From contig OZ241996.1 of assembly GCA_965204535.1 (NCBI GenBank), forward strand, positions 1,184,001 through 1,248,000: a stretch of DNA of 64,000 bases. The letters run 5' to 3'. Shown here one piece after another: positions 1-64,000 of this stretch (positions are counted from its first letter, which is position 1; every line of letters starts with the position of its first letter). This DNA is from a bacterium (lineage in GTDB: Bacteria; UBA8248). The notes below the pieces were generated by a model. The model was not told the DNA's origin. It did no database searches and saw only the letters and a list, made by a program, of their open reading frames with translations. A program made the position numbers and the translations under genes.

Positions 1-469
1 CAGGCGTTCTGAACAGCCCCAAAGGCAAACCGAGTGTTGGAGCAAAGTTGCTGAAATCATTGCTGGGAACAAAATAAGCCTAAGGATAAGTCAGCTTTTG
101 GGCGCTCACCTTTCGGCCCCAAAACCCTGAAAATGTCGGAGATGCTCAATAAGCCCGCCTTTGCTCGTCGGTGAAGAATTTCGAAGATCGGGAACCATTC
201 GCCGCTTGAGGGTCGGTCGGGGTTCTATTGCAGCGCGACCTGTCCCTGCCACTTGACAGATTCCGGTATCGCAATCAGGATATTCTTCGCCACATAACCT
301 ATGGATTGACCTGCTGGCTTGGTCGCCCGCGGAATACAACACCGCTTCCTCGCGGGAAGATGCGGCAACCTGCCATCAATCCTTGAGTAGTGTGGCAAAC
401 GGCCCGAGCAAGCGTCGGGACGACCGAGAGTCATTTGTTCACTCTTTTTGTCATGGGAGAAACACGGAT

Positions 470-1738
470 ATGCTCAAAAACATTCTGTCAATTTTATTGG
501 CAACTACTCTTCTTTTCGCTTGCGGTGGAGGGGGAAGCGGGAAAAACCCTCAGCAGCCTCCTGCAGCCATGCTGCCTCAGCAGCCTCCCGCAGCCATGCT
601 GGGAAACTCTAACCTTCCCAGTGCAACTCGTGTCTATGACTACCTCTACATTCACGGGAGCGGCGAGCCGTTTGAAGGATTTGACGGTACGTACCAAGTA
701 CCGCCAGGCCTCCGGCGCTTCGCGTCCCCGCCGACCGTGCGGATGCGGGCCGGCATGTCCGATCGTGAGACCGCAATCGCTCATTACGCCGTCGCCCTGA
801 TCAACCGCGCACTGCCCTACGATCATCATCTACGGCTTGGCCCGGATTTTCCTGACGACTATGCCCATGAACCCGGCACGTTCTTCCGAGCCGCGCCGAG
901 CGGCGAACTGTTCATAGAGTTGACGGAAGGCCTGCAGAACACCGACGGGGCACCGGGGTTCGCCAACTTGGACGGCACCGCGCAGAGCCGAACCGCCGCC
1001 CAGGTCGGGCTGAAAGCCGAAGAGTTCCGCAATCGGCCGGACTGGCAGGCCGTGTCCGTCGTCGTGCACGAACTCCTGCACGCGCTCGGCTTGGAAGCGC
1101 ACGTGCCCGGTGACACCTACCCGGACTCAAGCATGTTCGACGCATGGTTCCGCCTCGACGGGTCCCTGCCCGACATCGATGCAGCTGCTCTGCAAGTGCT
1201 CTATCTTCGGCTGGGGGCGTTTACGCCTCCCGAGAACCTGTCACCAACGATGCTCGGCGCATGGGATGATGAAAGCACCGATATCACGGGCGTCCTTGGC
1301 CCTGTTTCCTTCGGCGTGCGCCATGCGAACGACGTCAGCGTACCGTTTACCGCCGGACCTGAACCATCAACGCCGCTTGCGGAGGGCGGCTTGTCCGGAA
1401 CAGTAACTTGGCACGGGAAGTTGCTCGGATTGACGCCGGAACTGCGGACTGTGGCGGGAGACAGTGCAATTGGAGTGGACCTGAATACCATGAATGGCAC
1501 CGCCAGCTTTACAAATCTGAAATTGTTTTCTGCCTTAGTCGTACCAACACCTGAAGGGGGAACGATGTGGGGCGACGGCACACTTGATTACGATATCCGC
1601 GTTGGGAGCAATTACCTGTATTCGACCGGCGGTGATGCTGGCGTGGTATCGGGGTCGTTTTACGGCGACGATTACGGCTATGTTGGTGGCACGGTCGAGC
1701 GTTCGGACCTTACAGCCGCGTTTGGAGGAAAACGATAA
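470..1738 (+). CDS. Surface lipoprotein with zinc-metallopeptidase (metzincin-like) domain and C-terminal TbpB-like beta-barrel
   Basis: ATG at 470 gives signal peptide and lipobox LLFA-C followed by GGGGSG; HELLHALGLEAH zinc motif; Gly-rich beta-strand C-terminus (GSFYG..GGTVER..AAFGGKR). Confidence 0.7.
   Translation: MLKNILSILLATTLLFACGGGGSGKNPQQPPAAMLPQQPPAAMLGNSNLPSATRVYDYLYIHGSGEPFEGFDGTYQVPPGLRRFASPPTVRMRAGMSDRETAIAHYAVALINRALPYDHHLRLGPDFPDDYAHEPGTFFRAAPSGELFIELTEGLQNTDGAPGFANLDGTAQSRTAAQVGLKAEEFRNRPDWQAVSVVVHELLHALGLEAHVPGDTYPDSSMFDAWFRLDGSLPDIDAAALQVLYLRLGAFTPPENLSPTMLGAWDDESTDITGVLGPVSFGVRHANDVSVPFTAGPEPSTPLAEGGLSGTVTWHGKLLGLTPELRTVAGDSAIGVDLNTMNGTASFTNLKLFSALVVPTPEGGTMWGDGTLDYDIRVGSNYLYSTGGDAGVVSGSFYGDDYGYVGGTVERSDLTAAFGGKR
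548..601 (+). repeat. 27-bp tandem duplication in CDS (PQQPPAAML x2)
   Basis: cctcagcagcctcc(t/c)gcagccatgctg twice, one mismatch. Confidence 0.9.
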
Positions 1739-1989
1739 ACCGATAAGTTGTTTGAATAAAGGCAGAGAACTCCGAAGGGATGAAACATCGTGGAATGATA
1801 TAGTCAAGAGACTCAGGAAAGAATATCCCAAAAGGGAGATGATTTAGCCTATTATCCGCCAGGGTAAATGTTTGCGGCGTTGAGTTTATAAATCCTCAAA
1901 AGAGCTCTCCCGTTTCTTCAAATCCGTTCACCCAGAGCCGAACCTGACCGGTGAGGGGGGATGCGGACGAGGGATCGCGCCTTTTGCAG

Positions 1990-2012
1990 GGACAGGTCGC
2001 GACCTGTCCTAC
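1990..2012 (-). repeat. GTAG-type REP palindrome
   Basis: ggacaggtcgcgacctgtcc perfect palindrome followed by tac (GTAG on minus strand); near-identical arm at 7956-7975. Confidence 0.75.
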
Positions 2013-2080
2013 GGATTCGTTTGGTTCGCAGAATTCCGTTGGGGCGGAACCGCGTGTCCACCCGCATTGCGTTTTTGCTC

Positions 2081-2106
2081 GTCATTCCGGCATGCGCCGG
2101 AATGAC
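2081..2106. repeat. Extragenic hairpin (GTCATTCC-type REP-like)
   Basis: gtcattccggc-atgc-gccggaatgac, 11-bp stem. Confidence 0.65.
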
Positions 2107-2412
2107 GGTGGTGTCTCTGCGTGGATTAGAATTGCTCTGCCATGGTCGCCAGTTCTCTCCTCAGCCGCCAACCCCTTCCTCCCCGGTCGGCAAGCGCTCC
2201 CTCCCCAATCACGTCAAACACTCATTCATCAATCGTGTTCGACCACAAAAAAAGAGGTTGACAGAAAGGCCGTTTGGCGTTTATTCAAAATATATGAAAT
2301 GTTGTATTTCGAGTTCGGTATTCGCCCGCTGCACGAGGCCATGAACGAGTCGCAAGCAAGAACGCCCGTCGAACGATCATCCCCTTTGGATACCGCATCG
2401 GAGGATGAGGTC

Positions 2413-2769
2413 ATGGATACATCTACCGCGCAAAACAGTTCCGCCGCTTCGGGCGCCGCCGGGATTCTCCGCGACGTTTTCGGCGGTCTGGACTACGGGC
2501 TCAGCTTCCGCCTGTGGGACGGGACGACGCTCTCGGTGGGCCGCGAGGCGCTGGCCATCGAGGTGACGTTCCCCTCGCTCGACGCCTTCAAGCGCGTCAT
2601 GCTGAACCCCAGCGCGGACGCCTTCGCGGAAGCCTATTGCGATTCGGTCATCGACGTCGAGGGCGATCTGTTCGAAGTCATGAAGGTGGCCGACAGCATG
2701 GAGGCGGTCGAATTGGGCACGATTCAGAAATTCAAGATCGCCCTGCGCATCTGGAAACTCGCAGAATGA
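2413..2769 (+). CDS. Stand-alone N-terminal domain of cyclopropane-fatty-acyl-phospholipid synthase family
   Basis: FRLWDG and AEAYCD..IDVEGDL motifs typical of CFA synthase N-domain; gagg RBS before ATG 2413; ATGA overlap with next gene. Confidence 0.7.
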   Translation: MDTSTAQNSSAASGAAGILRDVFGGLDYGLSFRLWDGTTLSVGREALAIEVTFPSLDAFKRVMLNPSADAFAEAYCDSVIDVEGDLFEVMKVADSMEAVELGTIQKFKIALRIWKLAE

Positions 2770-3878
2770 GCGCGCCCGAAGTCATCGTCGTCGGAGGGGG
2801 CCCGGGGGGCAGCACGGCCGCTTGGGAACTCGCGAAGCGCGGCCGCCGCGTCCTCGTGCTCGATGCGGCCACCTTCCCGCGCGTGAAACTCTGCGCCGGC
2901 TGGGTGACGAAGCAGGTGATGGCCGACCTTAAGCTCGACCCGGATGAATATCCCCACACCATACAGCCGTTCCAGAGCGTGTTTGTGGGCTATGACGACA
3001 AGCTGCTCGAGACGAGGTGGAGCGAGCCCGCGAGCTACGGGATCATCAGGAGCCAGTTCGACACCTGGCTCCTGAGGCGCGCGCAGGAAGAGGGCGCAGA
3101 GGTGCGCGAGGGCGCCCGCGTCCGCGGCGTGGAGAAAATGGCGGACGGAATGAGGGTGGATACAGGTAATGAAAAAATAAATGTTCCCGTCGTCATCGGC
3201 GCGGGCGGACACACCTGCCCGGTCGCGAGGGCGTTCGGCGACGTTTCTTCGGAAGAATCGGTCGTCCTCACACAGGAGAGCGAGACGAACGTGGGCGCCG
3301 AGAAGCTCCGCGCCCTGGCGCCGAATTACGGTCTGCCCGAACTGTTCGCCGAGCCCGACTTCAAGGGCTATGCGTGGTATTTCACAAAGGGGGACTTTTT
3401 GAACATCGGCGTGGGCTGCATCGGCAAGAAGCCGAGCGTCCACGAACGCCTCGAAATCCTGCTCGAGAAATTCCGCGAGACGGGCAGGCTGCCCGCCGGG
3501 ATGGAGCTCACGAAATTCCGGGGCCACGCCTATTCGGTCCACCGCACGTATGTCCGGCGGCCCGCGGGCGATGGCTTCGCGCTCATCGGCGACGCCGCAG
3601 GGCTCGCCAAGGATTTCAGCGGAGAGGGTATCGGCCCCGCCGTCCATAGCGCCAGGATGGCGGCCGAGGCCGCGGTTCAGTATCTGGAGACCGGGAAGGG
3701 CCTCGCGGAATACGGCGAGGCGCTTTATGAGAAGTACGGAGGCGGCGGGGAAGGGTTGTTCGATAAATTGATCGATCGTCTTCCCGATAAGGTTCTTTTC
3801 GGCGTGGCGAAGTTCATCTGCGGTAACGCATGGCTCAGACGCCGGCTGGTTCTGGAAGGCGCATTCGGGATCGGATGA
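2766..3878 (+). CDS. Geranylgeranyl-reductase-family FAD/NAD(P)-dependent oxidoreductase
   Basis: VIVVGGGPGGS FAD fold, FPRVKLCAG, R..FD..L, GYAWYF.KG..NIGVG, IGDAAG...FSGEGI. Confidence 0.85.
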   Translation: MSAPEVIVVGGGPGGSTAAWELAKRGRRVLVLDAATFPRVKLCAGWVTKQVMADLKLDPDEYPHTIQPFQSVFVGYDDKLLETRWSEPASYGIIRSQFDTWLLRRAQEEGAEVREGARVRGVEKMADGMRVDTGNEKINVPVVIGAGGHTCPVARAFGDVSSEESVVLTQESETNVGAEKLRALAPNYGLPELFAEPDFKGYAWYFTKGDFLNIGVGCIGKKPSVHERLEILLEKFRETGRLPAGMELTKFRGHAYSVHRTYVRRPAGDGFALIGDAAGLAKDFSGEGIGPAVHSARMAAEAAVQYLETGKGLAEYGEALYEKYGGGGEGLFDKLIDRLPDKVLFGVAKFICGNAWLRRRLVLEGAFGIG

Positions 3879-3897
3879 ACAAAACATTGAGGCGGCC

Positions 3898-4815
3898 ATG
3901 GTAAAAGAGCGGACAAAAGAATTCGACGCCGAGGCGATATCGCACCACTACGACCTCTCCAACGAGTTTTACGAGCAGTTCCTGTGCGAGAACATGCTCT
4001 ACACGTGCGCCTATTACCGCGAACCGGACGGCGATCTCGCCCAGGCGCAGCGCGACAAGATGGACCTCGTCTGCCGGAAGCTCAGGCTCTCGCCCGGCGA
4101 GGATTACCTCGACATCGGCTGCGGGTGGGGTTCGCTGGCGATATGGGCGGCGAAGCACTACGGCGTGAACGCCACCGCCGTCACGCTCTCGCGCGAGCAG
4201 GCGAAATGGGGCCAGGAGTGGGCGCGCCGCGAGGGGGTCGAGGAGAAGTGCGAGATCCACCACATGGATTACCGCGATTTCCCGGAATCCCGGACGTTCA
4301 ACAAGATATCCGCCATCGGCATCATCGAGCACGTCGGCATCGCGAACTACCTGAGCTACTTCTCTTCCGTGAGAAACCGCCTGCGCGACGGGGGCTTGTT
4401 CCTGAACCACGGGATCACGACGAACAAGTTCTGGAAACCCACGAGCCAGAACGAATTCCTGCTGAGAAACGTCTTTCCCAACGGGGAGATGGACAACATC
4501 TCCCACATCCAGGACGTGATGGAGCTCGCGCGCTGGGAGATTCTGGACGTGGAGAATCTGAGGCTCCACTACGCGCGGACGTGCAAGCACTGGTACGAGA
4601 AATTCGAGGAGAACGCCGAGCGCATCAAGGAGCTGGTCGGCGAACGCACCTACCGGATCTACCGCGTCTGGCTGGTATGTTCGTCGAACGCGTTCTTCTG
4701 CAATTCGCTGGGTCTCTACCAGGTACTGGCGCAGAAATACGAGAAAGAATACCGCTTCGACCCGCCGACGCACCGCGAGGATATCTATCGAGCGTTCCTC
4801 AAGCAGGACGCCTGA
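3898..4815 (+). CDS. Cyclopropane-fatty-acyl-phospholipid synthase family SAM methyltransferase (catalytic domain only)
   Basis: ISHHYDLSNEFY, YTCAY, LDIGCGWG, EHVG, VFPNGE, LRLHYART motifs; lacks the usual N-domain. Confidence 0.9.
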   Translation: MVKERTKEFDAEAISHHYDLSNEFYEQFLCENMLYTCAYYREPDGDLAQAQRDKMDLVCRKLRLSPGEDYLDIGCGWGSLAIWAAKHYGVNATAVTLSREQAKWGQEWARREGVEEKCEIHHMDYRDFPESRTFNKISAIGIIEHVGIANYLSYFSSVRNRLRDGGLFLNHGITTNKFWKPTSQNEFLLRNVFPNGEMDNISHIQDVMELARWEILDVENLRLHYARTCKHWYEKFEENAERIKELVGERTYRIYRVWLVCSSNAFFCNSLGLYQVLAQKYEKEYRFDPPTHREDIYRAFLKQDA

Positions 4816-4833
4816 TCCGCGCCTCCGGGGAGA

Positions 4834-4987
4834 GGGGTTGTTGAAAAAGCGTTGATGAACGAGGATTTGAGTGACTTTGTAGGGGCCGCATATATGCGGC
4901 CCTTGTAATGGGCTAAAAATCTGGGTCGCATATATGCGACCCCTACACAAAAGCAGATTTTCTCTCTCCGGATATTTCAACAACCCC
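4834..4987. mobile_element. MITE with 13-bp terminal inverted repeats carrying an inverted GTAG-REP pair
   Basis: ggggttgttgaaa (4834-4846) / tttcaacaacccc (4975-4987); internal gtaggggccgcatatatgcggccc (4879-4902) and gggtcgcatatatgcgacccctac (4923-4946). Confidence 0.75.
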
Positions 4988-5073
4988 CACAAAGGCGTGT
5001 CTATCTTGCTCTTTCGTCGTTCTTGCCAAACCCCTGTTCATCCGACTTATGCAACATCTCCCTCACGCGCGGC

Positions 5074-6066
5074 ATGAGACTGAACGGTTCCGCGCCCACC
5101 CCGCCTTTCCGCCCGGCGTGGTTCTGTCGGGGGCGCCATCTCCAGAGCACATGGGGATATTGTTTGAGAAAACACCCGCGCGTCTCCTGGCGGCGGGAGC
5201 GCTGGGATACGCCCGACGGCGATTTCCTGGACGTCGATTTTCTCGATTCGGATCAACCGGACGCCCCGACGCTGCTCGTGCTGCACGGCCTGGAAGGTTC
5301 CGCCGATTCCCATTACGTGCGAGGTGCTGCGGGGAGGGCGCAATCGCTCGGCTGGCGGGCGCTGGCGATGAACTATCGCTCCTGCAGCGGCGAGCCGAAC
5401 AGGAATCCCAAATTCTACCACTGCGGGGAGACGGGGGACCCGGGATTCGTAGTGGCGCGGATTCTGGAGAGATTCACCGGGCCACTCGTTCTGGCGGGCT
5501 TCTCTCTGGGAGGGAACGTCCTGCTCAAGTGGTTGGGAGAATGCGGTGATGCGGTCTCGCCCCGCATACGTGGGGCCGCCAGTATTTCCCCAAGCTTGGG
5601 GCCCGCCGCGTGCGCGAAAGTGCTCGATTCCTTGACGGGTTATTTCTACAAATGGCATCTGCTGAGCAGCGTGAAGGAAAAAGCGGAGCGTTTCTCGAAA
5701 ATGCACCCCGGCCTCATCGACATCGAGGGGGTGAGGCGTGCGCGGACGTTCCACCGCTTCGACCGCCTCGTCATCGCGCCGCTCTATGGGTTCCGGGACG
5801 AGCTGGATTATTACGAGCAGGCGGACGCCTCACCCTATCTGCCCCGAATCCAAGTGAAGACGCTCATTCTCTCCGCCGAGAACGACCCCATCGTGCCGCC
5901 CCACGTGTTTCCCCGTCGAGAAATCGGGGAATCCGAGTGGCTGAGCGGCGTCTTGCTGAAAAGCGGCGGGCACGTGGGCTTCGTGTCGGGCGGCAACCCC
6001 CGCGCGCCGGTCTACTGGGCCGAGGAGCGGGCGTTCGAGTTTCTCGATGATTGTCTCAAAAGCTGA
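5074..6066 (+). CDS. YheT-family alpha/beta hydrolase
   Basis: HLQS, TPDGDFLD, LHGLEGS..S.Y, GFSLGGN nucleophile elbow, NDP, GGHVGF; start chosen at ATG 5074. Confidence 0.85.
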   Translation: MRLNGSAPTPPFRPAWFCRGRHLQSTWGYCLRKHPRVSWRRERWDTPDGDFLDVDFLDSDQPDAPTLLVLHGLEGSADSHYVRGAAGRAQSLGWRALAMNYRSCSGEPNRNPKFYHCGETGDPGFVVARILERFTGPLVLAGFSLGGNVLLKWLGECGDAVSPRIRGAASISPSLGPAACAKVLDSLTGYFYKWHLLSSVKEKAERFSKMHPGLIDIEGVRRARTFHRFDRLVIAPLYGFRDELDYYEQADASPYLPRIQVKTLILSAENDPIVPPHVFPRREIGESEWLSGVLLKSGGHVGFVSGGNPRAPVYWAEERAFEFLDDCLKS

Positions 6067-6140
6067 CGCGGGGGGGAGCTCTGATGCCGTGATTCGGTGC
6101 ATGGAGTTGACCGGGGAGGAGCCGCAGGCTCTCGCCTTGA

Positions 6141-6271
6141 CCCCCCCCTCCCCCTTGTCAGGGGGTAAAAAAAGAAAGCCCCCCTTGCCGAAGGCAAGAA
6201 AAAACAAAAGCCCCTCTACCGGCGGCGGGCGTCGCCTTTTCATACCCCCCTGACAAGGGGGGTAGGGGGGG
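6141..6271. repeat. Inverted pair of C/G-run palindromic repeats (ccccttgtcagggg type)
   Basis: 6141-6166 is the near reverse complement of 6245-6271; a third copy is split by the IS. Confidence 0.75.
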
Positions 6272-6316
6272 GTGCCTTTATCCCGTGAGGATAACTTTCT
6301 CAACAGCCCCCTTGTC

Positions 6317-7829
6317 GGGCCTGTTGAAAAACCCCTGGTTTTGTGATCGTATGGAGTTATCCCCCCTCGCCCGAGATGGGAGATTCCCCGATGTTGGACC
6401 GCAAGAGGCGCGGGCAGATGGAATTGTTCGTGGCCGGTTCGCTGGAGCAGTTGATTCCCGAAGATTACATATTGTTCCGGGTGAACCGCGTACTGGATTT
6501 GAGCTGGCTGCGCGAGGAAGTGGCGGGGTGCTATTGCGCGGACAACGGTCGACCGGGGATCGACCCGGAAGTGGTGGTGCGGTTGATGCTGGCGGGCCTG
6601 CTGCTGGGCCACGTGCACGACCGGCATCTGCTTCGCGAGGCGCAGGTGAACCTGGCGATCCGGTGGTTCATCGGTTACGAGCTGCACGAGGAGTTGCCGG
6701 ATCATTCAAGCCTGACGCGGATTCGCCAGCGCTGGGGGGAGGCGCGGTTCAAGGAGATATTGCGCCGCACGGTTCAGGCGTGCCTGGAGGCGCAGGTGGC
6801 GAAGGGGGAAGTGGTTCACATGGACGCGTCTTTGATACGTGCGGACGTGAGCTGGGAGAGTCTGGCGGCGCGCCACGCGGAGAAGGTGGTGCGGGAGAAC
6901 GACTCGGCGGATGAGACGGGGAAGAAGGGCGGCGGCGGTTCGGGTCCGGTGAGCCGAACGGACCCCGACGCTCGCCTGGCGCGCAAGAGCGCTCGGGCGG
7001 GGTTCGAGCCGAGCTACAAGCACCACGCGGTGGTGGACGACGAGCGGGGCGTTGTCCTCGACGTAGAGGTGACGGAGGGGACGTTGAACGAGCGGGAGAT
7101 GATGGAGCCGCAGCTGGATGCGGTTTGCGAGCTCACGGGTCGCGCGCCCGCGGTGGTGACGGCGGATAGTGGTTATGCGTATTCGAAGGTGTATGCGGGA
7201 TTGGAGCGTCGGGGGGTGGACGCGGTGATTCCGGCGAAGAAGGAGCCTTCCCAGAGCCGTGTTCCGCTGCAGTTGTTCCGCTACGACGAGCGGCGCAAGG
7301 TGGTGAAGTGTCCGGGCGGCAAGACGCTGCGTCCCCGGAAGGAGACGGAGCGGGGGCGCTACTATGGTTCGAGGACGCGCGATTGCGCGGGCTGCGCGCT
7401 GAGGTCGGATTGTCTTCCCAAGTCGCACACGAGCAGGACGGTGCTGATTCCGCATGAATATCCGGCGCTGTTGCGCGCGCGCCGCCGCCACGCGCGCCGG
7501 GGGGAGGAGGAGGGCCGGCTGTGGCGCCGCCACATGTCGCGTTCGGAGGGTTACCACGGCGAGGCGAAGAGTCGGCACGGACTGGGGCGGGCGGTGCGCC
7601 GGGGCCTTGCGAACATGAGGATCCAGGCCTACCTGACGGCGACTGCGGTGAACCTCAAGCGGCTGGCCGCCGCTTTTGCGGCGGGTATATTCGCTCTGTG
7701 GAGGGCCTGCGCCGCCCGGAGACGCCGAATGAGCGCATATCGCGGCCTCACGCGCCGATTGGGCTTCCTCTCCCAGGCCGCGTGAGCCGCCATACATCCC
7801 GCTTCAAAACGGGGTTTTTCAACAGCCCC
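6317..7829 (+). mobile_element. IS1182-family insertion sequence, 1513 bp
   Basis: 19-bp IRs gggcctgttgaaaaacccc / ggggtttttcaacagcccc (1 mismatch); 3-bp direct repeat GTC at 6314-6316 and 7830-7832. Confidence 0.9.
6391..7785 (+). CDS. IS1182-family DDE transposase
   Basis: GRPGIDP, PDHSSLTRIRQR, MDASLIRA, TDPDA, ADSGY, EAK..HGL.RA..RGL; open frame, ggag RBS before ATG 6391. Confidence 0.92.
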   Translation: MLDRKRRGQMELFVAGSLEQLIPEDYILFRVNRVLDLSWLREEVAGCYCADNGRPGIDPEVVVRLMLAGLLLGHVHDRHLLREAQVNLAIRWFIGYELHEELPDHSSLTRIRQRWGEARFKEILRRTVQACLEAQVAKGEVVHMDASLIRADVSWESLAARHAEKVVRENDSADETGKKGGGGSGPVSRTDPDARLARKSARAGFEPSYKHHAVVDDERGVVLDVEVTEGTLNEREMMEPQLDAVCELTGRAPAVVTADSGYAYSKVYAGLERRGVDAVIPAKKEPSQSRVPLQLFRYDERRKVVKCPGGKTLRPRKETERGRYYGSRTRDCAGCALRSDCLPKSHTSRTVLIPHEYPALLRARRRHARRGEEEGRLWRRHMSRSEGYHGEAKSRHGLGRAVRRGLANMRIQAYLTATAVNLKRLAAAFAAGIFALWRACAARRRRMSAYRGLTRRLGFLSQAA

Positions 7830-7927
7830 GTCAAGGGGGGAGTGATTTTACAAACCGAGGTGGAGCGGCAAACTCATTCGTCGGGGTTTTTTCAATAGCC
7901 CTCTTGAAGGTCGGTCGGGATCCCACC

Positions 7928-7975
7928 GTAGCGGACAGGCCTCTGCGCCTGTCCGAGGTCGCGACCTGTCCCTAC
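7928..7975. repeat. GTAG-REP doublet (one arm truncated)
   Basis: gtagcggacaggc-ctctgc-gcctgtccg then aggtcgcgacctgtccctac. Confidence 0.7.
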
Positions 7976-7999
7976 AAAACCATCACGCCCACCCGCGCT

Positions 8000-9094
8000 T
8001 CAGGCGTTTCTGTCGTATTCCCGGGATTGTAGTTTCTCGTGGCGCGCCGTCGCGCAACTGATGAGCCGGTCCAGCATTTCGGGGTAGGAGACGCCCGCCG
8101 CGCGGATCATGCGGGGGTACCCGCTCAACTGCGTGAAGCCGGGCAGGGTGTTCACCTCGTTGATGTAGAGCTCGCCCGTTCTCTCGCGGTAGAAAAAATC
8201 CACGCGGGCGAGTCCCGAACAGCCCAGCGAGCTGAAAGCGCCCCGCGCGTAGAGGCGGGTGTGGTCGGCCAAGGATTCCTCGACGGGTGCGGGGATGATC
8301 AACTCCGCGCGCCCCTCTTCGTACTTCGCCTCGTAGTCGTACCAGCCCGAACGCGTCGTGATCTCCATGATCGGACTCGCGAGGAATTCGCCCAAAGCGG
8401 GGCCTTCGAGCACGGAGCACTCGAGCTCGCGGCCCTGTGCGTGTTCCTCAATCAAGACCTTGCTGTCGAAACGGAAGGCGTCGGCAATCGCGTCGCCGAG
8501 TTCACCTGCGCTCTCCACCAGATGGACGCCGACGCTGCTGCCCGAAGAGGAAGGTTTGACGAAGAGGGGATAGCCGATCTTCGAAGCCGCCTCCTCGCAG
8601 AGGGCGTCGCGGTCTGCACCCCAAGTTTCTGGAAACAGCGTGAGCGCGGGAAGAACAGGCAGTCCCGCCGCGCGCAGCACCGCCTTGGCGACGGTCTTGT
8701 CCATCGTGATGGCCGAAGACGCGCACCCCGAGCCCACGAAGGGGACTTCAGCCAGCTCGAATAGGCCCTGCAGCGTGCCGTCTTCCCCGAAAGTGCCGTG
8801 GATGATGGGAAAGTATACGTCGATAGCGAAGTGCTCACCGCTCCCGGCGTACCGGAGCGGCACTTCACCCGGCGTGCCCGAAAAGAGAACTTCCTCGCCC
8901 GCATCTTCCGGCGCATCGGGGGCGGGGAGGGCGATCCATGCCCCCGATCTCGTGATGAGGATGGGATGAACGTCGTATTTCTCAGAATCGAGCTCCGCCA
9001 TGATGGCCCGGCCCGAGTTGCAACTCACCTCGTGCTCGGTCGATCTGCCGCCGAACACGACGCCGACGCTTGTCTTTCGGGGTGTAGACGCCAT
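8000..9094 (-). CDS. ddl: D-alanine--D-alanine ligase
   Basis: FGGRSTEHEVS, HGTFGEDG.LQG, MDK, FVKP..GSSVG, YDYEAKY, RVDFF, NEVNTLPGFT..SGYP. Confidence 0.95.
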   Translation of the reverse strand: MASTPRKTSVGVVFGGRSTEHEVSCNSGRAIMAELDSEKYDVHPILITRSGAWIALPAPDAPEDAGEEVLFSGTPGEVPLRYAGSGEHFAIDVYFPIIHGTFGEDGTLQGLFELAEVPFVGSGCASSAITMDKTVAKAVLRAAGLPVLPALTLFPETWGADRDALCEEAASKIGYPLFVKPSSSGSSVGVHLVESAGELGDAIADAFRFDSKVLIEEHAQGRELECSVLEGPALGEFLASPIMEITTRSGWYDYEAKYEEGRAELIIPAPVEESLADHTRLYARGAFSSLGCSGLARVDFFYRERTGELYINEVNTLPGFTQLSGYPRMIRAAGVSYPEMLDRLISCATARHEKLQSREYDRNA

Positions 9095-9147
9095 TTGCGG
9101 CGAATCCTTCCTCGGGGCGCGCGAAATGTTTCAGGTGGGCGTGGGGT

Positions 9148-9714
9148 TCAGCGTATCAGTTTCGAGAGGAATTTGAAATCCTCGGTGCCTGCGACGCGGA
9201 GAAGCTCGAAGAGCGCCTGTTCGGTCGTGGCGGGAATGGCGCCCGCGCGCTCGAGCGCCGAGAGGCCCGTCCGCCAGTTCAGCTTCGAGCGCGAGCAGGT
9301 GGCGTCGGCCACCGCGTGGACGATGAAGCCGTTATCGAGCAGGTCGAGCGCCGTCTGGTAGCAGCACACGTGCGTCTCCGCACCCGTGAGCAATATCTTT
9401 GTCCTGCCCGTCTCGTGCAGGCGCGGCAGGAACGTCTCCTCGGCGCAGCAGCTGAACGCGATCTTCTCGATGGGGGTGAACCCCGGCACCTTCTCCGCCA
9501 CCTCGGAGAGGGTGGGGCCGAGTCCCTTTGGGTATTGCTCGGTGACGAGGACCGGGAAATCGAGTCGCGCCGCCGCCTCCGCCAGAGTGAGGATGCGTTC
9601 GACGACCTGCGCGCGCACGTCTTCTCTCATGGCGGACATGAGCCTCTCCTGCGCGTCGACGATGAGCAGGAGGCAGTCTTCGGGTTTAAGCCGGAACGAG
9701 TCGATGTCGGCCAT
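9148..9714 (-). CDS. Isochorismatase-family (YcaC-like) cysteine hydrolase
   Basis: IVDAQERL, TEQYPKGLG.T, K..FSC, GAETHVC..QT. Confidence 0.88.
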   Translation of the reverse strand: MADIDSFRLKPEDCLLLIVDAQERLMSAMREDVRAQVVERILTLAEAAARLDFPVLVTEQYPKGLGPTLSEVAEKVPGFTPIEKIAFSCCAEETFLPRLHETGRTKILLTGAETHVCCYQTALDLLDNGFIVHAVADATCSRSKLNWRTGLSALERAGAIPATTEQALFELLRVAGTEDFKFLSKLIR

Positions 9715-9868
9715 TTGCTCTCCTCAAGCGGGAAATGATGAAAAAGGCTATTACAGGGTTTTCGCGCGGTCAAGGAATGACCCAAAGCCTTGATTCCCTT
9801 ATGTCCGTGGGATAGCATCGCGCAGTAAATTTTCAGGCCATCATGGATACCAACAAAAGGGGAACAAC

Positions 9869-10861
9869 ATGCCGGACAAGGCGAAAGTCGTCCTGACCGA
9901 TTACGTCTGGGAGTCCCTGGACGTCGAGAACGAGATTTTGGGAGAGCTGGCCGATATCGTCGCCATGCAGACGAAGGCGCCCGCGGAATTTCTGGCGGAA
10001 GCCGCCGATTGCGACGCGATCCTGAACACCTACGCCGGCCCCATCACCAAAGAGGACATGGCGGGGATGCCGGATTGCAAGATCATCGCGCGCTACGGCA
10101 TCGGCGTGGACACGATTGACTTAGACGCCGCCACGGAGGCGGGCATCATCGTCACGAACAATCCCACCTACTGCATCGAGGAGGTCGCCGAGCACACGAT
10201 GGCGCTCCTGCTCGCATCGGCGAGGAAGGTGGCGTTTTACGATCGCCGGGTGCGCGCGGGCGAGTGGGCGGTGCCGCCGGGCAAGCCCATGTTCCGCCTT
10301 GTGGGCGCGACGCTGGGTCTCGTGGGCTTCGGGAACATCGCCCGCATGGTGGCCGCCCGCGCCGCATCGTTCGGGATGCGGGTGCTGTTCAACGACCCCT
10401 TCGTGGCGCAGGGCCAGTTCGATGCGCCCGGCGAGAAGGTGGATGAGTTGGCCGATATGTACGCCGAGGCTGATTTCGTCTCCATCCATCCGCCGCTCAT
10501 CCCCCAGACGCGCGGGATGATGAACGATGCGGCCTTTGCGCAAATGAAGAACACCGCCGTCATCATCAACTGCTCGCGCGGCCCGATTATCGATACCGAC
10601 GCTCTCGTGCGCGCGCTCGATTCCGGCGAAATCGCAGGCTGCGCCCTCGATACGACCGACCCCGAGCCCCTGCCCGACCCACATCCCTTGCGGGGGCGCG
10701 AGAACGTCATCATCAACCCGCACGCGGCTTGGTACAGCGAGGAGTCCATGGTGGGCCTGCAACAGGGCGCGCCGGGAGAAGTCAGGCGCGTGCTTTCCGG
10801 TGAATGGCCCGTGAACGTCGTGAACCGCGCCGTCAAGGAGAACAACAGGGCGGGGTTGTAG
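9869..10861 (+). CDS. D-isomer-specific 2-hydroxyacid dehydrogenase (CtBP/SerA-like)
   Basis: RYGIGVD, EEVAEH, GLVGFGNIA, INCSRGPI, PHAAWYS. Confidence 0.9.
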   Translation: MPDKAKVVLTDYVWESLDVENEILGELADIVAMQTKAPAEFLAEAADCDAILNTYAGPITKEDMAGMPDCKIIARYGIGVDTIDLDAATEAGIIVTNNPTYCIEEVAEHTMALLLASARKVAFYDRRVRAGEWAVPPGKPMFRLVGATLGLVGFGNIARMVAARAASFGMRVLFNDPFVAQGQFDAPGEKVDELADMYAEADFVSIHPPLIPQTRGMMNDAAFAQMKNTAVIINCSRGPIIDTDALVRALDSGEIAGCALDTTDPEPLPDPHPLRGRENVIINPHAAWYSEESMVGLQQGAPGEVRRVLSGEWPVNVVNRAVKENNRAGL

Positions 10862-10909
10862 GGGAGAGTGATTCTCGATCGTGCCTTGATTCGATTGGCG
10901 CAGATTCTC

Positions 10910-10935
10910 GTAGGGGCGGGCCTCTGTGCCCGCCC
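10910..10935 (+). repeat. GTAG-type REP
   Basis: gtag-gggcgggc-ctctgt-gcccgccc between convergent genes. Confidence 0.7.
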
Positions 10936-10962
10936 GGCGTTCTTGCCGAAGCGAACCGCCGT

Positions 10963-11334
10963 CTAGCTTGGGTTTTCTTCTGTCGTGCGAAGAAGATTTT
11001 GCAATTGCGGCAATAGGCTGGGAATGCCTTCCTCGATCATGGTCCAGACGAGGGTATCGTCCATTCTCATATAGCCGTGAGCCAACTGGTTTCGCGCGCC
11101 GATGATGCTGCCCCAGGGGATATCAGGATATCGGTCGCGCACCTCGTCAGGGATGCGGGTTGCCGCTTCGCCGATGAGTTCGAGGTTGCGTAGTGTGGCG
11201 TCGTACGTGATCTTGCTGGCGACGAATGCCGCCTGGTCTAATCCCGCGGTATAATCCAGGACCCTGCCGCAGAATTCGATCATGTCCTGAACATAAAAGC
11301 GCCATTCGCGCTCGCCCTGACCGGCCTCAGACAT
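10963..11334 (-). CDS. hepT: HEPN (DUF86) RNase toxin, HepT-like
   Basis: LRNLELIGEAA, IPW, RNQLAHGY (RX4HXY); overlaps upstream MNT gene. Confidence 0.88.
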   Translation of the reverse strand: MSEAGQGEREWRFYVQDMIEFCGRVLDYTAGLDQAAFVASKITYDATLRNLELIGEAATRIPDEVRDRYPDIPWGSIIGARNQLAHGYMRMDDTLVWTMIEEGIPSLLPQLQNLLRTTEENPS

Positions 11335-11617
11335 GAACGATCTCCCGTTCGACATAGGGGCGTATCTCGGCGCGCACCATCTTTTCCGTCGCCAGATCGA
11401 CCTCGCGGCCAAGCAGATCCTCGATGTAGAACTGCGCGTCAAAAAATCGTTTCCAGTGCGCCGGACCATCGAAATGAACGAGAATATCCACGTCGCTGTC
11501 CTCCCCGGCTTCGTCGCGCGCGAAGGAGCCGAAAATGGCGAGTTCGGCGACGCCGAAGCGCTCCGCGAGGATCCCCTTGTGCGCCCGGAGAATTTTCAGG
11601 ACTTCATCCCGCTTCAT
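11327..11617 (-). CDS. mntA: Minimal nucleotidyltransferase antitoxin, MntA-like
   Basis: FGSFARDEAGEDSDVD (GSX10DXD), LLGREVDL; 96 aa. Confidence 0.9.
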   Translation of the reverse strand: MKRDEVLKILRAHKGILAERFGVAELAIFGSFARDEAGEDSDVDILVHFDGPAHWKRFFDAQFYIEDLLGREVDLATEKMVRAEIRPYVEREIVHV

Positions 11618-11747
11618 CGCTGCTCCCGTTAATTCATGAAACAGTGTAATTTCTCCTGTTTCTTCTCATATTTTATCGTATTCCAGATGAAAGCCGTCCA
11701 CAAGTTCGCAAAACTCCCGCCATCCGTCGAGAAACGCGCATCCGCTC

Positions 11748-11776
11748 TTGACACGAGGCGGTTTCGCCCGTAATAA
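11748..11776 (+). promoter_or_regulatory. Candidate sigma70 promoter of Rieske/cyt b operon
   Basis: TTGACA-17bp-TAATAA. Confidence 0.45.
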
Positions 11777-11977
11777 GAACCTTGCGTTTGCTCAAATCCT
11801 GATGGTCTCGGCGTCCGGCGAGGCCATGCGCCGCCCGTGGCGAAACCAAGCGAATCGGTTTCATTATCCGTCGGTATCGGGGATAATGTATCCGCGCGAC
11901 GCTTGGTAGTCGACAGGCTTTGGGATGCGCGAAGTCGAAAGGTGGTTCGAGTCTCGAAACGGGAGTGCAGAGTCCGC

Positions 11978-12532
11978 ATGAACACTCGCTTGAAAGCCCC
12001 TCCGGTGAAGCTGCCCGCCGATTACGAGGAGGAGGCGAAAGAGAAAAGGCCGTTCATCGACCGCAGGCGGTTCATGAACTACACGGGGTGGCTCGGCGTC
12101 CTGGGCGCCATCAACGTCGCGCTGATCGGTTTCCTGCGATTCATGTTCCCGCGCGTTCTGTTCGAACCGCCCACCGAGTTCAAGGCGGGGGACCCGGCGG
12201 ATTACGCCGTGGGCGTGGTGGACACCCGCTACGTGAACAGCGAGCGCGTCTGGATCATCCGCGAGCAGAATGGCTTCTACGCCCTGAGCGCGATTTGCAC
12301 CCATCTGGGATGCACGCCGAAGTACCTGGGTTCCGAGGACAAGTTCAAATGCCCGTGCCACGGGAGCGGGTTCCGCCGAAGCGGCATCAACTTCGAGGGA
12401 CCGGCCCCGAGGCCGCTCGAGAGGCTCAAAATCGGCCTGGCCGAGGATGGGCAACTGTTGATTGACAAGGGCAAGCTGTTTCTCCACGAGAAAGGGCAAT
12501 GGGACGACCCGGGCGCTTTTCTCTTTATTTAG
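11978..12532 (+). CDS. Rieske [2Fe-2S] subunit of Rieske/cytochrome b complex
   Basis: Tat-like DRRRF plus TM helix, CTHLGC and CPCHGSGF boxes, GPAPRPL. Confidence 0.93.
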   Translation: MNTRLKAPPVKLPADYEEEAKEKRPFIDRRRFMNYTGWLGVLGAINVALIGFLRFMFPRVLFEPPTEFKAGDPADYAVGVVDTRYVNSERVWIIREQNGFYALSAICTHLGCTPKYLGSEDKFKCPCHGSGFRRSGINFEGPAPRPLERLKIGLAEDGQLLIDKGKLFLHEKGQWDDPGAFLFI

Positions 12533-12580
12533 TATAAGGGCTTATTTATTCGTTCGGTGCGAGTTCGTGGGGGTTTTTAG

Positions 12581-13369
12581 ATGCCGAGTTTGAAAGAACG
12601 CTTGAACCTGGATCAGGTGAAACGTAGTGTGCTCGACTCCCAGGTGTGGAGGTCGATGTTCCGCCACGGGTATGAGGACACGCCGAGAAACCGCGTTCTC
12701 ATGGTCGTGGACAACCTCTGGCTGCACCTGCATCCCACGAAAATCAGGCGTCACGCCATCCGCATCCGCTTCACGTGGTGCATGGGCGGGGTGACGTTCC
12801 TGTTGTTCCTCTACCTCGTCGTCACCGGCGTGGTCTTGATGTTTTACTACCGGCCCGTGGGCGAGTACGCCTACGCGGACATCAAATACCTCGAATTCGA
12901 CGCCCCCTTCGGCATGTTCATGCGCAACATGCACCGCTGGGCGGCGCACGCCATGGTCATCGCCGTGTGGCTCCACATGCTGCGCGTCTTCATGACGGGC
13001 TCCTACAAGCCGCCGCGCGAGTTCAACTGGGTCATCGGAGTGCTGCTGCTCACGCTCACGCTGCTGCTCAGCTTTACCGGCTATCTGCTCCCCTGGGATC
13101 AGCTCGCCATCTGGGCGGTGACGGTCGGAACCAACATGGCGCGGGCCACGCCTCTGCTGGGGTCCGAGGGCCCGTTCGCCGAAATGGTGGGCGTGACGCC
13201 GCGCTTCGACGCGCGCTCCGCACTCCTGGGCGGAACCATCGTCGGTCCGCCCACGCTGTTGCGCTTCTACGTGCTGCACTGCATCGTCGTCCCGCTGATA
13301 GCGGCGATTCTGATGATGGTGCATTTCTGGAGAATCCGAAAAGACGGCGGCATCTCGGGTCCTTTGTAG
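12581..13369 (+). CDS. Cytochrome b6-type N-terminal cytochrome b subunit
   Basis: WCMGG (heme ci Cys position), [45 protein letters not shown]. Confidence 0.93.
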
Positions 13370-13401
13370 TCTTGGGGGCATAAAAAAGAAGGGCGAGGAC
13401 A

Positions 13402-14181
13402 TTGGCGAAGGAAGACAGGGTTGTCGGCTCTGCCGATGAGATGGCCAAGACGAGTTGGGAGCGGGTGAACGACAAGGTTCACGTGTGGCCCTACCTCACG
13501 CGCCTGGAGTTCATGTGCGCGATCATCATCACCATATTCTTGGTGGTGTGGTCCATCGTTATCGACGCGCCCCTCGAAGAGCCCGCGAACCCTTCCGTCA
13601 CGCCGAACCCTTCGAAGGCGCCGTGGTATTTCCTGGGCCTTCAGGAGTTGCTCGTCTATTTCGACCCGTGGATGGCGGGCGTCGTGCTGCCCACCCTCAT
13701 CATCGTGGGCCTGATGGCCATCCCCTTCATCGACGTGAACCCCAAGGGGAACGGCTACTACACTTTCCACGAACGCAGATTCGCCATCTTCACCTTCCTG
13801 TTCGGTTTTCTGGTCCTGTGGGTGTGGATGGTGGTGCAGGGAACCTTCCTGCGCGGGCCGGGGTGGAACTTCTTCATGCCCTGGGAGTACTGGGACCCGC
13901 ACAAGGTCGTTGCCCTGACGAACGTGGACCTGCCCTACATGCTCGGATTCAGGAGCTACTGGGGCCAGGCGGCGTGCGGCACGGTGCTAATCCTGCTCTG
14001 GTACGCCACCATACCGGCTTACTACATCTGGCGGCGCGAGCGCATGAAGAACGTAGGCCTGGTGCGCTATCTCATCAAGGCGTCTTTGAACATGACGATG
14101 ATGGGTATCGTGGCGAAAATGGTGCTGCGTATCGGGCTCAACGTCAAATACGTGCTCGTCACGCCCTGGTTCAACATTTAG
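13402..14181 (+). CDS. Cytochrome b6 subunit IV-like protein
   Basis: VWP, APLEEPANP..TPNPSKAPWYFLGLQELL (PEWY-loop variant), extra TM helices; start codon uncertain (TTG 13402 or ATG 13441). Confidence 0.88.
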   Translation: MAKEDRVVGSADEMAKTSWERVNDKVHVWPYLTRLEFMCAIIITIFLVVWSIVIDAPLEEPANPSVTPNPSKAPWYFLGLQELLVYFDPWMAGVVLPTLIIVGLMAIPFIDVNPKGNGYYTFHERRFAIFTFLFGFLVLWVWMVVQGTFLRGPGWNFFMPWEYWDPHKVVALTNVDLPYMLGFRSYWGQAACGTVLILLWYATIPAYYIWRRERMKNVGLVRYLIKASLNMTMMGIVAKMVLRIGLNVKYVLVTPWFNI

Positions 14182-14206
14182 GTTTTCCTCAACCCGAGCG
14201 GAGAAG

Positions 14207-14314
14207 ATGGTTCAGGACAGACAGCGCAAACATCTCTGGTGGGACGCCTGTGGCGTGAAGGTGGCCATCGTCGTTCTGATCGTCGTCTCGGGTGTAATTT
14301 ATTTTTTGGCGTAG
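14207..14314 (+). CDS. 35-aa single-TM micro-protein, not in ORF track
   Basis: ggag RBS; MVQDRQRKHLWWDACGVKVAIVVLIVVSGVIYFLA; between subunit IV stop and terminator. Confidence 0.6.
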   Translation: MVQDRQRKHLWWDACGVKVAIVVLIVVSGVIYFLA

Positions 14315-14365
14315 GGGATACTTGAAGCCGCAGAAATCGCCTGAAACTTCAAAGAATAATTGTTG

Positions 14366-14395
14366 AGCCGCTTCCTCATGGAGACGGCTTTTTTT
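14366..14395 (+). terminator. Intrinsic terminator of Rieske/cyt b operon
   Basis: agccgcttcc-tcat-ggagacggct imperfect stem plus T-run. Confidence 0.65.
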
Positions 14396-14414
14396 GTTCG
14401 AATGTCTCTTTTTT

Positions 14415-14488
14415 GTAGGGACAACCCCCGGTGGTTGTCCTTTATCGGATGGCGCAACGGCTGGACAGGCACGGGGGCCTGTCCCTAC
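14415..14488. repeat. Inverted GTAG-REP doublet (REPIN-like)
   Basis: gtagggacaacccccggtggttgtcc ... ggacaggcacgggggcctgtccctac. Confidence 0.78.
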
Positions 14489-14541
14489 GTGTTTATCGCG
14501 CGTTTTCTCTTTTGACGCATTCTTTTACTGGAACAGCAGAA

Positions 14542-15054
14542 TCACTCCGCGCCAGGCCAGGCCATGTCGTGGGCGTGGAGTATCTCGCGGAGCTTCGCGA
14601 CGTTGATGAGCTCCATGGGAGCGCCTTCGGAGTATTTCTGCACCTCTTCGGTGAAATATCCCGTCGAGATCAGGATTCCCTTCAAGGCCCTTTCGGCGCG
14701 CACGGTGTCGGAGAGGCCGATGACCCGTATCGAGTTCACGAAGTCGCCTTCGGGCACGAGAATGCCGTGGATGATGTAGTCGCCCCCGAGAATGGGCGCG
14801 GGGTTGTGCGCGAGGATGTCGATTTCCTCCTCGTTGACCCAGTGAATCTCGACGATGCGCATGTTCATGCTCTCGAGCAGGTCCACGAGCATGCGCTCGA
14901 ACGCCTGGGGAGACATCTGACGCAGGGATTCGATTTCAGAATCGTTTCTGGTCTGTTCGGCATCCGCTTCGAGTGCGATGTTCGATGTCGTTCGCTTGAC
15001 GAACAGTATGGTAATAAACCCCAGGAAGAGCGCGACGAAAATGAGTTCTAGCAT
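14542..15054 (-). CDS. Membrane-anchored Mrr-like restriction-endonuclease-fold protein, probably inactive
   Basis: N-terminal TM; MSP.AFE...DLL, IDILA, KGILISTGYFT, MELIN; Q-x-K position reads HGI. Confidence 0.65.
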   Translation of the reverse strand: MLELIFVALFLGFITILFVKRTTSNIALEADAEQTRNDSEIESLRQMSPQAFERMLVDLLESMNMRIVEIHWVNEEEIDILAHNPAPILGGDYIIHGILVPEGDFVNSIRVIGLSDTVRAERALKGILISTGYFTEEVQKYSEGAPMELINVAKLREILHAHDMAWPGAE

Positions 15055-15178
15055 GTCGGTATCCGGAAGACAGCTAAGAGGGAGGGCGTCGCGACAGAAG
15101 TAAACATCCGGAATTCAAGGGTCCGTACACGGTGGTTGTTGAAGCTGGGCGATGAGTTCGAGTGGATGAGCAAAGCGC

Positions 15179-15346
15179 TTATCGAATCATCTCGTCGTAG
15201 ACGTCGTCTTTTTTCCCCTTTTTGATGAGCCTGTCGTGCCTCAAGCCTTGAGAGATGGCCAGCCAGACGAAGAACGCCACCAGGGGAATCATGAATGCGA
15301 TGGGGATGTTGTCGGGTTTCGTCAGAATGAGCAGGAAATTTTCCAT
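15179..15346 (-). CDS. 55-aa single-TM protein with TKPDNIPI motif
   Basis: aagga RBS; MENFLLILTKPDNIPIAFMIPLVAFFVWLAISQGLRHD... Confidence 0.7.
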   Translation of the reverse strand: MENFLLILTKPDNIPIAFMIPLVAFFVWLAISQGLRHDRLIKKGKKDDVYDEMIR

Positions 15347-15589
15347 CTCGAATCCTTTTCGGTCGAATTGGCGGTAAATGAGCAACGCCGGTATTCTGAC
15401 GCAAATCCGGGCCGAGGGCAAGAGAATCAGGGGTTTCGCTCCCGCATATCAGTTGTTTCACCAGCGATACGCCTTGACAACCGGCGCGCGGAATGGATAT
15501 ATCTTTGATATCGAGAGTATGTCGCCGGAGTTATTGCGTGGAGCCGGCGCGTCGCCCTTTGTGATTCAAGTCATTCAAGAGGCGCTGAT

Positions 15590-16069
15590 ATGCCGCATTT
15601 TATCTTCGACGCTTGTATCGGGTGTTCCGTGTGCGAACCCGTCTGCCCCACGAAGGCCATCACGGGCGAGCCGCGCGAGATATACAAGATCGACCCCACG
15701 CTCTGCATCGACTGCGGTGTGTGCGGCAAGTATTGCCCGGCCTTCGCCATACAGGACGATACGGGCGACATCATCAAGAACATCAAGCACAAGGAAATGC
15801 CCAAGGCGTTCGTGATCGAGGAGAACTGTACGGGCTGCATCTGGTGCGTGGACGTGTGCCCGTTCGACTGCATCCGCATGGCGCCCTCCTCCGTGGAGCG
15901 CGACCACAGCGCGGTGGCCGTGGTGGATCAGTCCACATGCGTCGGCTGCCGTCTGTGCGAGGAGATTTGCAACAAGGGAGCGATCATCGTGCCCAAGCAC
16001 GAAGACGAATCCGAATACATGACGCCGTTTATGCACGAGTTCGTCACCTCGCCGCTTCGCGCGTATTAA
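15590..16069 (+). CDS. Polyferredoxin with four [4Fe-4S] motifs
   Basis: CIGCSVCEPVCP, CIDCGVCGKYCP, CTGCIWCVDVCP, CVGCRLCEEICN. Confidence 0.9.
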   Translation: MPHFIFDACIGCSVCEPVCPTKAITGEPREIYKIDPTLCIDCGVCGKYCPAFAIQDDTGDIIKNIKHKEMPKAFVIEENCTGCIWCVDVCPFDCIRMAPSSVERDHSAVAVVDQSTCVGCRLCEEICNKGAIIVPKHEDESEYMTPFMHEFVTSPLRAY

Positions 16070-16090
16070 GACGAGGCGTATCACACCAGG

Positions 16091-16118
16091 GCTCCCCCGG
16101 AATCGGGGGAGCTTTTTT
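16091..16118 (+). terminator. Intrinsic terminator
   Basis: gctcccccg-gaat-cgggggagc plus tttttt. Confidence 0.85.
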
Positions 16119-16252
16119 ATTGAGCGAACTCCTTGACGCTGTGTGGGTGCTCAGGTAGCGTTTTCCTGGATAAAGGCTTTATATTCATCGAAAGAGCCTG
16201 ATTTTGCTCTTTTTCGCATCGAGCCGAGCAAGTCGAAAGAGGAGGAAATTCG

Positions 16253-18487
16253 TTGCCTCCAGTTTTGACGTCACGCCCGCCCGCCCGGATCATGGACATC
16301 GTCGATCTGGTCGAGGAATACTCGCCGGACTGCTCGGACTTGCTCACCAAGGCCTATATCTACACGGCGAAGGTCCATAAGGGGCAATCGCGCATTTCCG
16401 GCGAGCCCTACATATCCCATCCGTTGGAGGTGGCCCGGCTTCTGGCGGAGTTGCGCCAGGACCCCGAAACCGTATGCGCGGGGCTTTTGCACGACACCGT
16501 GGAGGACACCGCCACCACGCTCGGGGAAATTGACGAGCATTTCGGAAAGGACGTCGCCGAACTCGTGGACGGCGTCACGAAGCTCGCGAAGATCGACGTT
16601 TCGAACACGCAGGTCCGCCAGGCGGAAAGCTACCGCAAGATGCTGATCGCCATGGCGAAGGATATTCGCGTCATCATCATCAAACTCGCCGACAGGCTCC
16701 ACAACGCGCTGACGCTCCACCATCTTCCCCAGAAAAGCAGAGAGCGCATTGCGCGCGAGACGGCGGAAATATACGCCCCGCTCGCCAACCGCATCGGCAT
16801 CGGGTGGCTCAAGGGAGCGCTCGAGGACGTGGCGTTCAAGCACCTGCATCCCAAGGAATTCCTGGAGATCGACGAGATGCTCCGCGACGGCCTCGAAGAC
16901 CGCGAAGCGTACATGAGTGTCGTCATGGAGCGATTGAGGGAGATTCTAGAGATGGAGGGCATCGAAGGCGATGCCTCCGCCAGATTCAAGCTCCACTCCA
17001 GCATCTACGAGAAGATGCAGACGCAAAACCTCGATTTCCACCAGGTGTACGACATTTGCGGCGTGAGAATCATCGTGGATTCCATGAAGGATTGTTATGC
17101 CGTATTGGGAATCCTGCATTCCACGTGGACGCCCATTCCCGGACGCTTCAAGGACTACATCGCCCTTCCCAAAGCGAATCTGTATCAATCCCTCCACACC
17201 ACCATCGTGGGGCCGGAGGGCCAGCGGGTGGAGTTCCAGATCCGCACGAAGGAGATGCACCGGGTGGCGGAGGAGGGCATCGCCGCGCACTGGAAATACA
17301 AGGAGGGCGATGAGACCGACGACGGCATGGCCGACAAGTTCGAGTGGATCCGGAGAATCGTGGAAAGCCTGAACGAGGAGTCCGACCCCAGGAACCTGGT
17401 CGACTCCGTCAAGGTCAACCTGTTCCAGGACGAGGTGTTCGTTTTTACGCCCCGGGGCGAGGTGAAGAGCCTGCCGCGCGGGGCGACGCCGGTGGATTTC
17501 GCTTTTTCCATCCACACCGAGGTGGGGAGCCGTTGCGTAGGCGCCAAGGTCAACGGAAAAATTACGCCGCTGAGTACGCTGCTCGAGAACGGCGACATCG
17601 TTGAGATCATCACGAATCCGCACCGCAGGCCAAGTGCGGACTGGCTGAAGTTCGTCGTCACCGCCCGGGCGAAGCAGAAAATCAGAAACTGGATAAGACA
17701 GGAGCAAAAAGAGCGCTCCCTCACGCTCGGCCAGGAGTTGCTCGAAAATGAGCTGGAGCGGTGCGTGGAGAAGAAGGAAGTCGCGGGGTACATGAAGCCG
17801 AAGGAATTGAAAGGGGTGGCGCGGTCCTTCGGGGCGCAAAGCGATGAAGATTTGTTGATTTCCATAGGTTTCGGGCGCGTATCCGCGCGGCAGGTGGTGC
17901 ACAAGCTGTTGCCCGAGCAACTCGTGCGCGAGCGGGAGAAGCGGGAGAACTCCCGTCTCAGGCGTCTCGTGAACCGCGTGAGCCGCCACAAGAACAAATC
18001 GGGCATCCTCGTCAAGGGCCAGGACGACGTTTTGATTCGTTACGGGAAATGCTGCCAGCCGATTCCGGGCGACGGGATCGTGGGTTTCATCACGCGCGGA
18101 CGCGGCGTGACGGTGCACAACGAGGGTTGTCCCAACATCAAGGCGTTGATGGACGATCAGGAGCGTCTGGTGGAAGTCGCCTGGGGCGAAGTCGACAAGG
18201 ATCAGATGCACCTGGTGACGCTCGTCGTCGAGGCGCGCGACAGGCCGGGCGTGCTGGCGAGCCTGAGCGCCGACATCGCGACTTGTGATGCGAACATCTC
18301 GCGCGTCGAGGCCGAGACCTTCGGGAACAAGGCGAAGATACGCCTGGACGTGCAGGTGCATGATCTGGCCCAACTCAACGAAGTCCTCAAGAAGGTTCGC
18401 GGCGAAAAATATATCTTCTCAGTCAACCGCATCGCGCCCGAGGTGGCCCCGGTCCAGGGGAAGGTTCCGCAGATTCCCACGGAGTAG
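16253..18487 (+). CDS. rel: Bifunctional (p)ppGpp synthetase/hydrolase (long RSH)
   Basis: SGEPYI.HP, LLHDTVED, IKLADRLHN, RFKDYI..PK.N.YQSLHT, EFQIRT, TGS (VFTP.G), CCQP, ACT; start TTG 16253 or ATG 16292. Confidence 0.95.
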   Translation: MPPVLTSRPPARIMDIVDLVEEYSPDCSDLLTKAYIYTAKVHKGQSRISGEPYISHPLEVARLLAELRQDPETVCAGLLHDTVEDTATTLGEIDEHFGKDVAELVDGVTKLAKIDVSNTQVRQAESYRKMLIAMAKDIRVIIIKLADRLHNALTLHHLPQKSRERIARETAEIYAPLANRIGIGWLKGALEDVAFKHLHPKEFLEIDEMLRDGLEDREAYMSVVMERLREILEMEGIEGDASARFKLHSSIYEKMQTQNLDFHQVYDICGVRIIVDSMKDCYAVLGILHSTWTPIPGRFKDYIALPKANLYQSLHTTIVGPEGQRVEFQIRTKEMHRVAEEGIAAHWKYKEGDETDDGMADKFEWIRRIVESLNEESDPRNLVDSVKVNLFQDEVFVFTPRGEVKSLPRGATPVDFAFSIHTEVGSRCVGAKVNGKITPLSTLLENGDIVEIITNPHRRPSADWLKFVVTARAKQKIRNWIRQEQKERSLTLGQELLENELERCVEKKEVAGYMKPKELKGVARSFGAQSDEDLLISIGFGRVSARQVVHKLLPEQLVREREKRENSRLRRLVNRVSRHKNKSGILVKGQDDVLIRYGKCCQPIPGDGIVGFITRGRGVTVHNEGCPNIKALMDDQERLVEVAWGEVDKDQMHLVTLVVEARDRPGVLASLSADIATCDANISRVEAETFGNKAKIRLDVQVHDLAQLNEVLKKVRGEKYIFSVNRIAPEVAPVQGKVPQIPTE

Positions 18488-18548
18488 GACGCTTTCCCGC
18501 CGTTTCGGCGTAATGACGCGCACCCCGATTGTCTCATGACCAGGGCGA

Positions 18549-19283
18549 ATGACGCTGAAACCTATCGCCCCTTCAGGAATCGATGACGGATCGATGACCG
18601 ACTTGCTCCACCACCCCTGGGAGATCGCGCCCCCCGAAGCGGTTCGCCTCCAAAAGGCGCTTGAAAAACGCCTGGCCCTGCATCCGCTGTCCGCCGCGCC
18701 GAAAACGATCGCGGGCGCCGATATCTCATGCGAGTGGCGCGGGCGGTTCGGAGTAGGGGGAATGGTCGTTTTCTCCTGGCCGGACATGCGGCCCGTCGAC
18801 GAATCGTTCCATGGTGGAGATTTGCGGTTCCCCTACGTGCCGGGGCTGCTCTCTTTCCGGGAGGGGTTCTTGCTCGAAAAAGCCTATCTGGGCTTGAGGG
18901 TAAAGCCGGACCTCATCATCTTCGACGGGCAGGGCACGGCCCATCCCAGAGGACTCGGTATCGCCTCGCATTTGGGACTTCGCCTGGGCGCGCCTTCCAT
19001 CGGATGCGCCAAGAGCCGCCTGTTCGGCGACGCCGCCGAGCCGTTGGGAGAGGAAAAAGGGGATTGGCGATACCTGCTCTCACCTGATGGGCGGAAGATA
19101 GGCGCCGTCCTCAGGACGAGGCGGGGGGTGAAGCCCGTCTATATATCTCCCGGCCACCTCATCGACATCGAGGACTCGGTGCGCTGGGTGCTGGCGGCCA
19201 CTTCCCGGTTCCGTCTGCCCGAGGTGATTCGCGCGGCCCACAGGCGCGTGGGCGAGGAGCGCGTGAGGCGGAAGATGCGATAA
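18549..19283 (+). CDS. nfi: Endonuclease V
   Basis: AGAD, FPYVPGLLSFRE, DGQG.AHPR.LGIASHLG, IGCAKSRL, SPGH, LPE..R.AH; start may be 18594. Confidence 0.93.
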   Translation: MTLKPIAPSGIDDGSMTDLLHHPWEIAPPEAVRLQKALEKRLALHPLSAAPKTIAGADISCEWRGRFGVGGMVVFSWPDMRPVDESFHGGDLRFPYVPGLLSFREGFLLEKAYLGLRVKPDLIIFDGQGTAHPRGLGIASHLGLRLGAPSIGCAKSRLFGDAAEPLGEEKGDWRYLLSPDGRKIGAVLRTRRGVKPVYISPGHLIDIEDSVRWVLAATSRFRLPEVIRAAHRRVGEERVRRKMR

Positions 19284-19312
19284 AAAAGCGCCCCTTGCGA
19301 GGCGCTTCTTTT
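19283..19312. terminator. Candidate bidirectional terminator between nfi and cytochrome gene
   Basis: aaaaaagcgcc-ccttgcga-ggcgcttctttt between convergent stops. Confidence 0.65.
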
Positions 19313-19328
19313 GTTTGGAAGTCGAGGT

Positions 19329-22283
19329 CTAGCCGGGCGAAGCGTCGCTTTCGGCCTGTTCGGCCTCAGCCTCTTTTTCGGGCTTCTCGGTTCGAGGCGC
19401 TTCGTTCTTCGCGCTGGACTCAGCGGGCTTGAGGAAATTCGTCTCGATCATCAGGTAATCGCGCATCGCGCGGATTTGCCGGTACGCGTCTCCCCCGAGG
19501 AGTTCTTCGTCGATGGGCTCGCCGTGGCTCTCTATCGTCGCCTTTCCGATGGTTTTTCCGAGATCGGTAGGCGAGGAGATGGTCATCTTCTTCTCATCTA
19601 TTTCCGCCACCTTCACGAGGTGCGTGGCGCCGCCGACGCGCAGGGTGGCGAATTGCTCTTCCGGCAACTCGACTTCTTCCGTGGCTTCGAGTTCGTAGAT
19701 GAACAGGTCGTCTTCCTTCTCGCCCCGGATGCCCTTGATGATTTCAGACTGGGAGCCCGCGCCCTCGAAGAAGTTGGGCATCTTGGTTCCCGGCTGGATT
19801 TTGCCCGGGTATATCAGCCAATCGACTATCCAGTCAGGACGCAGTCGATTCTTGGAGAAAAGCAGGTTCGGCGCCGTAGGCGGCTCCTGTCCCGGCGGGG
19901 GCGGCCATTCTCCATGACAGGCCAGGCATTCGGCCATTGCAAAGAGCTTTTTGCCGGCCTGGAGGTTTTCCGCGCTCACGCTCTTGGCGTCGAAATGGAT
20001 ATAGGGATTCAGTTTCGAGTCCAGCGCGGCGAAGTAATCCACGAGCGCCGCAGCGTCTTTCTCGGGCATCTGGAAGCTGGGCATCCGCACCTTGAGCCAT
20101 GGCCGCAGCGTCACGACGTTGCGCAGGAAGCCGAAGAACCAATCGGGCTGCACCTTTCTTCCCTCGCCGTTCAGCAGGGGCGGACCGTTCGTCTTGTCCT
20201 CATAGCGCCTGAGCAGGTCGCCGCCCCAGTTCTCGATGACGTGGCAGCCGTTGCAGTTGTATTTCTCGATCATCCGGCGGCCGTTTTCGATTCGCCGGGC
20301 GCGGGTGTCGAGCACCTGGTGGACGCTGTGGGGCGCGCCGTGCGGCGTCATGGAGCGCAGCAGGGTGCGTATGGCGGAGACCTCCGGATCGGAGAATTCG
20401 AAGTTCGGCATGAGCAGCGTTTCGCGCTCGGTCTGGTAGAGTTGCGGGTTCTTGAGCTTGCCGAACGTCCACGCCTCCCAGGTGTGGGGCATGTCGACCA
20501 CGTTGCCGAAGGAGAGCTCGAAGGGTTTTTTGGCCGCGAAGCGCGTCAGGTCCGGCCCGATCTTGGAGAGCTTCTCGGTGCCGGGGATGACGTGGCAGCC
20601 GAAGCAGCCGCGCGTTGCCACGAGTTTCTTGCCGCGCTCGAACGAGGCCTCATCGCCGAGTTTCCGGGGCTTGGGCCGTTTTGACTCAGGCGTGAGGCTG
20701 ACAAGGTAGGCGGTGACCGCACTCGCTTCCTCATCCGTGAGACGAAGGCTCGGCATCTTGGTGTCGTGCCAATAGGCTTTCGGGTTCTTGAGCCAGCGGA
20801 ACAGCCAGTCGGGCTGGATCTTGGCGCCGATGTTCTGGAGCGCCGGTGCGAAATCGCGGTTGCGGTAGACGATGGGCCTGCCGTTCACGCCTTCGAGCGG
20901 GGGCCCGAGCTCCAGGTCTTTTTCGTTTCGGATGTGGCAACCCAGGCAACCGACCTCTTCGAAGATGGATTTCCCTTGCTTGATCTGCGCGGCGTCATCG
21001 AGATTCGGGAACGCGGCGGATTCCACCTTGCGCGGCCCCTGCCGCCAGACGTATGTGGCGATGTCCAGCGCTTCCTGGTCCGACAGGCTGAAATAGGGCA
21101 TGCGGGTGCGCGGGTTGTAGTCTTTCGGCCTCTTGACCCAGGAGACGAGCCAGGCGGGCGCCACCTTCTCCTGGATTCTCGAGAGGTCCGGCCCCACCTT
21201 GCGCAGGCCTTCCGTGCCCGGAAGGGTGTGGCAGCCGTTGCAGCCGAGTTCTCTGGTGAGGGAGATGCCGCGCGAGATTTGTGGCGCCTCGGGGATGTTG
21301 AATGTCTCGGTGTGGCAGCTTCTGCACTTGGTTTGCGTTTCGCTGCCATGCAGAAGAGGGTCTTCCCAGAATTGCACGTGGCCGTGGGCCGTATTGAGGC
21401 TGGTGACGGCCGTTCCCTGACCGCCGTGGCAAAGCGTGCAACCGACCTTGTTGAATTCGTGCTTCGAGAGATAAAGACGCCTGTTGGGGTGCGTGCGGAA
21501 CGGTTGGGGCGCATCCTCGAAGCCCGCCCTGTTGATGCCCAGGTGACAGGTCTGGCACCGTTCCACCTTCATCACGGGTTCGTTGAAGTTGTTGCGCTCA
21601 TATTCGCGCAGGACGAGCTGGCTGATCTCATAGGGACGGGCGGAGATGCCTTTCAGCCGCCGCTCCTGGGAGGAAATATCGCCGGCTACTTTTCGCCGCG
21701 TCGCCTGGAGCGTTTTCAGTTCTTTTTCCTTGGCCTCAATCTTTGCCTTTATCGCGTCTCTGTCGGCTTCGGCCTTCTCCGCGACGGGCGTTATCTCATC
21801 GAGGAGGGCCTTGGCCTCGTCGACTTCGGTTTGCTCGGCTTCTTTGTCATGCCCTTGCCGGATGGCTTCCTGGAGATAGAAGTAGGACTGATCGAAGAGC
21901 GCTTTTCTGAAGCCAAGCTCCTGCACTTTCTCGAAAGCGTCGAGTTCGCTCTTCGTGAGTTCTGCTTTCAGTTGCTTGAGTTCTTCGTCGCCCGCGAGTT
22001 TTTGTTCTTGCGCGGCGATTTTCTTGTCGAGGTCGGCGACCGCGGAGCCGGTGGTTTTCTTGAGTCTGGCGAGTTCCTTCTCTACCTGGGCTTTTTCATA
22101 GGCGTTGAACTGTTTCTGGTATTGTTTCCAGGGTCTGCGCGTGAACGCCTCGTCCCAGACGGTCCAGAAAGTCACCGCGACCATGAAGAGGCCCAGGATG
22201 AAAAACGGAATCGGACTGGTTTTTTCTTCCGGAGGTTTGAAGTCTCGGCCTTGCATCTTGAAAAAACGCTCCCCCACCGGCAT
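19329..22283 (-). CDS. Membrane-anchored octaheme c-type cytochrome with long coiled coil
   Basis: Eight CxxCH (CQTCH, CTLCH, CRSCH, CNGCH, CLGCH, CFGCH, CNGCH, CLACH); repeated GP.L..W..P..MP units; start may be 22256. Confidence 0.9.
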   Translation of the reverse strand: MPVGERFFKMQGRDFKPPEEKTSPIPFFILGLFMVAVTFWTVWDEAFTRRPWKQYQKQFNAYEKAQVEKELARLKKTTGSAVADLDKKIAAQEQKLAGDEELKQLKAELTKSELDAFEKVQELGFRKALFDQSYFYLQEAIRQGHDKEAEQTEVDEAKALLDEITPVAEKAEADRDAIKAKIEAKEKELKTLQATRRKVAGDISSQERRLKGISARPYEISQLVLREYERNNFNEPVMKVERCQTCHLGINRAGFEDAPQPFRTHPNRRLYLSKHEFNKVGCTLCHGGQGTAVTSLNTAHGHVQFWEDPLLHGSETQTKCRSCHTETFNIPEAPQISRGISLTRELGCNGCHTLPGTEGLRKVGPDLSRIQEKVAPAWLVSWVKRPKDYNPRTRMPYFSLSDQEALDIATYVWRQGPRKVESAAFPNLDDAAQIKQGKSIFEEVGCLGCHIRNEKDLELGPPLEGVNGRPIVYRNRDFAPALQNIGAKIQPDWLFRWLKNPKAYWHDTKMPSLRLTDEEASAVTAYLVSLTPESKRPKPRKLGDEASFERGKKLVATRGCFGCHVIPGTEKLSKIGPDLTRFAAKKPFELSFGNVVDMPHTWEAWTFGKLKNPQLYQTERETLLMPNFEFSDPEVSAIRTLLRSMTPHGAPHSVHQVLDTRARRIENGRRMIEKYNCNGCHVIENWGGDLLRRYEDKTNGPPLLNGEGRKVQPDWFFGFLRNVVTLRPWLKVRMPSFQMPEKDAAALVDYFAALDSKLNPYIHFDAKSVSAENLQAGKKLFAMAECLACHGEWPPPPGQEPPTAPNLLFSKNRLRPDWIVDWLIYPGKIQPGTKMPNFFEGAGSQSEIIKGIRGEKEDDLFIYELEATEEVELPEEQFATLRVGGATHLVKVAEIDEKKMTISSPTDLGKTIGKATIESHGEPIDEELLGGDAYRQIRAMRDYLMIETNFLKPAESSAKNEAPRTEKPEKEAEAEQAESDASPG

Positions 22284-22478
22284 TTTGAGCGGAAATTCCG
22301 GGTTTCTTGGCTAAAATCCGGCTGATTATAGGTACGGGCATGACGGGCGTCAACCGCAGAGCGGGTAGTTTTGACTTAAGATAATTCCGCCTGCATACGG
22401 GGAGAATATGCTGAAAACGCGAAGCGCCTCCCGAAAAAGACGGCGGGTGTTCATGCCCCGCATTCGCCTCGCCTGAAG

Positions 22479-25400
22479 TTATTCGTTTTGGCTTCTGATG
22501 ATGCCGGCGAGTTGGCCGATGATGGCGATGGAGATGGTCGGGTGCTCGTGAATCAGTTCGAGAAGGGGCTCTTTCTCGATACCCAGCAATGAGGTGTCCC
22601 GGCTGGCTCGCGCGCCTGCGCTTCTGCCCTCATCGCCGAAAAGCGCGATTTCCCCGAACGAGGTCGGGGGACCGAGCGTGGCCAGAATCCTCGGCGCCCC
22701 GTTCGCTTGGTTGAGGATGATTTCTATCTCCCCGTCCACGATGACGTAGAGATAATCGCAAGGGTCTCCCTGTTCGAAGAGAACCGTTCCCTCCGGTATC
22801 TGGATTTCCCTGGAAATGTGGCTCAGTATTTTCAACTCGTCCGCGCTCAACGTCTCGAACATGTTGACGCCTTTCAAGAACAGGGCTTTTTCGATGGTCG
22901 AGAGCATGAATTTCTCCTGTCCGTGTAGAATTTCGCCGACCGCGCCGTCTCGGGGGCGATCCCGGCGCGTCTGGATGCGCACCAGTCGGCTTTCGTCATT
23001 CTCCATGGTTCTCAAGAACGCCTCAAGTTCGTCTTCGTCTTTCCCGATGATTCTCGTTGCGACGACCGCCGCCTCGCGGACGTAGGGGTCGCCCTCGGAG
23101 GCCCGCGCCTTGAATTGCGCGCGCCATTCGGCGGTCGCCTCATCCGGTTCGCTTTCGAGGTGTTTGCCCGCCGCGTCGACGGCGATGGCCTGGAGCCACG
23201 CGTTTTCGGAATCCATATAAGTCGTCAGCACCTCGTCAATCGATCCTTCGGGTATCTCCCACAGTTTCCTGCCCTCGGAGACCTTGTCGGCGGTCGACCT
23301 GCCGAGCAGCAAAGGTTCGAGAGCCAGAATCAGGACTCTCGTATTGCCGGCCGAAGAGAAGTTCGAGAGCGTTTCGATGGCGATGGCTCTCGACGAGGAG
23401 CCGCCCCGTGCGAGGGATTCCGACACGGTATCCACCGTCTTCTCGTCTCCAATCACCCCCAATAGTTCCAGCAAAACCAGTTGTCTTTCCGCGACGACGT
23501 CTTCAAGCGCTTTTCTCAGCATCGTGAAGGCGGGTGCGTTTTCCCGGCGTTCGATGACGTGGAGGTGATTGATGACGCCGTAGACTTCCCGCAGGTGCTC
23601 CACGGCGAACCCGGAGAGGGAGTCCACGATTTCCTGCGCGCTCATTTCGCGAAAGCCGTTTTGGGCGCTTCTGGACAAAAGCGGAGCGAGAAACGAAAGC
23701 ATCCCGGAGCCTTCGAGGGAGAGGGTTCCTTTTCGCTTCATGTTCTTGAGCGATTCGACGGCCTCTCGTCTCACCAGAAAATCGACGTCCGAGAGAGCGG
23801 TCAGGGCGCGTTCGAAACTCTCCCGCGAGCCTTTGTTGCCCAGTTGCCGGACGCCTCTGCGCCTGATGGCCGCGCTCTCATCCGAAGTGGTCACCCGGAT
23901 GACTTCTTCCATGCTCTCCTCATCGACTCCCTGGTTCATGGCCAGAACTTCTATCGCCTCCAAGGCGGCTTCGCGGACTTTCTCCTCGTCCTGATAGAGA
24001 TAGGGAATCAATCGTCTGATGAAGCGCGGGTTCTGAAGCTCTCCCATGCACCTGAGGGCGCAGACCCTGGCCGCCGCGTCTTCTTCGTTCAGCATCCGGT
24101 GCAGGGTTTGCAGGCCGTTGGCGAGCCAGAACAGATCGTCCGAGCGGACGAGCAGCTCGACGGCACGGGCCCGGACTTCGGGGGAGTCGCTCTCCAGATT
24201 CTCGTGGACCAGTTCCGCCGTCTCCTCCGTCAGTCCGATGCTTTCCGCCGCATCCATGGCGGCGCACTGGAGGAGCGGTTCCTCGCAAGTGAGGTACCCC
24301 TCCAGCAGGGGCCGCATTTTCTCGCCCTCATCGGCTCCGGGAGCCTTGGCGAGAATTTTCAGCAACTCGGCCGCTGCCCCTCCTTTTCGCCGGGGGATTT
24401 CTTCGAGGATGATCCCGAAAATTTCGCTTCTGCCGCTTTCCGCCATCATCTGCGCCGTGAAGACGCAAAGATCATCGTCCCCCTCGCGGATGTTTTTCCT
24501 GAGTATCGCCATGCTCTCATCGTCAACCGGGCCGAACCCTTCCTGGGCGTAGCGGAACAGGCCTAAGTTTCTCTCCTCGAGCATCCGGCGCAGGGCGGCG
24601 CCGTATTCATGGCGCACGAAGAAGCCGACGGCCAGATAGGCGAAGGCGATGAACAAGGAGATGAGCGCCAATTGGCCTGCGCTCAAGGGGAAGAGGGCGA
24701 GACCGGTGGGCTTGATGATGAGCAGGGCGACGCCGCTGACGATGCTGGCCACGGCGACCACCTGGCCTGCGACGAACGCGCCGACTCTCGCGCGGATCGA
24801 GGGGGAGACGGCGTTATAGAGCAGGGCGTTGATGGCATTTCGAATCGATTCCTGGAGGTTCTTGTTGTTGAAGCGCAAGAAGACGGCGGAATAGAAGCCG
24901 GGCGAAATCGCCATGCCCGCGAGGCCGACGATGGTCGTGAGCGGGTAGAGGAGGTTCGCCGTTCCCAGGCCGAGCCGCTTGATGATGCGCGGGGTGATGA
25001 ACGTCTGGACGAGCAGGGAGAATGCGCTCCCGATGGCGGTGAAATACCCTAAGAACGAGGCGAGTTGCGCGCGGTCGGGAAAGACTTCGCGGAATACGAG
25101 GCTGTATTGGAAATCCTGAAAACTCCTGAGAATCACCACGATGAAGCTGAACAGGGCGAACGCGCAGACGTATCTGTTCGTCCGCATGAGCGCGAGATTG
25201 CCGCCTTTTGTGGCCGTCTTGGTTGTTTTGCGCTTTTTGGGGCCCGCATCGTCGATCAGGTGGTCTCTCAGCCGCCGTTCGGTGTATTGCACCACACCGA
25301 CGCTGACGACAATGGCGCCGATCCATACATAGAGCAGATTCGAGACGCTCCCCAGGACGGGGATGAGCAGTGGAATGGCGAGGCCGCCGACAATGCCGCC

Positions 25401-25886
25401 GTAGCGTCCCCCGGTCAGGATGATCGGAACCAGCCGTTTGGATTGCAGGACGTCGAGATACTGCCCGTACAGGGCGCGGAAATTGTTCGGCAGCATATTC
25501 GTGAACATGACGAACAGCGTGTGGAGAAGCGGGAATGCGATCGGCATTGCGTAGGCGCGGAAATCCGCGAAGATGAGCAGCTTGATGCCGAAAACGAGCA
25601 CGATGAAAAAGATCAGGACGGTCTTGAACATCGCCGGAATCGAGAGTTTTTCGGTCAGCGAGGAGTAGAAGGTGCTGATGAAGATGATCATCAGGGCGTT
25701 GAATATGTACATATAGGGGAGAAAACCCGGGCCGACTTCCGAGAGGAACAGGGCTTCGGATACGGTGAGCCCGATGGAGAACTGAATCCCGATCAGGAAA
25801 TAGAAGAAAAAGAACACCGAGAAGACGAGCAACTCCTCTTCCTGGATGTTGAAGACTTTTTTGAGGAGTTTCTTCATGTGGGTCAC
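22479..25886 (-). CDS. NTT/TLC (Npt1/Npt2-like) MFS membrane domain + HEAT repeats + C-terminal cNMP-binding domain
   Basis: ALFLSEVG..LPYMY, multi-TM N-half, LYNAV..IRAR; D...VR..A HEAT motifs; F.QGD..D.LY.I.DGE and FGEIAL...RSA. Confidence 0.85.
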   Translation of the reverse strand: MTHMKKLLKKVFNIQEEELLVFSVFFFFYFLIGIQFSIGLTVSEALFLSEVGPGFLPYMYIFNALMIIFISTFYSSLTEKLSIPAMFKTVLIFFIVLVFGIKLLIFADFRAYAMPIAFPLLHTLFVMFTNMLPNNFRALYGQYLDVLQSKRLVPIILTGGRYGGIVGGLAIPLLIPVLGSVSNLLYVWIGAIVVSVGVVQYTERRLRDHLIDDAGPKKRKTTKTATKGGNLALMRTNRYVCAFALFSFIVVILRSFQDFQYSLVFREVFPDRAQLASFLGYFTAIGSAFSLLVQTFITPRIIKRLGLGTANLLYPLTTIVGLAGMAISPGFYSAVFLRFNNKNLQESIRNAINALLYNAVSPSIRARVGAFVAGQVVAVASIVSGVALLIIKPTGLALFPLSAGQLALISLFIAFAYLAVGFFVRHEYGAALRRMLEERNLGLFRYAQEGFGPVDDESMAILRKNIREGDDDLCVFTAQMMAESGRSEIFGIILEEIPRRKGGAAAELLKILAKAPGADEGEKMRPLLEGYLTCEEPLLQCAAMDAAESIGLTEETAELVHENLESDSPEVRARAVELLVRSDDLFWLANGLQTLHRMLNEEDAAARVCALRCMGELQNPRFIRRLIPYLYQDEEKVREAALEAIEVLAMNQGVDEESMEEVIRVTTSDESAAIRRRGVRQLGNKGSRESFERALTALSDVDFLVRREAVESLKNMKRKGTLSLEGSGMLSFLAPLLSRSAQNGFREMSAQEIVDSLSGFAVEHLREVYGVINHLHVIERRENAPAFTMLRKALEDVVAERQLVLLELLGVIGDEKTVDTVSESLARGGSSSRAIAIETLSNFSSAGNTRVLILALEPLLLGRSTADKVSEGRKLWEIPEGSIDEVLTTYMDSENAWLQAIAVDAAGKHLESEPDEATAEWRAQFKARASEGDPYVREAAVVATRIIGKDEDELEAFLRTMENDESRLVRIQTRRDRPRDGAVGEILHGQEKFMLSTIEKALFLKGVNMFETLSADELKILSHISREIQIPEGTVLFEQGDPCDYLYVIVDGEIEIILNQANGAPRILATLGPPTSFGEIALFGDEGRSAGARASRDTSLLGIEKEPLLELIHEHPTISIAIIGQLAGIIRSQNE

Positions 25887-25973
25887 TTATCAAGCGGTGG
25901 AGAGGATACTTCGTGAGATTATCGCCTCCCGGAAGCTCCGGAGTGGAAGCGAACTTGCGCTGTTGATTCTAGC

Positions 25974-27620
25974 CTAGGCTTTTTGAGATTTCCATGAGTA
26001 GAACGACAAGGCGTCCTCCGTCCACTGCGCGCAGTTTCGGCTGAATCTATCCCATCGGCTGTTGGCGCATTGGGCGCGGACGGGGTCGGCGTTGCCCTCG
26101 GCAATGAGGCCGTTGAGGGGCGAGAGGTCGAATTCGGCTCGAACGGGCACTCTGCCGCGCTCATCGGGGCCGAGGAGAGACAAAAAGCGCGCGAACGCGT
26201 CGAATGCGCCTCGAATCTTCTCGCACAGGTGCTCCGCGCCTCCCGCATATGCGACCAGGGGCGGCACCAAAGGGGCGTAGCGGTTCAGTTCCATGCCTCC
26301 CTCCGTGCGGTTCGTGATGCTGTCCACGCCGACGACCCCGACCGAATCCTCCGAGAATTCCACCGGAAAGAGTCTGCCGTAGAGCGTTTCCACGATCATT
26401 CCCTCACGGCTGAGCCTCAGATGAACGCGGACGCTGAACAGGCCGAAATCGATCCAGTCGCATATCAGCGGCAGGTAGCGCGCGTCGAACACCTGCTCGT
26501 AGTTCTCGATGGCGCTCGCCAGGAGGCGAATCGAATCCTCACGCGTGCGGGACGCTTCGCGCAGTTCGGATTCGAGTCTGGGCGCGCAGTTTTTGAGCAT
26601 CTGCCCCAAAACGTCCGGGGAAGCGCCGCCTTCCGCCCTTCTGGTCTTGACGTAGGCTTTCGCGGTCGCCGGGCTTTCCTGGAAGCGGTGAACGAGCCAG
26701 TCCATCGCCTGGAGGTGATCGTGGTTTTCCGCGTCGAGAGACAAGGGGAGGGGAATCGCGTGGTCCGCCGCGACGCCGAGCCTGCTCAAATCCGGAAGCC
26801 CGAACCCGTTGGGGTAGACGTCCAGCCGAAAGCATCCGCGTCCCCCGCCGCCTTCCTGCGGTTTGACGAAGAAAGTCCCCGTCCCCCGTTTCCGCGATAA
26901 GGTGGAGGCCCTGTCCAGAATGGCGGCGGCGGTTTCCGCAGGTCTTCCCCCGTTCAGTTCCACCACTTCATAGTCGGCCGTCAGGCGACGCTCGGGACCG
27001 CCCGCTTCGGGGTTTTCCGTATCCGTCCCGTTTCCGTTCAGGAGTTCGTACGTGGTTTTCTTGTTGGAGAGCGGTCCGCCGGGTGCAGTGAGAGCCCCCG
27101 GCGCGACGACGATTCCCCGGGCTTCCAGGACCCTGGCGAGGGTGGCGTCGTAGAGGCTTCTCTGGGCGGTCTGGCTGATGACGAGCAACTCTTTCGGCGC
27201 TCTGGCGGCGCGGGCCAGAAGTTCCTCCCGCCGGTTCAGGACCCTGACGGGGATGGACAACCCGAGTTGCTTCAGGTGCGCGCGCATCACCCGCGCCGTT
27301 TCCATGGTGAGGGGGAGTCGGCTCGGGGAGCCGTCCAGCAAAAGGATTTCTCCCGGACGCCGAATGGGCGGCGCGTCTTCCAGAATGCGTAAGTCTGCGA
27401 AACGGGGTTCGCGCGACGCCCAGTGGTTGAGGCTTTCGATCAGCGTTTCGTTCAGATCGCCGTCAGGCGAGTCGAACTCCCGGCTCACGCGGTAAAGATC
27501 CCAGACACCGCCGCTCGCATCGGGCGTGAGATTGTAGAGAGCGGGTTCCCGCGCGATGCGGGGATGGTTTGATGGTTTGCGCGAGGTCAAGGTTTCGTTC
27601 TCGATGCCTAAAACACCCAC
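25974..27620 (-). CDS. Uncharacterised ATP-grasp-like protein
   Basis: SNK..TYELL, FFVKPQEGGGGRG, C-terminal FD...IAEGN; GTG 27620 overlaps upstream gene end (start uncertain). Confidence 0.55.
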   Translation of the reverse strand: MGVLGIENETLTSRKPSNHPRIAREPALYNLTPDASGGVWDLYRVSREFDSPDGDLNETLIESLNHWASREPRFADLRILEDAPPIRRPGEILLLDGSPSRLPLTMETARVMRAHLKQLGLSIPVRVLNRREELLARAARAPKELLVISQTAQRSLYDATLARVLEARGIVVAPGALTAPGGPLSNKKTTYELLNGNGTDTENPEAGGPERRLTADYEVVELNGGRPAETAAAILDRASTLSRKRGTGTFFVKPQEGGGGRGCFRLDVYPNGFGLPDLSRLGVAADHAIPLPLSLDAENHDHLQAMDWLVHRFQESPATAKAYVKTRRAEGGASPDVLGQMLKNCAPRLESELREASRTREDSIRLLASAIENYEQVFDARYLPLICDWIDFGLFSVRVHLRLSREGMIVETLYGRLFPVEFSEDSVGVVGVDSITNRTEGGMELNRYAPLVPPLVAYAGGAEHLCEKIRGAFDAFARFLSLLGPDERGRVPVRAEFDLSPLNGLIAEGNADPVRAQCANSRWDRFSRNCAQWTEDALSFYSWKSQKA

Positions 27621-28777
27621 TTGCGCTGACGCATGAAGTGTTTGATCACCCAGTCCGCAATGGCGCCGCCCACGGCATTGTCGGTCGCAAGGGAAGAGGG
27701 GTTCGGGGCGATGCAACTCAGGGCGCGTATCCCCGTCATCCGATACGCCTCCTCGCGCGCGTGCGCTTCGTTGGCGAGCCTTCCGGAAATGAGCATGTTT
27801 TCCTCCTCCACCCCCAGGTGGCTTCGGATCCAGTGGACGATGAGCGTTGATTCCAGCGTATCACATGCGCAGACGATCAACCCTCTGCGCGAGAGCCAGT
27901 CTTTGACCCAGGGGTCGCTCGCCACGTGAAGGCTGGCGTCCGAGGAGGGAGAATCCGCCAGTTCCGCGATGACGATTTCCGCCTTCGCGCATGCGTGGCG
28001 AAGCAGGTTTTGGGCGCATCGCCTGACCTTGTGCCTGGAGACGCCGCACGTGGAGGCGAGGCCCGCGTCGACGAAATCCCAGCCGAGTCTCGCGGAGTCG
28101 AAAAACCCGAGCGGTCTTCCGTAGTTCACCTGCATGAGGTCCCGCATCCGGCCGGTTCCCGTGAGTTTCACGTATGAAACGTGAATGCCCGAGGAGTGCA
28201 GGGCGGAGGCGAGCGAAGACGCACAGGTCGTTTTGCCCACGTCCATATCGGAGCCGGTGACCAGGATGATGGGAGCGCAGGGAACTCCCTCTTCATCCAC
28301 GGGGCAGCGGGTATCGGGAATGACGGGGAGATGAGAAAGCAGAGCGGGTTCGCCTCGATGCGCGACACCTCCTTTCACCACTATTCTCACGCACGGCGTT
28401 TCGGGGTTCGTGCGGATCCCGCAGACGCCGCCGACATTCAACAGGTCGAGCACAGTTCCGGGTGCTGCGGGAGAGTCCGGCTCATGGCCCGAAACGCTGC
28501 GATTCGCATATCGCCCGCCGATCGCAACGACCACGTTCATCTTTTCGCGCAATTTTGCTTCGCTCGTCATCCAGGCGTCTTGCGTCCCCTGGAGGACTTC
28601 GAGCGATTCCAGGCGATCGACGGGAGCGTTTCCGGGCGCTGCGACGACTTCACCCAGTGCGATTCCGTTCGAGGGAACGGGCCTGGGGTCGGGCGTGAAA
28701 TCCGCATCGAACGCATACGGGATTTCAGGCGACAGGAACAATCCTCGGGCGGTGGATGCGAAAAAGTCCAGTTTCAA
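27608..28777 (-). CDS. DUF1611-like P-loop protein
   Basis: GGRYA, LLNVGGV.G, GSDMDVGKTT, KLTGTG..RD, DFVDAGLAST, AELAD. Confidence 0.7.
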   Translation of the reverse strand: MKLDFFASTARGLFLSPEIPYAFDADFTPDPRPVPSNGIALGEVVAAPGNAPVDRLESLEVLQGTQDAWMTSEAKLREKMNVVVAIGGRYANRSVSGHEPDSPAAPGTVLDLLNVGGVCGIRTNPETPCVRIVVKGGVAHRGEPALLSHLPVIPDTRCPVDEEGVPCAPIILVTGSDMDVGKTTCASSLASALHSSGIHVSYVKLTGTGRMRDLMQVNYGRPLGFFDSARLGWDFVDAGLASTCGVSRHKVRRCAQNLLRHACAKAEIVIAELADSPSSDASLHVASDPWVKDWLSRRGLIVCACDTLESTLIVHWIRSHLGVEEENMLISGRLANEAHAREEAYRMTGIRALSCIAPNPSSLATDNAVGGAIADWVIKHFMRQRKWVF

Positions 28778-28790
28778 TTTGCACCATGTC

Positions 28791-30260
28791 CTAAGCGGGA
28801 GAAAGAGCGAGACGGCGCGTGAATGTATCTATCATTTCCCGGGCGGCGGGGGATATCTGCTCTTCTCCCTCTTCATAATAGATGGATGAGACGCCCTCGA
28901 GCTTACAGAACGCTCCCCTCGGCTCTACTATGGTGCTTTTCGCCGGGGGAGAGCAAGTGACAAGCACCTCATCCTGGTCTTGAACGTCGCTCAGGCGATA
29001 ACCCCGCCTAATGAATTCGGGCCTCCCGTTTTGGACGGTGTAGATTCCGGGTTCCAGCGAATAACCGATTCGCACTCTCGAAGGGCTCGTGTTTCGAATC
29101 AAAAGCTGAAAACCGGATAAATCCGCTCGTCCGAGTTCGGCGAGCGAATCCCGGTGCGCCTCGAGAGCGGCGCCCGGCCTCAGGAATTCGGCCATATGCC
29201 AGTAGGTGGTGGTGGGTGCGTCGCCGTGTATTTCCTCGAGTTCGGTCATCAGTTGCGTGGTTCCCAGCACGCGCGGGTTGAGTTCGAGGGCATAGGGTTC
29301 GTCCCGATGGACGATGAAATCGACGCCGTATATTCCCCGGTAGCCCGCACAGGCTATCCACTCTCCGATTTTCAGGGTGAATTCCTCGATTTTTCGCCGG
29401 CTCCTCTCGGAAACCAGCCGATACGCCGCATAGTCGCTTCCGGCATAGTCGAAGCGGTGCATGGAGCAGCCGGGAATTCCCGTGAACATCACCGAAGGGT
29501 GGGACATCCAGGGTTTGCTGTCATAAATCAACCCCGCCGTTCCCAGGGCGGGGCCGCTCAGAAACGCGCTCACGATCACCGGCGCATCGGGGCCCAGTTT
29601 TTCGATGAGTTCATCCCGTTTGTTCGCGAGCGCCTCGGATGAGTCGATGAGGTGTGTCTGATTGCCCGAGGAGCCGATTCGCTCCGAAATGATCATGACC
29701 GGCCCGAATTGATCAAGTTGTTTGGGTCCGAGTTCGCCGAGGACCGCCACGTCGCCCGGGGGAACGGCGAACCCCGCTTCGACCGCCTGGCGCCGAAACG
29801 CTATCTTGTCGTCGAATCTCGTCTTGACTTCCACCGGGTTCGCCAGGATGCGGAGCCTGCCCTCGGCTTCTTCTGCGAGTTTGCCGAGGAATTCCGTGGA
29901 GCGGTAGGGGATGACGTATCGGGGAGCATCCCCTTGCGAGAGAAATTCCCGAATTTGAGAGCCCAAAGCTCCTTCGTAGGCCTCTACGAGTGATGAATGC
30001 GTCCATACGATCCGTCTGTTCCGCCCGCGCTCCACGGCGAAATAGCGCAGGCGCCTGTCCCATTCGGGCCCGTCGAGCCCGTAGTCGCAGGCGATGAGGA
30101 AATCGAGGGGGACGATGTTTTCCACCGTGATCGAATCGACCGCGCGCAGCCCCTGAAAGCCGAACGTCGATCCGTCCGGAACGGCGGAGGTCAAGATGTC
30201 GTTAAAATCATTTTTCGTGTGAGAAGGCAAGGAGGGTGTTCCTTCACCGAGAATCATCAC
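28791..30260 (-). CDS. ATP-grasp carboxylate-amine ligase family protein
   Basis: FDDK..FR, GSSGNQT, GYRGIYGVDFIV, ELNPRVLGTT. Confidence 0.8.
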   Translation of the reverse strand: MMILGEGTPSLPSHTKNDFNDILTSAVPDGSTFGFQGLRAVDSITVENIVPLDFLIACDYGLDGPEWDRRLRYFAVERGRNRRIVWTHSSLVEAYEGALGSQIREFLSQGDAPRYVIPYRSTEFLGKLAEEAEGRLRILANPVEVKTRFDDKIAFRRQAVEAGFAVPPGDVAVLGELGPKQLDQFGPVMIISERIGSSGNQTHLIDSSEALANKRDELIEKLGPDAPVIVSAFLSGPALGTAGLIYDSKPWMSHPSVMFTGIPGCSMHRFDYAGSDYAAYRLVSERSRRKIEEFTLKIGEWIACAGYRGIYGVDFIVHRDEPYALELNPRVLGTTQLMTELEEIHGDAPTTTYWHMAEFLRPGAALEAHRDSLAELGRADLSGFQLLIRNTSPSRVRIGYSLEPGIYTVQNGRPEFIRRGYRLSDVQDQDEVLVTCSPPAKSTIVEPRGAFCKLEGVSSIYYEEGEEQISPAAREMIDTFTRRLALSPA

Positions 30261-30452
30261 AAGTGTACATGCGGCTCCGAAATCGAAAAACAGGCGATTT
30301 TAATTCGTTAGCCTCACGAATATCAAGGCAATTCGACGATTCGAGGAACGGTGATTTCACTCCTCGGAGCTTCTGCAACGTGCAGTGCGCTATGCTAGGA
30401 TACGGGGCGTCCCAACTCCCCAATATCGACACCTAGGCGCGAGAACAGGTGA

Positions 30453-31385
30453 ATGTCCGAAGAGAGAAACATGCCCGAATCGGCGTTGGATACCGATGAA
30501 TCCCCGATGATGTCGGAATCGGAGCTCAGGTGGGAGAAATTCCGCCGGAGTTTGGTGCGCGCCAAACCGGCGATGCTCGGGGGCGTTTTTCTCATCCTGC
30601 TGGTGGTCGTCTCTCTTTCCGCCCCCCTCATCGCGCCGCAAGACCCGAGCCTGGTGGACGTCAACCTGCGCCTGAAGCCTCCCGTGTGGGAGGAGGGCGG
30701 GAGCGTGAGCTACCCCCTGGGAACCGACGCGCTGGGCCGGGACATTCTGAGCCGGCTCATGTACGGGGGCCGCGTCTCCATTCTGGTGGGCTTGAGTTCG
30801 GTGGTGATTTCGGGGGTGATCGGCATCGTCCTGGGCCTCGTCTCGGGTTTTTTCGGCGGGAAAATCGACGATCTCATCAGCGGGTTTTCCGAAATCCAAC
30901 TGGCGTTTCCCTTCATTCTGCTGGCCCTCACGATCATGGCGGTCGTCGGGCCTGGGCTGCTCAACATCATCGTGGTGCTGGGGATCAGCCGGTGGGTGGC
31001 CTACGGCCGCGTCGTCAGAGGGCAGGTCATCTCGATAAGGGAGCGCGAATTCGTGGAAGCCACCCGCGCCCTGGGCTACCCCTTGTACCGCATACTGTTC
31101 ATGCAAATTCTGCCCAACACCCTCTCGCCTCTGATCGTCATCGCCACCTTCGCCGTGGCGGGAAACATCATTTCCGAATCCTCGCTGAGTTTCCTCGGGC
31201 TCGGCGTGCCGCCTTCTGTCGTCACCTGGGGGGGCATGTTGTCCGAGGGCCGTGAATATCTGAGAGGCGCGTGGTGGATGGCGACTTTTCCGGGTCTCGC
31301 CATCATGGCGACGGTATTGAGCATCAACCTCATCGGCGACTGGCTGCGGGACTACATGGACCCCCGCCTCGGCGATGATATGTAG
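30453..31385 (+). CDS. Peptide/nickel ABC transporter permease (DppC-like)
   Basis: LGTDALGRDILSRL.YGGR, EFVEA.RALG, ILPN, LSFLGLG, GDWLRD..DPR. Confidence 0.93.
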   Translation: MSEERNMPESALDTDESPMMSESELRWEKFRRSLVRAKPAMLGGVFLILLVVVSLSAPLIAPQDPSLVDVNLRLKPPVWEEGGSVSYPLGTDALGRDILSRLMYGGRVSILVGLSSVVISGVIGIVLGLVSGFFGGKIDDLISGFSEIQLAFPFILLALTIMAVVGPGLLNIIVVLGISRWVAYGRVVRGQVISIREREFVEATRALGYPLYRILFMQILPNTLSPLIVIATFAVAGNIISESSLSFLGLGVPPSVVTWGGMLSEGREYLRGAWWMATFPGLAIMATVLSINLIGDWLRDYMDPRLGDDM

Positions 31386-31406
31386 GTTTCTGAAGGGAAT
31401 TCGTGC

Positions 31407-32954
31407 ATGAAAAGGGCCTTGTTGTGCGGATGTTGTTTACTGCTCGTAGCGCTCGCCGCCTGCGGCCGCGAAGCGAAAGAGGGTCCCTTCACGGTTCTCC
31501 TCTCGGTGGAGGCCAATACGCTCGATCCCCATTTCGCGACGGCCACCATCGAGTGGAGCATATTGATGAACATGTTCGACCCGCTCATTGAGCGGCGCGG
31601 CGATATGACGCTGGGCCCCGCCCTGGCCGAACGCTGGGAGGTGGACGAGACGAAAAAGGTCTGGACGTTTCATCTTCGCAAAGGAGTCAAATTTCATAAC
31701 GGCGAGCCTTTCGATGCGGAATCCGTGCGCTACACCTTCGAGCGGATGCGGGACAGGAAGCTCAAGCCCCGCATCACGGTTTACCGGAGGATTTTCCTGG
31801 ACAGGGTGGAAAAAGTGGACTCCCACACCGTGAAGATTCATACGAAGCGCCCGGTCGCCACCCTGCCGGTGTGGATGGTGAACGCGTTCATGTTGCCGCC
31901 GAAGTACTATTCGTCGACCCCGCCCAAGGAACTGTTGAAGAAACCCGTGGGTACCGGGCCCTACAAGCTGGTGAAATGGGTCAAGGACGACCACATCGAG
32001 ATGAAGGCCAACGAGGGCTGGTGGCGGGGTGAGCCTGCGATAAAAAAAGCGGTCTGGCGACCCGTGGCCGAGGCTTCGGCCCGCATAGGGGAGCTTGAGA
32101 CGGGCGGGGCCGACGTCATCATGAACATCTCGCCCGATCAGTCGAAAACCATTCTGGCGAGAGAAGAGGGTCTCCAGCTTAAAGGTGCTCGGGGGGGACG
32201 CAGGATTTATCTGGGGATTCGCACGGATCACGGGGTGCTCGGCGATGTTCGCGTTCGCCGGGCGCTGAACCACGCGATTGATTTCGAAGCCATCGTCAGG
32301 AACGTTTTTCTGGGCCATGGCTCGCGGATGAGGAGTATCGTGAACCCTCCGAACGCCGACCCGAACATCAAGGCGTACGCCTACGATCCCCCAAAGGCGA
32401 AAGCGCTCCTCACCGAAGCCGGTCTCAAGGATACGAATGGGGACGGCGTCCTGGAAGCGAATGGAAAACCGCTTGAGGTGAAACTTGAAGTGCCTGCTTC
32501 CAGATATTTGAAAGGAAAGGAGGTGGCGGAATTTATAGCAGCCTATTTCCGCGACGTGGGCGTCTATGTGGAGGTGATCCCCCTGGAGTGGTCCGTTTTC
32601 CTCTCCAGAAGGAGAAAAAAGACGCTGGCGCCCTTGTATTTTCACGGGTTCAGTTCCGCCTTCAACGAAGAACTCGACTTGGGTGTATTGAGGCCGAACC
32701 TTTTTGCGAACCTCACCGCCTGGAGGAACCGGAAGTTTATTCAAAATTATAAGAAGTTGGGCCAGACGTTCGATCCCGCCGAGCGCAAGCGGATCAGCTA
32801 CCGAATGCAGCGCATCGTTCACGAGGAAAGCCCGTGGGTGTTTTTGTGGAACCAGTATGATTTTTTCGGCTTGAGCGCGAGGACGCAGTGGACACCGAGG
32901 CCGGATGAGAGAATCTACCTGCCCACGATTCGCTTGAAAGAGGCGAACGAATAG
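31407..32954 (+). CDS. Peptide ABC transporter substrate-binding lipoprotein (family 5)
   Basis: Lipobox LAAC, LAE.W, F.LRKGVKFHNGEPF, GTGPY, VRRALNHAID. Confidence 0.93.
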   Translation: MKRALLCGCCLLLVALAACGREAKEGPFTVLLSVEANTLDPHFATATIEWSILMNMFDPLIERRGDMTLGPALAERWEVDETKKVWTFHLRKGVKFHNGEPFDAESVRYTFERMRDRKLKPRITVYRRIFLDRVEKVDSHTVKIHTKRPVATLPVWMVNAFMLPPKYYSSTPPKELLKKPVGTGPYKLVKWVKDDHIEMKANEGWWRGEPAIKKAVWRPVAEASARIGELETGGADVIMNISPDQSKTILAREEGLQLKGARGGRRIYLGIRTDHGVLGDVRVRRALNHAIDFEAIVRNVFLGHGSRMRSIVNPPNADPNIKAYAYDPPKAKALLTEAGLKDTNGDGVLEANGKPLEVKLEVPASRYLKGKEVAEFIAAYFRDVGVYVEVIPLEWSVFLSRRRKKTLAPLYFHGFSSAFNEELDLGVLRPNLFANLTAWRNRKFIQNYKKLGQTFDPAERKRISYRMQRIVHEESPWVFLWNQYDFFGLSARTQWTPRPDERIYLPTIRLKEANE

Positions 32955-32957
32955 ACG

Positions 32958-33875
32958 ATGAGCGCCTATCTTTTCAGAAGATTTCTTCGGGCCGTCGTGG
33001 TCGTAGTCGGCGTGAGCTTCATCTCGTTCGCCGTCTTGTTCCTATCGGGCGACCCGACCGACACCATGGTCGGCGAGGACTGGACGGTTCAGGAGGTACA
33101 GAAACTCAAAAAAGACTTGGGTCTGGACAAGCCCTGGTTCGTTCAATACACGCTCTACGTGGGCAGGGCGGTGCAGGGTGATTTCGGAGAAAGCCTGCGC
33201 TACCGCCAGCCCGCGTTCGAACTCATCATGGAGCGTCTGCCGGCGACGCTGGAACTCGCTCTCGTGGCGCTGGTTCTCTCGATCATCCTGGCGTTTCCGG
33301 TAGGAGTCATCAGCGCGACGAAACGCGGCTCTCCGTATGATCACGGGGGGATGCTGTTCGCGCTCCTGGGGCAGTCCATGCCCGTTTTCTGGCTCGGCCT
33401 GATGCTGATCCTCATCTTCGGGGTGGGCCTGAGGTGGCTGCCCGTCAGCGGAAGAAGCGGCTGGGAGCATCTGGTGCTGCCCGCCATCGCGCTTTCCACC
33501 TACTCGATTGCGAGAAACGCGCGGGTGGTTCGAAGCTCCATGCTGGAGGTTTTGCGCCATGAGTACGTGAAGACCGCCCGCGCGAAGGGACTCTCCGAGT
33601 GGGTCGTCGTCAACCTGCACGTGCTCAGGAATTCCATGATTCCTGTGATCACCATCATCGGCCTGGAATTCGGGCATCTGCTGGGGGGAGCGGTGATCGT
33701 CGAGACGATATTCTCCTGGCCGGGGGTGGGGAGGCTCCTGATTCAGGCCGTCTACGCCAAGGATTTCCCTCTGGTGCAGGCTTCGGTGACCATCACCGCT
33801 CTGATTTTCGTGTCATTGAATCTCGTTGTTGATTTGATGTATTCCGTCCTCGACCCAAGGGTGAGACTCCATTGA
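32958..33875 (+). CDS. Peptide/nickel ABC transporter permease (DppB-like)
   Basis: GLDKP..QY, GDFGES, RLPATLEL, YVKTARAKGL, ETIFSWPG.G, LDPRVR. Confidence 0.93.
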   Translation: MSAYLFRRFLRAVVVVVGVSFISFAVLFLSGDPTDTMVGEDWTVQEVQKLKKDLGLDKPWFVQYTLYVGRAVQGDFGESLRYRQPAFELIMERLPATLELALVALVLSIILAFPVGVISATKRGSPYDHGGMLFALLGQSMPVFWLGLMLILIFGVGLRWLPVSGRSGWEHLVLPAIALSTYSIARNARVVRSSMLEVLRHEYVKTARAKGLSEWVVVNLHVLRNSMIPVITIIGLEFGHLLGGAVIVETIFSWPGVGRLLIQAVYAKDFPLVQASVTITALIFVSLNLVVDLMYSVLDPRVRLH

Positions 33876-34810
33876 GCCGGACCGCGTATTTCTGGACGCC
33901 CGAATCTCTCATGCACGACAACGGCCGGCATGTGGAGAACGTCGAGCGCGCCAAACGCCTGACGCCTGAGAGAATACTCCCCCAAGTCTCGTCGCTCAGA
34001 CACATGGAGATTAAGCCTCACGACGCTAAGGAGTGGGTTCTGAGGGTGCATGAGGAATCGCACCACCGCTTCGTGCGCGAGGCGTGTGACGGCGGCAGGT
34101 GTATTCTCGATGGCGGAGATACGCTGGCAGGCCCCGGTAGCTATGAGGCCGCCCTCGCCGCTGTCGATGCGGCCCTGAGCGCGGCGGATGCCGTCGTGGG
34201 TGGGGAGGCCGATAACGCCTTTTGCGCCGCGAGGCCGCCGGGACACCACGCCTTGCCCCATCAATCCATGGGTTTTTGCCTGTTCGCCACCGTCTCCATC
34301 CTGGTTCGGTATCTGCAGGAAAAACACGGCCTCCAGAGAATCGCCGTGGTGGATTGGGACGTGCATCACGGAAACGGTACCCAGCATATCTTCTGGAGCG
34401 ACCCGGACGTGTTCTTTGTCTCCTTGCACCAGCATCCCCACTATCCGGGCACGGGGCTTGCGGGCGAGACGGGAGAAGGAGCGGGCGAGGGTGCGACGCT
34501 CAACATTCCCGTCGCGGCGGGAACGCCCGAGGAGGAATACCTGGCGAGGTTTCAGAAAAACGTCATCCCCGCCATCGAGGCGCACGGGCCCGAAGCGGTC
34601 GTCGTATCGGCGGGTTTCGACGCGCACCGGGACGACCCCCTCGGGGGGCTGGTGATCACCGAAGCCGGGTTCGCCCGTCTGACCGGGTGGGTGAAGACGC
34701 TTGCCGAAAGCCATTGCGAGGGGCGTCTCGTCTGCCTGCTCGAAGGCGGGTACAACCTCGACGCCTTGGAGCGCTCTGTCGTCGCGCACTTGCGAGAACT
34801 CTCGGGGTAA
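33872..34810 (+). CDS. Histone-deacetylase-family (acetylpolyamine/AcuC-like) Zn hydrolase
   Basis: RPPGHHA, GFC, DWDVHHGNGTQ, SLHQ..YPGTG, SAGFDAH..DPL, LEGGY; TTGA overlap with permease. Confidence 0.92.
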   Translation: MSRTAYFWTPESLMHDNGRHVENVERAKRLTPERILPQVSSLRHMEIKPHDAKEWVLRVHEESHHRFVREACDGGRCILDGGDTLAGPGSYEAALAAVDAALSAADAVVGGEADNAFCAARPPGHHALPHQSMGFCLFATVSILVRYLQEKHGLQRIAVVDWDVHHGNGTQHIFWSDPDVFFVSLHQHPHYPGTGLAGETGEGAGEGATLNIPVAAGTPEEEYLARFQKNVIPAIEAHGPEAVVVSAGFDAHRDDPLGGLVITEAGFARLTGWVKTLAESHCEGRLVCLLEGGYNLDALERSVVAHLRELSG

Positions 34811-34846
34811 CGATTTGCACACCGGGTTTCACAAACAGCCCCAAAA

Positions 34847-34880
34847 TTTAGTTGACTAACTAACTAAAAAGATTTATATT
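34847..34880 (+). promoter_or_regulatory. Sigma70 promoter overlapped by palindromic operator
   Basis: TTGACT (34852)-17bp-TATATT (34875); tttagtt-N8-aactaaa inverted repeat at 34847-34868. Confidence 0.7.
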
Positions 34881-34954
34881 CCATGTAGCTTGTGGGACGG
34901 ACTTCGGCGTATTGGTTCGACGAGTTGGGTTTTCAACTTACCGGGGGAGAGGGT

Positions 34955-35587
34955 ATGGCAGTGGCGACGGCGACGCCCAAAGGCCCCAAGGCGTCCGCTA
35001 CGAAACAGAAAATCATCGAAGCGGCCGCGCGGCTCGTCTATCACAGAGGGTTTCACGCCACGTCGCTCGATATGGTGGCGCAGGCCGCCGGGGTGAACCG
35101 GGGGAGTCTGTACTATTTTTTCCGCTCCAAGAAGAACCTGGGACTCGCCGTCATCGATCACTACGAATCGCTTCTTCATCAAAACTATCTTTCCCCCTCA
35201 TTTGACACCAGGGCGAAGGGAAACGAGAAAATAAGGCGGCTGGCGGAATCCTACGCCCGCATGCCGATTCAGGATTCCCCGTGCTGCGGATGCCCTATCG
35301 GGAACCTTTCGCTCGAACTCAGCGCCATAGATGAGGAGTTGCGCGTGCGGCTGAAAGGGGTGTGGGAGGGGGTTTTCGAGAGGATCGCCCACGTATTGGC
35401 GCAGTCCAAAGAGGAAGGCGACCTTCCGGGGCATATTGAGCCGCTCGCGTATGCCCGTTCTTTTTTCTCGCAGATGCAGGGCGCGCATATCATCGCGCGG
35501 TGTTCACAGGATGAGGCGTCTTTGCGCGGAGACTGCGAGCGCGCCTTCATGAGCCTGCCCTGGACGCGGAAAGGGGAGTCGGAATGA
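34955..35587 (+). CDS. TetR/AcrR-family regulator (NemR/ComR-like C-domain) with CCGC motif
   Basis: GFHATSLD.VA..AGV.RGSLYY.F.SK HTH; SPCCGCPIGNL..E. Confidence 0.9.
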   Translation: MAVATATPKGPKASATKQKIIEAAARLVYHRGFHATSLDMVAQAAGVNRGSLYYFFRSKKNLGLAVIDHYESLLHQNYLSPSFDTRAKGNEKIRRLAESYARMPIQDSPCCGCPIGNLSLELSAIDEELRVRLKGVWEGVFERIAHVLAQSKEEGDLPGHIEPLAYARSFFSQMQGAHIIARCSQDEASLRGDCERAFMSLPWTRKGESE

Positions 35588-36732
35588 ACGGGGGAGGTCG
35601 TGAATTCAGGCGCGGTGGTCCCGTCTATTCCAGCGGATGGGGATGGCTCGTCTGGTGTGTTTTCTTGCTGGGCGTCGTCCTTGCATGGCTGTTCGCAAGG
35701 GGCTATTTTGACAACCTCCACGATCCGGACGCCGTGCCCCGCGTCGTCACCCCGCGAGGGGACCTCGCCGCCGAGGAAAAATCCAACATAGAGCTTTTCC
35801 GCCTCTCCTCCCCGTCGGTCGTCTACATTACGCGGCTGACGATGAGGCGCGACAGGTTCAGTCTCAATTTGTTCGAGATTCCCCAAGGCACGGGTTCGGG
35901 CTTCGTCTGGAACGATCAGGGCCACGTCATCACGAATTTTCACGTCATTCAGGGGGCGAGCGCCCTGCGCGTCACCCTGGCGGATAATTCCGAGTGGGAT
36001 GCGCGCGTGGTGGGCATGGCGCCGGATCAGGATTTGGCGGTTCTCTTCATCAACGCGCCGAGGGATCGCTTGAAGCCAATCGCCGTCGGGCAGTCCGCCA
36101 ATTTACAAGTGGGCCAGCGGGTGTTCGCCATCGGCAATCCTTTCGGGCTGGACCAGACGCTCACGACGGGAATCATCAGCGCCCTGGGGAGGGAGATCAA
36201 CGCCGTGTCGGGCCGCAAGATCAGCGGCGTCATCCAGACCGACGCCGCGATCAATCCGGGCAATTCCGGGGGGCCTCTGCTGGACAGCGCAGGTCGTCTG
36301 ATAGGCGTCAACACCGCCATTTTCAGCCCCTCAGGCTCCAACGCAGGCATCGGTTTCGCGGTTCCCGTGGATACGGTGAACAGGGTCGTTCCCCAGTTGC
36401 TCCGTCATGGGCGCGTCATCCGGCCGGGTCTCGGCATCCACGTGGCCGACAGGAGTACGGCGGAGCGCTTCGGAATACGGGGCGTTCTGATCATCCGTGT
36501 GCAGAAGGGCAGCGCGGCGGAAGGCGCGGGGTTGCGAGGCACCGGCAGGAACCGGGAAGGCCGCCTCGTGCTCGGCGACGTGATTGTCGGCGTGGGAGAG
36601 CGCTCCATCACCTCGCTCAATGACTTGTTGGACGCTCTCGATACCCACAAAGTGGGCGACGTCGTGGAAGTGCGCCTGATGCGCGAGGGTAGCGAGATGA
36701 ACGTAAGCGTAAAACTTCAGGCCCTGGGCTAG
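35584..36732 (+). CDS. HtrA/DegP-family serine protease with one PDZ domain
   Basis: GSGF, TNFHV, DLAVL, IGNPFGL, QTDAAINPGNSGGPL; N-terminal TM; ATGA overlap. Confidence 0.93.
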   Translation: MNGGGREFRRGGPVYSSGWGWLVWCVFLLGVVLAWLFARGYFDNLHDPDAVPRVVTPRGDLAAEEKSNIELFRLSSPSVVYITRLTMRRDRFSLNLFEIPQGTGSGFVWNDQGHVITNFHVIQGASALRVTLADNSEWDARVVGMAPDQDLAVLFINAPRDRLKPIAVGQSANLQVGQRVFAIGNPFGLDQTLTTGIISALGREINAVSGRKISGVIQTDAAINPGNSGGPLLDSAGRLIGVNTAIFSPSGSNAGIGFAVPVDTVNRVVPQLLRHGRVIRPGLGIHVADRSTAERFGIRGVLIIRVQKGSAAEGAGLRGTGRNREGRLVLGDVIVGVGERSITSLNDLLDALDTHKVGDVVEVRLMREGSEMNVSVKLQALG

Positions 36733-36741
36733 GAGTGTGGC

Positions 36742-39141
36742 ATGTCGATAAATTCCATTCCTGAAACATTGGAAATTCCGGTCGAGGGCATGTCGTGCGC
36801 GGCATGTTCCGCGAGGCTTGAAAAACGGCTCGGCGCGCTCGACGGCGTATTGCGCGCGAACGTGAATCTGGCGCTCGCGCGCGCGCAGGTCGAGTTCGTT
36901 CCCGCCCAGGTCACGCCCGCCGACATCACCAAAAGAGTGGAGAAGACCGGGTTCCGCGTTCCGCATTCTCACGTCGAGTTCACGATAGAAGGGGTGGAGG
37001 ACGAGGCGGACGCCGCTGCCCTGGAGGAGCAATTGAGCGTGCTCGATGGCGTCGTCTCCGCCAGCGTGGACCTCTCGAAGGCCCAAGGCCGTGTCGAGTT
37101 CCAGCCGGCCATCGTTAACGCCGATGAGATTTTGAATCATGTGGCCAGGGCGGGATATTCGACCCGCCCGGTGATGGATGAGGAACAGGATACGGAGAAA
37201 CTGAAACGAGAGCGCGAATTCAGGAAAAGCGTGCGTCTGCTCATGCTCTCAGCGGTTTTGTCCGCACCGCTTCTCATACAGATGGTTGGCATGTTTCCGG
37301 GCGCGGGGGGCTGGGAGTTGCCCAGATGGTGGCAGTTCGCGCTCGCTACGCCCGTGCAGTTTATCGTGGGCTGGCGGTTCTACCGGGGCGCGTATCATAC
37401 GCTCATGGGCGGCGGCGCGAACATGGACGTGCTCGTTGCTCTGGGTACGAGCGCTGCCTGGCTGCACAGCAGCGTGGTGACGCTAATGGGTTTGAGCGGG
37501 CATCATGTGTATTTCGAGGCGTCCGCTGTCCTGATCACGCTCATCGTGCTCGGAAAGGTGCTCGAAGAGCGCGCCATGGGCAGAACTTCTGAGGCTATCA
37601 AGAAACTCATGGGCCTTCAGGCGAAGACGGCGCGGGTGCTCCGCGACGGAGAAGAGCGCGAGGTTCCCGTGGGCGAGGTCCGCGTGAACGAGGTCGTGAT
37701 GGTGCGCCCGGGTGAGAAATACCCCGTGGACGGCATCATCCTTGAGGGCATGACTTCCGCCGATGAATCCATGCTGACGGGCGAGAGCGTGCCCGTGGCG
37801 AAAGGTGTGGACGACGCGGTCACCGGGGCCACGCTCAACATCGACGGGGCGGTGATGTTCCGGGCCACCAAGGTGGGAAAAGATACGGTGCTGGCCCAGA
37901 TCATCCGCATGGTGGAGCAGGCGCAGGGCTCCAAGGCGCCGATTCAGCGCACTGCGGACAGGGTTTCGGGCATATTCGTGCCCATCGTGCTGGGAATCGC
38001 TCTCGTCACATACATTCTTTGGGACTTTATGGGGCCGTTCACGCCCGCGCTCATCAACGCCGTCGCCGTTTTGGTCATCGCCTGTCCGTGCGCCCTGGGA
38101 TTAGCGACGCCTACGGCCATCATGGTGGGCACCGGGAAAGGGGCTGAGGCCGGGGTTTTGATCAAGGGCGGCGAATCCCTGGAGACGGCGCACAGGCTCG
38201 ACGCCGTCATTTTGGATAAAACGGGCACGCTGACCAAGGGGTCGCCCGTGGTGACGGATATTTTGCCGCTTGGCGGACTCTCCCAAGAGGAGTTGCTCAG
38301 GCTCGCGGCGAGCGCGGAGCGGGGTTCTGAGCATCCGCTGGGCAAATCGATAGTCGATGAGGCGGGGGCGCGAGGCGTTGAATTGCTCGAGATGCGGGAT
38401 TTTCGCGCCTTTCCGGGGCATGGCCTGGAAGCGGAGGTGGGAGGGCGGAAAATTTATCTGGGCAACGAGAAGTTCATGGCGGAGCATGGTGTGGACGCGC
38501 CCGGGTCTGTCGATGAGATTCGCCGCTTCGAATCGGAGGGGAAAACAGTCGTTCTCGTCGCCGATGACGGGGGCCTGCTGGGCGTCATCGGCGTCGCCGA
38601 TTCCTTGAGGGAAAACTCGGCGGAAGCTGTTGCTGCTCTCCAGGGCATGGGAGTCGAGGTCTACATGTTGACGGGCGACAACGAGCGCACGGCGCAAACC
38701 ATAGCGGCCGAAGCGGGCATTTCTCACGTGATGGCGGACGTGATGCCGGACGAAAAGGCGGCGATGGTGCAACGGCTTAAACGAGAAGGCAAAAAGGTGG
38801 GCATGGTGGGTGACGGCATCAACGACGCCCCGGCGTTGGCCGCCGCGGACGTGGGCTTCGCCATCGGCTCGGGCACGGACATCGCGATGGAGGCGTCGGA
38901 CATCACCTTGATGCAGGGCGATCTGATGGGCGTCGTGGCGGGAGTTCACCTCTCAAAGACCGTGATGCGAAAAATCCGCCAGAACCTTTTCTGGGCGTTT
39001 TTCTACAACATTCTGGGCATTCCCCTGGCGGCGTTCGGGTTTTTGAGCCCCATCGTCGCGGGGGCGGCCATGGCGTTCAGCTCCGTATCCGTCGTGTCGA
39101 ACACCTTGTTGCTCAGAAACTGGAGACCGGTTCGTTCATAA
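36742..39141 (+). CDS. copA: Cu(I)-translocating P1B-1 ATPase
   Basis: [48 protein letters not shown]. Confidence 0.93.
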
Positions 39142-39207
39142 GGTGTGGACCAGATCCGAATGTGGGCTTGGGTGCTGGAGACTCGATTTTTCTTGGAGAA
39201 ACATGAA

Positions 39208-39414
39208 ATGGCCAAAATGGAGATAATCGTAGGCGGGATGAGTTGCGGGATGTGCCAATCCGCAGTCCAGGAGGCGCTAAGCGGTGTGGAAGGTGTGGCC
39301 GAAGCCGCCGTCGATCTGGAAGGGGGCAGGGCGACTGTCGTTTTCGATGAGGGGAAGACAAACCTCGACGCATTGCGCGCCGCCGTTGAAGACGCCGGAT
39401 TTGATGCAGGGTAA
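39208..39414 (+). CDS. copZ: Copper chaperone (HMA domain)
   Basis: GMSCGMC, VEDAGF; 68 aa after copA. Confidence 0.88.
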   Translation: MAKMEIIVGGMSCGMCQSAVQEALSGVEGVAEAAVDLEGGRATVVFDEGKTNLDALRAAVEDAGFDAG

Positions 39415-39485
39415 GGCGCAAATTAACAGATATTTATGTGTTGTATATAAAGTAGATTCTCGGTTCCCGTGCTTCGCTCTCGGCC

Positions 39486-40109
39486 CTATCTTGGCTGTCC
39501 GTCCTGAAAACTTCTCTCCAGAAATTCCCCGAGCGTGCACTGCCAAAAGCCGTTTAAGCGGCCGATGGGACCTAGTTTTTTCATGTCGATGTACCCGCCC
39601 GTCATGATGTCCGGGTTGACGTGGAAATAAACGACTTCTCCGATCAGGAGGGGGTGCTTGTTCGGTCCGAGTTCGAAGACGTTGTGGGTCTTGCACTCGA
39701 AGTGAATGGGCGCGTCCTTGATGCGCGGCGCCTTCACCTTCCTTGCGGGTATCGGCTCAAGGCCGGTGGCGTCGAATTCGCTTTCCTCCGCCGGGATTCC
39801 GTTCGCCGTGTCCACCATCTGCTCCCAATGGCGGTGAGTGACGACGTTGAAGCAGAATTCCCCGGTTTCCTGCGCGTTGATGAGGGTGTGCTTCTTGGTG
39901 CCGTCGGGGTTTCTCGCCACGGTGAGCGATATCATCGGCGGCGCCACGCACACGCAGGTGAAGAAGCTGAAGGGCGCGATGTTGTGGACCCCCTCCTGGC
40001 TGATGGACGACGCCCAGCCGATGGGGCGCGGGACGATGGAGCCCGTGAGCAGGCGGTAAATCTCGCGCCTCTCTATCTCGTCGGGGTCGAATTCCAGGTA
40101 TTCGCTCAT
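39486..40109 (-). CDS. Flavin reductase-like FMN-binding protein
   Basis: GSIVPRPIGW, NIAPFSFF, KHT..N..ETGEF, FEC, IGEV. Confidence 0.88.
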   Translation of the reverse strand: MSEYLEFDPDEIERREIYRLLTGSIVPRPIGWASSISQEGVHNIAPFSFFTCVCVAPPMISLTVARNPDGTKKHTLINAQETGEFCFNVVTHRHWEQMVDTANGIPAEESEFDATGLEPIPARKVKAPRIKDAPIHFECKTHNVFELGPNKHPLLIGEVVYFHVNPDIMTGGYIDMKKLGPIGRLNGFWQCTLGEFLERSFQDGQPR

Positions 40110-40152
40110 CACATTCCTCAAAATGGCTTGAAGCGCGCAAGAATCACGTCAT

Positions 40153-40920
40153 TTACGACATGTAGCGTCCCGCGTTCACGGCGATGGTCTGGCCCGTGAG
40201 GTAGGCGGATTCGGGCGAGGCCAGCATGAGCACCCAGCCCACCATGTCGTCCACGTCGGCGATGCGGCCCAGGAGCGTGCCCTTGCCGATCATCTCGCGC
40301 TGTTCTTCCGAGCGCACCGCGATGACGCGCTCTGTCGCCGTCGTTCCCGGTGCGATGGCGTTCACGCGCACGTTGTATTGCCCAAGCTCGTAGGCGAGGA
40401 CGCGGGTTAAGGCGTGGACGCCCGCCTTGGCCGCCGCGTAGGGCGGGGAAGACGGCTGGAGCGTGGTGATTCCCGACATGGAGCCCAGGTTGATCACGCA
40501 GCCGCCCTTTTGCTTCTCGAAAACGGGCGTGAGGTATTTAGAGGTCAGAAACACGCTCTTCAGGTTCCTGTCCACCACGGCGTCCCACTCGTCTTCCGAC
40601 GTATCGCCCGTGGATAACTGCTGGTGAAAGCCGCCGGCAGAATTGACGAAAATATCGATAGCGCCCGCCTCATTCACGATGCGCCCTATCATCTGTTTCA
40701 CGGCCACCGAGTCCGTGAGGTCGCAGTCGATGAAGGTGGCGTCGCCCCCGTTCTCGCGGATGCCGGCGGCGGCCGCCTCGCCGAGTTCGACGTCGATGTC
40801 GACGAGATAGGCCTTGGCGCCCGCCTCGGCGAACCGCTCCGCCGACCCCTTGCCGATACCGCGCGACGCGCCCGTGACGACGGCGACCTGTCCGGAAAAA
40901 TCAAAGTTCGTTTTGCCCAT
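40153..40920 (-). CDS. SDR family oxidoreductase
   Basis: TGASRGIG, NSAG, YAAAK, VNAIAPG. Confidence 0.9.
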   Translation of the reverse strand: MGKTNFDFSGQVAVVTGASRGIGKGSAERFAEAGAKAYLVDIDVELGEAAAAGIRENGGDATFIDCDLTDSVAVKQMIGRIVNEAGAIDIFVNSAGGFHQQLSTGDTSEDEWDAVVDRNLKSVFLTSKYLTPVFEKQKGGCVINLGSMSGITTLQPSSPPYAAAKAGVHALTRVLAYELGQYNVRVNAIAPGTTATERVIAVRSEEQREMIGKGTLLGRIADVDDMVGWVLMLASPESAYLTGQTIAVNAGRYMS

Positions 40921-40949
40921 GAAACACTCTCCTTAACGATAATAAACCT

Positions 40950-41756
40950 TTACGCTCTCAGGAATTTCAGTACACGCTCGTTGAAAATACCGGGTTGCTC
41001 CCACTGGGCCATGTGCCCGGCGTCCGGAATAATCCCTAGTTCTGCATGGGGGGCGGCTTTTTGGCAAGCGCGCTGTCGTTCCTCCGGCGTGGGGTAGGCG
41101 ATTACGTCGGCGTCTCCCCACAAGATGAGCAACGGCATGGAACACGCCGGAAGCAGGTCGGGCAGGTAGGGTTCCCGGTTCATGGCGTAGATGTTCATCC
41201 TCGAATTCTTGAGGTTCGTCCATGCCTGGGAGAGGTACGCCTCATCCGCACAGGCCGGATTTTTGAACATCAGCGCTTTTTGGTTGTGGACGAACACCGC
41301 GTACTTCTCCTCGGGGCTCATCTCCCTGGTGGCACGGCGCTCGTCGCCGAGCCTGACGGCGCCCGTTATCCCTAGCCCTCCGGGCCCCAGCAAAACGAGT
41401 TTTTTGAACCTGGAGGCGTTTTCCCGGCAATACGTCACGCTCATGGTCGCGCCGAACGAAAATGCCACACAGGGGCACTCTTCGATTCCCAGCCCGTCGA
41501 GCAGGCGCCCGATGCCCTGCGTTACGGAGGAGGCCGTGTGCGGCTTGGGCGGCCGGTAGCTTTCTCCGAAGGCGGGGAGATCGATCGCCAGGGTGCGGTA
41601 GTGCTTGGCGAAGAAGGCTTGATTTTTCGCCCAGTGGTTCGCCGCCCCGAAGCCGCCGTGCACGAGGAGCAGGGGTTCTTTATCGCCGTCCCCCGCCTCG
41701 ATATAGGCGAGCGGGCCGTCGGGAGTTTGCATTGCTTTGGATATGAGACGAGCCAC
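40950..41756 (-). CDS. Alpha/beta hydrolase (MhpC/meta-cleavage-hydrolase-like)
   Basis: LVHGG.G, DLPAFG.S, AFSFG, WG..D, AGH..QWEQP; GTG start with aagga RBS. Confidence 0.85.
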   Translation of the reverse strand: MARLISKAMQTPDGPLAYIEAGDGDKEPLLLVHGGFGAANHWAKNQAFFAKHYRTLAIDLPAFGESYRPPKPHTASSVTQGIGRLLDGLGIEECPCVAFSFGATMSVTYCRENASRFKKLVLLGPGGLGITGAVRLGDERRATREMSPEEKYAVFVHNQKALMFKNPACADEAYLSQAWTNLKNSRMNIYAMNREPYLPDLLPACSMPLLILWGDADVIAYPTPEERQRACQKAAPHAELGIIPDAGHMAQWEQPGIFNERVLKFLRA

Positions 41757-41964
41757 TGAGCGTCCTTTGCCGTGTGACGATTTTGGGGAGGCTATCACTT
41801 TTTAGACAAAGGTGTGTAGCCGGTTCGGGGTTTTTGGCTGGCGGATGTTGTTTGTTCCGAATCCGTGATATGGAGATTTGCTCGATTATATTTGATACGT
41901 CGAAGATTTAAGGGAGATGCGGACTTCAGAAGATAGGAAGCACGACTCTCGGGCGCATGGCGTC

Positions 41965-42126
41965 TCAGCGGCCCCCCTTGATGAGTTCGATGAAGGTGTC
42001 GATGATGCCGTTGTCATAGAGCGTCCACGCCGTTACCACGACGACGAGCACGAGAACGCTCAGGAGCAGATATTCGAGAAGCCCGTGTTTGACGGCGGCG
42101 GGTTTTCTGGGATTTCTTTTCGCCAT
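41965..42126 (-). CDS. 53-aa Flp-pilin-like small membrane protein, not in ORF track
   Basis: MAKRNPRKPAAVKHGLLEYLLLSVLVLVVVVTAWTLYDNGIIDTFIELIKGGR; basic leader, EY, hydrophobic helix. Confidence 0.55.
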   Translation of the reverse strand: MAKRNPRKPAAVKHGLLEYLLLSVLVLVVVVTAWTLYDNGIIDTFIELIKGGR

Positions 42127-42313
42127 ACGTTGGTTTCTCGGCGCCTGGATGGAATAAGGGGCGGGTTTGTTGCTGAATTATAAACGCAATTCCCCGCTGG
42201 TGAAAGCCGAAATGAACGCGATGGAAGTTTGAATAGACAAGGGTGGGACATCCGTTTATGGTATACCCATCACGAGCCGTCTCATCATCGCATTGCGGAG
42301 TTTTACATCTCAC

Positions 42314-42892
42314 ATGGATTCTGCCAGACATAATTTCGGCGAAGTCGAAAAAATAAGAACCGAAGCGATAGGTGTCGCAGGCAAGAGGATTTTCCGCATT
42401 CTGATCGATTGCCCGACGAAGTCGGCCGCCACGCTTTGGCTGGAGAAGGAACAGGTCTATGGTCTTTCGATGGCGATGAAGAAGATGGTGGAGGCGAAAG
42501 GGCAGGAGGAACGTTCGAGCGAGGAGCCGGATTTTCCCGATATCGCCGAGGTCGGCTCTGCTCCCGTGAGCTCCGGAGGGTTGCTCGAATTCAAAGTGAG
42601 CCGATTGGGGCTGGCGTATGGTCCGGGCAAGAGCCGCGTGACGGTCTTTTTTTACGATGAACGAGATGAGGTCGCCTCCAAGGGGGAATCTTCCGAAGAA
42701 GAGGAATACGAAGAAGAAGCCGTCGGCCCCGCCGCTTTGCAGGTGAGTCTCGCGCATGCGCAGTTGGATGAATTCATCAACCAAAGCCTCAATGAATGCT
42801 CCTCCGGGCGGGGGACGGATGCACTCTCTCATCACGCCATGGTGGCTACCGGCAAGGTCGACCCCAATACGAACGGGCATTTTCGTCATTAA
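42314..42892 (+). CDS. DUF3090-like protein
   Basis: AIG..G.R.F, LEKEQV, EF.V..LGL.Y, C-terminal GR...NGH. Confidence 0.65.
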   Translation: MDSARHNFGEVEKIRTEAIGVAGKRIFRILIDCPTKSAATLWLEKEQVYGLSMAMKKMVEAKGQEERSSEEPDFPDIAEVGSAPVSSGGLLEFKVSRLGLAYGPGKSRVTVFFYDERDEVASKGESSEEEEYEEEAVGPAALQVSLAHAQLDEFINQSLNECSSGRGTDALSHHAMVATGKVDPNTNGHFRH

Positions 42893-42924
42893 ATCGCCCT
42901 TTTTCTATTCGGCAGGAATATCTC

Positions 42925-43710
42925 GTGGCCCGGAAATTCTCTCCTCTTGAAGGCCCCGAAACGGTGGATGCGGCCGAATCGCAAGCCTATCGCTTCGAAC
43001 CGGCGGAAATCGAGAATCTTTTGCTCAACTCGGAAATTCTGGGCGGTGAGTTGGTGCCGCAAGGCTCGAACTACACGTTCGCCGTGAGGATGAGTGCGGA
43101 GGATTTCCAGTTCTGGGGGATATACAAGCCTGCGAGCGGGGAGAGGCCATTATGGGATTTTCCTTACGGAACGCTCCATTTTCGTGAGAGGTGCTCTTTT
43201 CTGGTGAGTCATCATCTGGGATGGCACCTCGTTCCTCCGACGGTGATCCGTGAAGGCCCGCACGGGGAGGGTTCCATGCAATTGTGCGTGCCCTATGACG
43301 GAAAATCGAACTATTTCACGCTCCGCGCAGAGGAGCGTCCGGAACTGGTGCTGATCGCGGCCTTCGACATTATGGTGAACAATACGGATCGCAAGGGCGG
43401 CCATTGCTTCAAATCCGAAGACGGCCGCGTTTGGGGAATCGATCACGGCCTCACGTTTCATGCGGAACCCAAGCTGCGAACCGTCATCTGGGACTATGCG
43501 GGCGTTTCCCTGCCCGAGGCGCAGTTGAACGACGTAAAAAGGCTGGAGGACAGCCTGCGCGATAGCGATAGCTCTTTAAGGCGTGAGATGGACGAACTCC
43601 TGGAGCCCGAGGAAGTGGAAATTTTTCTGGAAAGGGTGATTTGCTTCAGAAAAAATCCGTGCCTGCCGACGCCCGAAGAGTACCGACGTCTGCACTGGCA
43701 TTTCGAATAG
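42925..43710 (+). CDS. SCO1664-family PI3/PI4-kinase-like protein
   Basis: GSNYTF, YKP..GERPLWDFP.GTL..RE, GP.G.GS.Q, NNTDRKGGH, IDHGLTFH..PKLRTV.W. Confidence 0.85.
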   Translation: MARKFSPLEGPETVDAAESQAYRFEPAEIENLLLNSEILGGELVPQGSNYTFAVRMSAEDFQFWGIYKPASGERPLWDFPYGTLHFRERCSFLVSHHLGWHLVPPTVIREGPHGEGSMQLCVPYDGKSNYFTLRAEERPELVLIAAFDIMVNNTDRKGGHCFKSEDGRVWGIDHGLTFHAEPKLRTVIWDYAGVSLPEAQLNDVKRLEDSLRDSDSSLRREMDELLEPEEVEIFLERVICFRKNPCLPTPEEYRRLHWHFE

Positions 43711-43755
43711 TTTTGAAAACGCCCGGGGAAATGGTGAGACGCTGAGGTGTTGGCG

Positions 43756-45072
43756 ATGAGGACCCATTCGAGCCTGACCGGGAATCGGCTGTTTTTCTTT
43801 CTTCTCTGCTTCATTCTCAGCTCGACGCTCGTCGGGTGTCTGGAGACTACGCGCGTCCGCAGGAAAGTGCCTCGCGATGTGATGAACGAAAAACGCTGGT
43901 TCGTTCACGACAACCCCGATCATCCACAATCGAAGGTATTTCTGGCGGAACTCGATGAGTTTGATTTTGAACGGGCTACACGAAGGCACACGGCCCGCGC
44001 GTATAAGGAGTATCTCGAATATCATTTTACCGGCAAATACTTTCGCCGGGCGCGCTATTGGCGGGAGCGGTTGCTGTATCAGGAAGCGCTCGAATCGAAA
44101 GAACCCGGCGTCCTCGAAGAGCTCCTGAAGCGCTTTCCCGAAGGCTGGTTCGATACACCCTCCGGCGCAGATATCCAAAAGAGTGAGTATGAAGAACTGA
44201 GAGAAAAAGACGAGGTCGCATCCTACAGGGCGTTTATTGAAAAATACGAAAAGGCGCGGAGTGAGTGGACCGAAGCGGCGACCCAGCGCCTCGAAAGACT
44301 CCTGCTCGACACGGCGAAAGCTTCAGGAAGTGTTCTCGGCCTCGAAAGGTTCGCCTTCGACAATCCCACCAGCCCGCATCTCGAAGAGGCGAAGGGCGCT
44401 TTGCGCGCGGTGAGGTTCGAGAGGGCGACCCGGTCCGGGAAGGAGGCGGACTGGAAAGCCTTTGTTCGCAGATTCGAAGGCTCGAAAGAGGCCGCTCTCA
44501 TGCGGCAGCACATGGAGACGCGGGCGCTCGAAGGGGCCGAGCGCTCGGACCGCGTCGCTGCGCTCGAGCAATTTATCGTGCGCTATCCCGATTCGGTTCA
44601 CAAAGAGCGAATCCTCTCCTCCATCAACAAGATGGCGCAGGAGAGGAATCAACAAGTCGACCGGTGGGTGCGCGTCGAGAGCGCCGAAGTCGAAGTGTTC
44701 AGGAAGCCCAGATGCAAACCCTGCAGGTCCTATCTGCGCGCCCACGGCGTGTTGCTCAACACAGACCCCGATTTTTCCTTCGATGTGGGGCTGCAGGTAG
44801 AACTCATCCGGAACGGAAAAAAATGCTGCCGCACCAGGCGCTGGCTCAGGGGTTTGAGACCCGGGGAGAGCCGTCCGTTTTCATTCCCGATACGCGGAGA
44901 ATCTCCCAAAAGAGGCAGCCCTGCCCCCGAGTATGAGCTTGTAGTGATATCAGGCTCCGCGTATCGCAATCCGCAAGAGGAGCGGATTATGGAAATCGAG
45001 GGTTTGGGTGGGAGGGGCAAGGGTCCCCAAAGCGATCGCTTCGCGCCCATTCGGGTTCCCGATCTGAATTAG
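43756..45072 (+). CDS. Lipoprotein with helical repeats, function unknown
   Basis: Lipobox LVG-C; recurring A(Y/W)..F...(Y/F)P units; C-terminal beta domain with CKPC and CC. Confidence 0.65.
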   Translation: MRTHSSLTGNRLFFFLLCFILSSTLVGCLETTRVRRKVPRDVMNEKRWFVHDNPDHPQSKVFLAELDEFDFERATRRHTARAYKEYLEYHFTGKYFRRARYWRERLLYQEALESKEPGVLEELLKRFPEGWFDTPSGADIQKSEYEELREKDEVASYRAFIEKYEKARSEWTEAATQRLERLLLDTAKASGSVLGLERFAFDNPTSPHLEEAKGALRAVRFERATRSGKEADWKAFVRRFEGSKEAALMRQHMETRALEGAERSDRVAALEQFIVRYPDSVHKERILSSINKMAQERNQQVDRWVRVESAEVEVFRKPRCKPCRSYLRAHGVLLNTDPDFSFDVGLQVELIRNGKKCCRTRRWLRGLRPGESRPFSFPIRGESPKRGSPAPEYELVVISGSAYRNPQEERIMEIEGLGGRGKGPQSDRFAPIRVPDLN

Positions 45073-45149
45073 AATTTTATTATATATCAGAATTTTATGA
45101 GTCTATCTTAAAGTAAAATAGAGATAATTGTCTCTGTTCCCAGAGGACG

Positions 45150-46052
45150 CTAGTGATTCTTGCGCCCGAGTCTGCGCCGATTCACTTTCTTGATGTGTTT
45201 CGCGATGTATTGCACGAGGCCGGGGTTGCCGATAAGCAGTGATTGCCGCCATTTGCGCGCGGCGTCCAGGTCTTTGGGTGTGTTCTCCCCGGAGAAGAAG
45301 GTATCCAGCTCACGCCACCTATTCGTGCGGTCGCGCCGGGCGAGTGTAATCCCCCCCGCTTCTTTCACGATGACGATGCCCGCCGCCACGTCCCAGATGC
45401 TGGGAACGCCGAAAAGCGTATAGTGCAGGCCTCCGCGCGCCACGAGGGCCTGTTCGTAACACATGGAACCCGTGGCGCGCACTTCACCCAGGTTTTTCTT
45501 GAGCGGCCCCGTGGGGCGGAATTGCGTCCAGTAGGAACCGGGAAGCGCGACGATGCGCTTTCCCGTGGGTTTCTCCTCTCCCGCCACCTCGATTCGGTGA
45601 TCGTTGCGATACGCGCCGCCCCCCTCGTAAGCGTGGTAGATGGTGCCTTTGTCCTCCGGCGTGAATATGGCGCCCGCAATTGAGCGCCCGCGTCTCAATA
45701 CCCCCACCGAACAGCCCCAGACGTGCAGTCCGTTCAGGAAATTTTTCGTGCCGTCCAGAGGGTCCAGGACCCACAGGTACTCGGGCACCTCGCGCGCGCC
45801 TTGGCGTTTGGCCTCTTCTTCGTCTTCGGGTTTCTCCTCGCCCAGGACGCCGTGCGCTGGGAAGTTTTCGTTTATCGCTTTCGTCAGAAACTCCTGGCTC
45901 GCGCGGTCGGCTTCGCTCACCGGGTCGGTTTCAGCCTTGTTCTTGTAGTCGACCTCCACCTGCTTGCCGAAAAGCCCCATCAGGATCTCTCCCGCCTCGC
46001 GGGCGAATCTGGAAGCGGCTTCGGCCAATTCGTGAGGAGTAGGGTCGCTCAT
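45150..46052 (-). CDS. Inositol monophosphatase family (SuhB-like)
   Basis: V.EAD, GEE, WVLDPLDGT.NF, WDVAAG. Confidence 0.9.
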   Translation of the reverse strand: MSDPTPHELAEAASRFAREAGEILMGLFGKQVEVDYKNKAETDPVSEADRASQEFLTKAINENFPAHGVLGEEKPEDEEEAKRQGAREVPEYLWVLDPLDGTKNFLNGLHVWGCSVGVLRRGRSIAGAIFTPEDKGTIYHAYEGGGAYRNDHRIEVAGEEKPTGKRIVALPGSYWTQFRPTGPLKKNLGEVRATGSMCYEQALVARGGLHYTLFGVPSIWDVAAGIVIVKEAGGITLARRDRTNRWRELDTFFSGENTPKDLDAARKWRQSLLIGNPGLVQYIAKHIKKVNRRRLGRKNH

Positions 46053-47098
46053 TTTCCACGCTCCAGCGGAGGGAGGTCGAGCCTTTGGGCGATCTCATCG
46101 AGTTCCGCGAGCCGCTCGCTCGACAACTCGAACCCGCTTTCCCGGCGTTCCACCTCGTTTTGATGCTCGATCTCTCCGGGCATGAAAATCGTCTCCACAC
46201 CCGCCGCTTTCGGTGTGGCTTTGATGATGGAGATGAAGGCGCCAGCGGCGGCCTGGAATTGCGATATTGGGAGCAGCGCTTCGACGTTGATGGCGACGAA
46301 AATGCTGGTGACGCGGCTTTTCCCGTGAAATTCGTTGATGCCCACGATCTCGTGGCTGTGGCCTCCGCCCGCGAGGGAACCCAGAATGGCGTCGATTGCG
46401 ATGGAAAGCCCGCTGCCCTTATATCCCGCAATCGGTGAGAGGAGGGAGCTTTCGAGAACCTCGTGGGGGTCGGTGGTGGGTCTTCCCTCCTTGTCCAGTC
46501 CCCACCCCTCGGGGATGAGTTCGCCCGCGCGCGCCGCCTCGATGATGTAGCCTCGCGCCACAACGGAGAGCGCCATGTCGAGCACCATGGGCGGGTCGCT
46601 CGGTAAGGCGATAGAGACGGGATTGTTGCCGATCCTGGGTTCCTTGCCTCCTGCAGGAGGCAGAACGCGCAGCGTGTTCGTCGTAACGAGGCCCACCATG
46701 CCGGCTTCGGGAGCCATGGCCGCGTACGTTGCGGCGGCGCCGAAATGGTTGCTCTCCTTGAGCAAGACGACGCCCACGTTATGGAGCCGCGCGCGGTCGA
46801 TGGCCTCTTCCATCGCGAGTCTGGAAACCACCTGGCCCATGCCGTTGTCGCCGTCTGCGAGCGCGAGTGCGCCTGCATCCTTGACGATGCGGAAATCAGG
46901 CGCCGGGTTCGCCAGATTGATTTCCAGGCGCCTGGCGTAGTGCGGCATGCGGATCACGCCGTGGCTGGTGACGCCGCGCAACTCGGCCGTCACGAGGGTA
47001 TCCGCCGTCCATGCGGCGTCCTCAGCCGGCATACCCAGCTTACTGAAAATACGCTCTAAAAAAGTGTGGAGCTTCTCGCTCGTCGTATGTCCGCTCAT
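46049..47098 (-). CDS. Ldh_2-family (malate/L-lactate/sulfolactate dehydrogenase-like) oxidoreductase
   Basis: RGV.SHG, DGDNG.GQ, SNHFG, GNNP, DMA.S, GYKGSGL, PGE.E. Confidence 0.9.
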   Translation of the reverse strand: MSGHTTSEKLHTFLERIFSKLGMPAEDAAWTADTLVTAELRGVTSHGVIRMPHYARRLEINLANPAPDFRIVKDAGALALADGDNGMGQVVSRLAMEEAIDRARLHNVGVVLLKESNHFGAAATYAAMAPEAGMVGLVTTNTLRVLPPAGGKEPRIGNNPVSIALPSDPPMVLDMALSVVARGYIIEAARAGELIPEGWGLDKEGRPTTDPHEVLESSLLSPIAGYKGSGLSIAIDAILGSLAGGGHSHEIVGINEFHGKSRVTSIFVAINVEALLPISQFQAAAGAFISIIKATPKAAGVETIFMPGEIEHQNEVERRESGFELSSERLAELDEIAQRLDLPPLERGK

Positions 47099-47713
47099 TC
47101 AACCCTCACGCGTGAACAGATAGGCCATCCCGTGCCGGACGTGCTCGCCCGAGTCGAGCTCGCTCAGAAAATCGGCCCGCGAAACCGACCAGCGGTTTAC
47201 TTCACTCATTTCCCGCACGCTCCAGCCGGGAGCGTCCCACAACGCTTCGCTACCGGCATAGCCCGGTCCCTGCTGCACCACCGCCAGATACCAGCGGATG
47301 CTCATCGCCCCCAATATCTGTCGTTCAGCGCCCGAATCGAACGGCAGCCAGCAGGAGAACACGAAATCAGGCGCATGGGCGAGGAGCGCCTCCTGCGCGT
47401 CCAGGGCTTCAACTCTGTCGCCTCCGGCCGGGTCGGTGAGTCTCAGGTTCACGCCGCGCGCCTGAAGTGCTTTTCCGATCGTGGCGTCCCCGGCGCCCAC
47501 TTCCAAAGGCGTTTCGGGAGCAAGGGCCAGGATTTCCTCTGCCAGCGCGTCCAGCCATTCGACCACGGGAAGCTGGTAGAGGTTTTTCCTCTCGCAGAAT
47601 ACGAGCCAGCCATCCCCCAGTTCTTCTTCGGCGAACTTTGCGATGGCCTCGGCGTAGGGGAGGGGTTTCACCGCCGAAAATCCCGGGCGAGAAACCGGGT
47701 CGCCTGCAAGCAA
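47099..47713 (-). CDS. Hypothetical protein, SAM-methyltransferase-like
   Basis: LEVGAGD motif I, CWLP; stop abuts next gene; start uncertain. Confidence 0.5.
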   Translation of the reverse strand: MLAGDPVSRPGFSAVKPLPYAEAIAKFAEEELGDGWLVFCERKNLYQLPVVEWLDALAEEILALAPETPLEVGAGDATIGKALQARGVNLRLTDPAGGDRVEALDAQEALLAHAPDFVFSCWLPFDSGAERQILGAMSIRWYLAVVQQGPGYAGSEALWDAPGWSVREMSEVNRWSVSRADFLSELDSGEHVRHGMAYLFTREG

Positions 47714-47733
47714 GAATTCACCTGCAACCCTGT

Positions 47734-47767
47734 AAGAAACAAACCCCCGGAAATCATCTTCCGGGGG
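47734..47767 (-). terminator. Intrinsic terminator after UxaA-family genes
   Basis: cccccggaa-atcatc-ttccggggg stem followed by T-rich tract on minus strand. Confidence 0.65.
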
Positions 47768-47782
47768 CTGGTGATGAATCTC

Positions 47783-48994
47783 CTAGACGCTGGGGCCATT
47801 CCTGTTGATGGCGAAGGCGTTGTCCTCATACAGGATTTCGGCTTTCGTCATCTTCCCGCTCGCGACTTCGAGCACCTCGTCGTAGACGCGCCTTCCCGCC
47901 ACCTCGATGGGCGCGCCCTCGAAGATGTCCGTCACGTCCACGTCGGTGGTGTCGGCCTGAAGCCTCGCTGAAAGCGGGTTGCCCGTGATGCGGATGGTGC
48001 TCATCAGGGGGTGGTTGATGGTATGGCCGCCGCCCGTGGAGAAGATGAGCACCTGAGAGCCGCCCGCCGCGATGCCGGTGATGGACTCTCCCCCGTGGCC
48101 CGGGGTGTCCATCACGTGGAGCCCGCTTCTTCGGTTCGCGCGCTTCGCCCACGGAATCACGTCCACAATGGGGGCGGAACCCGCCTTCTGGATGGCGCCC
48201 AGGGATTTCTCTTCGATCGTGGTCAGGCCGCCCTCCATGTTGTCGCCCGTGGGCTGGCTGCCCCGGAGATCCACGCCGCAGGCGAGGATGCGCTCTTCCA
48301 TCTCCTCCACCATCCTCCAGATGCGCTTGCCCAGGGCCGGCCTCACGCATTTGGCGGCCAGTACGTCCTCGCCGCCCATCATCTCCGTGGTCTCGGCCAA
48401 AAGCACGCGTCCGCCCTGATTGACGACCTGGTCCGTCACCCAGCCGGTGGCCTTGTTGTGCGAGAGGCCCGAGGTAGTGTCCGACGTTCCGCAGTTGACC
48501 CCCAACAGGAGCTTGCTCACGGAAACTTCCTGGCGGCGTTCGTTCGTGAGTTCTCTCAGCATCTCCATGCCGATGCGCGTGGCCTTGGCGGTGGCGTCTA
48601 TCGCGCCCCCGTCCTCGCGGATGTTGATCGCCTCCACGCGTTTCCCTGTTTTGGCGATTTCATGGGCGATCTCGTCCGCCGTGCAGCCTTCCTCGCGGTG
48701 GTGGTCGATGACAATGACGGCGCCCGCGTTGGCGTTCTGCCCGTGTCCGACGAGGGTCTCGAACGTGCGCTGAATGTCGGGGCCGATCTGGCAGCGTCCC
48801 AGCGGGTGGGTGAGGGCGACGCTATGCCGAAGGGTTCTGGCTACACGCTCGCATGTGGAGTTCGCATAAAGCGTGCCGCTCAACAAGAGCAGGTAGTTTC
48901 TCGCGCCCACGTCGCCGTTTTCCCGTGGATATCCCCACCAGGTTTTTCTCAGACGTTTCGATGAACTTGCGCCGCTTCCGTTTCTTCTGGCCAT
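47783..48994 (-). CDS. UxaA/GarD-family dehydratase large subunit (SuyB-like)
   Basis: GY.R.NG.VG.RN, CGTSD.TSG, ETTE..G.E, GN..GGLTTIEEKSLG, FSTG.G. Confidence 0.88.
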   Translation of the reverse strand: MARRNGSGASSSKRLRKTWWGYPRENGDVGARNYLLLLSGTLYANSTCERVARTLRHSVALTHPLGRCQIGPDIQRTFETLVGHGQNANAGAVIVIDHHREEGCTADEIAHEIAKTGKRVEAINIREDGGAIDATAKATRIGMEMLRELTNERRQEVSVSKLLLGVNCGTSDTTSGLSHNKATGWVTDQVVNQGGRVLLAETTEMMGGEDVLAAKCVRPALGKRIWRMVEEMEERILACGVDLRGSQPTGDNMEGGLTTIEEKSLGAIQKAGSAPIVDVIPWAKRANRRSGLHVMDTPGHGGESITGIAAGGSQVLIFSTGGGHTINHPLMSTIRITGNPLSARLQADTTDVDVTDIFEGAPIEVAGRRVYDEVLEVASGKMTKAEILYEDNAFAINRNGPSV

Positions 48995-49009
48995 GATTGA
49001 CCTCCTGTC

Positions 49010-49303
49010 TTAAGCGAGGTCGCCGCGGCCGCGGGCGCTCTCTATGTTATGCACGTGAATATAGTCGCCCACCTTGATGTCCTTGCTCGCCACACCGATG
49101 GACAGGCCGTATTTCATGCAGTGCTCGCCCTTTTTCAGGGGCTTGATGCAGATTTTGTGGATGTAGGGGATCGCCTGATTCGCCTTGAGCGTCTTGCCCA
49201 TCTTTCCGTTGAGCATGAGGCGAACGGAGCCTCCCTTCGCCACCTTTTCGAGACAGGTGGCGACGTTGTCTCCTTTTTCGATGATCATGGCTGTTACCGG
49301 CAT
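49010..49303 (-). CDS. UxaA-family SAF-domain small subunit (SuyA-like)
   Basis: DNVAT, IP..HK, KYG..IG.A..DI..G..IHVHN.ES.RGRGD. Confidence 0.9.
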   Translation of the reverse strand: MPVTAMIIEKGDNVATCLEKVAKGGSVRLMLNGKMGKTLKANQAIPYIHKICIKPLKKGEHCMKYGLSIGVASKDIKVGDYIHVHNIESARGRGDLA

Positions 49304-49442
49304 GTCTTCTTTTCTCCTTCAAAAATTCAGGGCGCGAATACACCTCGCACCCAATCAAGTGACGGATAATTGAGGGACGTTCAATCAACGAGCCATAAAC
49401 CTAGCGCATGGGGGCCGACACTTCAACAAGGAGAGGCTTTTC

Positions 49443-50492
49443 TCAACTTCCGTGCAACGGCGCCACGCCCACTTCTTCGGCTATCCGGTCCAGATCCTGG
49501 GCGAGCGCTTCTTTGATTGTGATGCCCTCGGTCAGGGCGGCCTGATACCTGCGGTGCGCTCCTTCGCCGGGGATGCGGATTTCATCGAAGCCGGGCGCCA
49601 GGCCCGACCCCTTGATGCGCGTCACGGCTTCATCCACCGCCGCCTCATAGTCGCCGCCCAGGCATCTCTCCGGGTCTATCGCCATGGCGAACATCGGCAG
49701 GCCGAAGGGTTTGTCCGTCTCCAGCCAGTCGGGCTGGTCGGCGTCGAAGCCGTTGCCCGTAAGCGCTCCCGTCAGGAAGGTGAACATGAGCGCCAGGCCG
49801 TATCCCTTGTAATCGCCAAGTGGCAGCATCGTTCCCCTGGCGGCGAGCGTGGCGTCCGTGGTCGGGTTGCCCGAGGGGTCGAGCGCCCAGCCCTCGGGGA
49901 TCGGCTCGCCCGTCCGGGCGGCCAGCAGCACGTAGCCTCTCGCCACCTTGGAGGTGGCGATGTCGAAGAGGATGGGATATTCCTGGTTCGAGGGAACCGC
50001 GAAAGCGACCGGGTTGTTCCCGATCATTCGCTCGTAACCGCCCCACGGGGCGAGGTTTCCCACCGCGCCGCTGATAACCATTCCGATCATGCCATGTTCG
50101 AGCGCCATCGCGGCGAAATAGCCGATGTGGCCCGTGTGGGAGGATTTGCGGATAGCGGACGCTCCGATGCCGCCGGCCTTCGCCTTCTCGATGGCGGCCT
50201 CCATGGCGCGCCGCGCGACGACGGCGCTCATGCCGTAGTCCCCATCCAGGAGAGTAAAAGCGGGCAGATCGGTGATGGTTCGCACACTGGGCTTCGGGTT
50301 CGCCGTCCCGTTTCTCAGGCGCTCCACGAAGACCCCGAAGCGAACGCACCCGTGCGAACTCACGCCCCTCAGTTCGGCGTCCACAATCTGGGCCGCGCAG
50401 GCATTGGCGTCCGCCTCGGGCAGGCCCAGTGCCTGGTAGACGCGCGCGAGATAGGCGTGAAGGTCTTTCGCGTGAACTTTGATGTCCGGCAT
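49443..50492 (-). CDS. Second Ldh_2-family oxidoreductase
   Basis: RGVSSHG, SSH.G, GNNP, DIATS, YKGYGL, IPGE. Confidence 0.9.
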   Translation of the reverse strand: MPDIKVHAKDLHAYLARVYQALGLPEADANACAAQIVDAELRGVSSHGCVRFGVFVERLRNGTANPKPSVRTITDLPAFTLLDGDYGMSAVVARRAMEAAIEKAKAGGIGASAIRKSSHTGHIGYFAAMALEHGMIGMVISGAVGNLAPWGGYERMIGNNPVAFAVPSNQEYPILFDIATSKVARGYVLLAARTGEPIPEGWALDPSGNPTTDATLAARGTMLPLGDYKGYGLALMFTFLTGALTGNGFDADQPDWLETDKPFGLPMFAMAIDPERCLGGDYEAAVDEAVTRIKGSGLAPGFDEIRIPGEGAHRRYQAALTEGITIKEALAQDLDRIAEEVGVAPLHGS

Positions 50493-50619
50493 GTTTTCTC
50501 CCGGCGCGGGCTTGATGGCCGCGCGCAAACAAACCCACCGCCTTGTCTTGGCGGATGGGGAAAAGAGTGCTAAGAGCTATTGCGGTGAGTTTGCCTTTAC
50601 ACATGGAGGGTTCGCAAGC

Positions 50620-51708
50620 ATGAAAGCGTGGCGTTTCTACGCCTTTGGCGATATGCGGTTGGATGAGGTGCCGGACCCCGAGGCGAAGCCGGGCTGGGCC
50701 GTGTGCAAGGTGCGGCGTGTGCAGCCGAGCATCACGGACGTGCAGAGGTCTTTGGGAATCGGAACCATCAATTCGGCGCTTTTGAGGGAAATGCTCGAAA
50801 AATATGCGCCCGTGCAGTTGCTGGGGCACGAGATGAGCGCGGAAGTCGTCGAGGTGGGTGAAGGCGTCGAGCATCTCGAGCCGGGTGACAGGGTGTGCAC
50901 CTCGGGCCACGTGCCGTGCCTCAATTGCAGTTTCTGCCGCGAGGGCCGGGAGATGTACTGCATCGACAAGCTCCACGTGGGCATCAACACGCCGGGCGCG
51001 TTCGCCGAATACATCTCGCTTCCGGCGCACGGGCTCGTCAGGCCGCCGCAGACGCTGGACGATTCTTCCATCGCCTGTCTGCAGCCGCTTTCCTCCACGG
51101 TCGCCGCCATGCGCGATGCGAAGGTCCAGCCGGGCGAGACGGTGGCCATCACCGGTCAGGGGGTCATGGGCCTCTATGCCTTACAGGCTGCGCGCACCTG
51201 CGGGGCGGGCGCCGTCTACGTGAGCGACGTGAAAGACGAAGCCCTTGCCTTGAGCCGCAAGTTCGGTGCGGACGAAGTCATCGACGCGCGGGTTGATGAT
51301 CCCGTCGAGAGGGTGATGGAGATTACGGAGGGCAGGGGCGTCGACCTCGTCTTCGAGTGCGCGGGCGGGAACGCGGATCAGGGGCTTTCAGGCCACACCA
51401 CCCTGCGCCAGGCGACGCGCATGGTGCGCATCGGCGGGCGCGTCATCCAGATCGCGGGCCTCATCGGAGACGTGAAATTCGACCCGGTCTTCATGCGCGC
51501 CCAGGGGATTCAGTGGATTTACCCGGAAGGCCATGGCGCGGACACCGTGGCTCTGGGCGGAAAATGGGTGGCCAGCGGAAGGATCGATGTGAACTCTCTC
51601 ATCACGCACGAGGAGCACGGCATCGAAAACCTGCCCCGCGTGATGGAGATCACCGACAAGAAGGCCGAATACCGGGCCACGAACCCTTGCCAACTCGTTC
51701 TGGCTTAA
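50620..51708 (+). CDS. MDR/zinc-type alcohol dehydrogenase family protein
   Basis: GHE, GDRV, CLNCSFC..C structural Zn site, GAFAEY, GQGVMG; ggagg RBS. Confidence 0.88.
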   Translation: MKAWRFYAFGDMRLDEVPDPEAKPGWAVCKVRRVQPSITDVQRSLGIGTINSALLREMLEKYAPVQLLGHEMSAEVVEVGEGVEHLEPGDRVCTSGHVPCLNCSFCREGREMYCIDKLHVGINTPGAFAEYISLPAHGLVRPPQTLDDSSIACLQPLSSTVAAMRDAKVQPGETVAITGQGVMGLYALQAARTCGAGAVYVSDVKDEALALSRKFGADEVIDARVDDPVERVMEITEGRGVDLVFECAGGNADQGLSGHTTLRQATRMVRIGGRVIQIAGLIGDVKFDPVFMRAQGIQWIYPEGHGADTVALGGKWVASGRIDVNSLITHEEHGIENLPRVMEITDKKAEYRATNPCQLVLA

Positions 51709-51756
51709 GCAGCAGTATTTCATCATCAGTTTTCATGATTTTCTAAGGAGAAAAAA

Positions 51757-52545
51757 ATGGACCTTGGGTTGAAGGGAAAGATCGCCATCGTGACGGGCGC
51801 GAGCCGGGGCATCGGCCGCGAATGCGCTATCGCGCTGGCGAAAGAGGGCGCCCGCGTATGCGTTACGGCGCGCGATGAAGCGCTTTTGGCTACGGCAGTG
51901 GAAGATGTGAACGCCGCAGGGGGCGAGGGAATGTCCGTCTCCTCCGATCTGAACTCTCTCGATGGCTGCAAGAAGGTGGTCGATGCGTGCGTCGCGAATT
52001 TCGGCGGCGTGGACATCCTCATCAACAGCGCGGGCGCGGCGCGGGGCGGAGACATTCTTGAACTCGACGCGGAGTTCATTACCGAGGCGCTCACGCTCAA
52101 GACGTACGGGTATCTGCGCATGTCCCAATTGGTGATCCCCCACATGAAGAAAAACGCCTGGGGACGCATCGTGAACATCGCGGGTGGCGCGGGCACGAGC
52201 CCGGCGCGGGGGAACATCCCCACGAGTGCGGCGAACATCACGGTGCTCAACAACACGAGGGCGCTCTCGGACGCCGTGGCGGGAGATGGGATTCAGGTGA
52301 ACACCGTGTGTCCGGGCATGACGAACACGCAGCGCGCGCGCGACCTCATGCAGGGACCCGCGGACAAGGCGGGCAAGGACGTGGAGGAGTTCTTGAAAGA
52401 AGTCGGCGCGAGGACGCCGGCCGGCAGAATCGCCGAGCCCGAGGAGGTGGCGAACGTCGCCACGTTCCTGGCCTCCGCCGCGTGTTCTTATGTGAACGGC
52501 AGTTCCCTCTACATGGACGGCGGCGGCCGCCGGGCGACGCCGTAG
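51757..52545 (+). CDS. SDR family oxidoreductase (atypical active site)
   Basis: MDLGLKGK, TGASRGIG, NSAG, VN.VCPG; YxxxK replaced by TSAAN. Confidence 0.88.
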   Translation: MDLGLKGKIAIVTGASRGIGRECAIALAKEGARVCVTARDEALLATAVEDVNAAGGEGMSVSSDLNSLDGCKKVVDACVANFGGVDILINSAGAARGGDILELDAEFITEALTLKTYGYLRMSQLVIPHMKKNAWGRIVNIAGGAGTSPARGNIPTSAANITVLNNTRALSDAVAGDGIQVNTVCPGMTNTQRARDLMQGPADKAGKDVEEFLKEVGARTPAGRIAEPEEVANVATFLASAACSYVNGSSLYMDGGGRRATP

Positions 52546-52634
52546 GTAACAGCGAACTCGTTTTTCTCCTCCGGGCGGGATTCTCAAGCGCCGCCCGGAG
52601 GATTTTTCTTGATATTTTGAGGGATGAGACTGAG

Positions 52635-53708
52635 ATGGCGAAACTTTTCGATGAATTTTCTTTGCGGGGCGTGACGCTCAGGAACCGGATTTGCGTGTCC
52701 CCCATGTGCCAGTACAGCGCGGAGGACGGCAGGCTCACCGACTGGCATCTCGTGCACCTGGGCGCCCGCGCGGCAGGCGGCGCGGGACTGGTAATGGTCG
52801 AGATGACGAACGTGGAGGCGCGGGGGCGCATTACGCACGGGTGCTCGGGCATCTGGTCGGATGCGCATGTCGAGCCGCTGTCTCGGGTCGCGCGCTTCGT
52901 CTCCGGCCAGGGAGCCGTCGCCGGGATTCAGATAGGCCACGCAGGCCGCAAGGGCAGCTGCGCGCCCACCTGGGAGGGTGGGGGCTATCTTTCGGATGAG
53001 GAGGGCGGATGGGAAATCGTGGCGCCGAGCGCGATTCCGTTTCACGAGAAGGCGCGCGTACCCAGGGCGTTGAGCATTGAGGAAATCGCCGTGATTCAGG
53101 AAGCGTTTCGCCAGGGCGCGAGACGAGCAGACGAGGCGGGTTTCGGGTGGCTCGAGATTCACGGCGCGCACGGGTATCTGTTCCACAGCTTCCATTCTCC
53201 GGTTTCGAATCAAAGAGAAGACAACTACGGTGGGAGCTTCGAGAACCGCATCCGTTTCACGCTGGAGACGGTCCGAATCGTGAGGGAGCAATGGCCGGAG
53301 GATAAACCGCTCGCTATCCGCCTCTCGTGCACCGATTATTACGAGGGCGGCTGGACGCTCGATGAAACGATAGAACTCGCGAAAACCCTCAAAACCGAAG
53401 GAGTCGACCTCATCGATTGCAGCGGGGGCGGGGGAACGCCGCTGGCGAAGATTCCCGTGGGTCCCGGATACCAGACGCCGCTCTCACAAGCCGTGCGGGA
53501 GGGAGCCGACATACCCACCGGCACCGTGGGGATGATCACGCAGGCCTGGCAGGCGGATCAGATTGTCCGAAACGGTGAGGCCGACCTCGTTTTCATGGCG
53601 CGCGAGATGTTGCGCGAGCCTTATTGGCCGCAAAAGGCGGCCGCCGCGCTCGGCGTGATGGATGAGGCCTACGTCGCCGACCAGTACCACCGCGCACACG
53701 GGAGGTGA
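52635..53708 (+). CDS. NADH:flavin oxidoreductase, Old Yellow Enzyme YqjM/NamA-like
   Basis: SPMCQYS, QIGHAGRK, EIHGAHGYL, N.R.D.YGGSFENR.R, PGYQ. Confidence 0.92.
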   Translation: MAKLFDEFSLRGVTLRNRICVSPMCQYSAEDGRLTDWHLVHLGARAAGGAGLVMVEMTNVEARGRITHGCSGIWSDAHVEPLSRVARFVSGQGAVAGIQIGHAGRKGSCAPTWEGGGYLSDEEGGWEIVAPSAIPFHEKARVPRALSIEEIAVIQEAFRQGARRADEAGFGWLEIHGAHGYLFHSFHSPVSNQREDNYGGSFENRIRFTLETVRIVREQWPEDKPLAIRLSCTDYYEGGWTLDETIELAKTLKTEGVDLIDCSGGGGTPLAKIPVGPGYQTPLSQAVREGADIPTGTVGMITQAWQADQIVRNGEADLVFMAREMLREPYWPQKAAAALGVMDEAYVADQYHRAHGR

Positions 53709-53769
53709 AGCTCGAATCGTCGCTCATCTGGATTTCTGCCGCACCCTGTGGTCGGCTAACGCGCAAACA

Positions 53770-53798
53770 TTGACAGGGTTCAAGGGCCGTGTTGTAAT
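53770..53798 (+). promoter_or_regulatory. Candidate sigma70 promoter of Liv-type ABC operon
   Basis: TTGACA-17bp-TGTAAT with extended -10 TG. Confidence 0.55.
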
Positions 53799-53855
53799 TT
53801 CCGCACTCTCAAACAGTTGAATTTCTGAGTCCTTTTCCACACGGGAGAAAAGTCG

Positions 53856-55040
53856 ATGAACCACATTTTTTCGCGCGTTTTGAAACGCGCCACTTTCTGG
53901 GTTGCGTTCGTCGTGGCGATTGGTTTGTTGGGCGGCCCGCTCGCCGGTGACGCGCCGGCGGCCAAGAAGAAACCGCTTCGCTTCGGGGTCGCCGATCCCC
54001 TGACGGGGCCTGCCGCGATTTTCGGCAAGGATCAGATGCAGGCGGTCCGCTGGGCGGTCGAGGACATCAACGCCAAGGGCGGCGTCAACGGCCATCCGCT
54101 CGAAGCCATCATTCTGGATCATCAGGCGAAACCCGAGGTCGGCATCGCGGTGGTCAACCGCTTCGTCCACGTGGAGAAGGTCCCCGTGTACATCACCGCG
54201 TTCAGCAACGTGGTCAAGGCGGTCGCGCCCATCGCGAACCGCGAGAAGGTGTTGATGCTCAGCGTGGGCGCAAACGCGCCGGCCATCGCACGGCTGGGCG
54301 ATTACGTCTATACGACTTTCCCGCTGGCCGACGTGGATATGAACGCCTTGGGCAAATACGCTTATCAGAAGATGGGCAAACGCCGCGCCGCCGTCTTGCA
54401 CGTGAACCACGAGACGGGCCGGGACGGCGCCAAGGTCTTCAGTAACAGCTTCAAGAAGGCCGGCGGCAAAATCGTCGTTTATGAGTCCTACGAGCAGGAA
54501 CGCTCGGATTTCACCGGCCTGGTGCTCAAGGTGAAAGCGGCGAATCCCGACATCATCCACATCCACAGCGTGATCCGCGATTTCACGGCCGTCGTCGCGC
54601 AGATGCGCCAACTCGGCGTCAAAACCCAGATCACCAGCTACCAGACAGCCTTCAACCCAAAGATGATCCAGCAGTTGGGCAAGGGGGCCGAGGGCATCAT
54701 CGTGACCGCGCTGGCCCCCAGCGTGGAGGACAACAAGAACCTGCCCGCCTATATCGAGCGCTGGAAAAAGGCGTACAAGCGCATGCCCATCGGGCTGCCC
54801 TATACGCAGTATTTCTACGATGCGCCCTATATCGTTGCGGCGCTCTACAAATGGGTGCTGGACAAGAAGCTGCCAATCACAGGCGAGAACATGCGCAAGG
54901 CGCTGGTCGCGATAAAGACGTTCGAGCAGCCCTTGACCAATACGGTCACGATCAACGACGACCACACGGTCAAGAAACCGGTTTATTTCTGGCAGGTGAA
55001 GGGTGGTAAATTCACGTTAATCGGTTCCCAGAAGGACTGA
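53856..55040 (+). CDS. Branched-chain amino-acid-type ABC substrate-binding protein
   Basis: Signal peptide, PLTGP.A.FG, INAKGGVNG, DF....K.KAANPD, YDA. Confidence 0.9.
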   Translation: MNHIFSRVLKRATFWVAFVVAIGLLGGPLAGDAPAAKKKPLRFGVADPLTGPAAIFGKDQMQAVRWAVEDINAKGGVNGHPLEAIILDHQAKPEVGIAVVNRFVHVEKVPVYITAFSNVVKAVAPIANREKVLMLSVGANAPAIARLGDYVYTTFPLADVDMNALGKYAYQKMGKRRAAVLHVNHETGRDGAKVFSNSFKKAGGKIVVYESYEQERSDFTGLVLKVKAANPDIIHIHSVIRDFTAVVAQMRQLGVKTQITSYQTAFNPKMIQQLGKGAEGIIVTALAPSVEDNKNLPAYIERWKKAYKRMPIGLPYTQYFYDAPYIVAALYKWVLDKKLPITGENMRKALVAIKTFEQPLTNTVTINDDHTVKKPVYFWQVKGGKFTLIGSQKD

Positions 55041-55059
55041 TCCCGAATGCTTCCTCTGC

Positions 55060-55085
55060 GTGGGCGCGCCTGCCGGCGCGCCCAC
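55060..55085 (+). repeat. Intercistronic hairpin after SBP gene
   Basis: gtgggcgcgcc-tgcc-ggcgcgcccac, 11-bp stem, no T-run. Confidence 0.7.
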
Positions 55086-55114
55086 CGGGATATTATCGTG
55101 TGTGACGCCAAGCC

Positions 55115-56062
55115 ATGCTGACCTGGGGGATTTTGGGGCAACTCTTGTGGACGGGCTTCGCCGCCGCGACCTATTACTGCCTGTTTGCGGTCGCCTTCTC
55201 ACTCGTCCTCAAAGTCAACAAGATATGGAACTTCGCCCAGGCCGGGGTGATGGTGTTCGCCTACTACTCCCTGCTCGTGGCGTTCCGGCACTGGGGTTTG
55301 CCGCTGGTTCCCGCCCTGGTTTTCGGGCTCCTGATAACGCTTGGCGTATCGCTCGCCCTCGAGCGCTATGCCTTCATGGTTTTCCGTGACCGCAACTCCT
55401 CGATCCTGACCCTGTTCATCTTCACGATCGTGTTTTCGGAGTTCTCGGTCTATCTCATGGAACTGGTCTTCGGAACCGAACCGCAGACGCTTTACCCGAG
55501 CCTATTGTGGCCCGTCGACTTATACGCCGGCATTGCGATCAGCCACTGGGACTTGATGGCGATTGCGGTGACGGCGGTGCTGCTGCTGCTCCTCTACCTG
55601 TTCATCCACCGCACGCGCTACGGCCGGTATCTGATCGCCGTCGCCGATAACGAGAATCTGGCCGAAATATACGGTATCAGTCGAAAACGCGCCTACGGCG
55701 TTTCGATCTCCATTGCTGCGGTGCTCATCACCGCCGGCATGTATCTCTTCGGGACCAAGGCGGCGCTGTTTCCCTCCACGCCGCTCCAGCATCTGTTGAT
55801 CTTCGCCGTCATCGCGACGATTCTGGCCGGGATCGGCAACATCTTTCGCGCCGGAATCGCGGCGGTCGCGCTGAGCCTCATACAGGCTTTCAGCATTCTC
55901 GTCATCGCCTCCAAATGGCAGGCGCTGCTGGCCTATATTCTGATATTCGTCGTCATCATCTTCTTCCCGCGCGGATTCGCCTTGCCGCGCAAGCTGAGCG
56001 GGCTGGTAAGGCCATCGGGACGTTCCGCCGCGGTGGCGGTAGCCGACCCTGCGGGAGACTGA
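55115..56062 (+). CDS. LivH-like ABC permease
   Basis: NFAQ, RTRYG...AVADN..LA...GI, FPRG; hydrophobic. Confidence 0.88.
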   Translation: MLTWGILGQLLWTGFAAATYYCLFAVAFSLVLKVNKIWNFAQAGVMVFAYYSLLVAFRHWGLPLVPALVFGLLITLGVSLALERYAFMVFRDRNSSILTLFIFTIVFSEFSVYLMELVFGTEPQTLYPSLLWPVDLYAGIAISHWDLMAIAVTAVLLLLLYLFIHRTRYGRYLIAVADNENLAEIYGISRKRAYGVSISIAAVLITAGMYLFGTKAALFPSTPLQHLLIFAVIATILAGIGNIFRAGIAAVALSLIQAFSILVIASKWQALLAYILIFVVIIFFPRGFALPRKLSGLVRPSGRSAAVAVADPAGD

Positions 56063-56069
56063 ACCGGAA

Positions 56070-56984
56070 ATGGAATATCTCCTCACCGTCATGGTGCTCA
56101 TCGGGATCAACGTGATCCTCGCTACGAGCTTCAACCTCATTCTGGGATACGGCGGGCTGATGAGCGTCGCCCATCCCATCTTCTACGCCATCGGAGCCTA
56201 TTGCTCAGGACTTCTGGCGATTCACCTGCAGATTCCGGTTCCGCTCTCTATCCTGATGGGAGCAGCAATCGCGATGGTGCTGTCGTTCGGCGTCTCGTTG
56301 CCCTCGCTTCGCGTGTCGGGCGATTACCTCGTCATCGCCAGCATCGGGTTTCAGTTGGGTATCCTGCACGTCATCAACAACCTCGAATTCACAGGCGCGG
56401 CCGGCGGGCTGACCAACATTCCGGTGCTGAACGAAGGCCCGTCGAGAAGCCTCGTCTTCGTGTTGCTTATCGCGGTCGTCGCCGCCTGCGCGGTCCTGCT
56501 TGTGGGCTGGATCGTCGAAGGGGATTACGGGCGGGCCATCACTGCCATGCGCAACGACGAGGAGGCCTTCAGCGCCCTGGGTCGCAACGCGATGAACATC
56601 AAGATCGTCCTGTTCGCCATCGGCTCGGGCATGGCCGGCCTCGCGGGCGCGCTGTATGCGCATTACTTCGCCTACGTCACGCCCGAGCAGTTTGGCATAT
56701 TCACTTCAGCGGCCCTGCTGACGATGGTGGTCGTGGGCGGCGCCGCCACGACGTGGGGCCCCCTGGTGGGCGCGGTGCTGCTAACGACCCTTCCGCAGGC
56801 CATCACGTTTCTCGGTCTGCCCGTCTCCATCATGGCGCCGCTTCAGGGCGTCATCTACACGACGCTCGTTATTTCCTTCCTATTCGCGCGGCCCCAGGGC
56901 CTGACGGGAGGCACCAGGGGCGGCGGAGGGCTCGAGGCCTGGAGCGCGAGCGCGGCCTTCAGGGCGAGGAGGGATGCGGAGTGA
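56070..56984 (+). CDS. LivM-like ABC permease
   Basis: NLILGYGG..S..H..FY.IGAY, LR..GDY, A.R.DE.A..ALG, GGA...GP..GA, RPQGL. Confidence 0.9.
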   Translation: MEYLLTVMVLIGINVILATSFNLILGYGGLMSVAHPIFYAIGAYCSGLLAIHLQIPVPLSILMGAAIAMVLSFGVSLPSLRVSGDYLVIASIGFQLGILHVINNLEFTGAAGGLTNIPVLNEGPSRSLVFVLLIAVVAACAVLLVGWIVEGDYGRAITAMRNDEEAFSALGRNAMNIKIVLFAIGSGMAGLAGALYAHYFAYVTPEQFGIFTSAALLTMVVVGGAATTWGPLVGAVLLTTLPQAITFLGLPVSIMAPLQGVIYTTLVISFLFARPQGLTGGTRGGGGLEAWSASAAFRARRDAE

Positions 56985-57751
56985 GCGCAATCGTCAGGGT
57001 CGAGGATCTGCACAAGAGTTTCGGCGGAATCGTGGTGGCGGACGACGTCAACCTGAGCTTCGAAGCGGGCGAGATCGTCGGCCTCATCGGTCCCAACGGC
57101 GCGGGCAAGACGTCTTTGTTCAACCTGATCTCGGGCGTCATTCCACCCGATGCGGGATCGATATTCGTGGAAAGCCATCGCGTGGATCAACTGCCCATGC
57201 ACCACCGCGCGCGGATCGGCCTGGCCCGAACCTGGCAGAACACGCGCATGTTTCACTCCATGTCGGTGATAGACAACCTGCTGATAGCAACGCGGCGCTA
57301 CCCCGGAGAATCGCTGGCGCGCATTCTGTTTCGTCGCCGCTCGGTCGACGCCTTCCGCCAGGAGGCGACGGAAAAAGCCATGGTGCTTCTCGAGCGGGTA
57401 GGGCTCGCGGACAAGATGCACGAAATGGCGATTGAACTCTCCTACGGCCAGCAGAAGCGGATCGGCCTGGCCCGGGCGCTGATGAGCGACGCGGCGTGCC
57501 TGTTGCTGGACGAGCCCATGGCGGGTGTCGAAGGGCAGGCGTATGAAACGATCATCCGCGTCATCCGCGAAGAGGCCCAGGCCGGTCGCGCGGTCTGCGT
57601 GGTGGAGCACAACATCTCGTTCATACGCGACATCAGCGATCGCACGGTTTTCATGTTCAACGGATGTGTTCTGGCCAGCGGCTCCGTCGACGAACTGACG
57701 CGCGATTCGCAACTCACGGATCTGTATTTTGGCGGCGAACACCCGCAGTAA
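56981..57751 (+). CDS. LivG-like ABC ATPase
   Basis: GPNGAGKT, ARTWQ, LSYGQ, LLLDEP.AG, VEH; GTGA overlap. Confidence 0.9.
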   Translation: MSAIVRVEDLHKSFGGIVVADDVNLSFEAGEIVGLIGPNGAGKTSLFNLISGVIPPDAGSIFVESHRVDQLPMHHRARIGLARTWQNTRMFHSMSVIDNLLIATRRYPGESLARILFRRRSVDAFRQEATEKAMVLLERVGLADKMHEMAIELSYGQQKRIGLARALMSDAACLLLDEPMAGVEGQAYETIIRVIREEAQAGRAVCVVEHNISFIRDISDRTVFMFNGCVLASGSVDELTRDSQLTDLYFGGEHPQ

Positions 57752-57764
57752 TCGAGAGAGAACG

Positions 57765-58448
57765 ATGTTCGAAATCCAAAACCTCACGGCCCGCTACGGG
57801 CCGCTTGTCGCCGTGAACGACGTGTCGCTGTCTTTCGAGACCGGTGTGCGGATGGGAATTTTCGGCCATAACGGTTCAGGCAAGTCGACGCTTCTCAAAT
57901 GCCTGGTCGGCGGCGTCAGGGATGTTTCCGGCGCCGTGGCTTTTGATGGTTCGCCGATTGTCGCCGATCAGGTTCACCGCAACGTCATGCTGGGAATCGG
58001 CTTCGTGCCGCAGGTACAGAACGTTTTTCCGAACCTCACGGTCGAGCAGAATCTCCACATTGCGGGTTCGAAATCAGCCTCCTCGTTTCTCGAGGAGGCC
58101 TATGCCCTTTTCCCGCTGCTGCGGGAACGCCAGGACCAGCTCGCAGGCGACATGAGTGGTGGAGAGCAGCAGATGCTCGCGGTCTCGCTGGCCTTGATGA
58201 CGCGGCCGCAAGTCCTTCTGCTCGACGAGCCGACGGCAGGCCTCGCTCCGGCAATCGTGAAGAACGTGCTGGGCTCGCTCTCGCGCATCAACACGGAACT
58301 CGGTACCGGGCTGATCCTCGTCGAGCAGAACGTGCTTGCCGCCCTGGATGTCGTCGAGCGCGCCATCGTGCTCAAGGGCGGGCGCGTGGTGTTTGACGGC
58401 GCGAGCGAAGAGTTGCGCGCAAAGGAAGATTTGTGGGCCTGGTTCTGA
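57765..58448 (+). CDS. LivF-like ABC ATPase
   Basis: GHNGSGKST, MSGGEQQML, LLLDEP..GLAP, VEQN. Confidence 0.9.
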   Translation: MFEIQNLTARYGPLVAVNDVSLSFETGVRMGIFGHNGSGKSTLLKCLVGGVRDVSGAVAFDGSPIVADQVHRNVMLGIGFVPQVQNVFPNLTVEQNLHIAGSKSASSFLEEAYALFPLLRERQDQLAGDMSGGEQQMLAVSLALMTRPQVLLLDEPTAGLAPAIVKNVLGSLSRINTELGTGLILVEQNVLAALDVVERAIVLKGGRVVFDGASEELRAKEDLWAWF

Positions 58449-58477
58449 CTCCGTAAATCGTCGGTGCGATTGCTTTT

Positions 58478-59848
58478 TTATTTTACCCCGATGGCGTCAA
58501 TCTGGACCAGCGCTTCCGCGACCGGGCCGGGGCCATGCACGATCACGCATTCGAACGCGGGCAGATCCTCGTCGATGAAAGTTTCGCGAACCGCCTCGTA
58601 GACCGCCAGGTCCGCCGGGTCGGAGAGATACACCCTTGTCATGGCGATGTCCGCCAGTTCCATGCCCGCACCTGAAGCGCTTGCGCGCAACTGCTCCCAC
58701 GCCATCCAGCATTGCGCGGCGAGCTCCGGCCGCCGCTCTGTTTCTTCCATAGGCAACACGGCGCGCCGACCCGCCTCGGGAAGGGCGTCCGTGCTCCGGA
58801 CGATCGCTCCTGCCTCGTTGACGCCCACCATGCCCGAGAAGTAAACAACCGGCCCCGCCTGCGTGACGGCGGGTGCCGCGAAGGGCGCTGTCCCCGGCCA
58901 GGGGAACGATTGGCGGACGAGTCCGCTGCGCCGGTCCAGGGCGGTAATTTCGATCTCGATGCGCGTGCCGCGGTGACCCACCTCGTCAAATCCCACGACG
59001 CAAAGCGATGGCTGTACCTCCGGAAAGAAATGGTTGTGCACCCGATGGAACGTGGAGAAATCGCGCAGGTCGCTCAGGAAAATTGACACGTTCACGACAT
59101 CTTCCATATCCATGCCGTTGCCTGTCAGCGTACGGCGCAATTCGTTGTAAACGTACCAGGTCTGGGATGCGATCGGACCGTGGCGGCTATCGGGATGGCT
59201 GCGCCCCGTCGAGAGGAAACGACCTTCCTCCGGCACGTCGTCATAAGAGTTGACCAGCGGCTTTCCGGGTTCTGCCGTCTTGATCGGGATGTGCCCGGCG
59301 AAGAAGGCGAACGGGCCCGAGCGTATTGCCTGGCAGTAATGTGAGGCCGCAGGCAGGTCGGCGTCGTAGACGTCGGTCATCACCTGGCGCTCGCCGAACA
59401 CGCCGCCGGCTTCCGTGCAGGCGGCGATGGCGTCGACCCCGATCCAGTGTCTGCCGCGTCCGATCACGTCCGTAACCCCCAGTCCGCTGCTGGGAGCGGG
59501 CGTCGGCTGCCAATGCACCCGGACGTGTTCGTAGCTGGGGAAATAACGCTTGTCGCGCTGCCAGATGTGCTGGCGCAGCACCTGATCGGAGGGCGTTCCC
59601 GCCGCATGGAGAACTTTTTCGAGGCTGTCGTGTACCGCCCAGGAGTCGGCGACAACCCTGCCCTCGGTGAGGTCTGCGAGCGGATAGCCCTGCATTTGCG
59701 CGCGTCCCGCCTCGGGCAGGTCCGCGAACCCCGCCGGACCGTCGGGCCTTAAGCCTGAGACGAACAAAAGTTCGCCGGCCTTGACCGCCACCGGGTAGGG
59801 CGGGAAAGCGGGGCTGACATCCTCACAAACGATAGGAGTCTTCTTCAT
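58478..59848 (-). CDS. Protein of three tandem RidA/YjgF-like domains
   Basis: Three repeats of G..(F)SG/AG ... V..(V/I)(F/Y)L.D ... (V/I)(D/E)(A/I); ggagg RBS before ATG 59848. Confidence 0.78.
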   Translation of the reverse strand: MKKTPIVCEDVSPAFPPYPVAVKAGELLFVSGLRPDGPAGFADLPEAGRAQMQGYPLADLTEGRVVADSWAVHDSLEKVLHAAGTPSDQVLRQHIWQRDKRYFPSYEHVRVHWQPTPAPSSGLGVTDVIGRGRHWIGVDAIAACTEAGGVFGERQVMTDVYDADLPAASHYCQAIRSGPFAFFAGHIPIKTAEPGKPLVNSYDDVPEEGRFLSTGRSHPDSRHGPIASQTWYVYNELRRTLTGNGMDMEDVVNVSIFLSDLRDFSTFHRVHNHFFPEVQPSLCVVGFDEVGHRGTRIEIEITALDRRSGLVRQSFPWPGTAPFAAPAVTQAGPVVYFSGMVGVNEAGAIVRSTDALPEAGRRAVLPMEETERRPELAAQCWMAWEQLRASASGAGMELADIAMTRVYLSDPADLAVYEAVRETFIDEDLPAFECVIVHGPGPVAEALVQIDAIGVK

Positions 59849-59933
59849 CGCTCGATAAACCTCCGTGGGTCGGCAAATCGTGCCGCCATGGTTCGAGGCA
59901 AGGATTTCTCCATTGCCCGGTGATTTGAATCGG

Positions 59934-60695
59934 CTACATCGCCAAAGTGCCGCCGTCACACGATATGAAGGCGCCGTTCATGAAATCATTCTCGTCCGAG
60001 GCCATGAAGAGCGAGACCTCCGCCATCTCCTCGGGAGTCGCAAAGCGGTTCACGGGTATCCGGGGCAGTTTCGCTCTGGCGCGCTCCGGGTCGTTGACGT
60101 GAATCTCTTTCACGCGTTCGCTCTCGGTGGTGCCCGGCATGAGGCAGTTGACGCGCAGCCCCAGAGGGCCGAGTTCCACGGCCAGGGCGCGCGTCAGGTT
60201 GTGCATGGAGGTCTTCGTGGCGCAATAGAGGGCGTTGCCGGGGACTCCGCGTTCGCCGTCGATGGAGCCGATCATCAGTATCTTTCCCTTGCCCTGGGGC
60301 GCCATGAGCCTGGCCGCCTCGCGCGTGGCGATGAACACGGATTTCGCATTCACCTCATACAACTCGTCGATCTGCTCGTCTGTGAACTCCAAAAAACTCT
60401 TGTGCGCCCGCATGGCGGCGCAGTTCACCATGATGTCGAGACCGCCGAGGAACTGCGCGCCGTCACTCATCACGTCGTTCGCTTTGCGCGCATCCCTCAG
60501 GTCGTAGCATCGTCCATCGATTTTAACGCCTCCCGCGCTGCAATCGGCGATGATTCCGTCGAGGCGCGCCTGGTTGAAACCGCCCGCCGCCCAGATGGAT
60601 GCGCCCTCCGCGCTGAATCTGCGTGTGATGGCCGCGCCGATGCCCGATGAGGCGCCCGTGACGATGACTCTTTTTCCTTCCAGCTTGCCCGGCAT
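59934..60695 (-). CDS. SDR family oxidoreductase
   Basis: TGASSGIG, YCATK, VNCL.PG. Confidence 0.9.
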   Translation of the reverse strand: MPGKLEGKRVIVTGASSGIGAAITRRFSAEGASIWAAGGFNQARLDGIIADCSAGGVKIDGRCYDLRDARKANDVMSDGAQFLGGLDIMVNCAAMRAHKSFLEFTDEQIDELYEVNAKSVFIATREAARLMAPQGKGKILMIGSIDGERGVPGNALYCATKTSMHNLTRALAVELGPLGLRVNCLMPGTTESERVKEIHVNDPERARAKLPRIPVNRFATPEEMAEVSLFMASDENDFMNGAFISCDGGTLAM

Positions 60696-60719
60696 ATCTC
60701 GCTCCTTGACGTGAAAAAA

Positions 60720-61604
60720 CTATTCTTCATCCGGCAGAAGCGCGGATTCTCCCATCGAAAGCGGGTCGCGCGCCGGCCAGCGCCCGGCATCCACCTCGGT
60801 GATGAACTCGAGAACGACCCGGTTAAACATGGCGGGTTCTTCGAGGTTGATGAGATGGCCGGCGTTGGGGAAGGTGACGAGGGCAGCCGTCTGGAGGTTG
60901 CGCTTGATGAACAGCCCGGGTTCCAGACATGGGAAGTCTTCATCTCCCGTGAGAACGAGCGTGGGAACGGAGCAGTTCTTCATCTGCTCTCCGAGTTCGT
61001 AGACTGAGGGTCTTACGCTTTGCACCCCGCGCATCGTGTTGGCGCAGCCCAGAGGGGAATGGCTCATGAAATGGTCGATGAATTTCTGATAGCCGATGGC
61101 GTCTTTTCGTTTGAGTTGCATTCTTGTGGGACCGGCGGTGTAGACCGGGCCGAACTTTTCCATGCTCTCGTTCAGGAACCGGTCGGCCACGGCTTCAGCG
61201 TCTTTTTGGAATCGTTCGCGCTGGTCCATGTCGGAGCCGTAACCGCAGCCTGCCACAACGATGGAGCGGGTAAGTTCCGGATGGCGGAGGCCCAGGTGAA
61301 GGGTTGCATAGCCGCCCATCGAAAGTCCCACGACGTGGGCGGGTGCGAGGCCCATATCCCTGATGAGGCCGGCCAGATCGTTTACGGCGATGTCCTGGCT
61401 GTATTGTGATGCGTCTTCGGGCACCTCGGAGGGCGGGAATCCTCTCGCGTTGTAGGTGATGACCCTGTATCTGCGGTTGAAATAGCGAACCTGATCCTCC
61501 CAACTGCGGCAGTCGCCCGCGAATTCATGAACGAAGACGATGGGCGCGCCCTCGCCGCTGGTTTCGTAATACAGACTGACGCCGTTTGTTCTCACTTCGG
61601 GCAT
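60720..61604 (-). CDS. Alpha/beta hydrolase (enol-lactonase-like)
   Basis: FVHEFAGD, YNARG.PPS, GLSMGG, GDED, GHLINLEEP. Confidence 0.88.
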   Translation of the reverse strand: MPEVRTNGVSLYYETSGEGAPIVFVHEFAGDCRSWEDQVRYFNRRYRVITYNARGFPPSEVPEDASQYSQDIAVNDLAGLIRDMGLAPAHVVGLSMGGYATLHLGLRHPELTRSIVVAGCGYGSDMDQRERFQKDAEAVADRFLNESMEKFGPVYTAGPTRMQLKRKDAIGYQKFIDHFMSHSPLGCANTMRGVQSVRPSVYELGEQMKNCSVPTLVLTGDEDFPCLEPGLFIKRNLQTAALVTFPNAGHLINLEEPAMFNRVVLEFITEVDAGRWPARDPLSMGESALLPDEE

Positions 61605-61910
61605 GGTGTTCTCCTCGCAGGATGACGTGTGGTTATGAAATTCGTTTCTTACGGGAGAATCGGCGAAATGACAACGCGGAAGGGCGAATTCTCACTCATT
61701 TTCAGGCGTCGCGTCCTTATGGAGGGCGTTGTTGAAGATTTGGTAAAGGTTCGTCGTCAGTGAGGTTGATTTCTTTTTGGAGGGCTTGATTTCTGCGTCG
61801 GTCTGGCCCATGATAACCACGATTCACCACAGTGTTCGAGTTTGACAAAAAATTGACTTGGCACATCGCCCAATCACATCAAAATTGAAACTTCGGGATT
61901 CCCTGAAAGA

Positions 61911-63341
61911 TTGTTCAAGAATGGGAGAAAGAACTTGTCTACGGCGCCGGAGAAGCCAAGGCTCGCGATTCACAGAAAATCTGAAAGGAAGTTGCAGTGG
62001 GAGACAATCTTCGTCATCGGGATGATTCACCTGCTCGCCCTGATGGCTTTCGACCTGGATTATTTCAGCGTTTCCGGTCTCGTCGTGGGAATCGTGATGT
62101 ATTTCGTCGCCGGTATGGTGGGCGTAACGATGTCCTACCACAGACTCCTGACGCACAGGAGTTTCCAGACGTATAAGCCGGTGGAGTATTTCCTGACTTT
62201 CTGCGCCTGTCAGGCGCTTCAGAGCGGCCCAATCGAGTGGGTGGCGATGCACCGCATTCACCACAAGGAATCGGACGAGGAGCCGGATCCGCATTCCCCG
62301 CTCGTGAATTTCCTGTGGGCGCACGCCGGATGGCTTTTCGTCAGCCTGCCGGACGCGCACACCTACAATGAGTATTCGCGCTTCGCCAAGGATTTACACC
62401 GCGACAAGTGGCAGCGATTTTTCGACATGTTCTTTTTCCCCATCTATGTCTTGACCGCGGTGGCCATTTACTTCGCCGGGGAGGTGTACGGCGGCCTGGG
62501 CATGTCCTGGCTCGTCTGGGGCGTATTCGTGCGAACGGTCGTTTTGTGGCACTGCACCTGGGCGGTGAATTCGGTGACGCACACCTTCGGCTACCGCAAC
62601 TACAATACGGATGAGGAGAGCACCAACAACTGGCTCGTCGCAATTTTCTCTTTCGGCGAGGGCTGGCACAACAACCACCATGCGGACCAGCGCTCGGCCG
62701 CTCACGGCCAGCGATGGTTCGAGGTGGACATCACCTACCGGCTTATCAAGATCATGGAACTCTTTGGCCTTGTCTGGGGGGTGAGAGAGCCGAGTCAGCG
62801 CATCGTGGCGAAAAGACTCGACATCATGGTGGATGAAGAGGGCTTGCGCGCCTCCGAGGCGAGAAGGTTGGATACAGAGGACGCCCGCGCCGAAGTACTC
62901 CACACGATGACCGACCCCACGATGCCGCTGGAAGTCCCCCGTATGCCCTCGCTGACCGAAGCAAGCGAGGCGGCGATGAAATCGGCCCGAAAGGCCATGG
63001 AGTCGGTCAACACGGCGCTCGCGCACGCCTCTCACGCGCTTCGACACAAAGAGGATAATGCCGACCAGGCCGTTCGCCAGGTGCTGGAAAAGGGCAAGGA
63101 TACGGCGATGGCGGCCATCGAGCAGGCCAAGTACGCCGCGGCGGAAGCCGCGGAGTTCTCCGCACAGGCGAGCGCTTTTCTGGCGGATGCGAAAGACAAG
63201 GCTACGGAATCCGCCCATCAGGCGGCTGAAAGAGCGAAGTCGCTCGCACAGGAAGCAAGCGATGCGGCTTCGAAAGCCGCCGATGAAATTGCAGCCGCGT
63301 TCAAGGGAATCGACAGGCCGGTCATCACTTCCGCGATCTAA
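61911..63341 (+). CDS. Membrane fatty-acid desaturase (Delta-9 OLE1/DesC-like) with Ala-rich C-terminal extension
   Basis: His boxes HRLLTH, HRIHH, HNNHH; DPHSP, NSVTH.FG; about 170-aa helical tail. Confidence 0.9.
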   Translation: MFKNGRKNLSTAPEKPRLAIHRKSERKLQWETIFVIGMIHLLALMAFDLDYFSVSGLVVGIVMYFVAGMVGVTMSYHRLLTHRSFQTYKPVEYFLTFCACQALQSGPIEWVAMHRIHHKESDEEPDPHSPLVNFLWAHAGWLFVSLPDAHTYNEYSRFAKDLHRDKWQRFFDMFFFPIYVLTAVAIYFAGEVYGGLGMSWLVWGVFVRTVVLWHCTWAVNSVTHTFGYRNYNTDEESTNNWLVAIFSFGEGWHNNHHADQRSAAHGQRWFEVDITYRLIKIMELFGLVWGVREPSQRIVAKRLDIMVDEEGLRASEARRLDTEDARAEVLHTMTDPTMPLEVPRMPSLTEASEAAMKSARKAMESVNTALAHASHALRHKEDNADQAVRQVLEKGKDTAMAAIEQAKYAAAEAAEFSAQASAFLADAKDKATESAHQAAERAKSLAQEASDAASKAADEIAAAFKGIDRPVITSAI

Positions 63342-63357
63342 AAACGAATTCTAACAA

Positions 63358-63385
63358 AGCCGGGGCGCATTGCTCCGGCTGTTTT
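63358..63385 (+). terminator. Candidate intrinsic terminator
   Basis: agccggggc-gcatt-gctccggct followed by gtttt. Confidence 0.55.
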
Positions 63386-63520
63386 GCGTCTTTCGGGCCT
63401 TTGGTGAGGAGCAAAATGCTCCCGCCGGAGTTCGGGTGCTGTTCTCGCGGGATTTTCGAGGGGTTGGGCGAGAGAGGAATCGGGTGCCCTTGGAATTTGC
63501 GGCCCGATGCCCGGAGCGCC

Positions 63521-63549
63521 TTGACGCTCCCGCTCCCGGCTCCTAGATT
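63521..63549 (+). promoter_or_regulatory. Candidate sigma70 promoter for ilvC
   Basis: TTGACG-17bp-TAGATT. Confidence 0.5.
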
Positions 63550-63671
63550 ATGGTTTCTTTTTCGGCGGGGTTTCCTTCGAGTAGCCGAATTTTTTCAATA
63601 GGTGGGTTTTTTCGACCCATGTGAATCGTTTTTTGGGTGGCGCGGCGAGGGCTGCGAATCCTGGAGGGCCA

Positions 63672-64000
63672 ATGGCCATGAGTGAAGTGAATGAAGAACA
63701 ATTATTAAAAGACCTGAAAATTTACTATGACGCCGATGCGGACCTGAATCTGCTGCAGAACAGAAAAATCGCCGTCATCGGCTACGGAAGCCAGGGGCGC
63801 GCTCATGCGCTGAATGCGCAGGACAGCGGCGCGGACGTCGTCGTGGGTCTCAGGAAATCCTCCCCGCGCTGGAAACAGGCGGAAGACGACGGCCTCGAGG
63901 TGATGGAGACGGCCGAGGCGGCCCAGGCGGGCGACATGGTGGTCATCCTGACGCAGGATCATCTTCAGCCCGCCATCTGGAATGCGGATATCGAACCCAA
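63672..64000 (+). CDS. ilvC: Ketol-acid reductoisomerase, 5-prime partial (runs off window)
   Basis: KIYYDADADL..L..KIAVIGYGSQG.AHALN..DSG..V.VGLR; ggagg RBS; start 63672 or 63678. Confidence 0.93.
   Translation, partial: MAMSEVNEEQLLKDLKIYYDADADLNLLQNRKIAVIGYGSQGRAHALNAQDSGADVVVGLRKSSPRWKQAEDDGLEVMETAEAAQAGDMVVILTQDHLQPAIWNADIEP

Follow-up and report, generated by a model that had tools for sequence, protein, structure and literature searches.

In the window (the whole 64,000-nucleotide stretch of DNA analysed here), we found a three-gene cluster in which a lipid methylase of the cyclopropane fatty acid (CFA) synthase family is encoded by two genes that flank the gene of a TmpA-type flavin reductase, and this layout is conserved. 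The split layout around the reductase is what is new; the tmpBA-type pathway is already known, and the chemistry of the split cluster itself is probably not new. Because the three genes co-occur and their split order is conserved, the best reading of the sequences (probability of roughly 0.6) is a methylase-reductase route to methyl-branched lipids, in which the split methylase and the TmpA-type reductase would convert unsaturated membrane fatty acids to mid-chain methyl-branched ones. The activity of E. coli Cfa is reported to be strongly reduced by a split at the linker or by linker changes (PMC11387697, citing Hari 2018), yet here, to our surprise, the split is fixed across distant groups. 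It was also surprising that the N-domain is coupled to the reductase and not to its own catalytic half. The cluster is a natural counter-example to the need of a CFA synthase for linked domains and is therefore a route to study lipid delivery by the N-domain. A search of the open-access literature returned nothing on the split form or on DUF7884, and did return the 2021 tmp paper.

A methylase in two genes around a reductase gene

All coordinates, sizes and junctions given in the original prediction were borne out (Table 1): the 118-aa N-domain gene stops and the 370-aa reductase gene starts in a shared ATGA at 2766-2769, and a gap of 19 bp separates the latter from the 305-aa catalytic gene. 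A sigma-70-like promoter was not detected. The two methylase proteins part in the interdomain linker: they lack about 18 residues that the closest intact relatives (sampled from plasmid records and long fusions only) have there, and the domain cores are complete.

Table 1 Position of the split methylase cluster and other features in the window
Feature	Position	Strand	Remarks
CFA-synthase N-domain gene	2413-2769	+	118 aa; PF25371/DUF7884
TmpA-clade FAD reductase, geranylgeranyl-reductase family	2766-3878	+	370 aa; TIGR02032
SAM-dependent catalytic domain, CFA-synthase family	3898-4815	+	305 aa; PF02353
Alpha/beta hydrolase	5023-6066	+	PF00561; presumably YheT-like
Transposase-like ORF	6343-7785	+	480 aa; downstream of hydrolase; presumably IS1182/IS5-like
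Desaturase	61911-63341	+	PF00487, E 2e-18
Lipoprotein-like ORF	383-1738	+	Short internal repeat, zinc-protease-like HELLH motif

A scan of species-representative genomes yielded 36 related loci, whose record titles name Nitrospinota, Nitrospinaceae, Tectomicrobia, Binatia and Deltaproteobacteria. The order of N-domain, reductase and catalytic domain was the same in 34 of them, and the remaining two start inside the reductase gene at a contig end. Thus, the split order, which the original prediction had proposed to check in relatives, is conserved and is not unique to one assembly. The 4-nt overlap of stop and start between the N-domain and reductase genes was present in 38 of 44 split loci, a count made without two duplicates and without L134, whose N-domain gene has a frameshift (sequencing error or decay). 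In two other genomes the reductase gene has an internal stop codon, which may likewise be error or decay (L022 of G041, and G010). Among 51 genomes of the window's phylum, 41 had the reductase; every one of these also had the methylase, and all but one (40) had the N-domain. The other ten genomes had none of the three genes. The single N-domain miss was a genome of 67% completeness whose contig begins in the reductase gene. These 41 carriers are not independent, because all come from one family.

The junctions were also covered by independent sequence. Matches were listed for 23 runs, comprising 15 sponge metagenome runs (4 studies), one coral run and seven runs of coded organisms, and the contigs of one sponge DNA run from a different study spanned both gene junctions free of gaps. 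The gene order in 34/36 related loci and these independent contigs rule out an assembly artefact or a frameshift. Sponge metatranscriptome contigs of about 96% identity lay over 2547-2837 and 3625-4027, that is, over both junctions. They are consistent with unspliced transcription of the operon in a closely related organism; both RNA runs come from one study, and such contigs cannot prove a single transcript and may reflect DNA carry-over. Their cover leaves out the downstream hydrolase gene and, in one run, part of the reductase gene. The cluster is not sponge-specific, since the record titles of several relatives indicate seawater or groundwater. We also considered the reductase gene as an intron-like insert whose removal would rejoin the two halves. 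This was rejected: the N-domain and catalytic genes are in the same frame in the window and in only 18/44 split loci, and no contig joint ran from where the N-domain gene ends straight into the catalytic gene.

The split layout recurs in Binatia. In a sample of 81 genomes from the class of a Binatia genome, 19 had a reductase match, and 13 of the 15 full-length split-type reductases were flanked by both methylase halves and two by neither. The latter pair, L129 (1333-2583) and L130, are split-type reductases without either methylase half nearby, and the convergent neighbour of the L129 reductase resembles a di-iron (acyl-ACP desaturase-like) protein by eye. More distant orphan reductases were L100, L101 and L139. 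When proteins of 55-207 aa were searched for free N-domains, 1017 of the 7994 scored had E <= 0.001. The named proteins and cluster members among the best 120 of these include Rokubacteria/NC10 (assigned by protein names only) and Binatia, and they are mostly 107-130 aa long. Free DUF7884 clusters occur in Nitrospinota and Methylomirabilota (Atlas). Plasmids had no TmpA-clade gene and gave distant GGR/FixC matches only. A search for fused reductase-methylase proteins gave a reductase match in 3 of the 120 long proteins listed, and we set all three aside: one comes from a plant and its match is trivial, P0262 looks frameshift-ridden and P0303 is a lone TmpA-TmpB-type record. No clean three-part fusion of the split lineage was among these 120 proteins. 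In P0303 (824 aa), one reading frame joins a TmpA-type reductase, at the front, to an intact TmpB-type methylase; as a single record, it may be a sequencing artefact.

Family membership of the three proteins

The two methylase halves matched consecutive parts of one model. Among NCBIfam models, the catalytic domain matched the CfaB model NF040703 best (positions 97-393; 318 bits, below the 650 cut-off), and the 118-aa protein matched positions 7-82 of this model (E 6e-7). The score against NF008686 was also below cut-off, and the match of the catalytic domain to CMAS PF02353 had E 2e-86. The 118-aa protein scored 33.7 bits against PF25371/DUF7884 (cut-off 27). Its AlphaFold2 model had a pLDDT of 85.5, and the best Foldseek rows for this model were CFA synthases, at E 1e-3 to 6e-3 and none under 1e-3. 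Superposed on residues 5-86 of the Aquifex CFA synthase, the model gave Z 6.7 with an rmsd of 3.3 over 79 aligned residues, tied with Z 6.2 for SCP2-like lipid carriers. A complex prediction for the N-domain and the reductase returned a score of 0.00 ("no answer"), which is uninformative either way.

The catalytic domain was most similar to uncharacterised intact proteins of Methylophaga (47% identity) and Ralstonia (45%), which have no annotated reductase gene adjoining them, followed by BfaB-like proteins (43%), TmpB stand-ins (39%) and E. coli Cfa (36%). The N-domain profile scored 63 and 58 bits on the Methylophaga and Ralstonia relatives, respectively, versus 20-37 on TmpB types. In a 42-row methylase tree, built without Desulfobacter TmpB, CfaB and UfaM, the split enzymes formed one clade (100/99), which another 100/99 branch put on the side of the BfaB-like proteins, apart from TmpB and E. 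coli Cfa (itself a long branch); the BfaB-like labels are based on a neighbouring BfaA-like gene. Forcing the split enzymes and TmpB together cost 22.8 log units, with a borderline p-AU of 0.049. Both methylase halves thus appear closer to the BfaB-like/other CFA branch than to the Marinobacter-type TmpB, at borderline support. By eye, Desulfobacter TmpB is nearer to E. coli Cfa than to Marinobacter TmpB, and for this reason TmpA seems to have been paired with at least three methylase lineages.

The reductase was placed in the TmpA clade by sequence kinship. We scanned metagenomes for TmpA motifs and obtained 56 TmpA loci. L071 (Marinobacter) and L056 (Thiohalospira), close copies by eye, served as stand-ins for the characterised TmpA and TmpB. 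The window reductase had 38-39% identity over its full length to the TmpA stand-ins (E 7e-70 and 2e-65) and 30-32% to BchP and Rhodococcus GGR. In a 42-row tree the split-locus reductases formed a 100/100 clade nested with intact-operon TmpA in a clade supported at 97/93; each of the 32 sampled members of this larger clade came from a locus with a CFA-type methylase. These results uphold the kinship to the geranylgeranyl-reductase (GGR)-like TmpA that had been suggested earlier. The reductase scored 168 bits against TIGR02032, the geranylgeranyl reductase family (cut-off 158.8), and stayed below the BchP, MenJ and archaeal equivalog cut-offs. It keeps the motifs GxGxxG, Cys43, RxxFD, GYxWxF and GD, with Thr as the final Pro of YxWxF(P). 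Across 36 family members the GGR-family motifs were invariant or nearly so, and the FAD motifs and the cysteine, which is described as essential in archaeal GGR (PMC10821996), were invariant.

Since the reductase groups with TmpA and the methylase does not group with the Marinobacter-type TmpB, the cluster can be described as a mosaic variant. The layout probably arose when a tmpA-type gene landed in the linker stretch of an intact methylase gene that was not of the Marinobacter TmpB type.

The bicarbonate ligands of E. coli Cfa, given as Glu239, His266 and Tyr317 (PMC11387697), align to E144, H171 and Y225 in the window; all are kept, as they are in 49/50 other split sequences. The original prediction had aligned RMFTYYL of E. 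coli Cfa with RIYRVWL here and had taken the former to hold a bicarbonate-site Tyr. The alignment stood and the label fell, since the true ligand, Y317, is conserved as Y225. W258 in RIYRVWL aligns to E. coli Y350, which is inside the helix E341-A361 described at the interface of the N- and C-domains (PMC11387697). It is paired with Tyr at 255 (Trp in others) in 33/33 Nitrospinota-branch sequences, and the usual W/Y pair was found in 17/18 other split members and 65/67 intact enzymes. Tyr-to-Trp was therefore rejected as a marker of mechanism: the residue is not a bicarbonate ligand, a reciprocal Trp-to-Tyr change lies three residues earlier, and the change is branch-specific and absent from the Binatia members of the split family. 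From the alignment, W258/Y255 looks like a compensated swap rather than altered chemistry. We know of no residue that separates methylene-forming from cyclopropane-forming enzymes.

Proposed pathway and competing readings

The closest known system is tmpBA ('ten-methyl palmitate'), reported from Marinobacter hydrocarbonoclasticus, Thiohalospira halophila, Desulfobacter and Desulfobacula (PMC7791843). According to that source, E. coli carrying TmpB from 4/5 operons formed 10-methylene fatty acids, 10-methyl-16:0 is produced by the donor organisms themselves, and the GGR-like flavoprotein TmpA showed no activity in either E. coli or yeast; because of this inactivity, the role of TmpA is assigned from gene context only. 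The window shares with tmpBA a CFA-family methylase adjoining a TmpA-type flavoprotein and an intact bicarbonate site. It differs in having two methylase genes flanking the reductase gene instead of one intact tmpB upstream of tmpA, and its methylase appears to fall outside the Marinobacter/Thiohalospira-type TmpB by the 100/99 branch and the N-domain scores, a placement for which p-AU was only 0.049 and the Desulfobacter type was unsampled. The bfaAB genes (tmsAB) of Actinomycetota, a 10-methylstearate system, resemble the window in the methylase, which lies on the BfaB-like side of the tree at 43% identity and has NH-x-IT and FP-x-GE style motifs in common by eye. In contrast, BfaA is an unrelated FAD oxidoreductase, whereas the neighbour in the window is of the GGR family, and BfaB is one chain. 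No BfaA-like gene was found in the locus, and elsewhere in the genome there was one weak partial match (E 4e-6 over 173 aa). Cfa enzymes (E. coli 6BQC, Aquifex 7QOS, Lactobacillus 5Z9O and the Pseudomonas CfaB model) share both domains, the SAM site and the bicarbonate ligands with the split proteins, but form one two-domain chain without a reductase partner, whereas the window has separate domain genes. Mycolic-acid methyltransferases (CmaA, MmaA, UmaA) are likewise stand-alone catalytic domains of about 290-300 aa (E 1e-28 to 1e-34); they are described as having no N-domain at all, whereas the window keeps it as a gene of its own.

For the split cluster, we infer substrate, product, protein association and electron donor as follows. 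Judging from CFA synthase structures, the separate N-domain would dock back onto the catalytic domain at the membrane and hold out to it the acyl chain of a phospholipid, one that contains a cis double bond. The catalytic domain, with its active-site residues in place, would methylate the alkene from SAM, and proton removal by the bound bicarbonate would then leave an exo-methylene, as for BfaB and TmpB. The FAD reductase would in turn convert this methylene into a methyl group, drawing on an electron donor encoded outside the locus.

Alternatively, the halves could form an ordinary cyclopropane fatty acid synthase with a reductase that is merely co-regulated and acts on another substrate, for example an isoprenoid chain. 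The CfaB model as best NCBIfam match, albeit below cut-off, and the existence of orphan reductases of the same clade (L129 and L130, and the more distant L100, L101 and L139) speak for it. So does gene content: the catalytic gene was the only full-length CFA-type gene found in the genome, and a second CFA-type gene at E <= 1e-40 was present in only 1/41 carriers, so that the other 40 would have no other source of cyclopropane lipids. We nevertheless regard this reading as unlikely, given the tight co-occurrence and gene overlap with a TmpA-clade reductase. A CFA-type gene also lies directly upstream in 54/56 TmpA loci, a motif-selected set that describes TmpA and not the split form, and the Desulfobacter TmpB, near to E. 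coli Cfa by eye, is still reported to yield methylene products. The same methyl-branched product might instead be reached through an in-chain methyl alkene, the reductase then saturating a prenyl-like double bond, which is the normal job of its family. A precedent for the first step is UfaM, described as a SAM-dependent fatty acyl methylase that turns cis-vaccenate into 11-methyl-12-trans-18:1 (PMC7380195). The closest solved relative of the reductase is the archaeal digeranylgeranylglycerophospholipid reductase 3oz2 (E 2e-22), and the methylase lineage appears distinct from the tested TmpB. Both known methylase-reductase pairings, bfa and tmp, are however reported to pass through methylene, and a kinship of the methylase to UfaM is hypothetical, so we hold this route to be quite unlikely.

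Another alternative concerns the substrate, which could be something other than a membrane phospholipid acyl chain, such as an acyl-ACP, an acyl-CoA, an ether lipid or another carrier-bound chain; the N-domain could have been released because the substrate differs in this way. Mycobacterial mycolate methyltransferases without an N-domain are described as acting outside the plasma membrane (PMC11387697), the modelled N-domain is as SCP2-like as it is CFA-like, and a hydrolase gene commonly follows the cluster. Against this, the N-domain gene is retained with the catalytic domain in 40/41 genomes, and in two database records a desaturase gene comes after the methylase, and we consider a different substrate very improbable. 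The most far-reaching version of the methylene route is doubtful as a whole. In it, the N-domain would be more than half a methylase: produced along with the reductase, it would act as an SCP2-like shuttle within a complex of all three proteins, handing the methylene lipid made by the methylase on to the reductase. The cluster would be a third independent TmpA-CFA pairing and, in sponge symbionts, a part-source of the mid-chain methyl fatty acids of sponges.

Likely producers of methyl-branched lipids and neighbouring genes

With the split cluster, uncultured Nitrospinota-related bacteria, Binatia and Rokubacteria/NC10, the last by protein names only, join the likely producers of mid-chain methyl fatty acids. 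This bears on the use of mid-chain methyl lipids as biomarkers and on their source in high-microbial-abundance sponges. Mid-chain methyl fatty acids are reported to make up at least 20% of the fatty acids in five demosponges, with the producer unsettled (PMC7840048), and the split cluster is a candidate part-source of them. Ca. Methylomirabilis is known for 10-methyl-16:0 (PMC6581649). The split loci also add fresh TmpA-clade reductases beside the published ones, described as inactive, and explain some 'short' CFA synthases in databases, whose N-domain is annotated as hypothetical two genes upstream.

A Delta-9-type desaturase at 61911 had been put forward as a source of substrate. The ORF is real and is the sole desaturase that its own sequence finds in the genome; it does not belong to the locus, being 57 kb away and having no match in L001-L036. 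It could still supply the substrate of the methylase. Past the PF00487 domain it has an alanine-rich C-terminal extension of about 170 aa. In two error-ridden database records, P0244 and P0262, a split-type methylase reads on, in a frameshift-like manner, into a fatty acid desaturase, a hint that a desaturase gene adjoins the split cluster in some other lineage.

The alpha/beta hydrolase gene comes after the cluster in 27/36 loci, and many relatives have no more than about 25 bases between it and the methylase stop codon; it is absent from this position in the four Binatia/Deltaproteobacteria loci. It may encode a lipid esterase linked to the operon in the window's branch. Between the methylase and hydrolase genes, at 4878-4947, lie two 25-nt inverted palindromic arms beginning GTAG, which we take to be REP-like. 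They showed very high depth in metagenome contigs, and a second repeat lies at about 6141-6270. The lipoprotein-like ORF upstream of the cluster had four paralogous matches elsewhere in the genome.

Follow-up and report, generated by a model that had tools for sequence, protein, structure and literature searches.

A seven-gene block in an uncultured Nitrospinota-related bacterium whose twin predicted ATP-grasp ligases likely build a small peptide-like compound

The window, which is the whole 64,000-nucleotide stretch of DNA analysed here, comes from an uncultured Nitrospinota-related bacterium and carries a block of seven genes that is gained or lost as a unit among relatives. Four genes, A to D, lie on the minus strand, and three opp-like genes diverge from them. 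The features, in window coordinates, are:

22479-25886, minus strand: gene D, NTT(TLC)-HEAT-cNMP-binding fusion carrier
25974-27620, minus strand: gene C, ATP-grasp protein of an unnamed family with a predicted RimK/LysX/DcsG-like fold
27608-28777, minus strand: gene B, P-loop protein between BioD and DUF1611
28791-30260, minus strand: gene A, ATP-grasp ligase of the PRK06524/BesA/LdmS-like (L-amino-acid ligase-like) branch
30297-30326, minus strand: sigma70-like promoter candidate for A-B-C-D, TTGATA-18-TAAAAT
30391-30396, plus strand: conserved TATGCT, candidate -10 element of the divergent opp genes
30453-31385, plus strand: oppC-like permease (Pfam BPD_transp_1 and OppC_N), module member
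31407-32954, plus strand: oppA-like class 5 solute-binding lipoprotein (SBP_bac_5, 1e-86), module member
32958-33875, plus strand: oppB-like permease (an ORF with synteny conserved in relatives), module member

The four-gene operon is real and intact. As the first-pass annotation of this DNA had reported, its genes are co-oriented minus-strand ORFs. Comparison with 11 same-genus loci showed purifying selection on all four (dN/dS 0.09-0.26). Of the spacings given there, those on either side hold (13 bp on the promoter side, between A and B, and 87 bp for the claimed 90 or so between C and D), and the B/C overlap is present solely with a GTG start of C at 27620. The likelier start of C is TTG 27590, which gives 538 aa, as in most homologues, and leaves a 17-bp gap after B. 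Likely starts of A and D are TTG 30230 (479 aa) and ATG 25877. The quoted motifs are all found: GVDF312 and ELNPR326 in A, GSDMDVGKTT175, KLTGTG204 and DFVDAG234 in B, and FVKP241, GGGRG248 and EGN498 in C (numbered from the start at 27590). The site scan behind the promoter candidate gave 5 sites versus 3.3 expected, which is weak alone; its -35 and -10 elements are conserved across the aligned intergenic regions (n=28). TATGCT forms a conserved column block in the same 28-row alignment, visual inspection of which showed no conserved operator palindrome. Rfam gave no match within 18000-36000 of the window, and PADLOC returned generic HEAT/cNMP matches only.

Gene A is an ATP-grasp protein, as first proposed, with a match to Pfam ATP-grasp_3 above the cut-off (1.1e-6). 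PRK06524, an uncharacterised family, is matched by all 41 aligned A members, and the BesA and LdmS HMMs are each matched by 12/41, weakly but consistently. A shares with these families the D..E-x-N-P-R core and a gene context of peptidase and/or transporter, and it likely belongs to the branch of the known dipeptide ligases BesA and LdmS. K152, D314 and R330 are invariant, and E326 and N328 are kept in at least 90% of the 41 rows. The catalytic Arg and the metal ligands that follow D..E-x-N, whose roles come from the LdmS literature, are conserved as well. A differs from its named relatives in lying far below every cut-off (57 bits against 684 for PRK06524, 23 against 750 for BesA, and 11.5 against 475 for LdmS), in its tight pairing with C, and in the second ATP-binding lysine, which is replaced by S, T, R, or N in this family; Elusimicrobia-like copies have K at this site and most others Q. 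Because this lysine is missing, A is possibly weak or regulatory. The catalytic Arg is followed by RVLGTT here versus RFQNST in loci with a MATCAP metallopeptidase. A quick, unfinished tree of A served grouping only.

Gene C matched no Pfam family and nothing among NCBIfam models or PDB sequences, and PDB profile searches gave nothing significant. None of 63 C members matches the RimK/LysX model PF08443 or any other ATP-grasp Pfam at E 0.1, and a PF08443 search of the bacterium's own genome gave no match at C. The divergent ATP-grasp fold that had been proposed for C is nevertheless present in the predicted structure (AF2, pLDDT 89.6; a single-sequence AlphaFold model with pLDDT 40 was left out of the fold comparison). 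Structural matches (VIA) are led by ArgX (Z 20.2), DcsG (19.4), LysX/ArgX (19.2), and RimK (17.4), with rmsd 3.0-3.5 over ~275 residues and 12-14% identity, and nearly all of the 50 matches listed are ATP-grasp proteins. Foldseek gave a probability of 1.00, with D-Ala-D-Ala ligases in the top rows. K177, K243, R388, N427, D488, E498, and N500 are invariant in 63/63 members, as is the Gly loop G247-G252; the E-x-N has been lost in the two remotest relatives, P0195 and P0202. As modelled, C is thus an ATP-grasp protein closest to ArgX, DcsG, LysX, and RimK that keeps the set of catalytic residues. With these proteins it shares the fold and the K..K, Gly-loop, R, N, D, and E-x-N set, whose individual roles we presume to correspond. 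It differs in being ~240 residues longer, with extra sequence at the N-terminus and a large insert, and in having neither a LysW-like carrier nor any known target in its vicinity. By sequence comparison, C defines a small, isolated ATP-grasp family that is named in no database tested, with 44 representatives among 1.84 billion proteins and no relatives found in viral contigs. Comparison of the A and C profiles gave a probability of 7% (hhalign), which argues that the two ligases are not paralogues.

Gene B has the P-loop that was expected, but its similarity to DUF1611 stays below the cut-off. The match to DUF1611 (PF07755) reaches 20.4 bits against a cut-off of 25 (3.8e-4) and covers profile positions 12-55 only, and that to BioD (TIGR00347) reaches 26.7 against 83.3 bits (5e-6) over the first 40 positions only. 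Among PDB proteins BioD was matched (4e-6) and no DUF1611 structure was. Distant plasmid relatives of B are annotated as DUF1611, and one distant relative is encoded in a small-molecule cluster that also contains an ATP-grasp enzyme and an MFS transporter. The characterised DUF1611 protein DgcN carries out acetyl-CoA-dependent N-acetylation of D-Glu with DgcA as its partner. With DgcN and BioD, B shares the P-loop GxxxDVGKTT, the downstream K204 and E272, and sub-threshold matches to both; it differs in that the match is confined to the P-loop region and in lacking a DgcA partner. No DgcA-like epimerase gene was found in the loci, and no bio genes were found among the recurring neighbours of B. 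The N-acetyl or D-amino-acid chemistry suggested earlier by analogy with DgcN is therefore unsupported, as B misses the DUF1611 cut-off and resembles BioD as much; the other-phylum A+C loci described below also lack B. B is predicted to be a tailoring enzyme that may perform an acylation or a third ATP-dependent ligation.

Gene D has the NTT-HEAT-cNMP architecture first assigned to it. The HEAT (4.7e-24) and cNMP (3.7e-21) domains have Pfam matches. The Pfam TLC model did not match, and the N-terminal domain was identified as NTT/TLC from the ESM Atlas, in which 30/30 matches were TLC/MFS clusters (up to 0.97), and from a sole PDB match, the ADP/ATP carrier 9j3n (E 8.3e-5), a weak and partial similarity. 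The cNMP cassette FGE..R-S-A is kept in 26/26 full-length copies. The same three-domain architecture is found in the NTT-HEAT-cNBD fusions of Major, Embley and Williams 2017 (PMC5381601), whose function is stated as unknown in the portion of that paper covering them; D differs from the fusions described there in being tied by co-loss to a ligase/importer module. The NTTs presented as characterised in that portion are importers of nucleotides or other metabolites, and none of them exports peptides.

The limits of the module were drawn from relatives that have lost it. G024 and G025 have a clean empty site that lacks exactly the seven genes, oppC included. In G014, of the same genus, three separate deletions have removed most of oppCAB (oppC deleted, oppB truncated), most of A, and C with D. 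The remaining B has a dN/dS of 0.27 (11 other loci: 0.09-0.18), and 4 of the 82 invariant residues are altered in it; the flanking deacetylase and cytochrome c genes are retained at dN/dS 0.12-0.13; G014 is losing all seven genes while its flanks are kept. An oppA orthologue occurs in 30 of 61 genomes, every one of which has A-D. The losses amount to ~3 independent cases, as counts among kin are not independent events. The genes oppC-oppA-oppB belong to the A-D unit, which comprises seven genes in this lineage. The co-occurrence of the four genes elsewhere, for which the first-pass annotation had suggested a search, was thus borne out as a conserved, co-inherited unit among relatives; its extent was not, since the unit is larger here and its oldest part, A+C, is smaller. 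That reading overlooked both the membership of the divergent opp genes and the occurrence of A+C without B and D in other phyla. The deacetylase gene (33872-34810) was considered as a member and set aside, being kept in G014, G024, G025, and G031 and not found in the module-bearing G037 and G038. So was the downstream cytochrome c gene, which has its own promoter-like site and is kept in 5/5 genomes without an A/C match. G031 was discounted as a case of module absence because of an assembly gap; its D ends at a contig edge beside the cytochrome gene. PDB relatives of the OppA protein include, at comparable scores, proteins that bind dipeptides, glutathione/heme, and nickel/metallophores.

Beyond this lineage the ligases travel together. 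A and C occur in an identical 33 of 61 genomes and, in a second phylum, in an identical 8 of 201; the two genes adjoin in 100 of 101 testable loci. In other phyla A+C usually lie behind a MATCAP metallopeptidase (56 of 68 testable loci) and often before a CstA transporter (39 of 83), without B and D. The D carrier domain had no match in G059 or in 5/5 other-phylum genomes, the latter incomplete. The loci of other phyla have neither D nor Opp, so export cannot be counted as a trait of the A+C core. On these distributions, the ligase pair is the ancient core of the module.

The most likely reading is a ribosome-independent peptide or amide product, and A and C likely act as twin ligases that build a small peptide-like compound. 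This is supported by the pairing of the ligases, in independent lineages, with peptide-handling partners (Opp, MATCAP, CstA). Specifically, A, as an L-amino-acid-ligase type enzyme, would join two amino acids via an acyl-phosphate, C, of RimK/LysX/DcsG type, would add a further amine to a carboxylate of the product of A, and B, as a BioD/DUF1611-like P-loop enzyme, may cap or otherwise modify the result. D would then release the product under cAMP or cGMP control, and OppCAB could take it up again, maybe as a metal chelate or signal, using an ATPase borrowed from elsewhere. For the seven genes as a whole, the proposal that a short modified peptide is made without ribosomes, exported by the NTT carrier, and recaptured by Opp seems to us about evenly balanced between right and wrong. 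In other phyla the MATCAP carboxypeptidase, often with CstA, would serve turnover of the product rather than export. No precursor-supply or racemase gene was found in the module.

Staphylopine-type systems (Cnt genes) use a nicotianamine synthase and an opine dehydrogenase. In published outlines of the staphylopine and pseudopaline metallophore systems, the overall plan resembles that of the module, with enzymes, an exporter, a recapture transporter, and a class 5 binding protein; the enzymes are wholly different, with no nicotianamine synthase or opine dehydrogenase among the seven genes. A more ambitious version of the proposal would make A and C founders of a new type of peptide assembly line that uses two ligases and occurs in several bacterial phyla, and whose product here, a peptide not described before, is secreted through the NTT-HEAT-cNMP protein and recaptured as a metallophore or signal; we put this forward tentatively and regard it as somewhat doubtful.

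An intracellular alternative, which we think unlikely, is that C, as RimK does, tags proteins at the C-terminus or extends a storage poly-amino-acid by adding residues or dipeptides made by A, that MATCAP trims them elsewhere, and that D and Opp move the building blocks here. The best structural matches of C, ArgX, LysX, and RimK, are ligases that act on peptide or protein C-termini or on carrier proteins, and in the second phylum MATCAP adjoins A+C in 7 of 8 genomes. Of 43 partner MATCAPs, 42 keep HExxxH and EEG[LI]A, and their animal homologues are carboxypeptidases that trim protein tails, according to the part of PMC10499314 that describes them. However, there is no MATCAP among the 39 genomes searched in this order, G000 included, the loci hold no conserved target or carrier protein, and a canonical gene of the RimK family is present separately in the genome. 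The fold match, at such low identity, also leaves function unfixed.

It is quite unlikely that the module serves import or salvage, with OppCAB importing a compound from the environment or a host that A, B, and C activate or conjugate in DgcN-like fashion for use or detoxification while D brings in a co-substrate or disposes of a by-product. Both Opp and CstA work as importers, ligases of the LdmS/PRK06524 type are encoded with peptidases and transporters, and B resembles DUF1611, whose member dgcN is presented in PMC12363236 as key to a pathway of D-Glu racemisation. Yet two or three ATP-consuming ligases without a hydrolase, epimerase, or oxidoreductase would make a poor catabolic route; the module has no DgcA-like epimerase, and the adjacent deacetylase lies outside the unit.

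We consider it improbable that D is a true carrier of ATP/ADP or a related nucleotide and that the ligases make an aminoacyl- or peptidyl-nucleotide on a nucleotide or cofactor. The NTT fold, the cNMP domain, and the nucleotide-like opines carried by some class 5 binding proteins would fit, but A+C occur without D, their partner in other phyla is a peptidase, and the similarity of D to the solved NTT is slight. Housekeeping ligation of cell wall or cofactor, of Ddl, RimK, or CofE/F type, is very improbable: the D-Ala-D-Ala ligases among the Foldseek matches of C point to it, but a canonical Ddl lies at 8000-9094 in the window, a RimK-family gene is found elsewhere, close relatives can cleanly do without the module, and carriage in the second phylum is sparse. 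Cyclisation of a ribosomal precursor by two ATP-grasp enzymes, as in the microviridin-type clusters with paired ligases of PMC8939145, is scarcely credible, given that A and C are unrelated, that C scores low against PsnB (Z 13.2), AMdnB (12.2), and MdnC (11.5), and that 1053 intergenic ORFs of 20-89 aa from 116 loci include no recurring small ORF save tRNA-derived or antisense frames, although a precursor encoded at a distance or in trans is conceivable.

The ribosome-independent peptide reading maps to no known pathway, in agreement with the first-pass annotation, and we found no account of the gene set in the literature searched, although the amidoligase neighbourhoods of Iyer et al. 2009 may list the MATCAP-ligase linkage. 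If the export of a peptide by D is true, it would provide the first substrate and role for the widespread orphan NTT-HEAT-cNMP carriers, and an example of an NTT that exports something other than a nucleotide under cyclic-nucleotide gating. A product that is secreted and recaptured would represent new small-molecule chemistry from an uncultured lineage. The new ATP-grasp family and its obligate ligase pair can be directly expressed and screened, and the NTT-HEAT-cNBD carriers gain a sharply bounded genetic context that makes their substrate testable. Two empty sites and a copy in decay serve as natural knock-outs that define the module as seven genes and thereby what to clone. In G035, G041, and G044, D has weak paralogues, which are single-domain carriers; no neighbouring ligase was recognised by eye. 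Distant relatives of A adjoin genes for a C45 peptidase and for ABC solute-binding and permease proteins.

An ORF check of the window recovered the four minus-strand genes proposed by the first-pass annotation, together with every sequence motif quoted for them:

28791-30260, minus strand: gene A, ATP-grasp protein (homologue lengths favour a later start, 30230)
27608-28777, minus strand: gene B, P-loop protein
25974-27620, minus strand: gene C, divergent ATP-grasp protein (later start favoured by homologue lengths, 27590)
22479-25886, minus strand: gene D, NTT-HEAT-cNMP carrier (homologue lengths favour 25877)

The reported B/C overlap exists with the 27620 start but hinges on that choice, because homologue lengths favour slightly later starts. 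Each gene is present once in its own genome and is under purifying selection (dN/dS 0.09-0.26 versus 11 same-genus loci). Close homologues carry the database names of Nitrospinae, Nitrospinota, and Tectomicrobia MAGs.

In this lineage the module comprises seven genes, A-B-C-D and the divergent peptide-type ABC transporter genes oppC-oppA-oppB, and the A-oppC intergenic region contains conserved back-to-back sigma70-like elements. A and C matches coincide in the same 33 of 61 genomes, including G059 of a distant group; D has orthologues in 32, B in those 32 and G014, and oppA in 30. The two module carriers without an oppA match have a frameshifted copy (G015) or a contig end (G028). Within the family, A and C are missing from seven genomes: G032 and six that were inspected at the site (G014, G024, G025, G026, G031, and G036). 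In G024 and G025 the deacetylase gene hdac directly adjoins the cytochrome gene, with ~200-280 bp between them, so exactly oppB-oppA-oppC-A-B-C-D are missing. G026 and G036 have a different gene upstream of the cytochrome gene, and G031 was dropped as a module loss owing to an assembly gap. In G014, three separate deletions removed the whole of oppA together with the bulk of oppC and oppB; residues 72-415 of A; and C beyond residue 29 with the entire D. The remaining B is full length (dN/dS 0.27), with 4 of 82 invariant positions changed, including the P-loop; hdac and cytc still show dN/dS of 0.12-0.13. The losses amount to ~3 independent events and are not a statistical test, and the decaying G014 module is a natural knock-out usable in comparative work.

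Comparison of flanking genes across genomes led us to reject hdac and the cytochrome gene as module members. The latter (19329-22283, minus strand) encodes a multiheme cytochrome c of 984 aa whose N-terminal part is long and coiled; relatives conserve it whether or not they carry the module, and a strong promoter-like site of its own lies at 22325-22353. At the G014 locus (L093, G014:C1:2738000-2757500, 8285-10500), the same-genus module is decaying as a whole and selection on the remaining B is relaxed. The G015 locus (L040) has several frameshifts in oppA and hdac, either sequencing indels or early decay, and A, B, and C are intact.

More broadly, the core of the system is the ligase pair A+C. 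A genome scan gave 70 loci. In a redundant set of 118 loci (39 genome, 79 metagenome), from which the profiles themselves were made, A occurs in 100 of the 101 loci with sufficient upstream DNA; among testable loci without B and D, the metallopeptidase MATCAP is found in 56 of 68 and the transporter CstA in 39 of 83. Among the 70 scan loci, those labelled Omnitrophota, Elusimicrobiota, Auribacterota, and others have A directly 5' of C without B or D, and a search for B and D found neither in G059 nor in any of five other-phylum A+C genomes, which are incomplete. Across 201 genomes of the G061 phylum, C occurs in 8 and A orthologues in the identical 8, with two further A matches, both weaker, outside these; MATCAP likewise occurs in 8, 7 of them C carriers. 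The four-gene block does recur in relatives, but A+C stands without B and D in other phyla, and in this lineage the block belongs to a seven-gene unit. A and C carry different pocket motifs in B/D-type and MATCAP-type loci, suggesting that their products may differ.

Omnitrophota-labelled loci (L053-L091, L107-L130) often have a spore-photoproduct-lyase-like radical SAM gene and a nitroreductase 5' of MATCAP-A-C, which may be partners or hitch-hikers, with CstA 3' and tRNA-like sequences on the block's flanks. In a third contig group (L135-L176, GC ~0.46), MATCAP-A-C lies 3' of a gene that by eye is citrate-synthase-like, without CstA, B, or D; in several (e.g., L144, L166, L176) that gene is absent and the MATCAP ORF is ~450 aa. 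At L181 (G160:C6, 7119-10868), MATCAP stands without A+C between genes that by eye are N-formylglutamate-amidohydrolase-like and glutathione-synthetase-like, suggesting that it pairs with more than one kind of ligase.

Gene C has no Pfam family: none of 63 family members matches the ATP-grasp models, and no solved-structure sequence was matched. The ATP-grasp fold assigned at first pass was borne out by VIA-align and Foldseek on an AlphaFold model (63-row alignment, pLDDT 89.6). VIA-align Z scores were 20.2 (ArgX), 19.4 (DcsG), 19.2 (LysX/ArgX), 17.4 (RimK), and 17.3 (Ddl), at just 12-14% identity, and ESM Atlas features lead to RimK/YheCD-like clusters. All 63 sequences keep K177, K243, the Gly loop, R388, N427, D488, and E498-x-N500 unchanged; by analogy with RimK/LysX, these would presumably bind ATP, metal, and substrate. 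When HMMER was run over all 1.84 billion representatives, it gave 44 family C proteins in total, many fragmentary, and no bridge to any named family. Fold, invariant residues, and this isolation make C a predicted RimK/LysX-type amide ligase by mode of action, yet one outside that family. Among P0192, P0188/P0223, P0195, and P0202 are family C proteins whose labels read DPANN archaeon or Candidatus Portnoybacteria; the two most distant family members, P0195 and P0202, have lost E-x-N and may be pseudo-enzymes.

Gene A is an ATP-grasp protein by Pfam match, and profile comparison rejected paralogy with C. Its nearest models are PRK06524 (41/41 members), BesA, and LdmS, all scoring far under cut-off. 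D314 and R330 show no variation and E326 and N328 very little; substitution of the second ATP-binding lysine in the family counts against full activity. On Roseobacter and Rhizobium plasmids (L096, L097), PRK06524 "biotin carboxylases" resembling mis-annotated peptide ligases recur in a unit with a large PLP enzyme, a C45 peptidase, and an ABC transporter.

Gene B is a P-loop protein as first described, but it matches DUF1611 and BioD at the P-loop region only, under both cut-offs, so the proposed acetyl/D-Glu chemistry is a tentative lead. Its plasmid-borne distant relatives are annotated DUF1611. At one Bacillus plasmid locus (L095, 805-9128), possibly a phosphonate cluster, such a gene is grouped with a member of the isocitrate lyase/PEP mutase family and with genes for an ATP-grasp enzyme, a carbamoyltransferase, an MFS transporter, and a TauD enzyme.

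Gene D has an NTT-like N-terminal domain followed by HEAT and cNMP domains, an architecture described in PMC5381601, where its function is stated as unknown. The FGE..R-S-A cassette is present in 26/26 full-length copies, and two genes with class III cyclase domains occur in the genome.

Building on the directly established folds, conserved residues, co-inheritance, and module boundaries, we give about an even chance to a joint reading in which A would form a dipeptide, C would lengthen it, B would tailor the product, D would export it under cyclic-nucleotide control, and Opp would recapture it. A peptide-like product is favoured because A+C recruits peptide-handling partners in every lineage, distant relatives of A adjoin a peptidase and an ABC transporter (LdmS, too, is reported to be encoded with a peptidase and/or transporter), and a distant B relative belongs to a small-molecule gene cluster. 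The make-export-recapture layout of this reading resembles that described for staphylopine-type metallophore systems, and OppA is about equally close to nickel/metallophore-binding and dipeptide-binding proteins, so that similarity favours neither. Intracellular tagging or polymer formation, with MATCAP as eraser, is rather unlikely; no MATCAP was found in any of 39 genomes searched from the source's own order. Import and salvage appears slightly less likely again. It is improbable that D carries nucleotides and the product is a nucleotide. A housekeeping role for A/C is very improbable, since a RimK-family gene exists separately, as does a canonical Ddl, and a graspetide, for which a precursor gene was sought and none found, is the least credible reading.

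Gene clusters combining ATP-grasp ligases with transporters are already a known kind. Iyer et al. 2009 may be relevant to the MATCAP linkage. The literature searched contains no description of this gene set, family C, or the obligate A+C pair.
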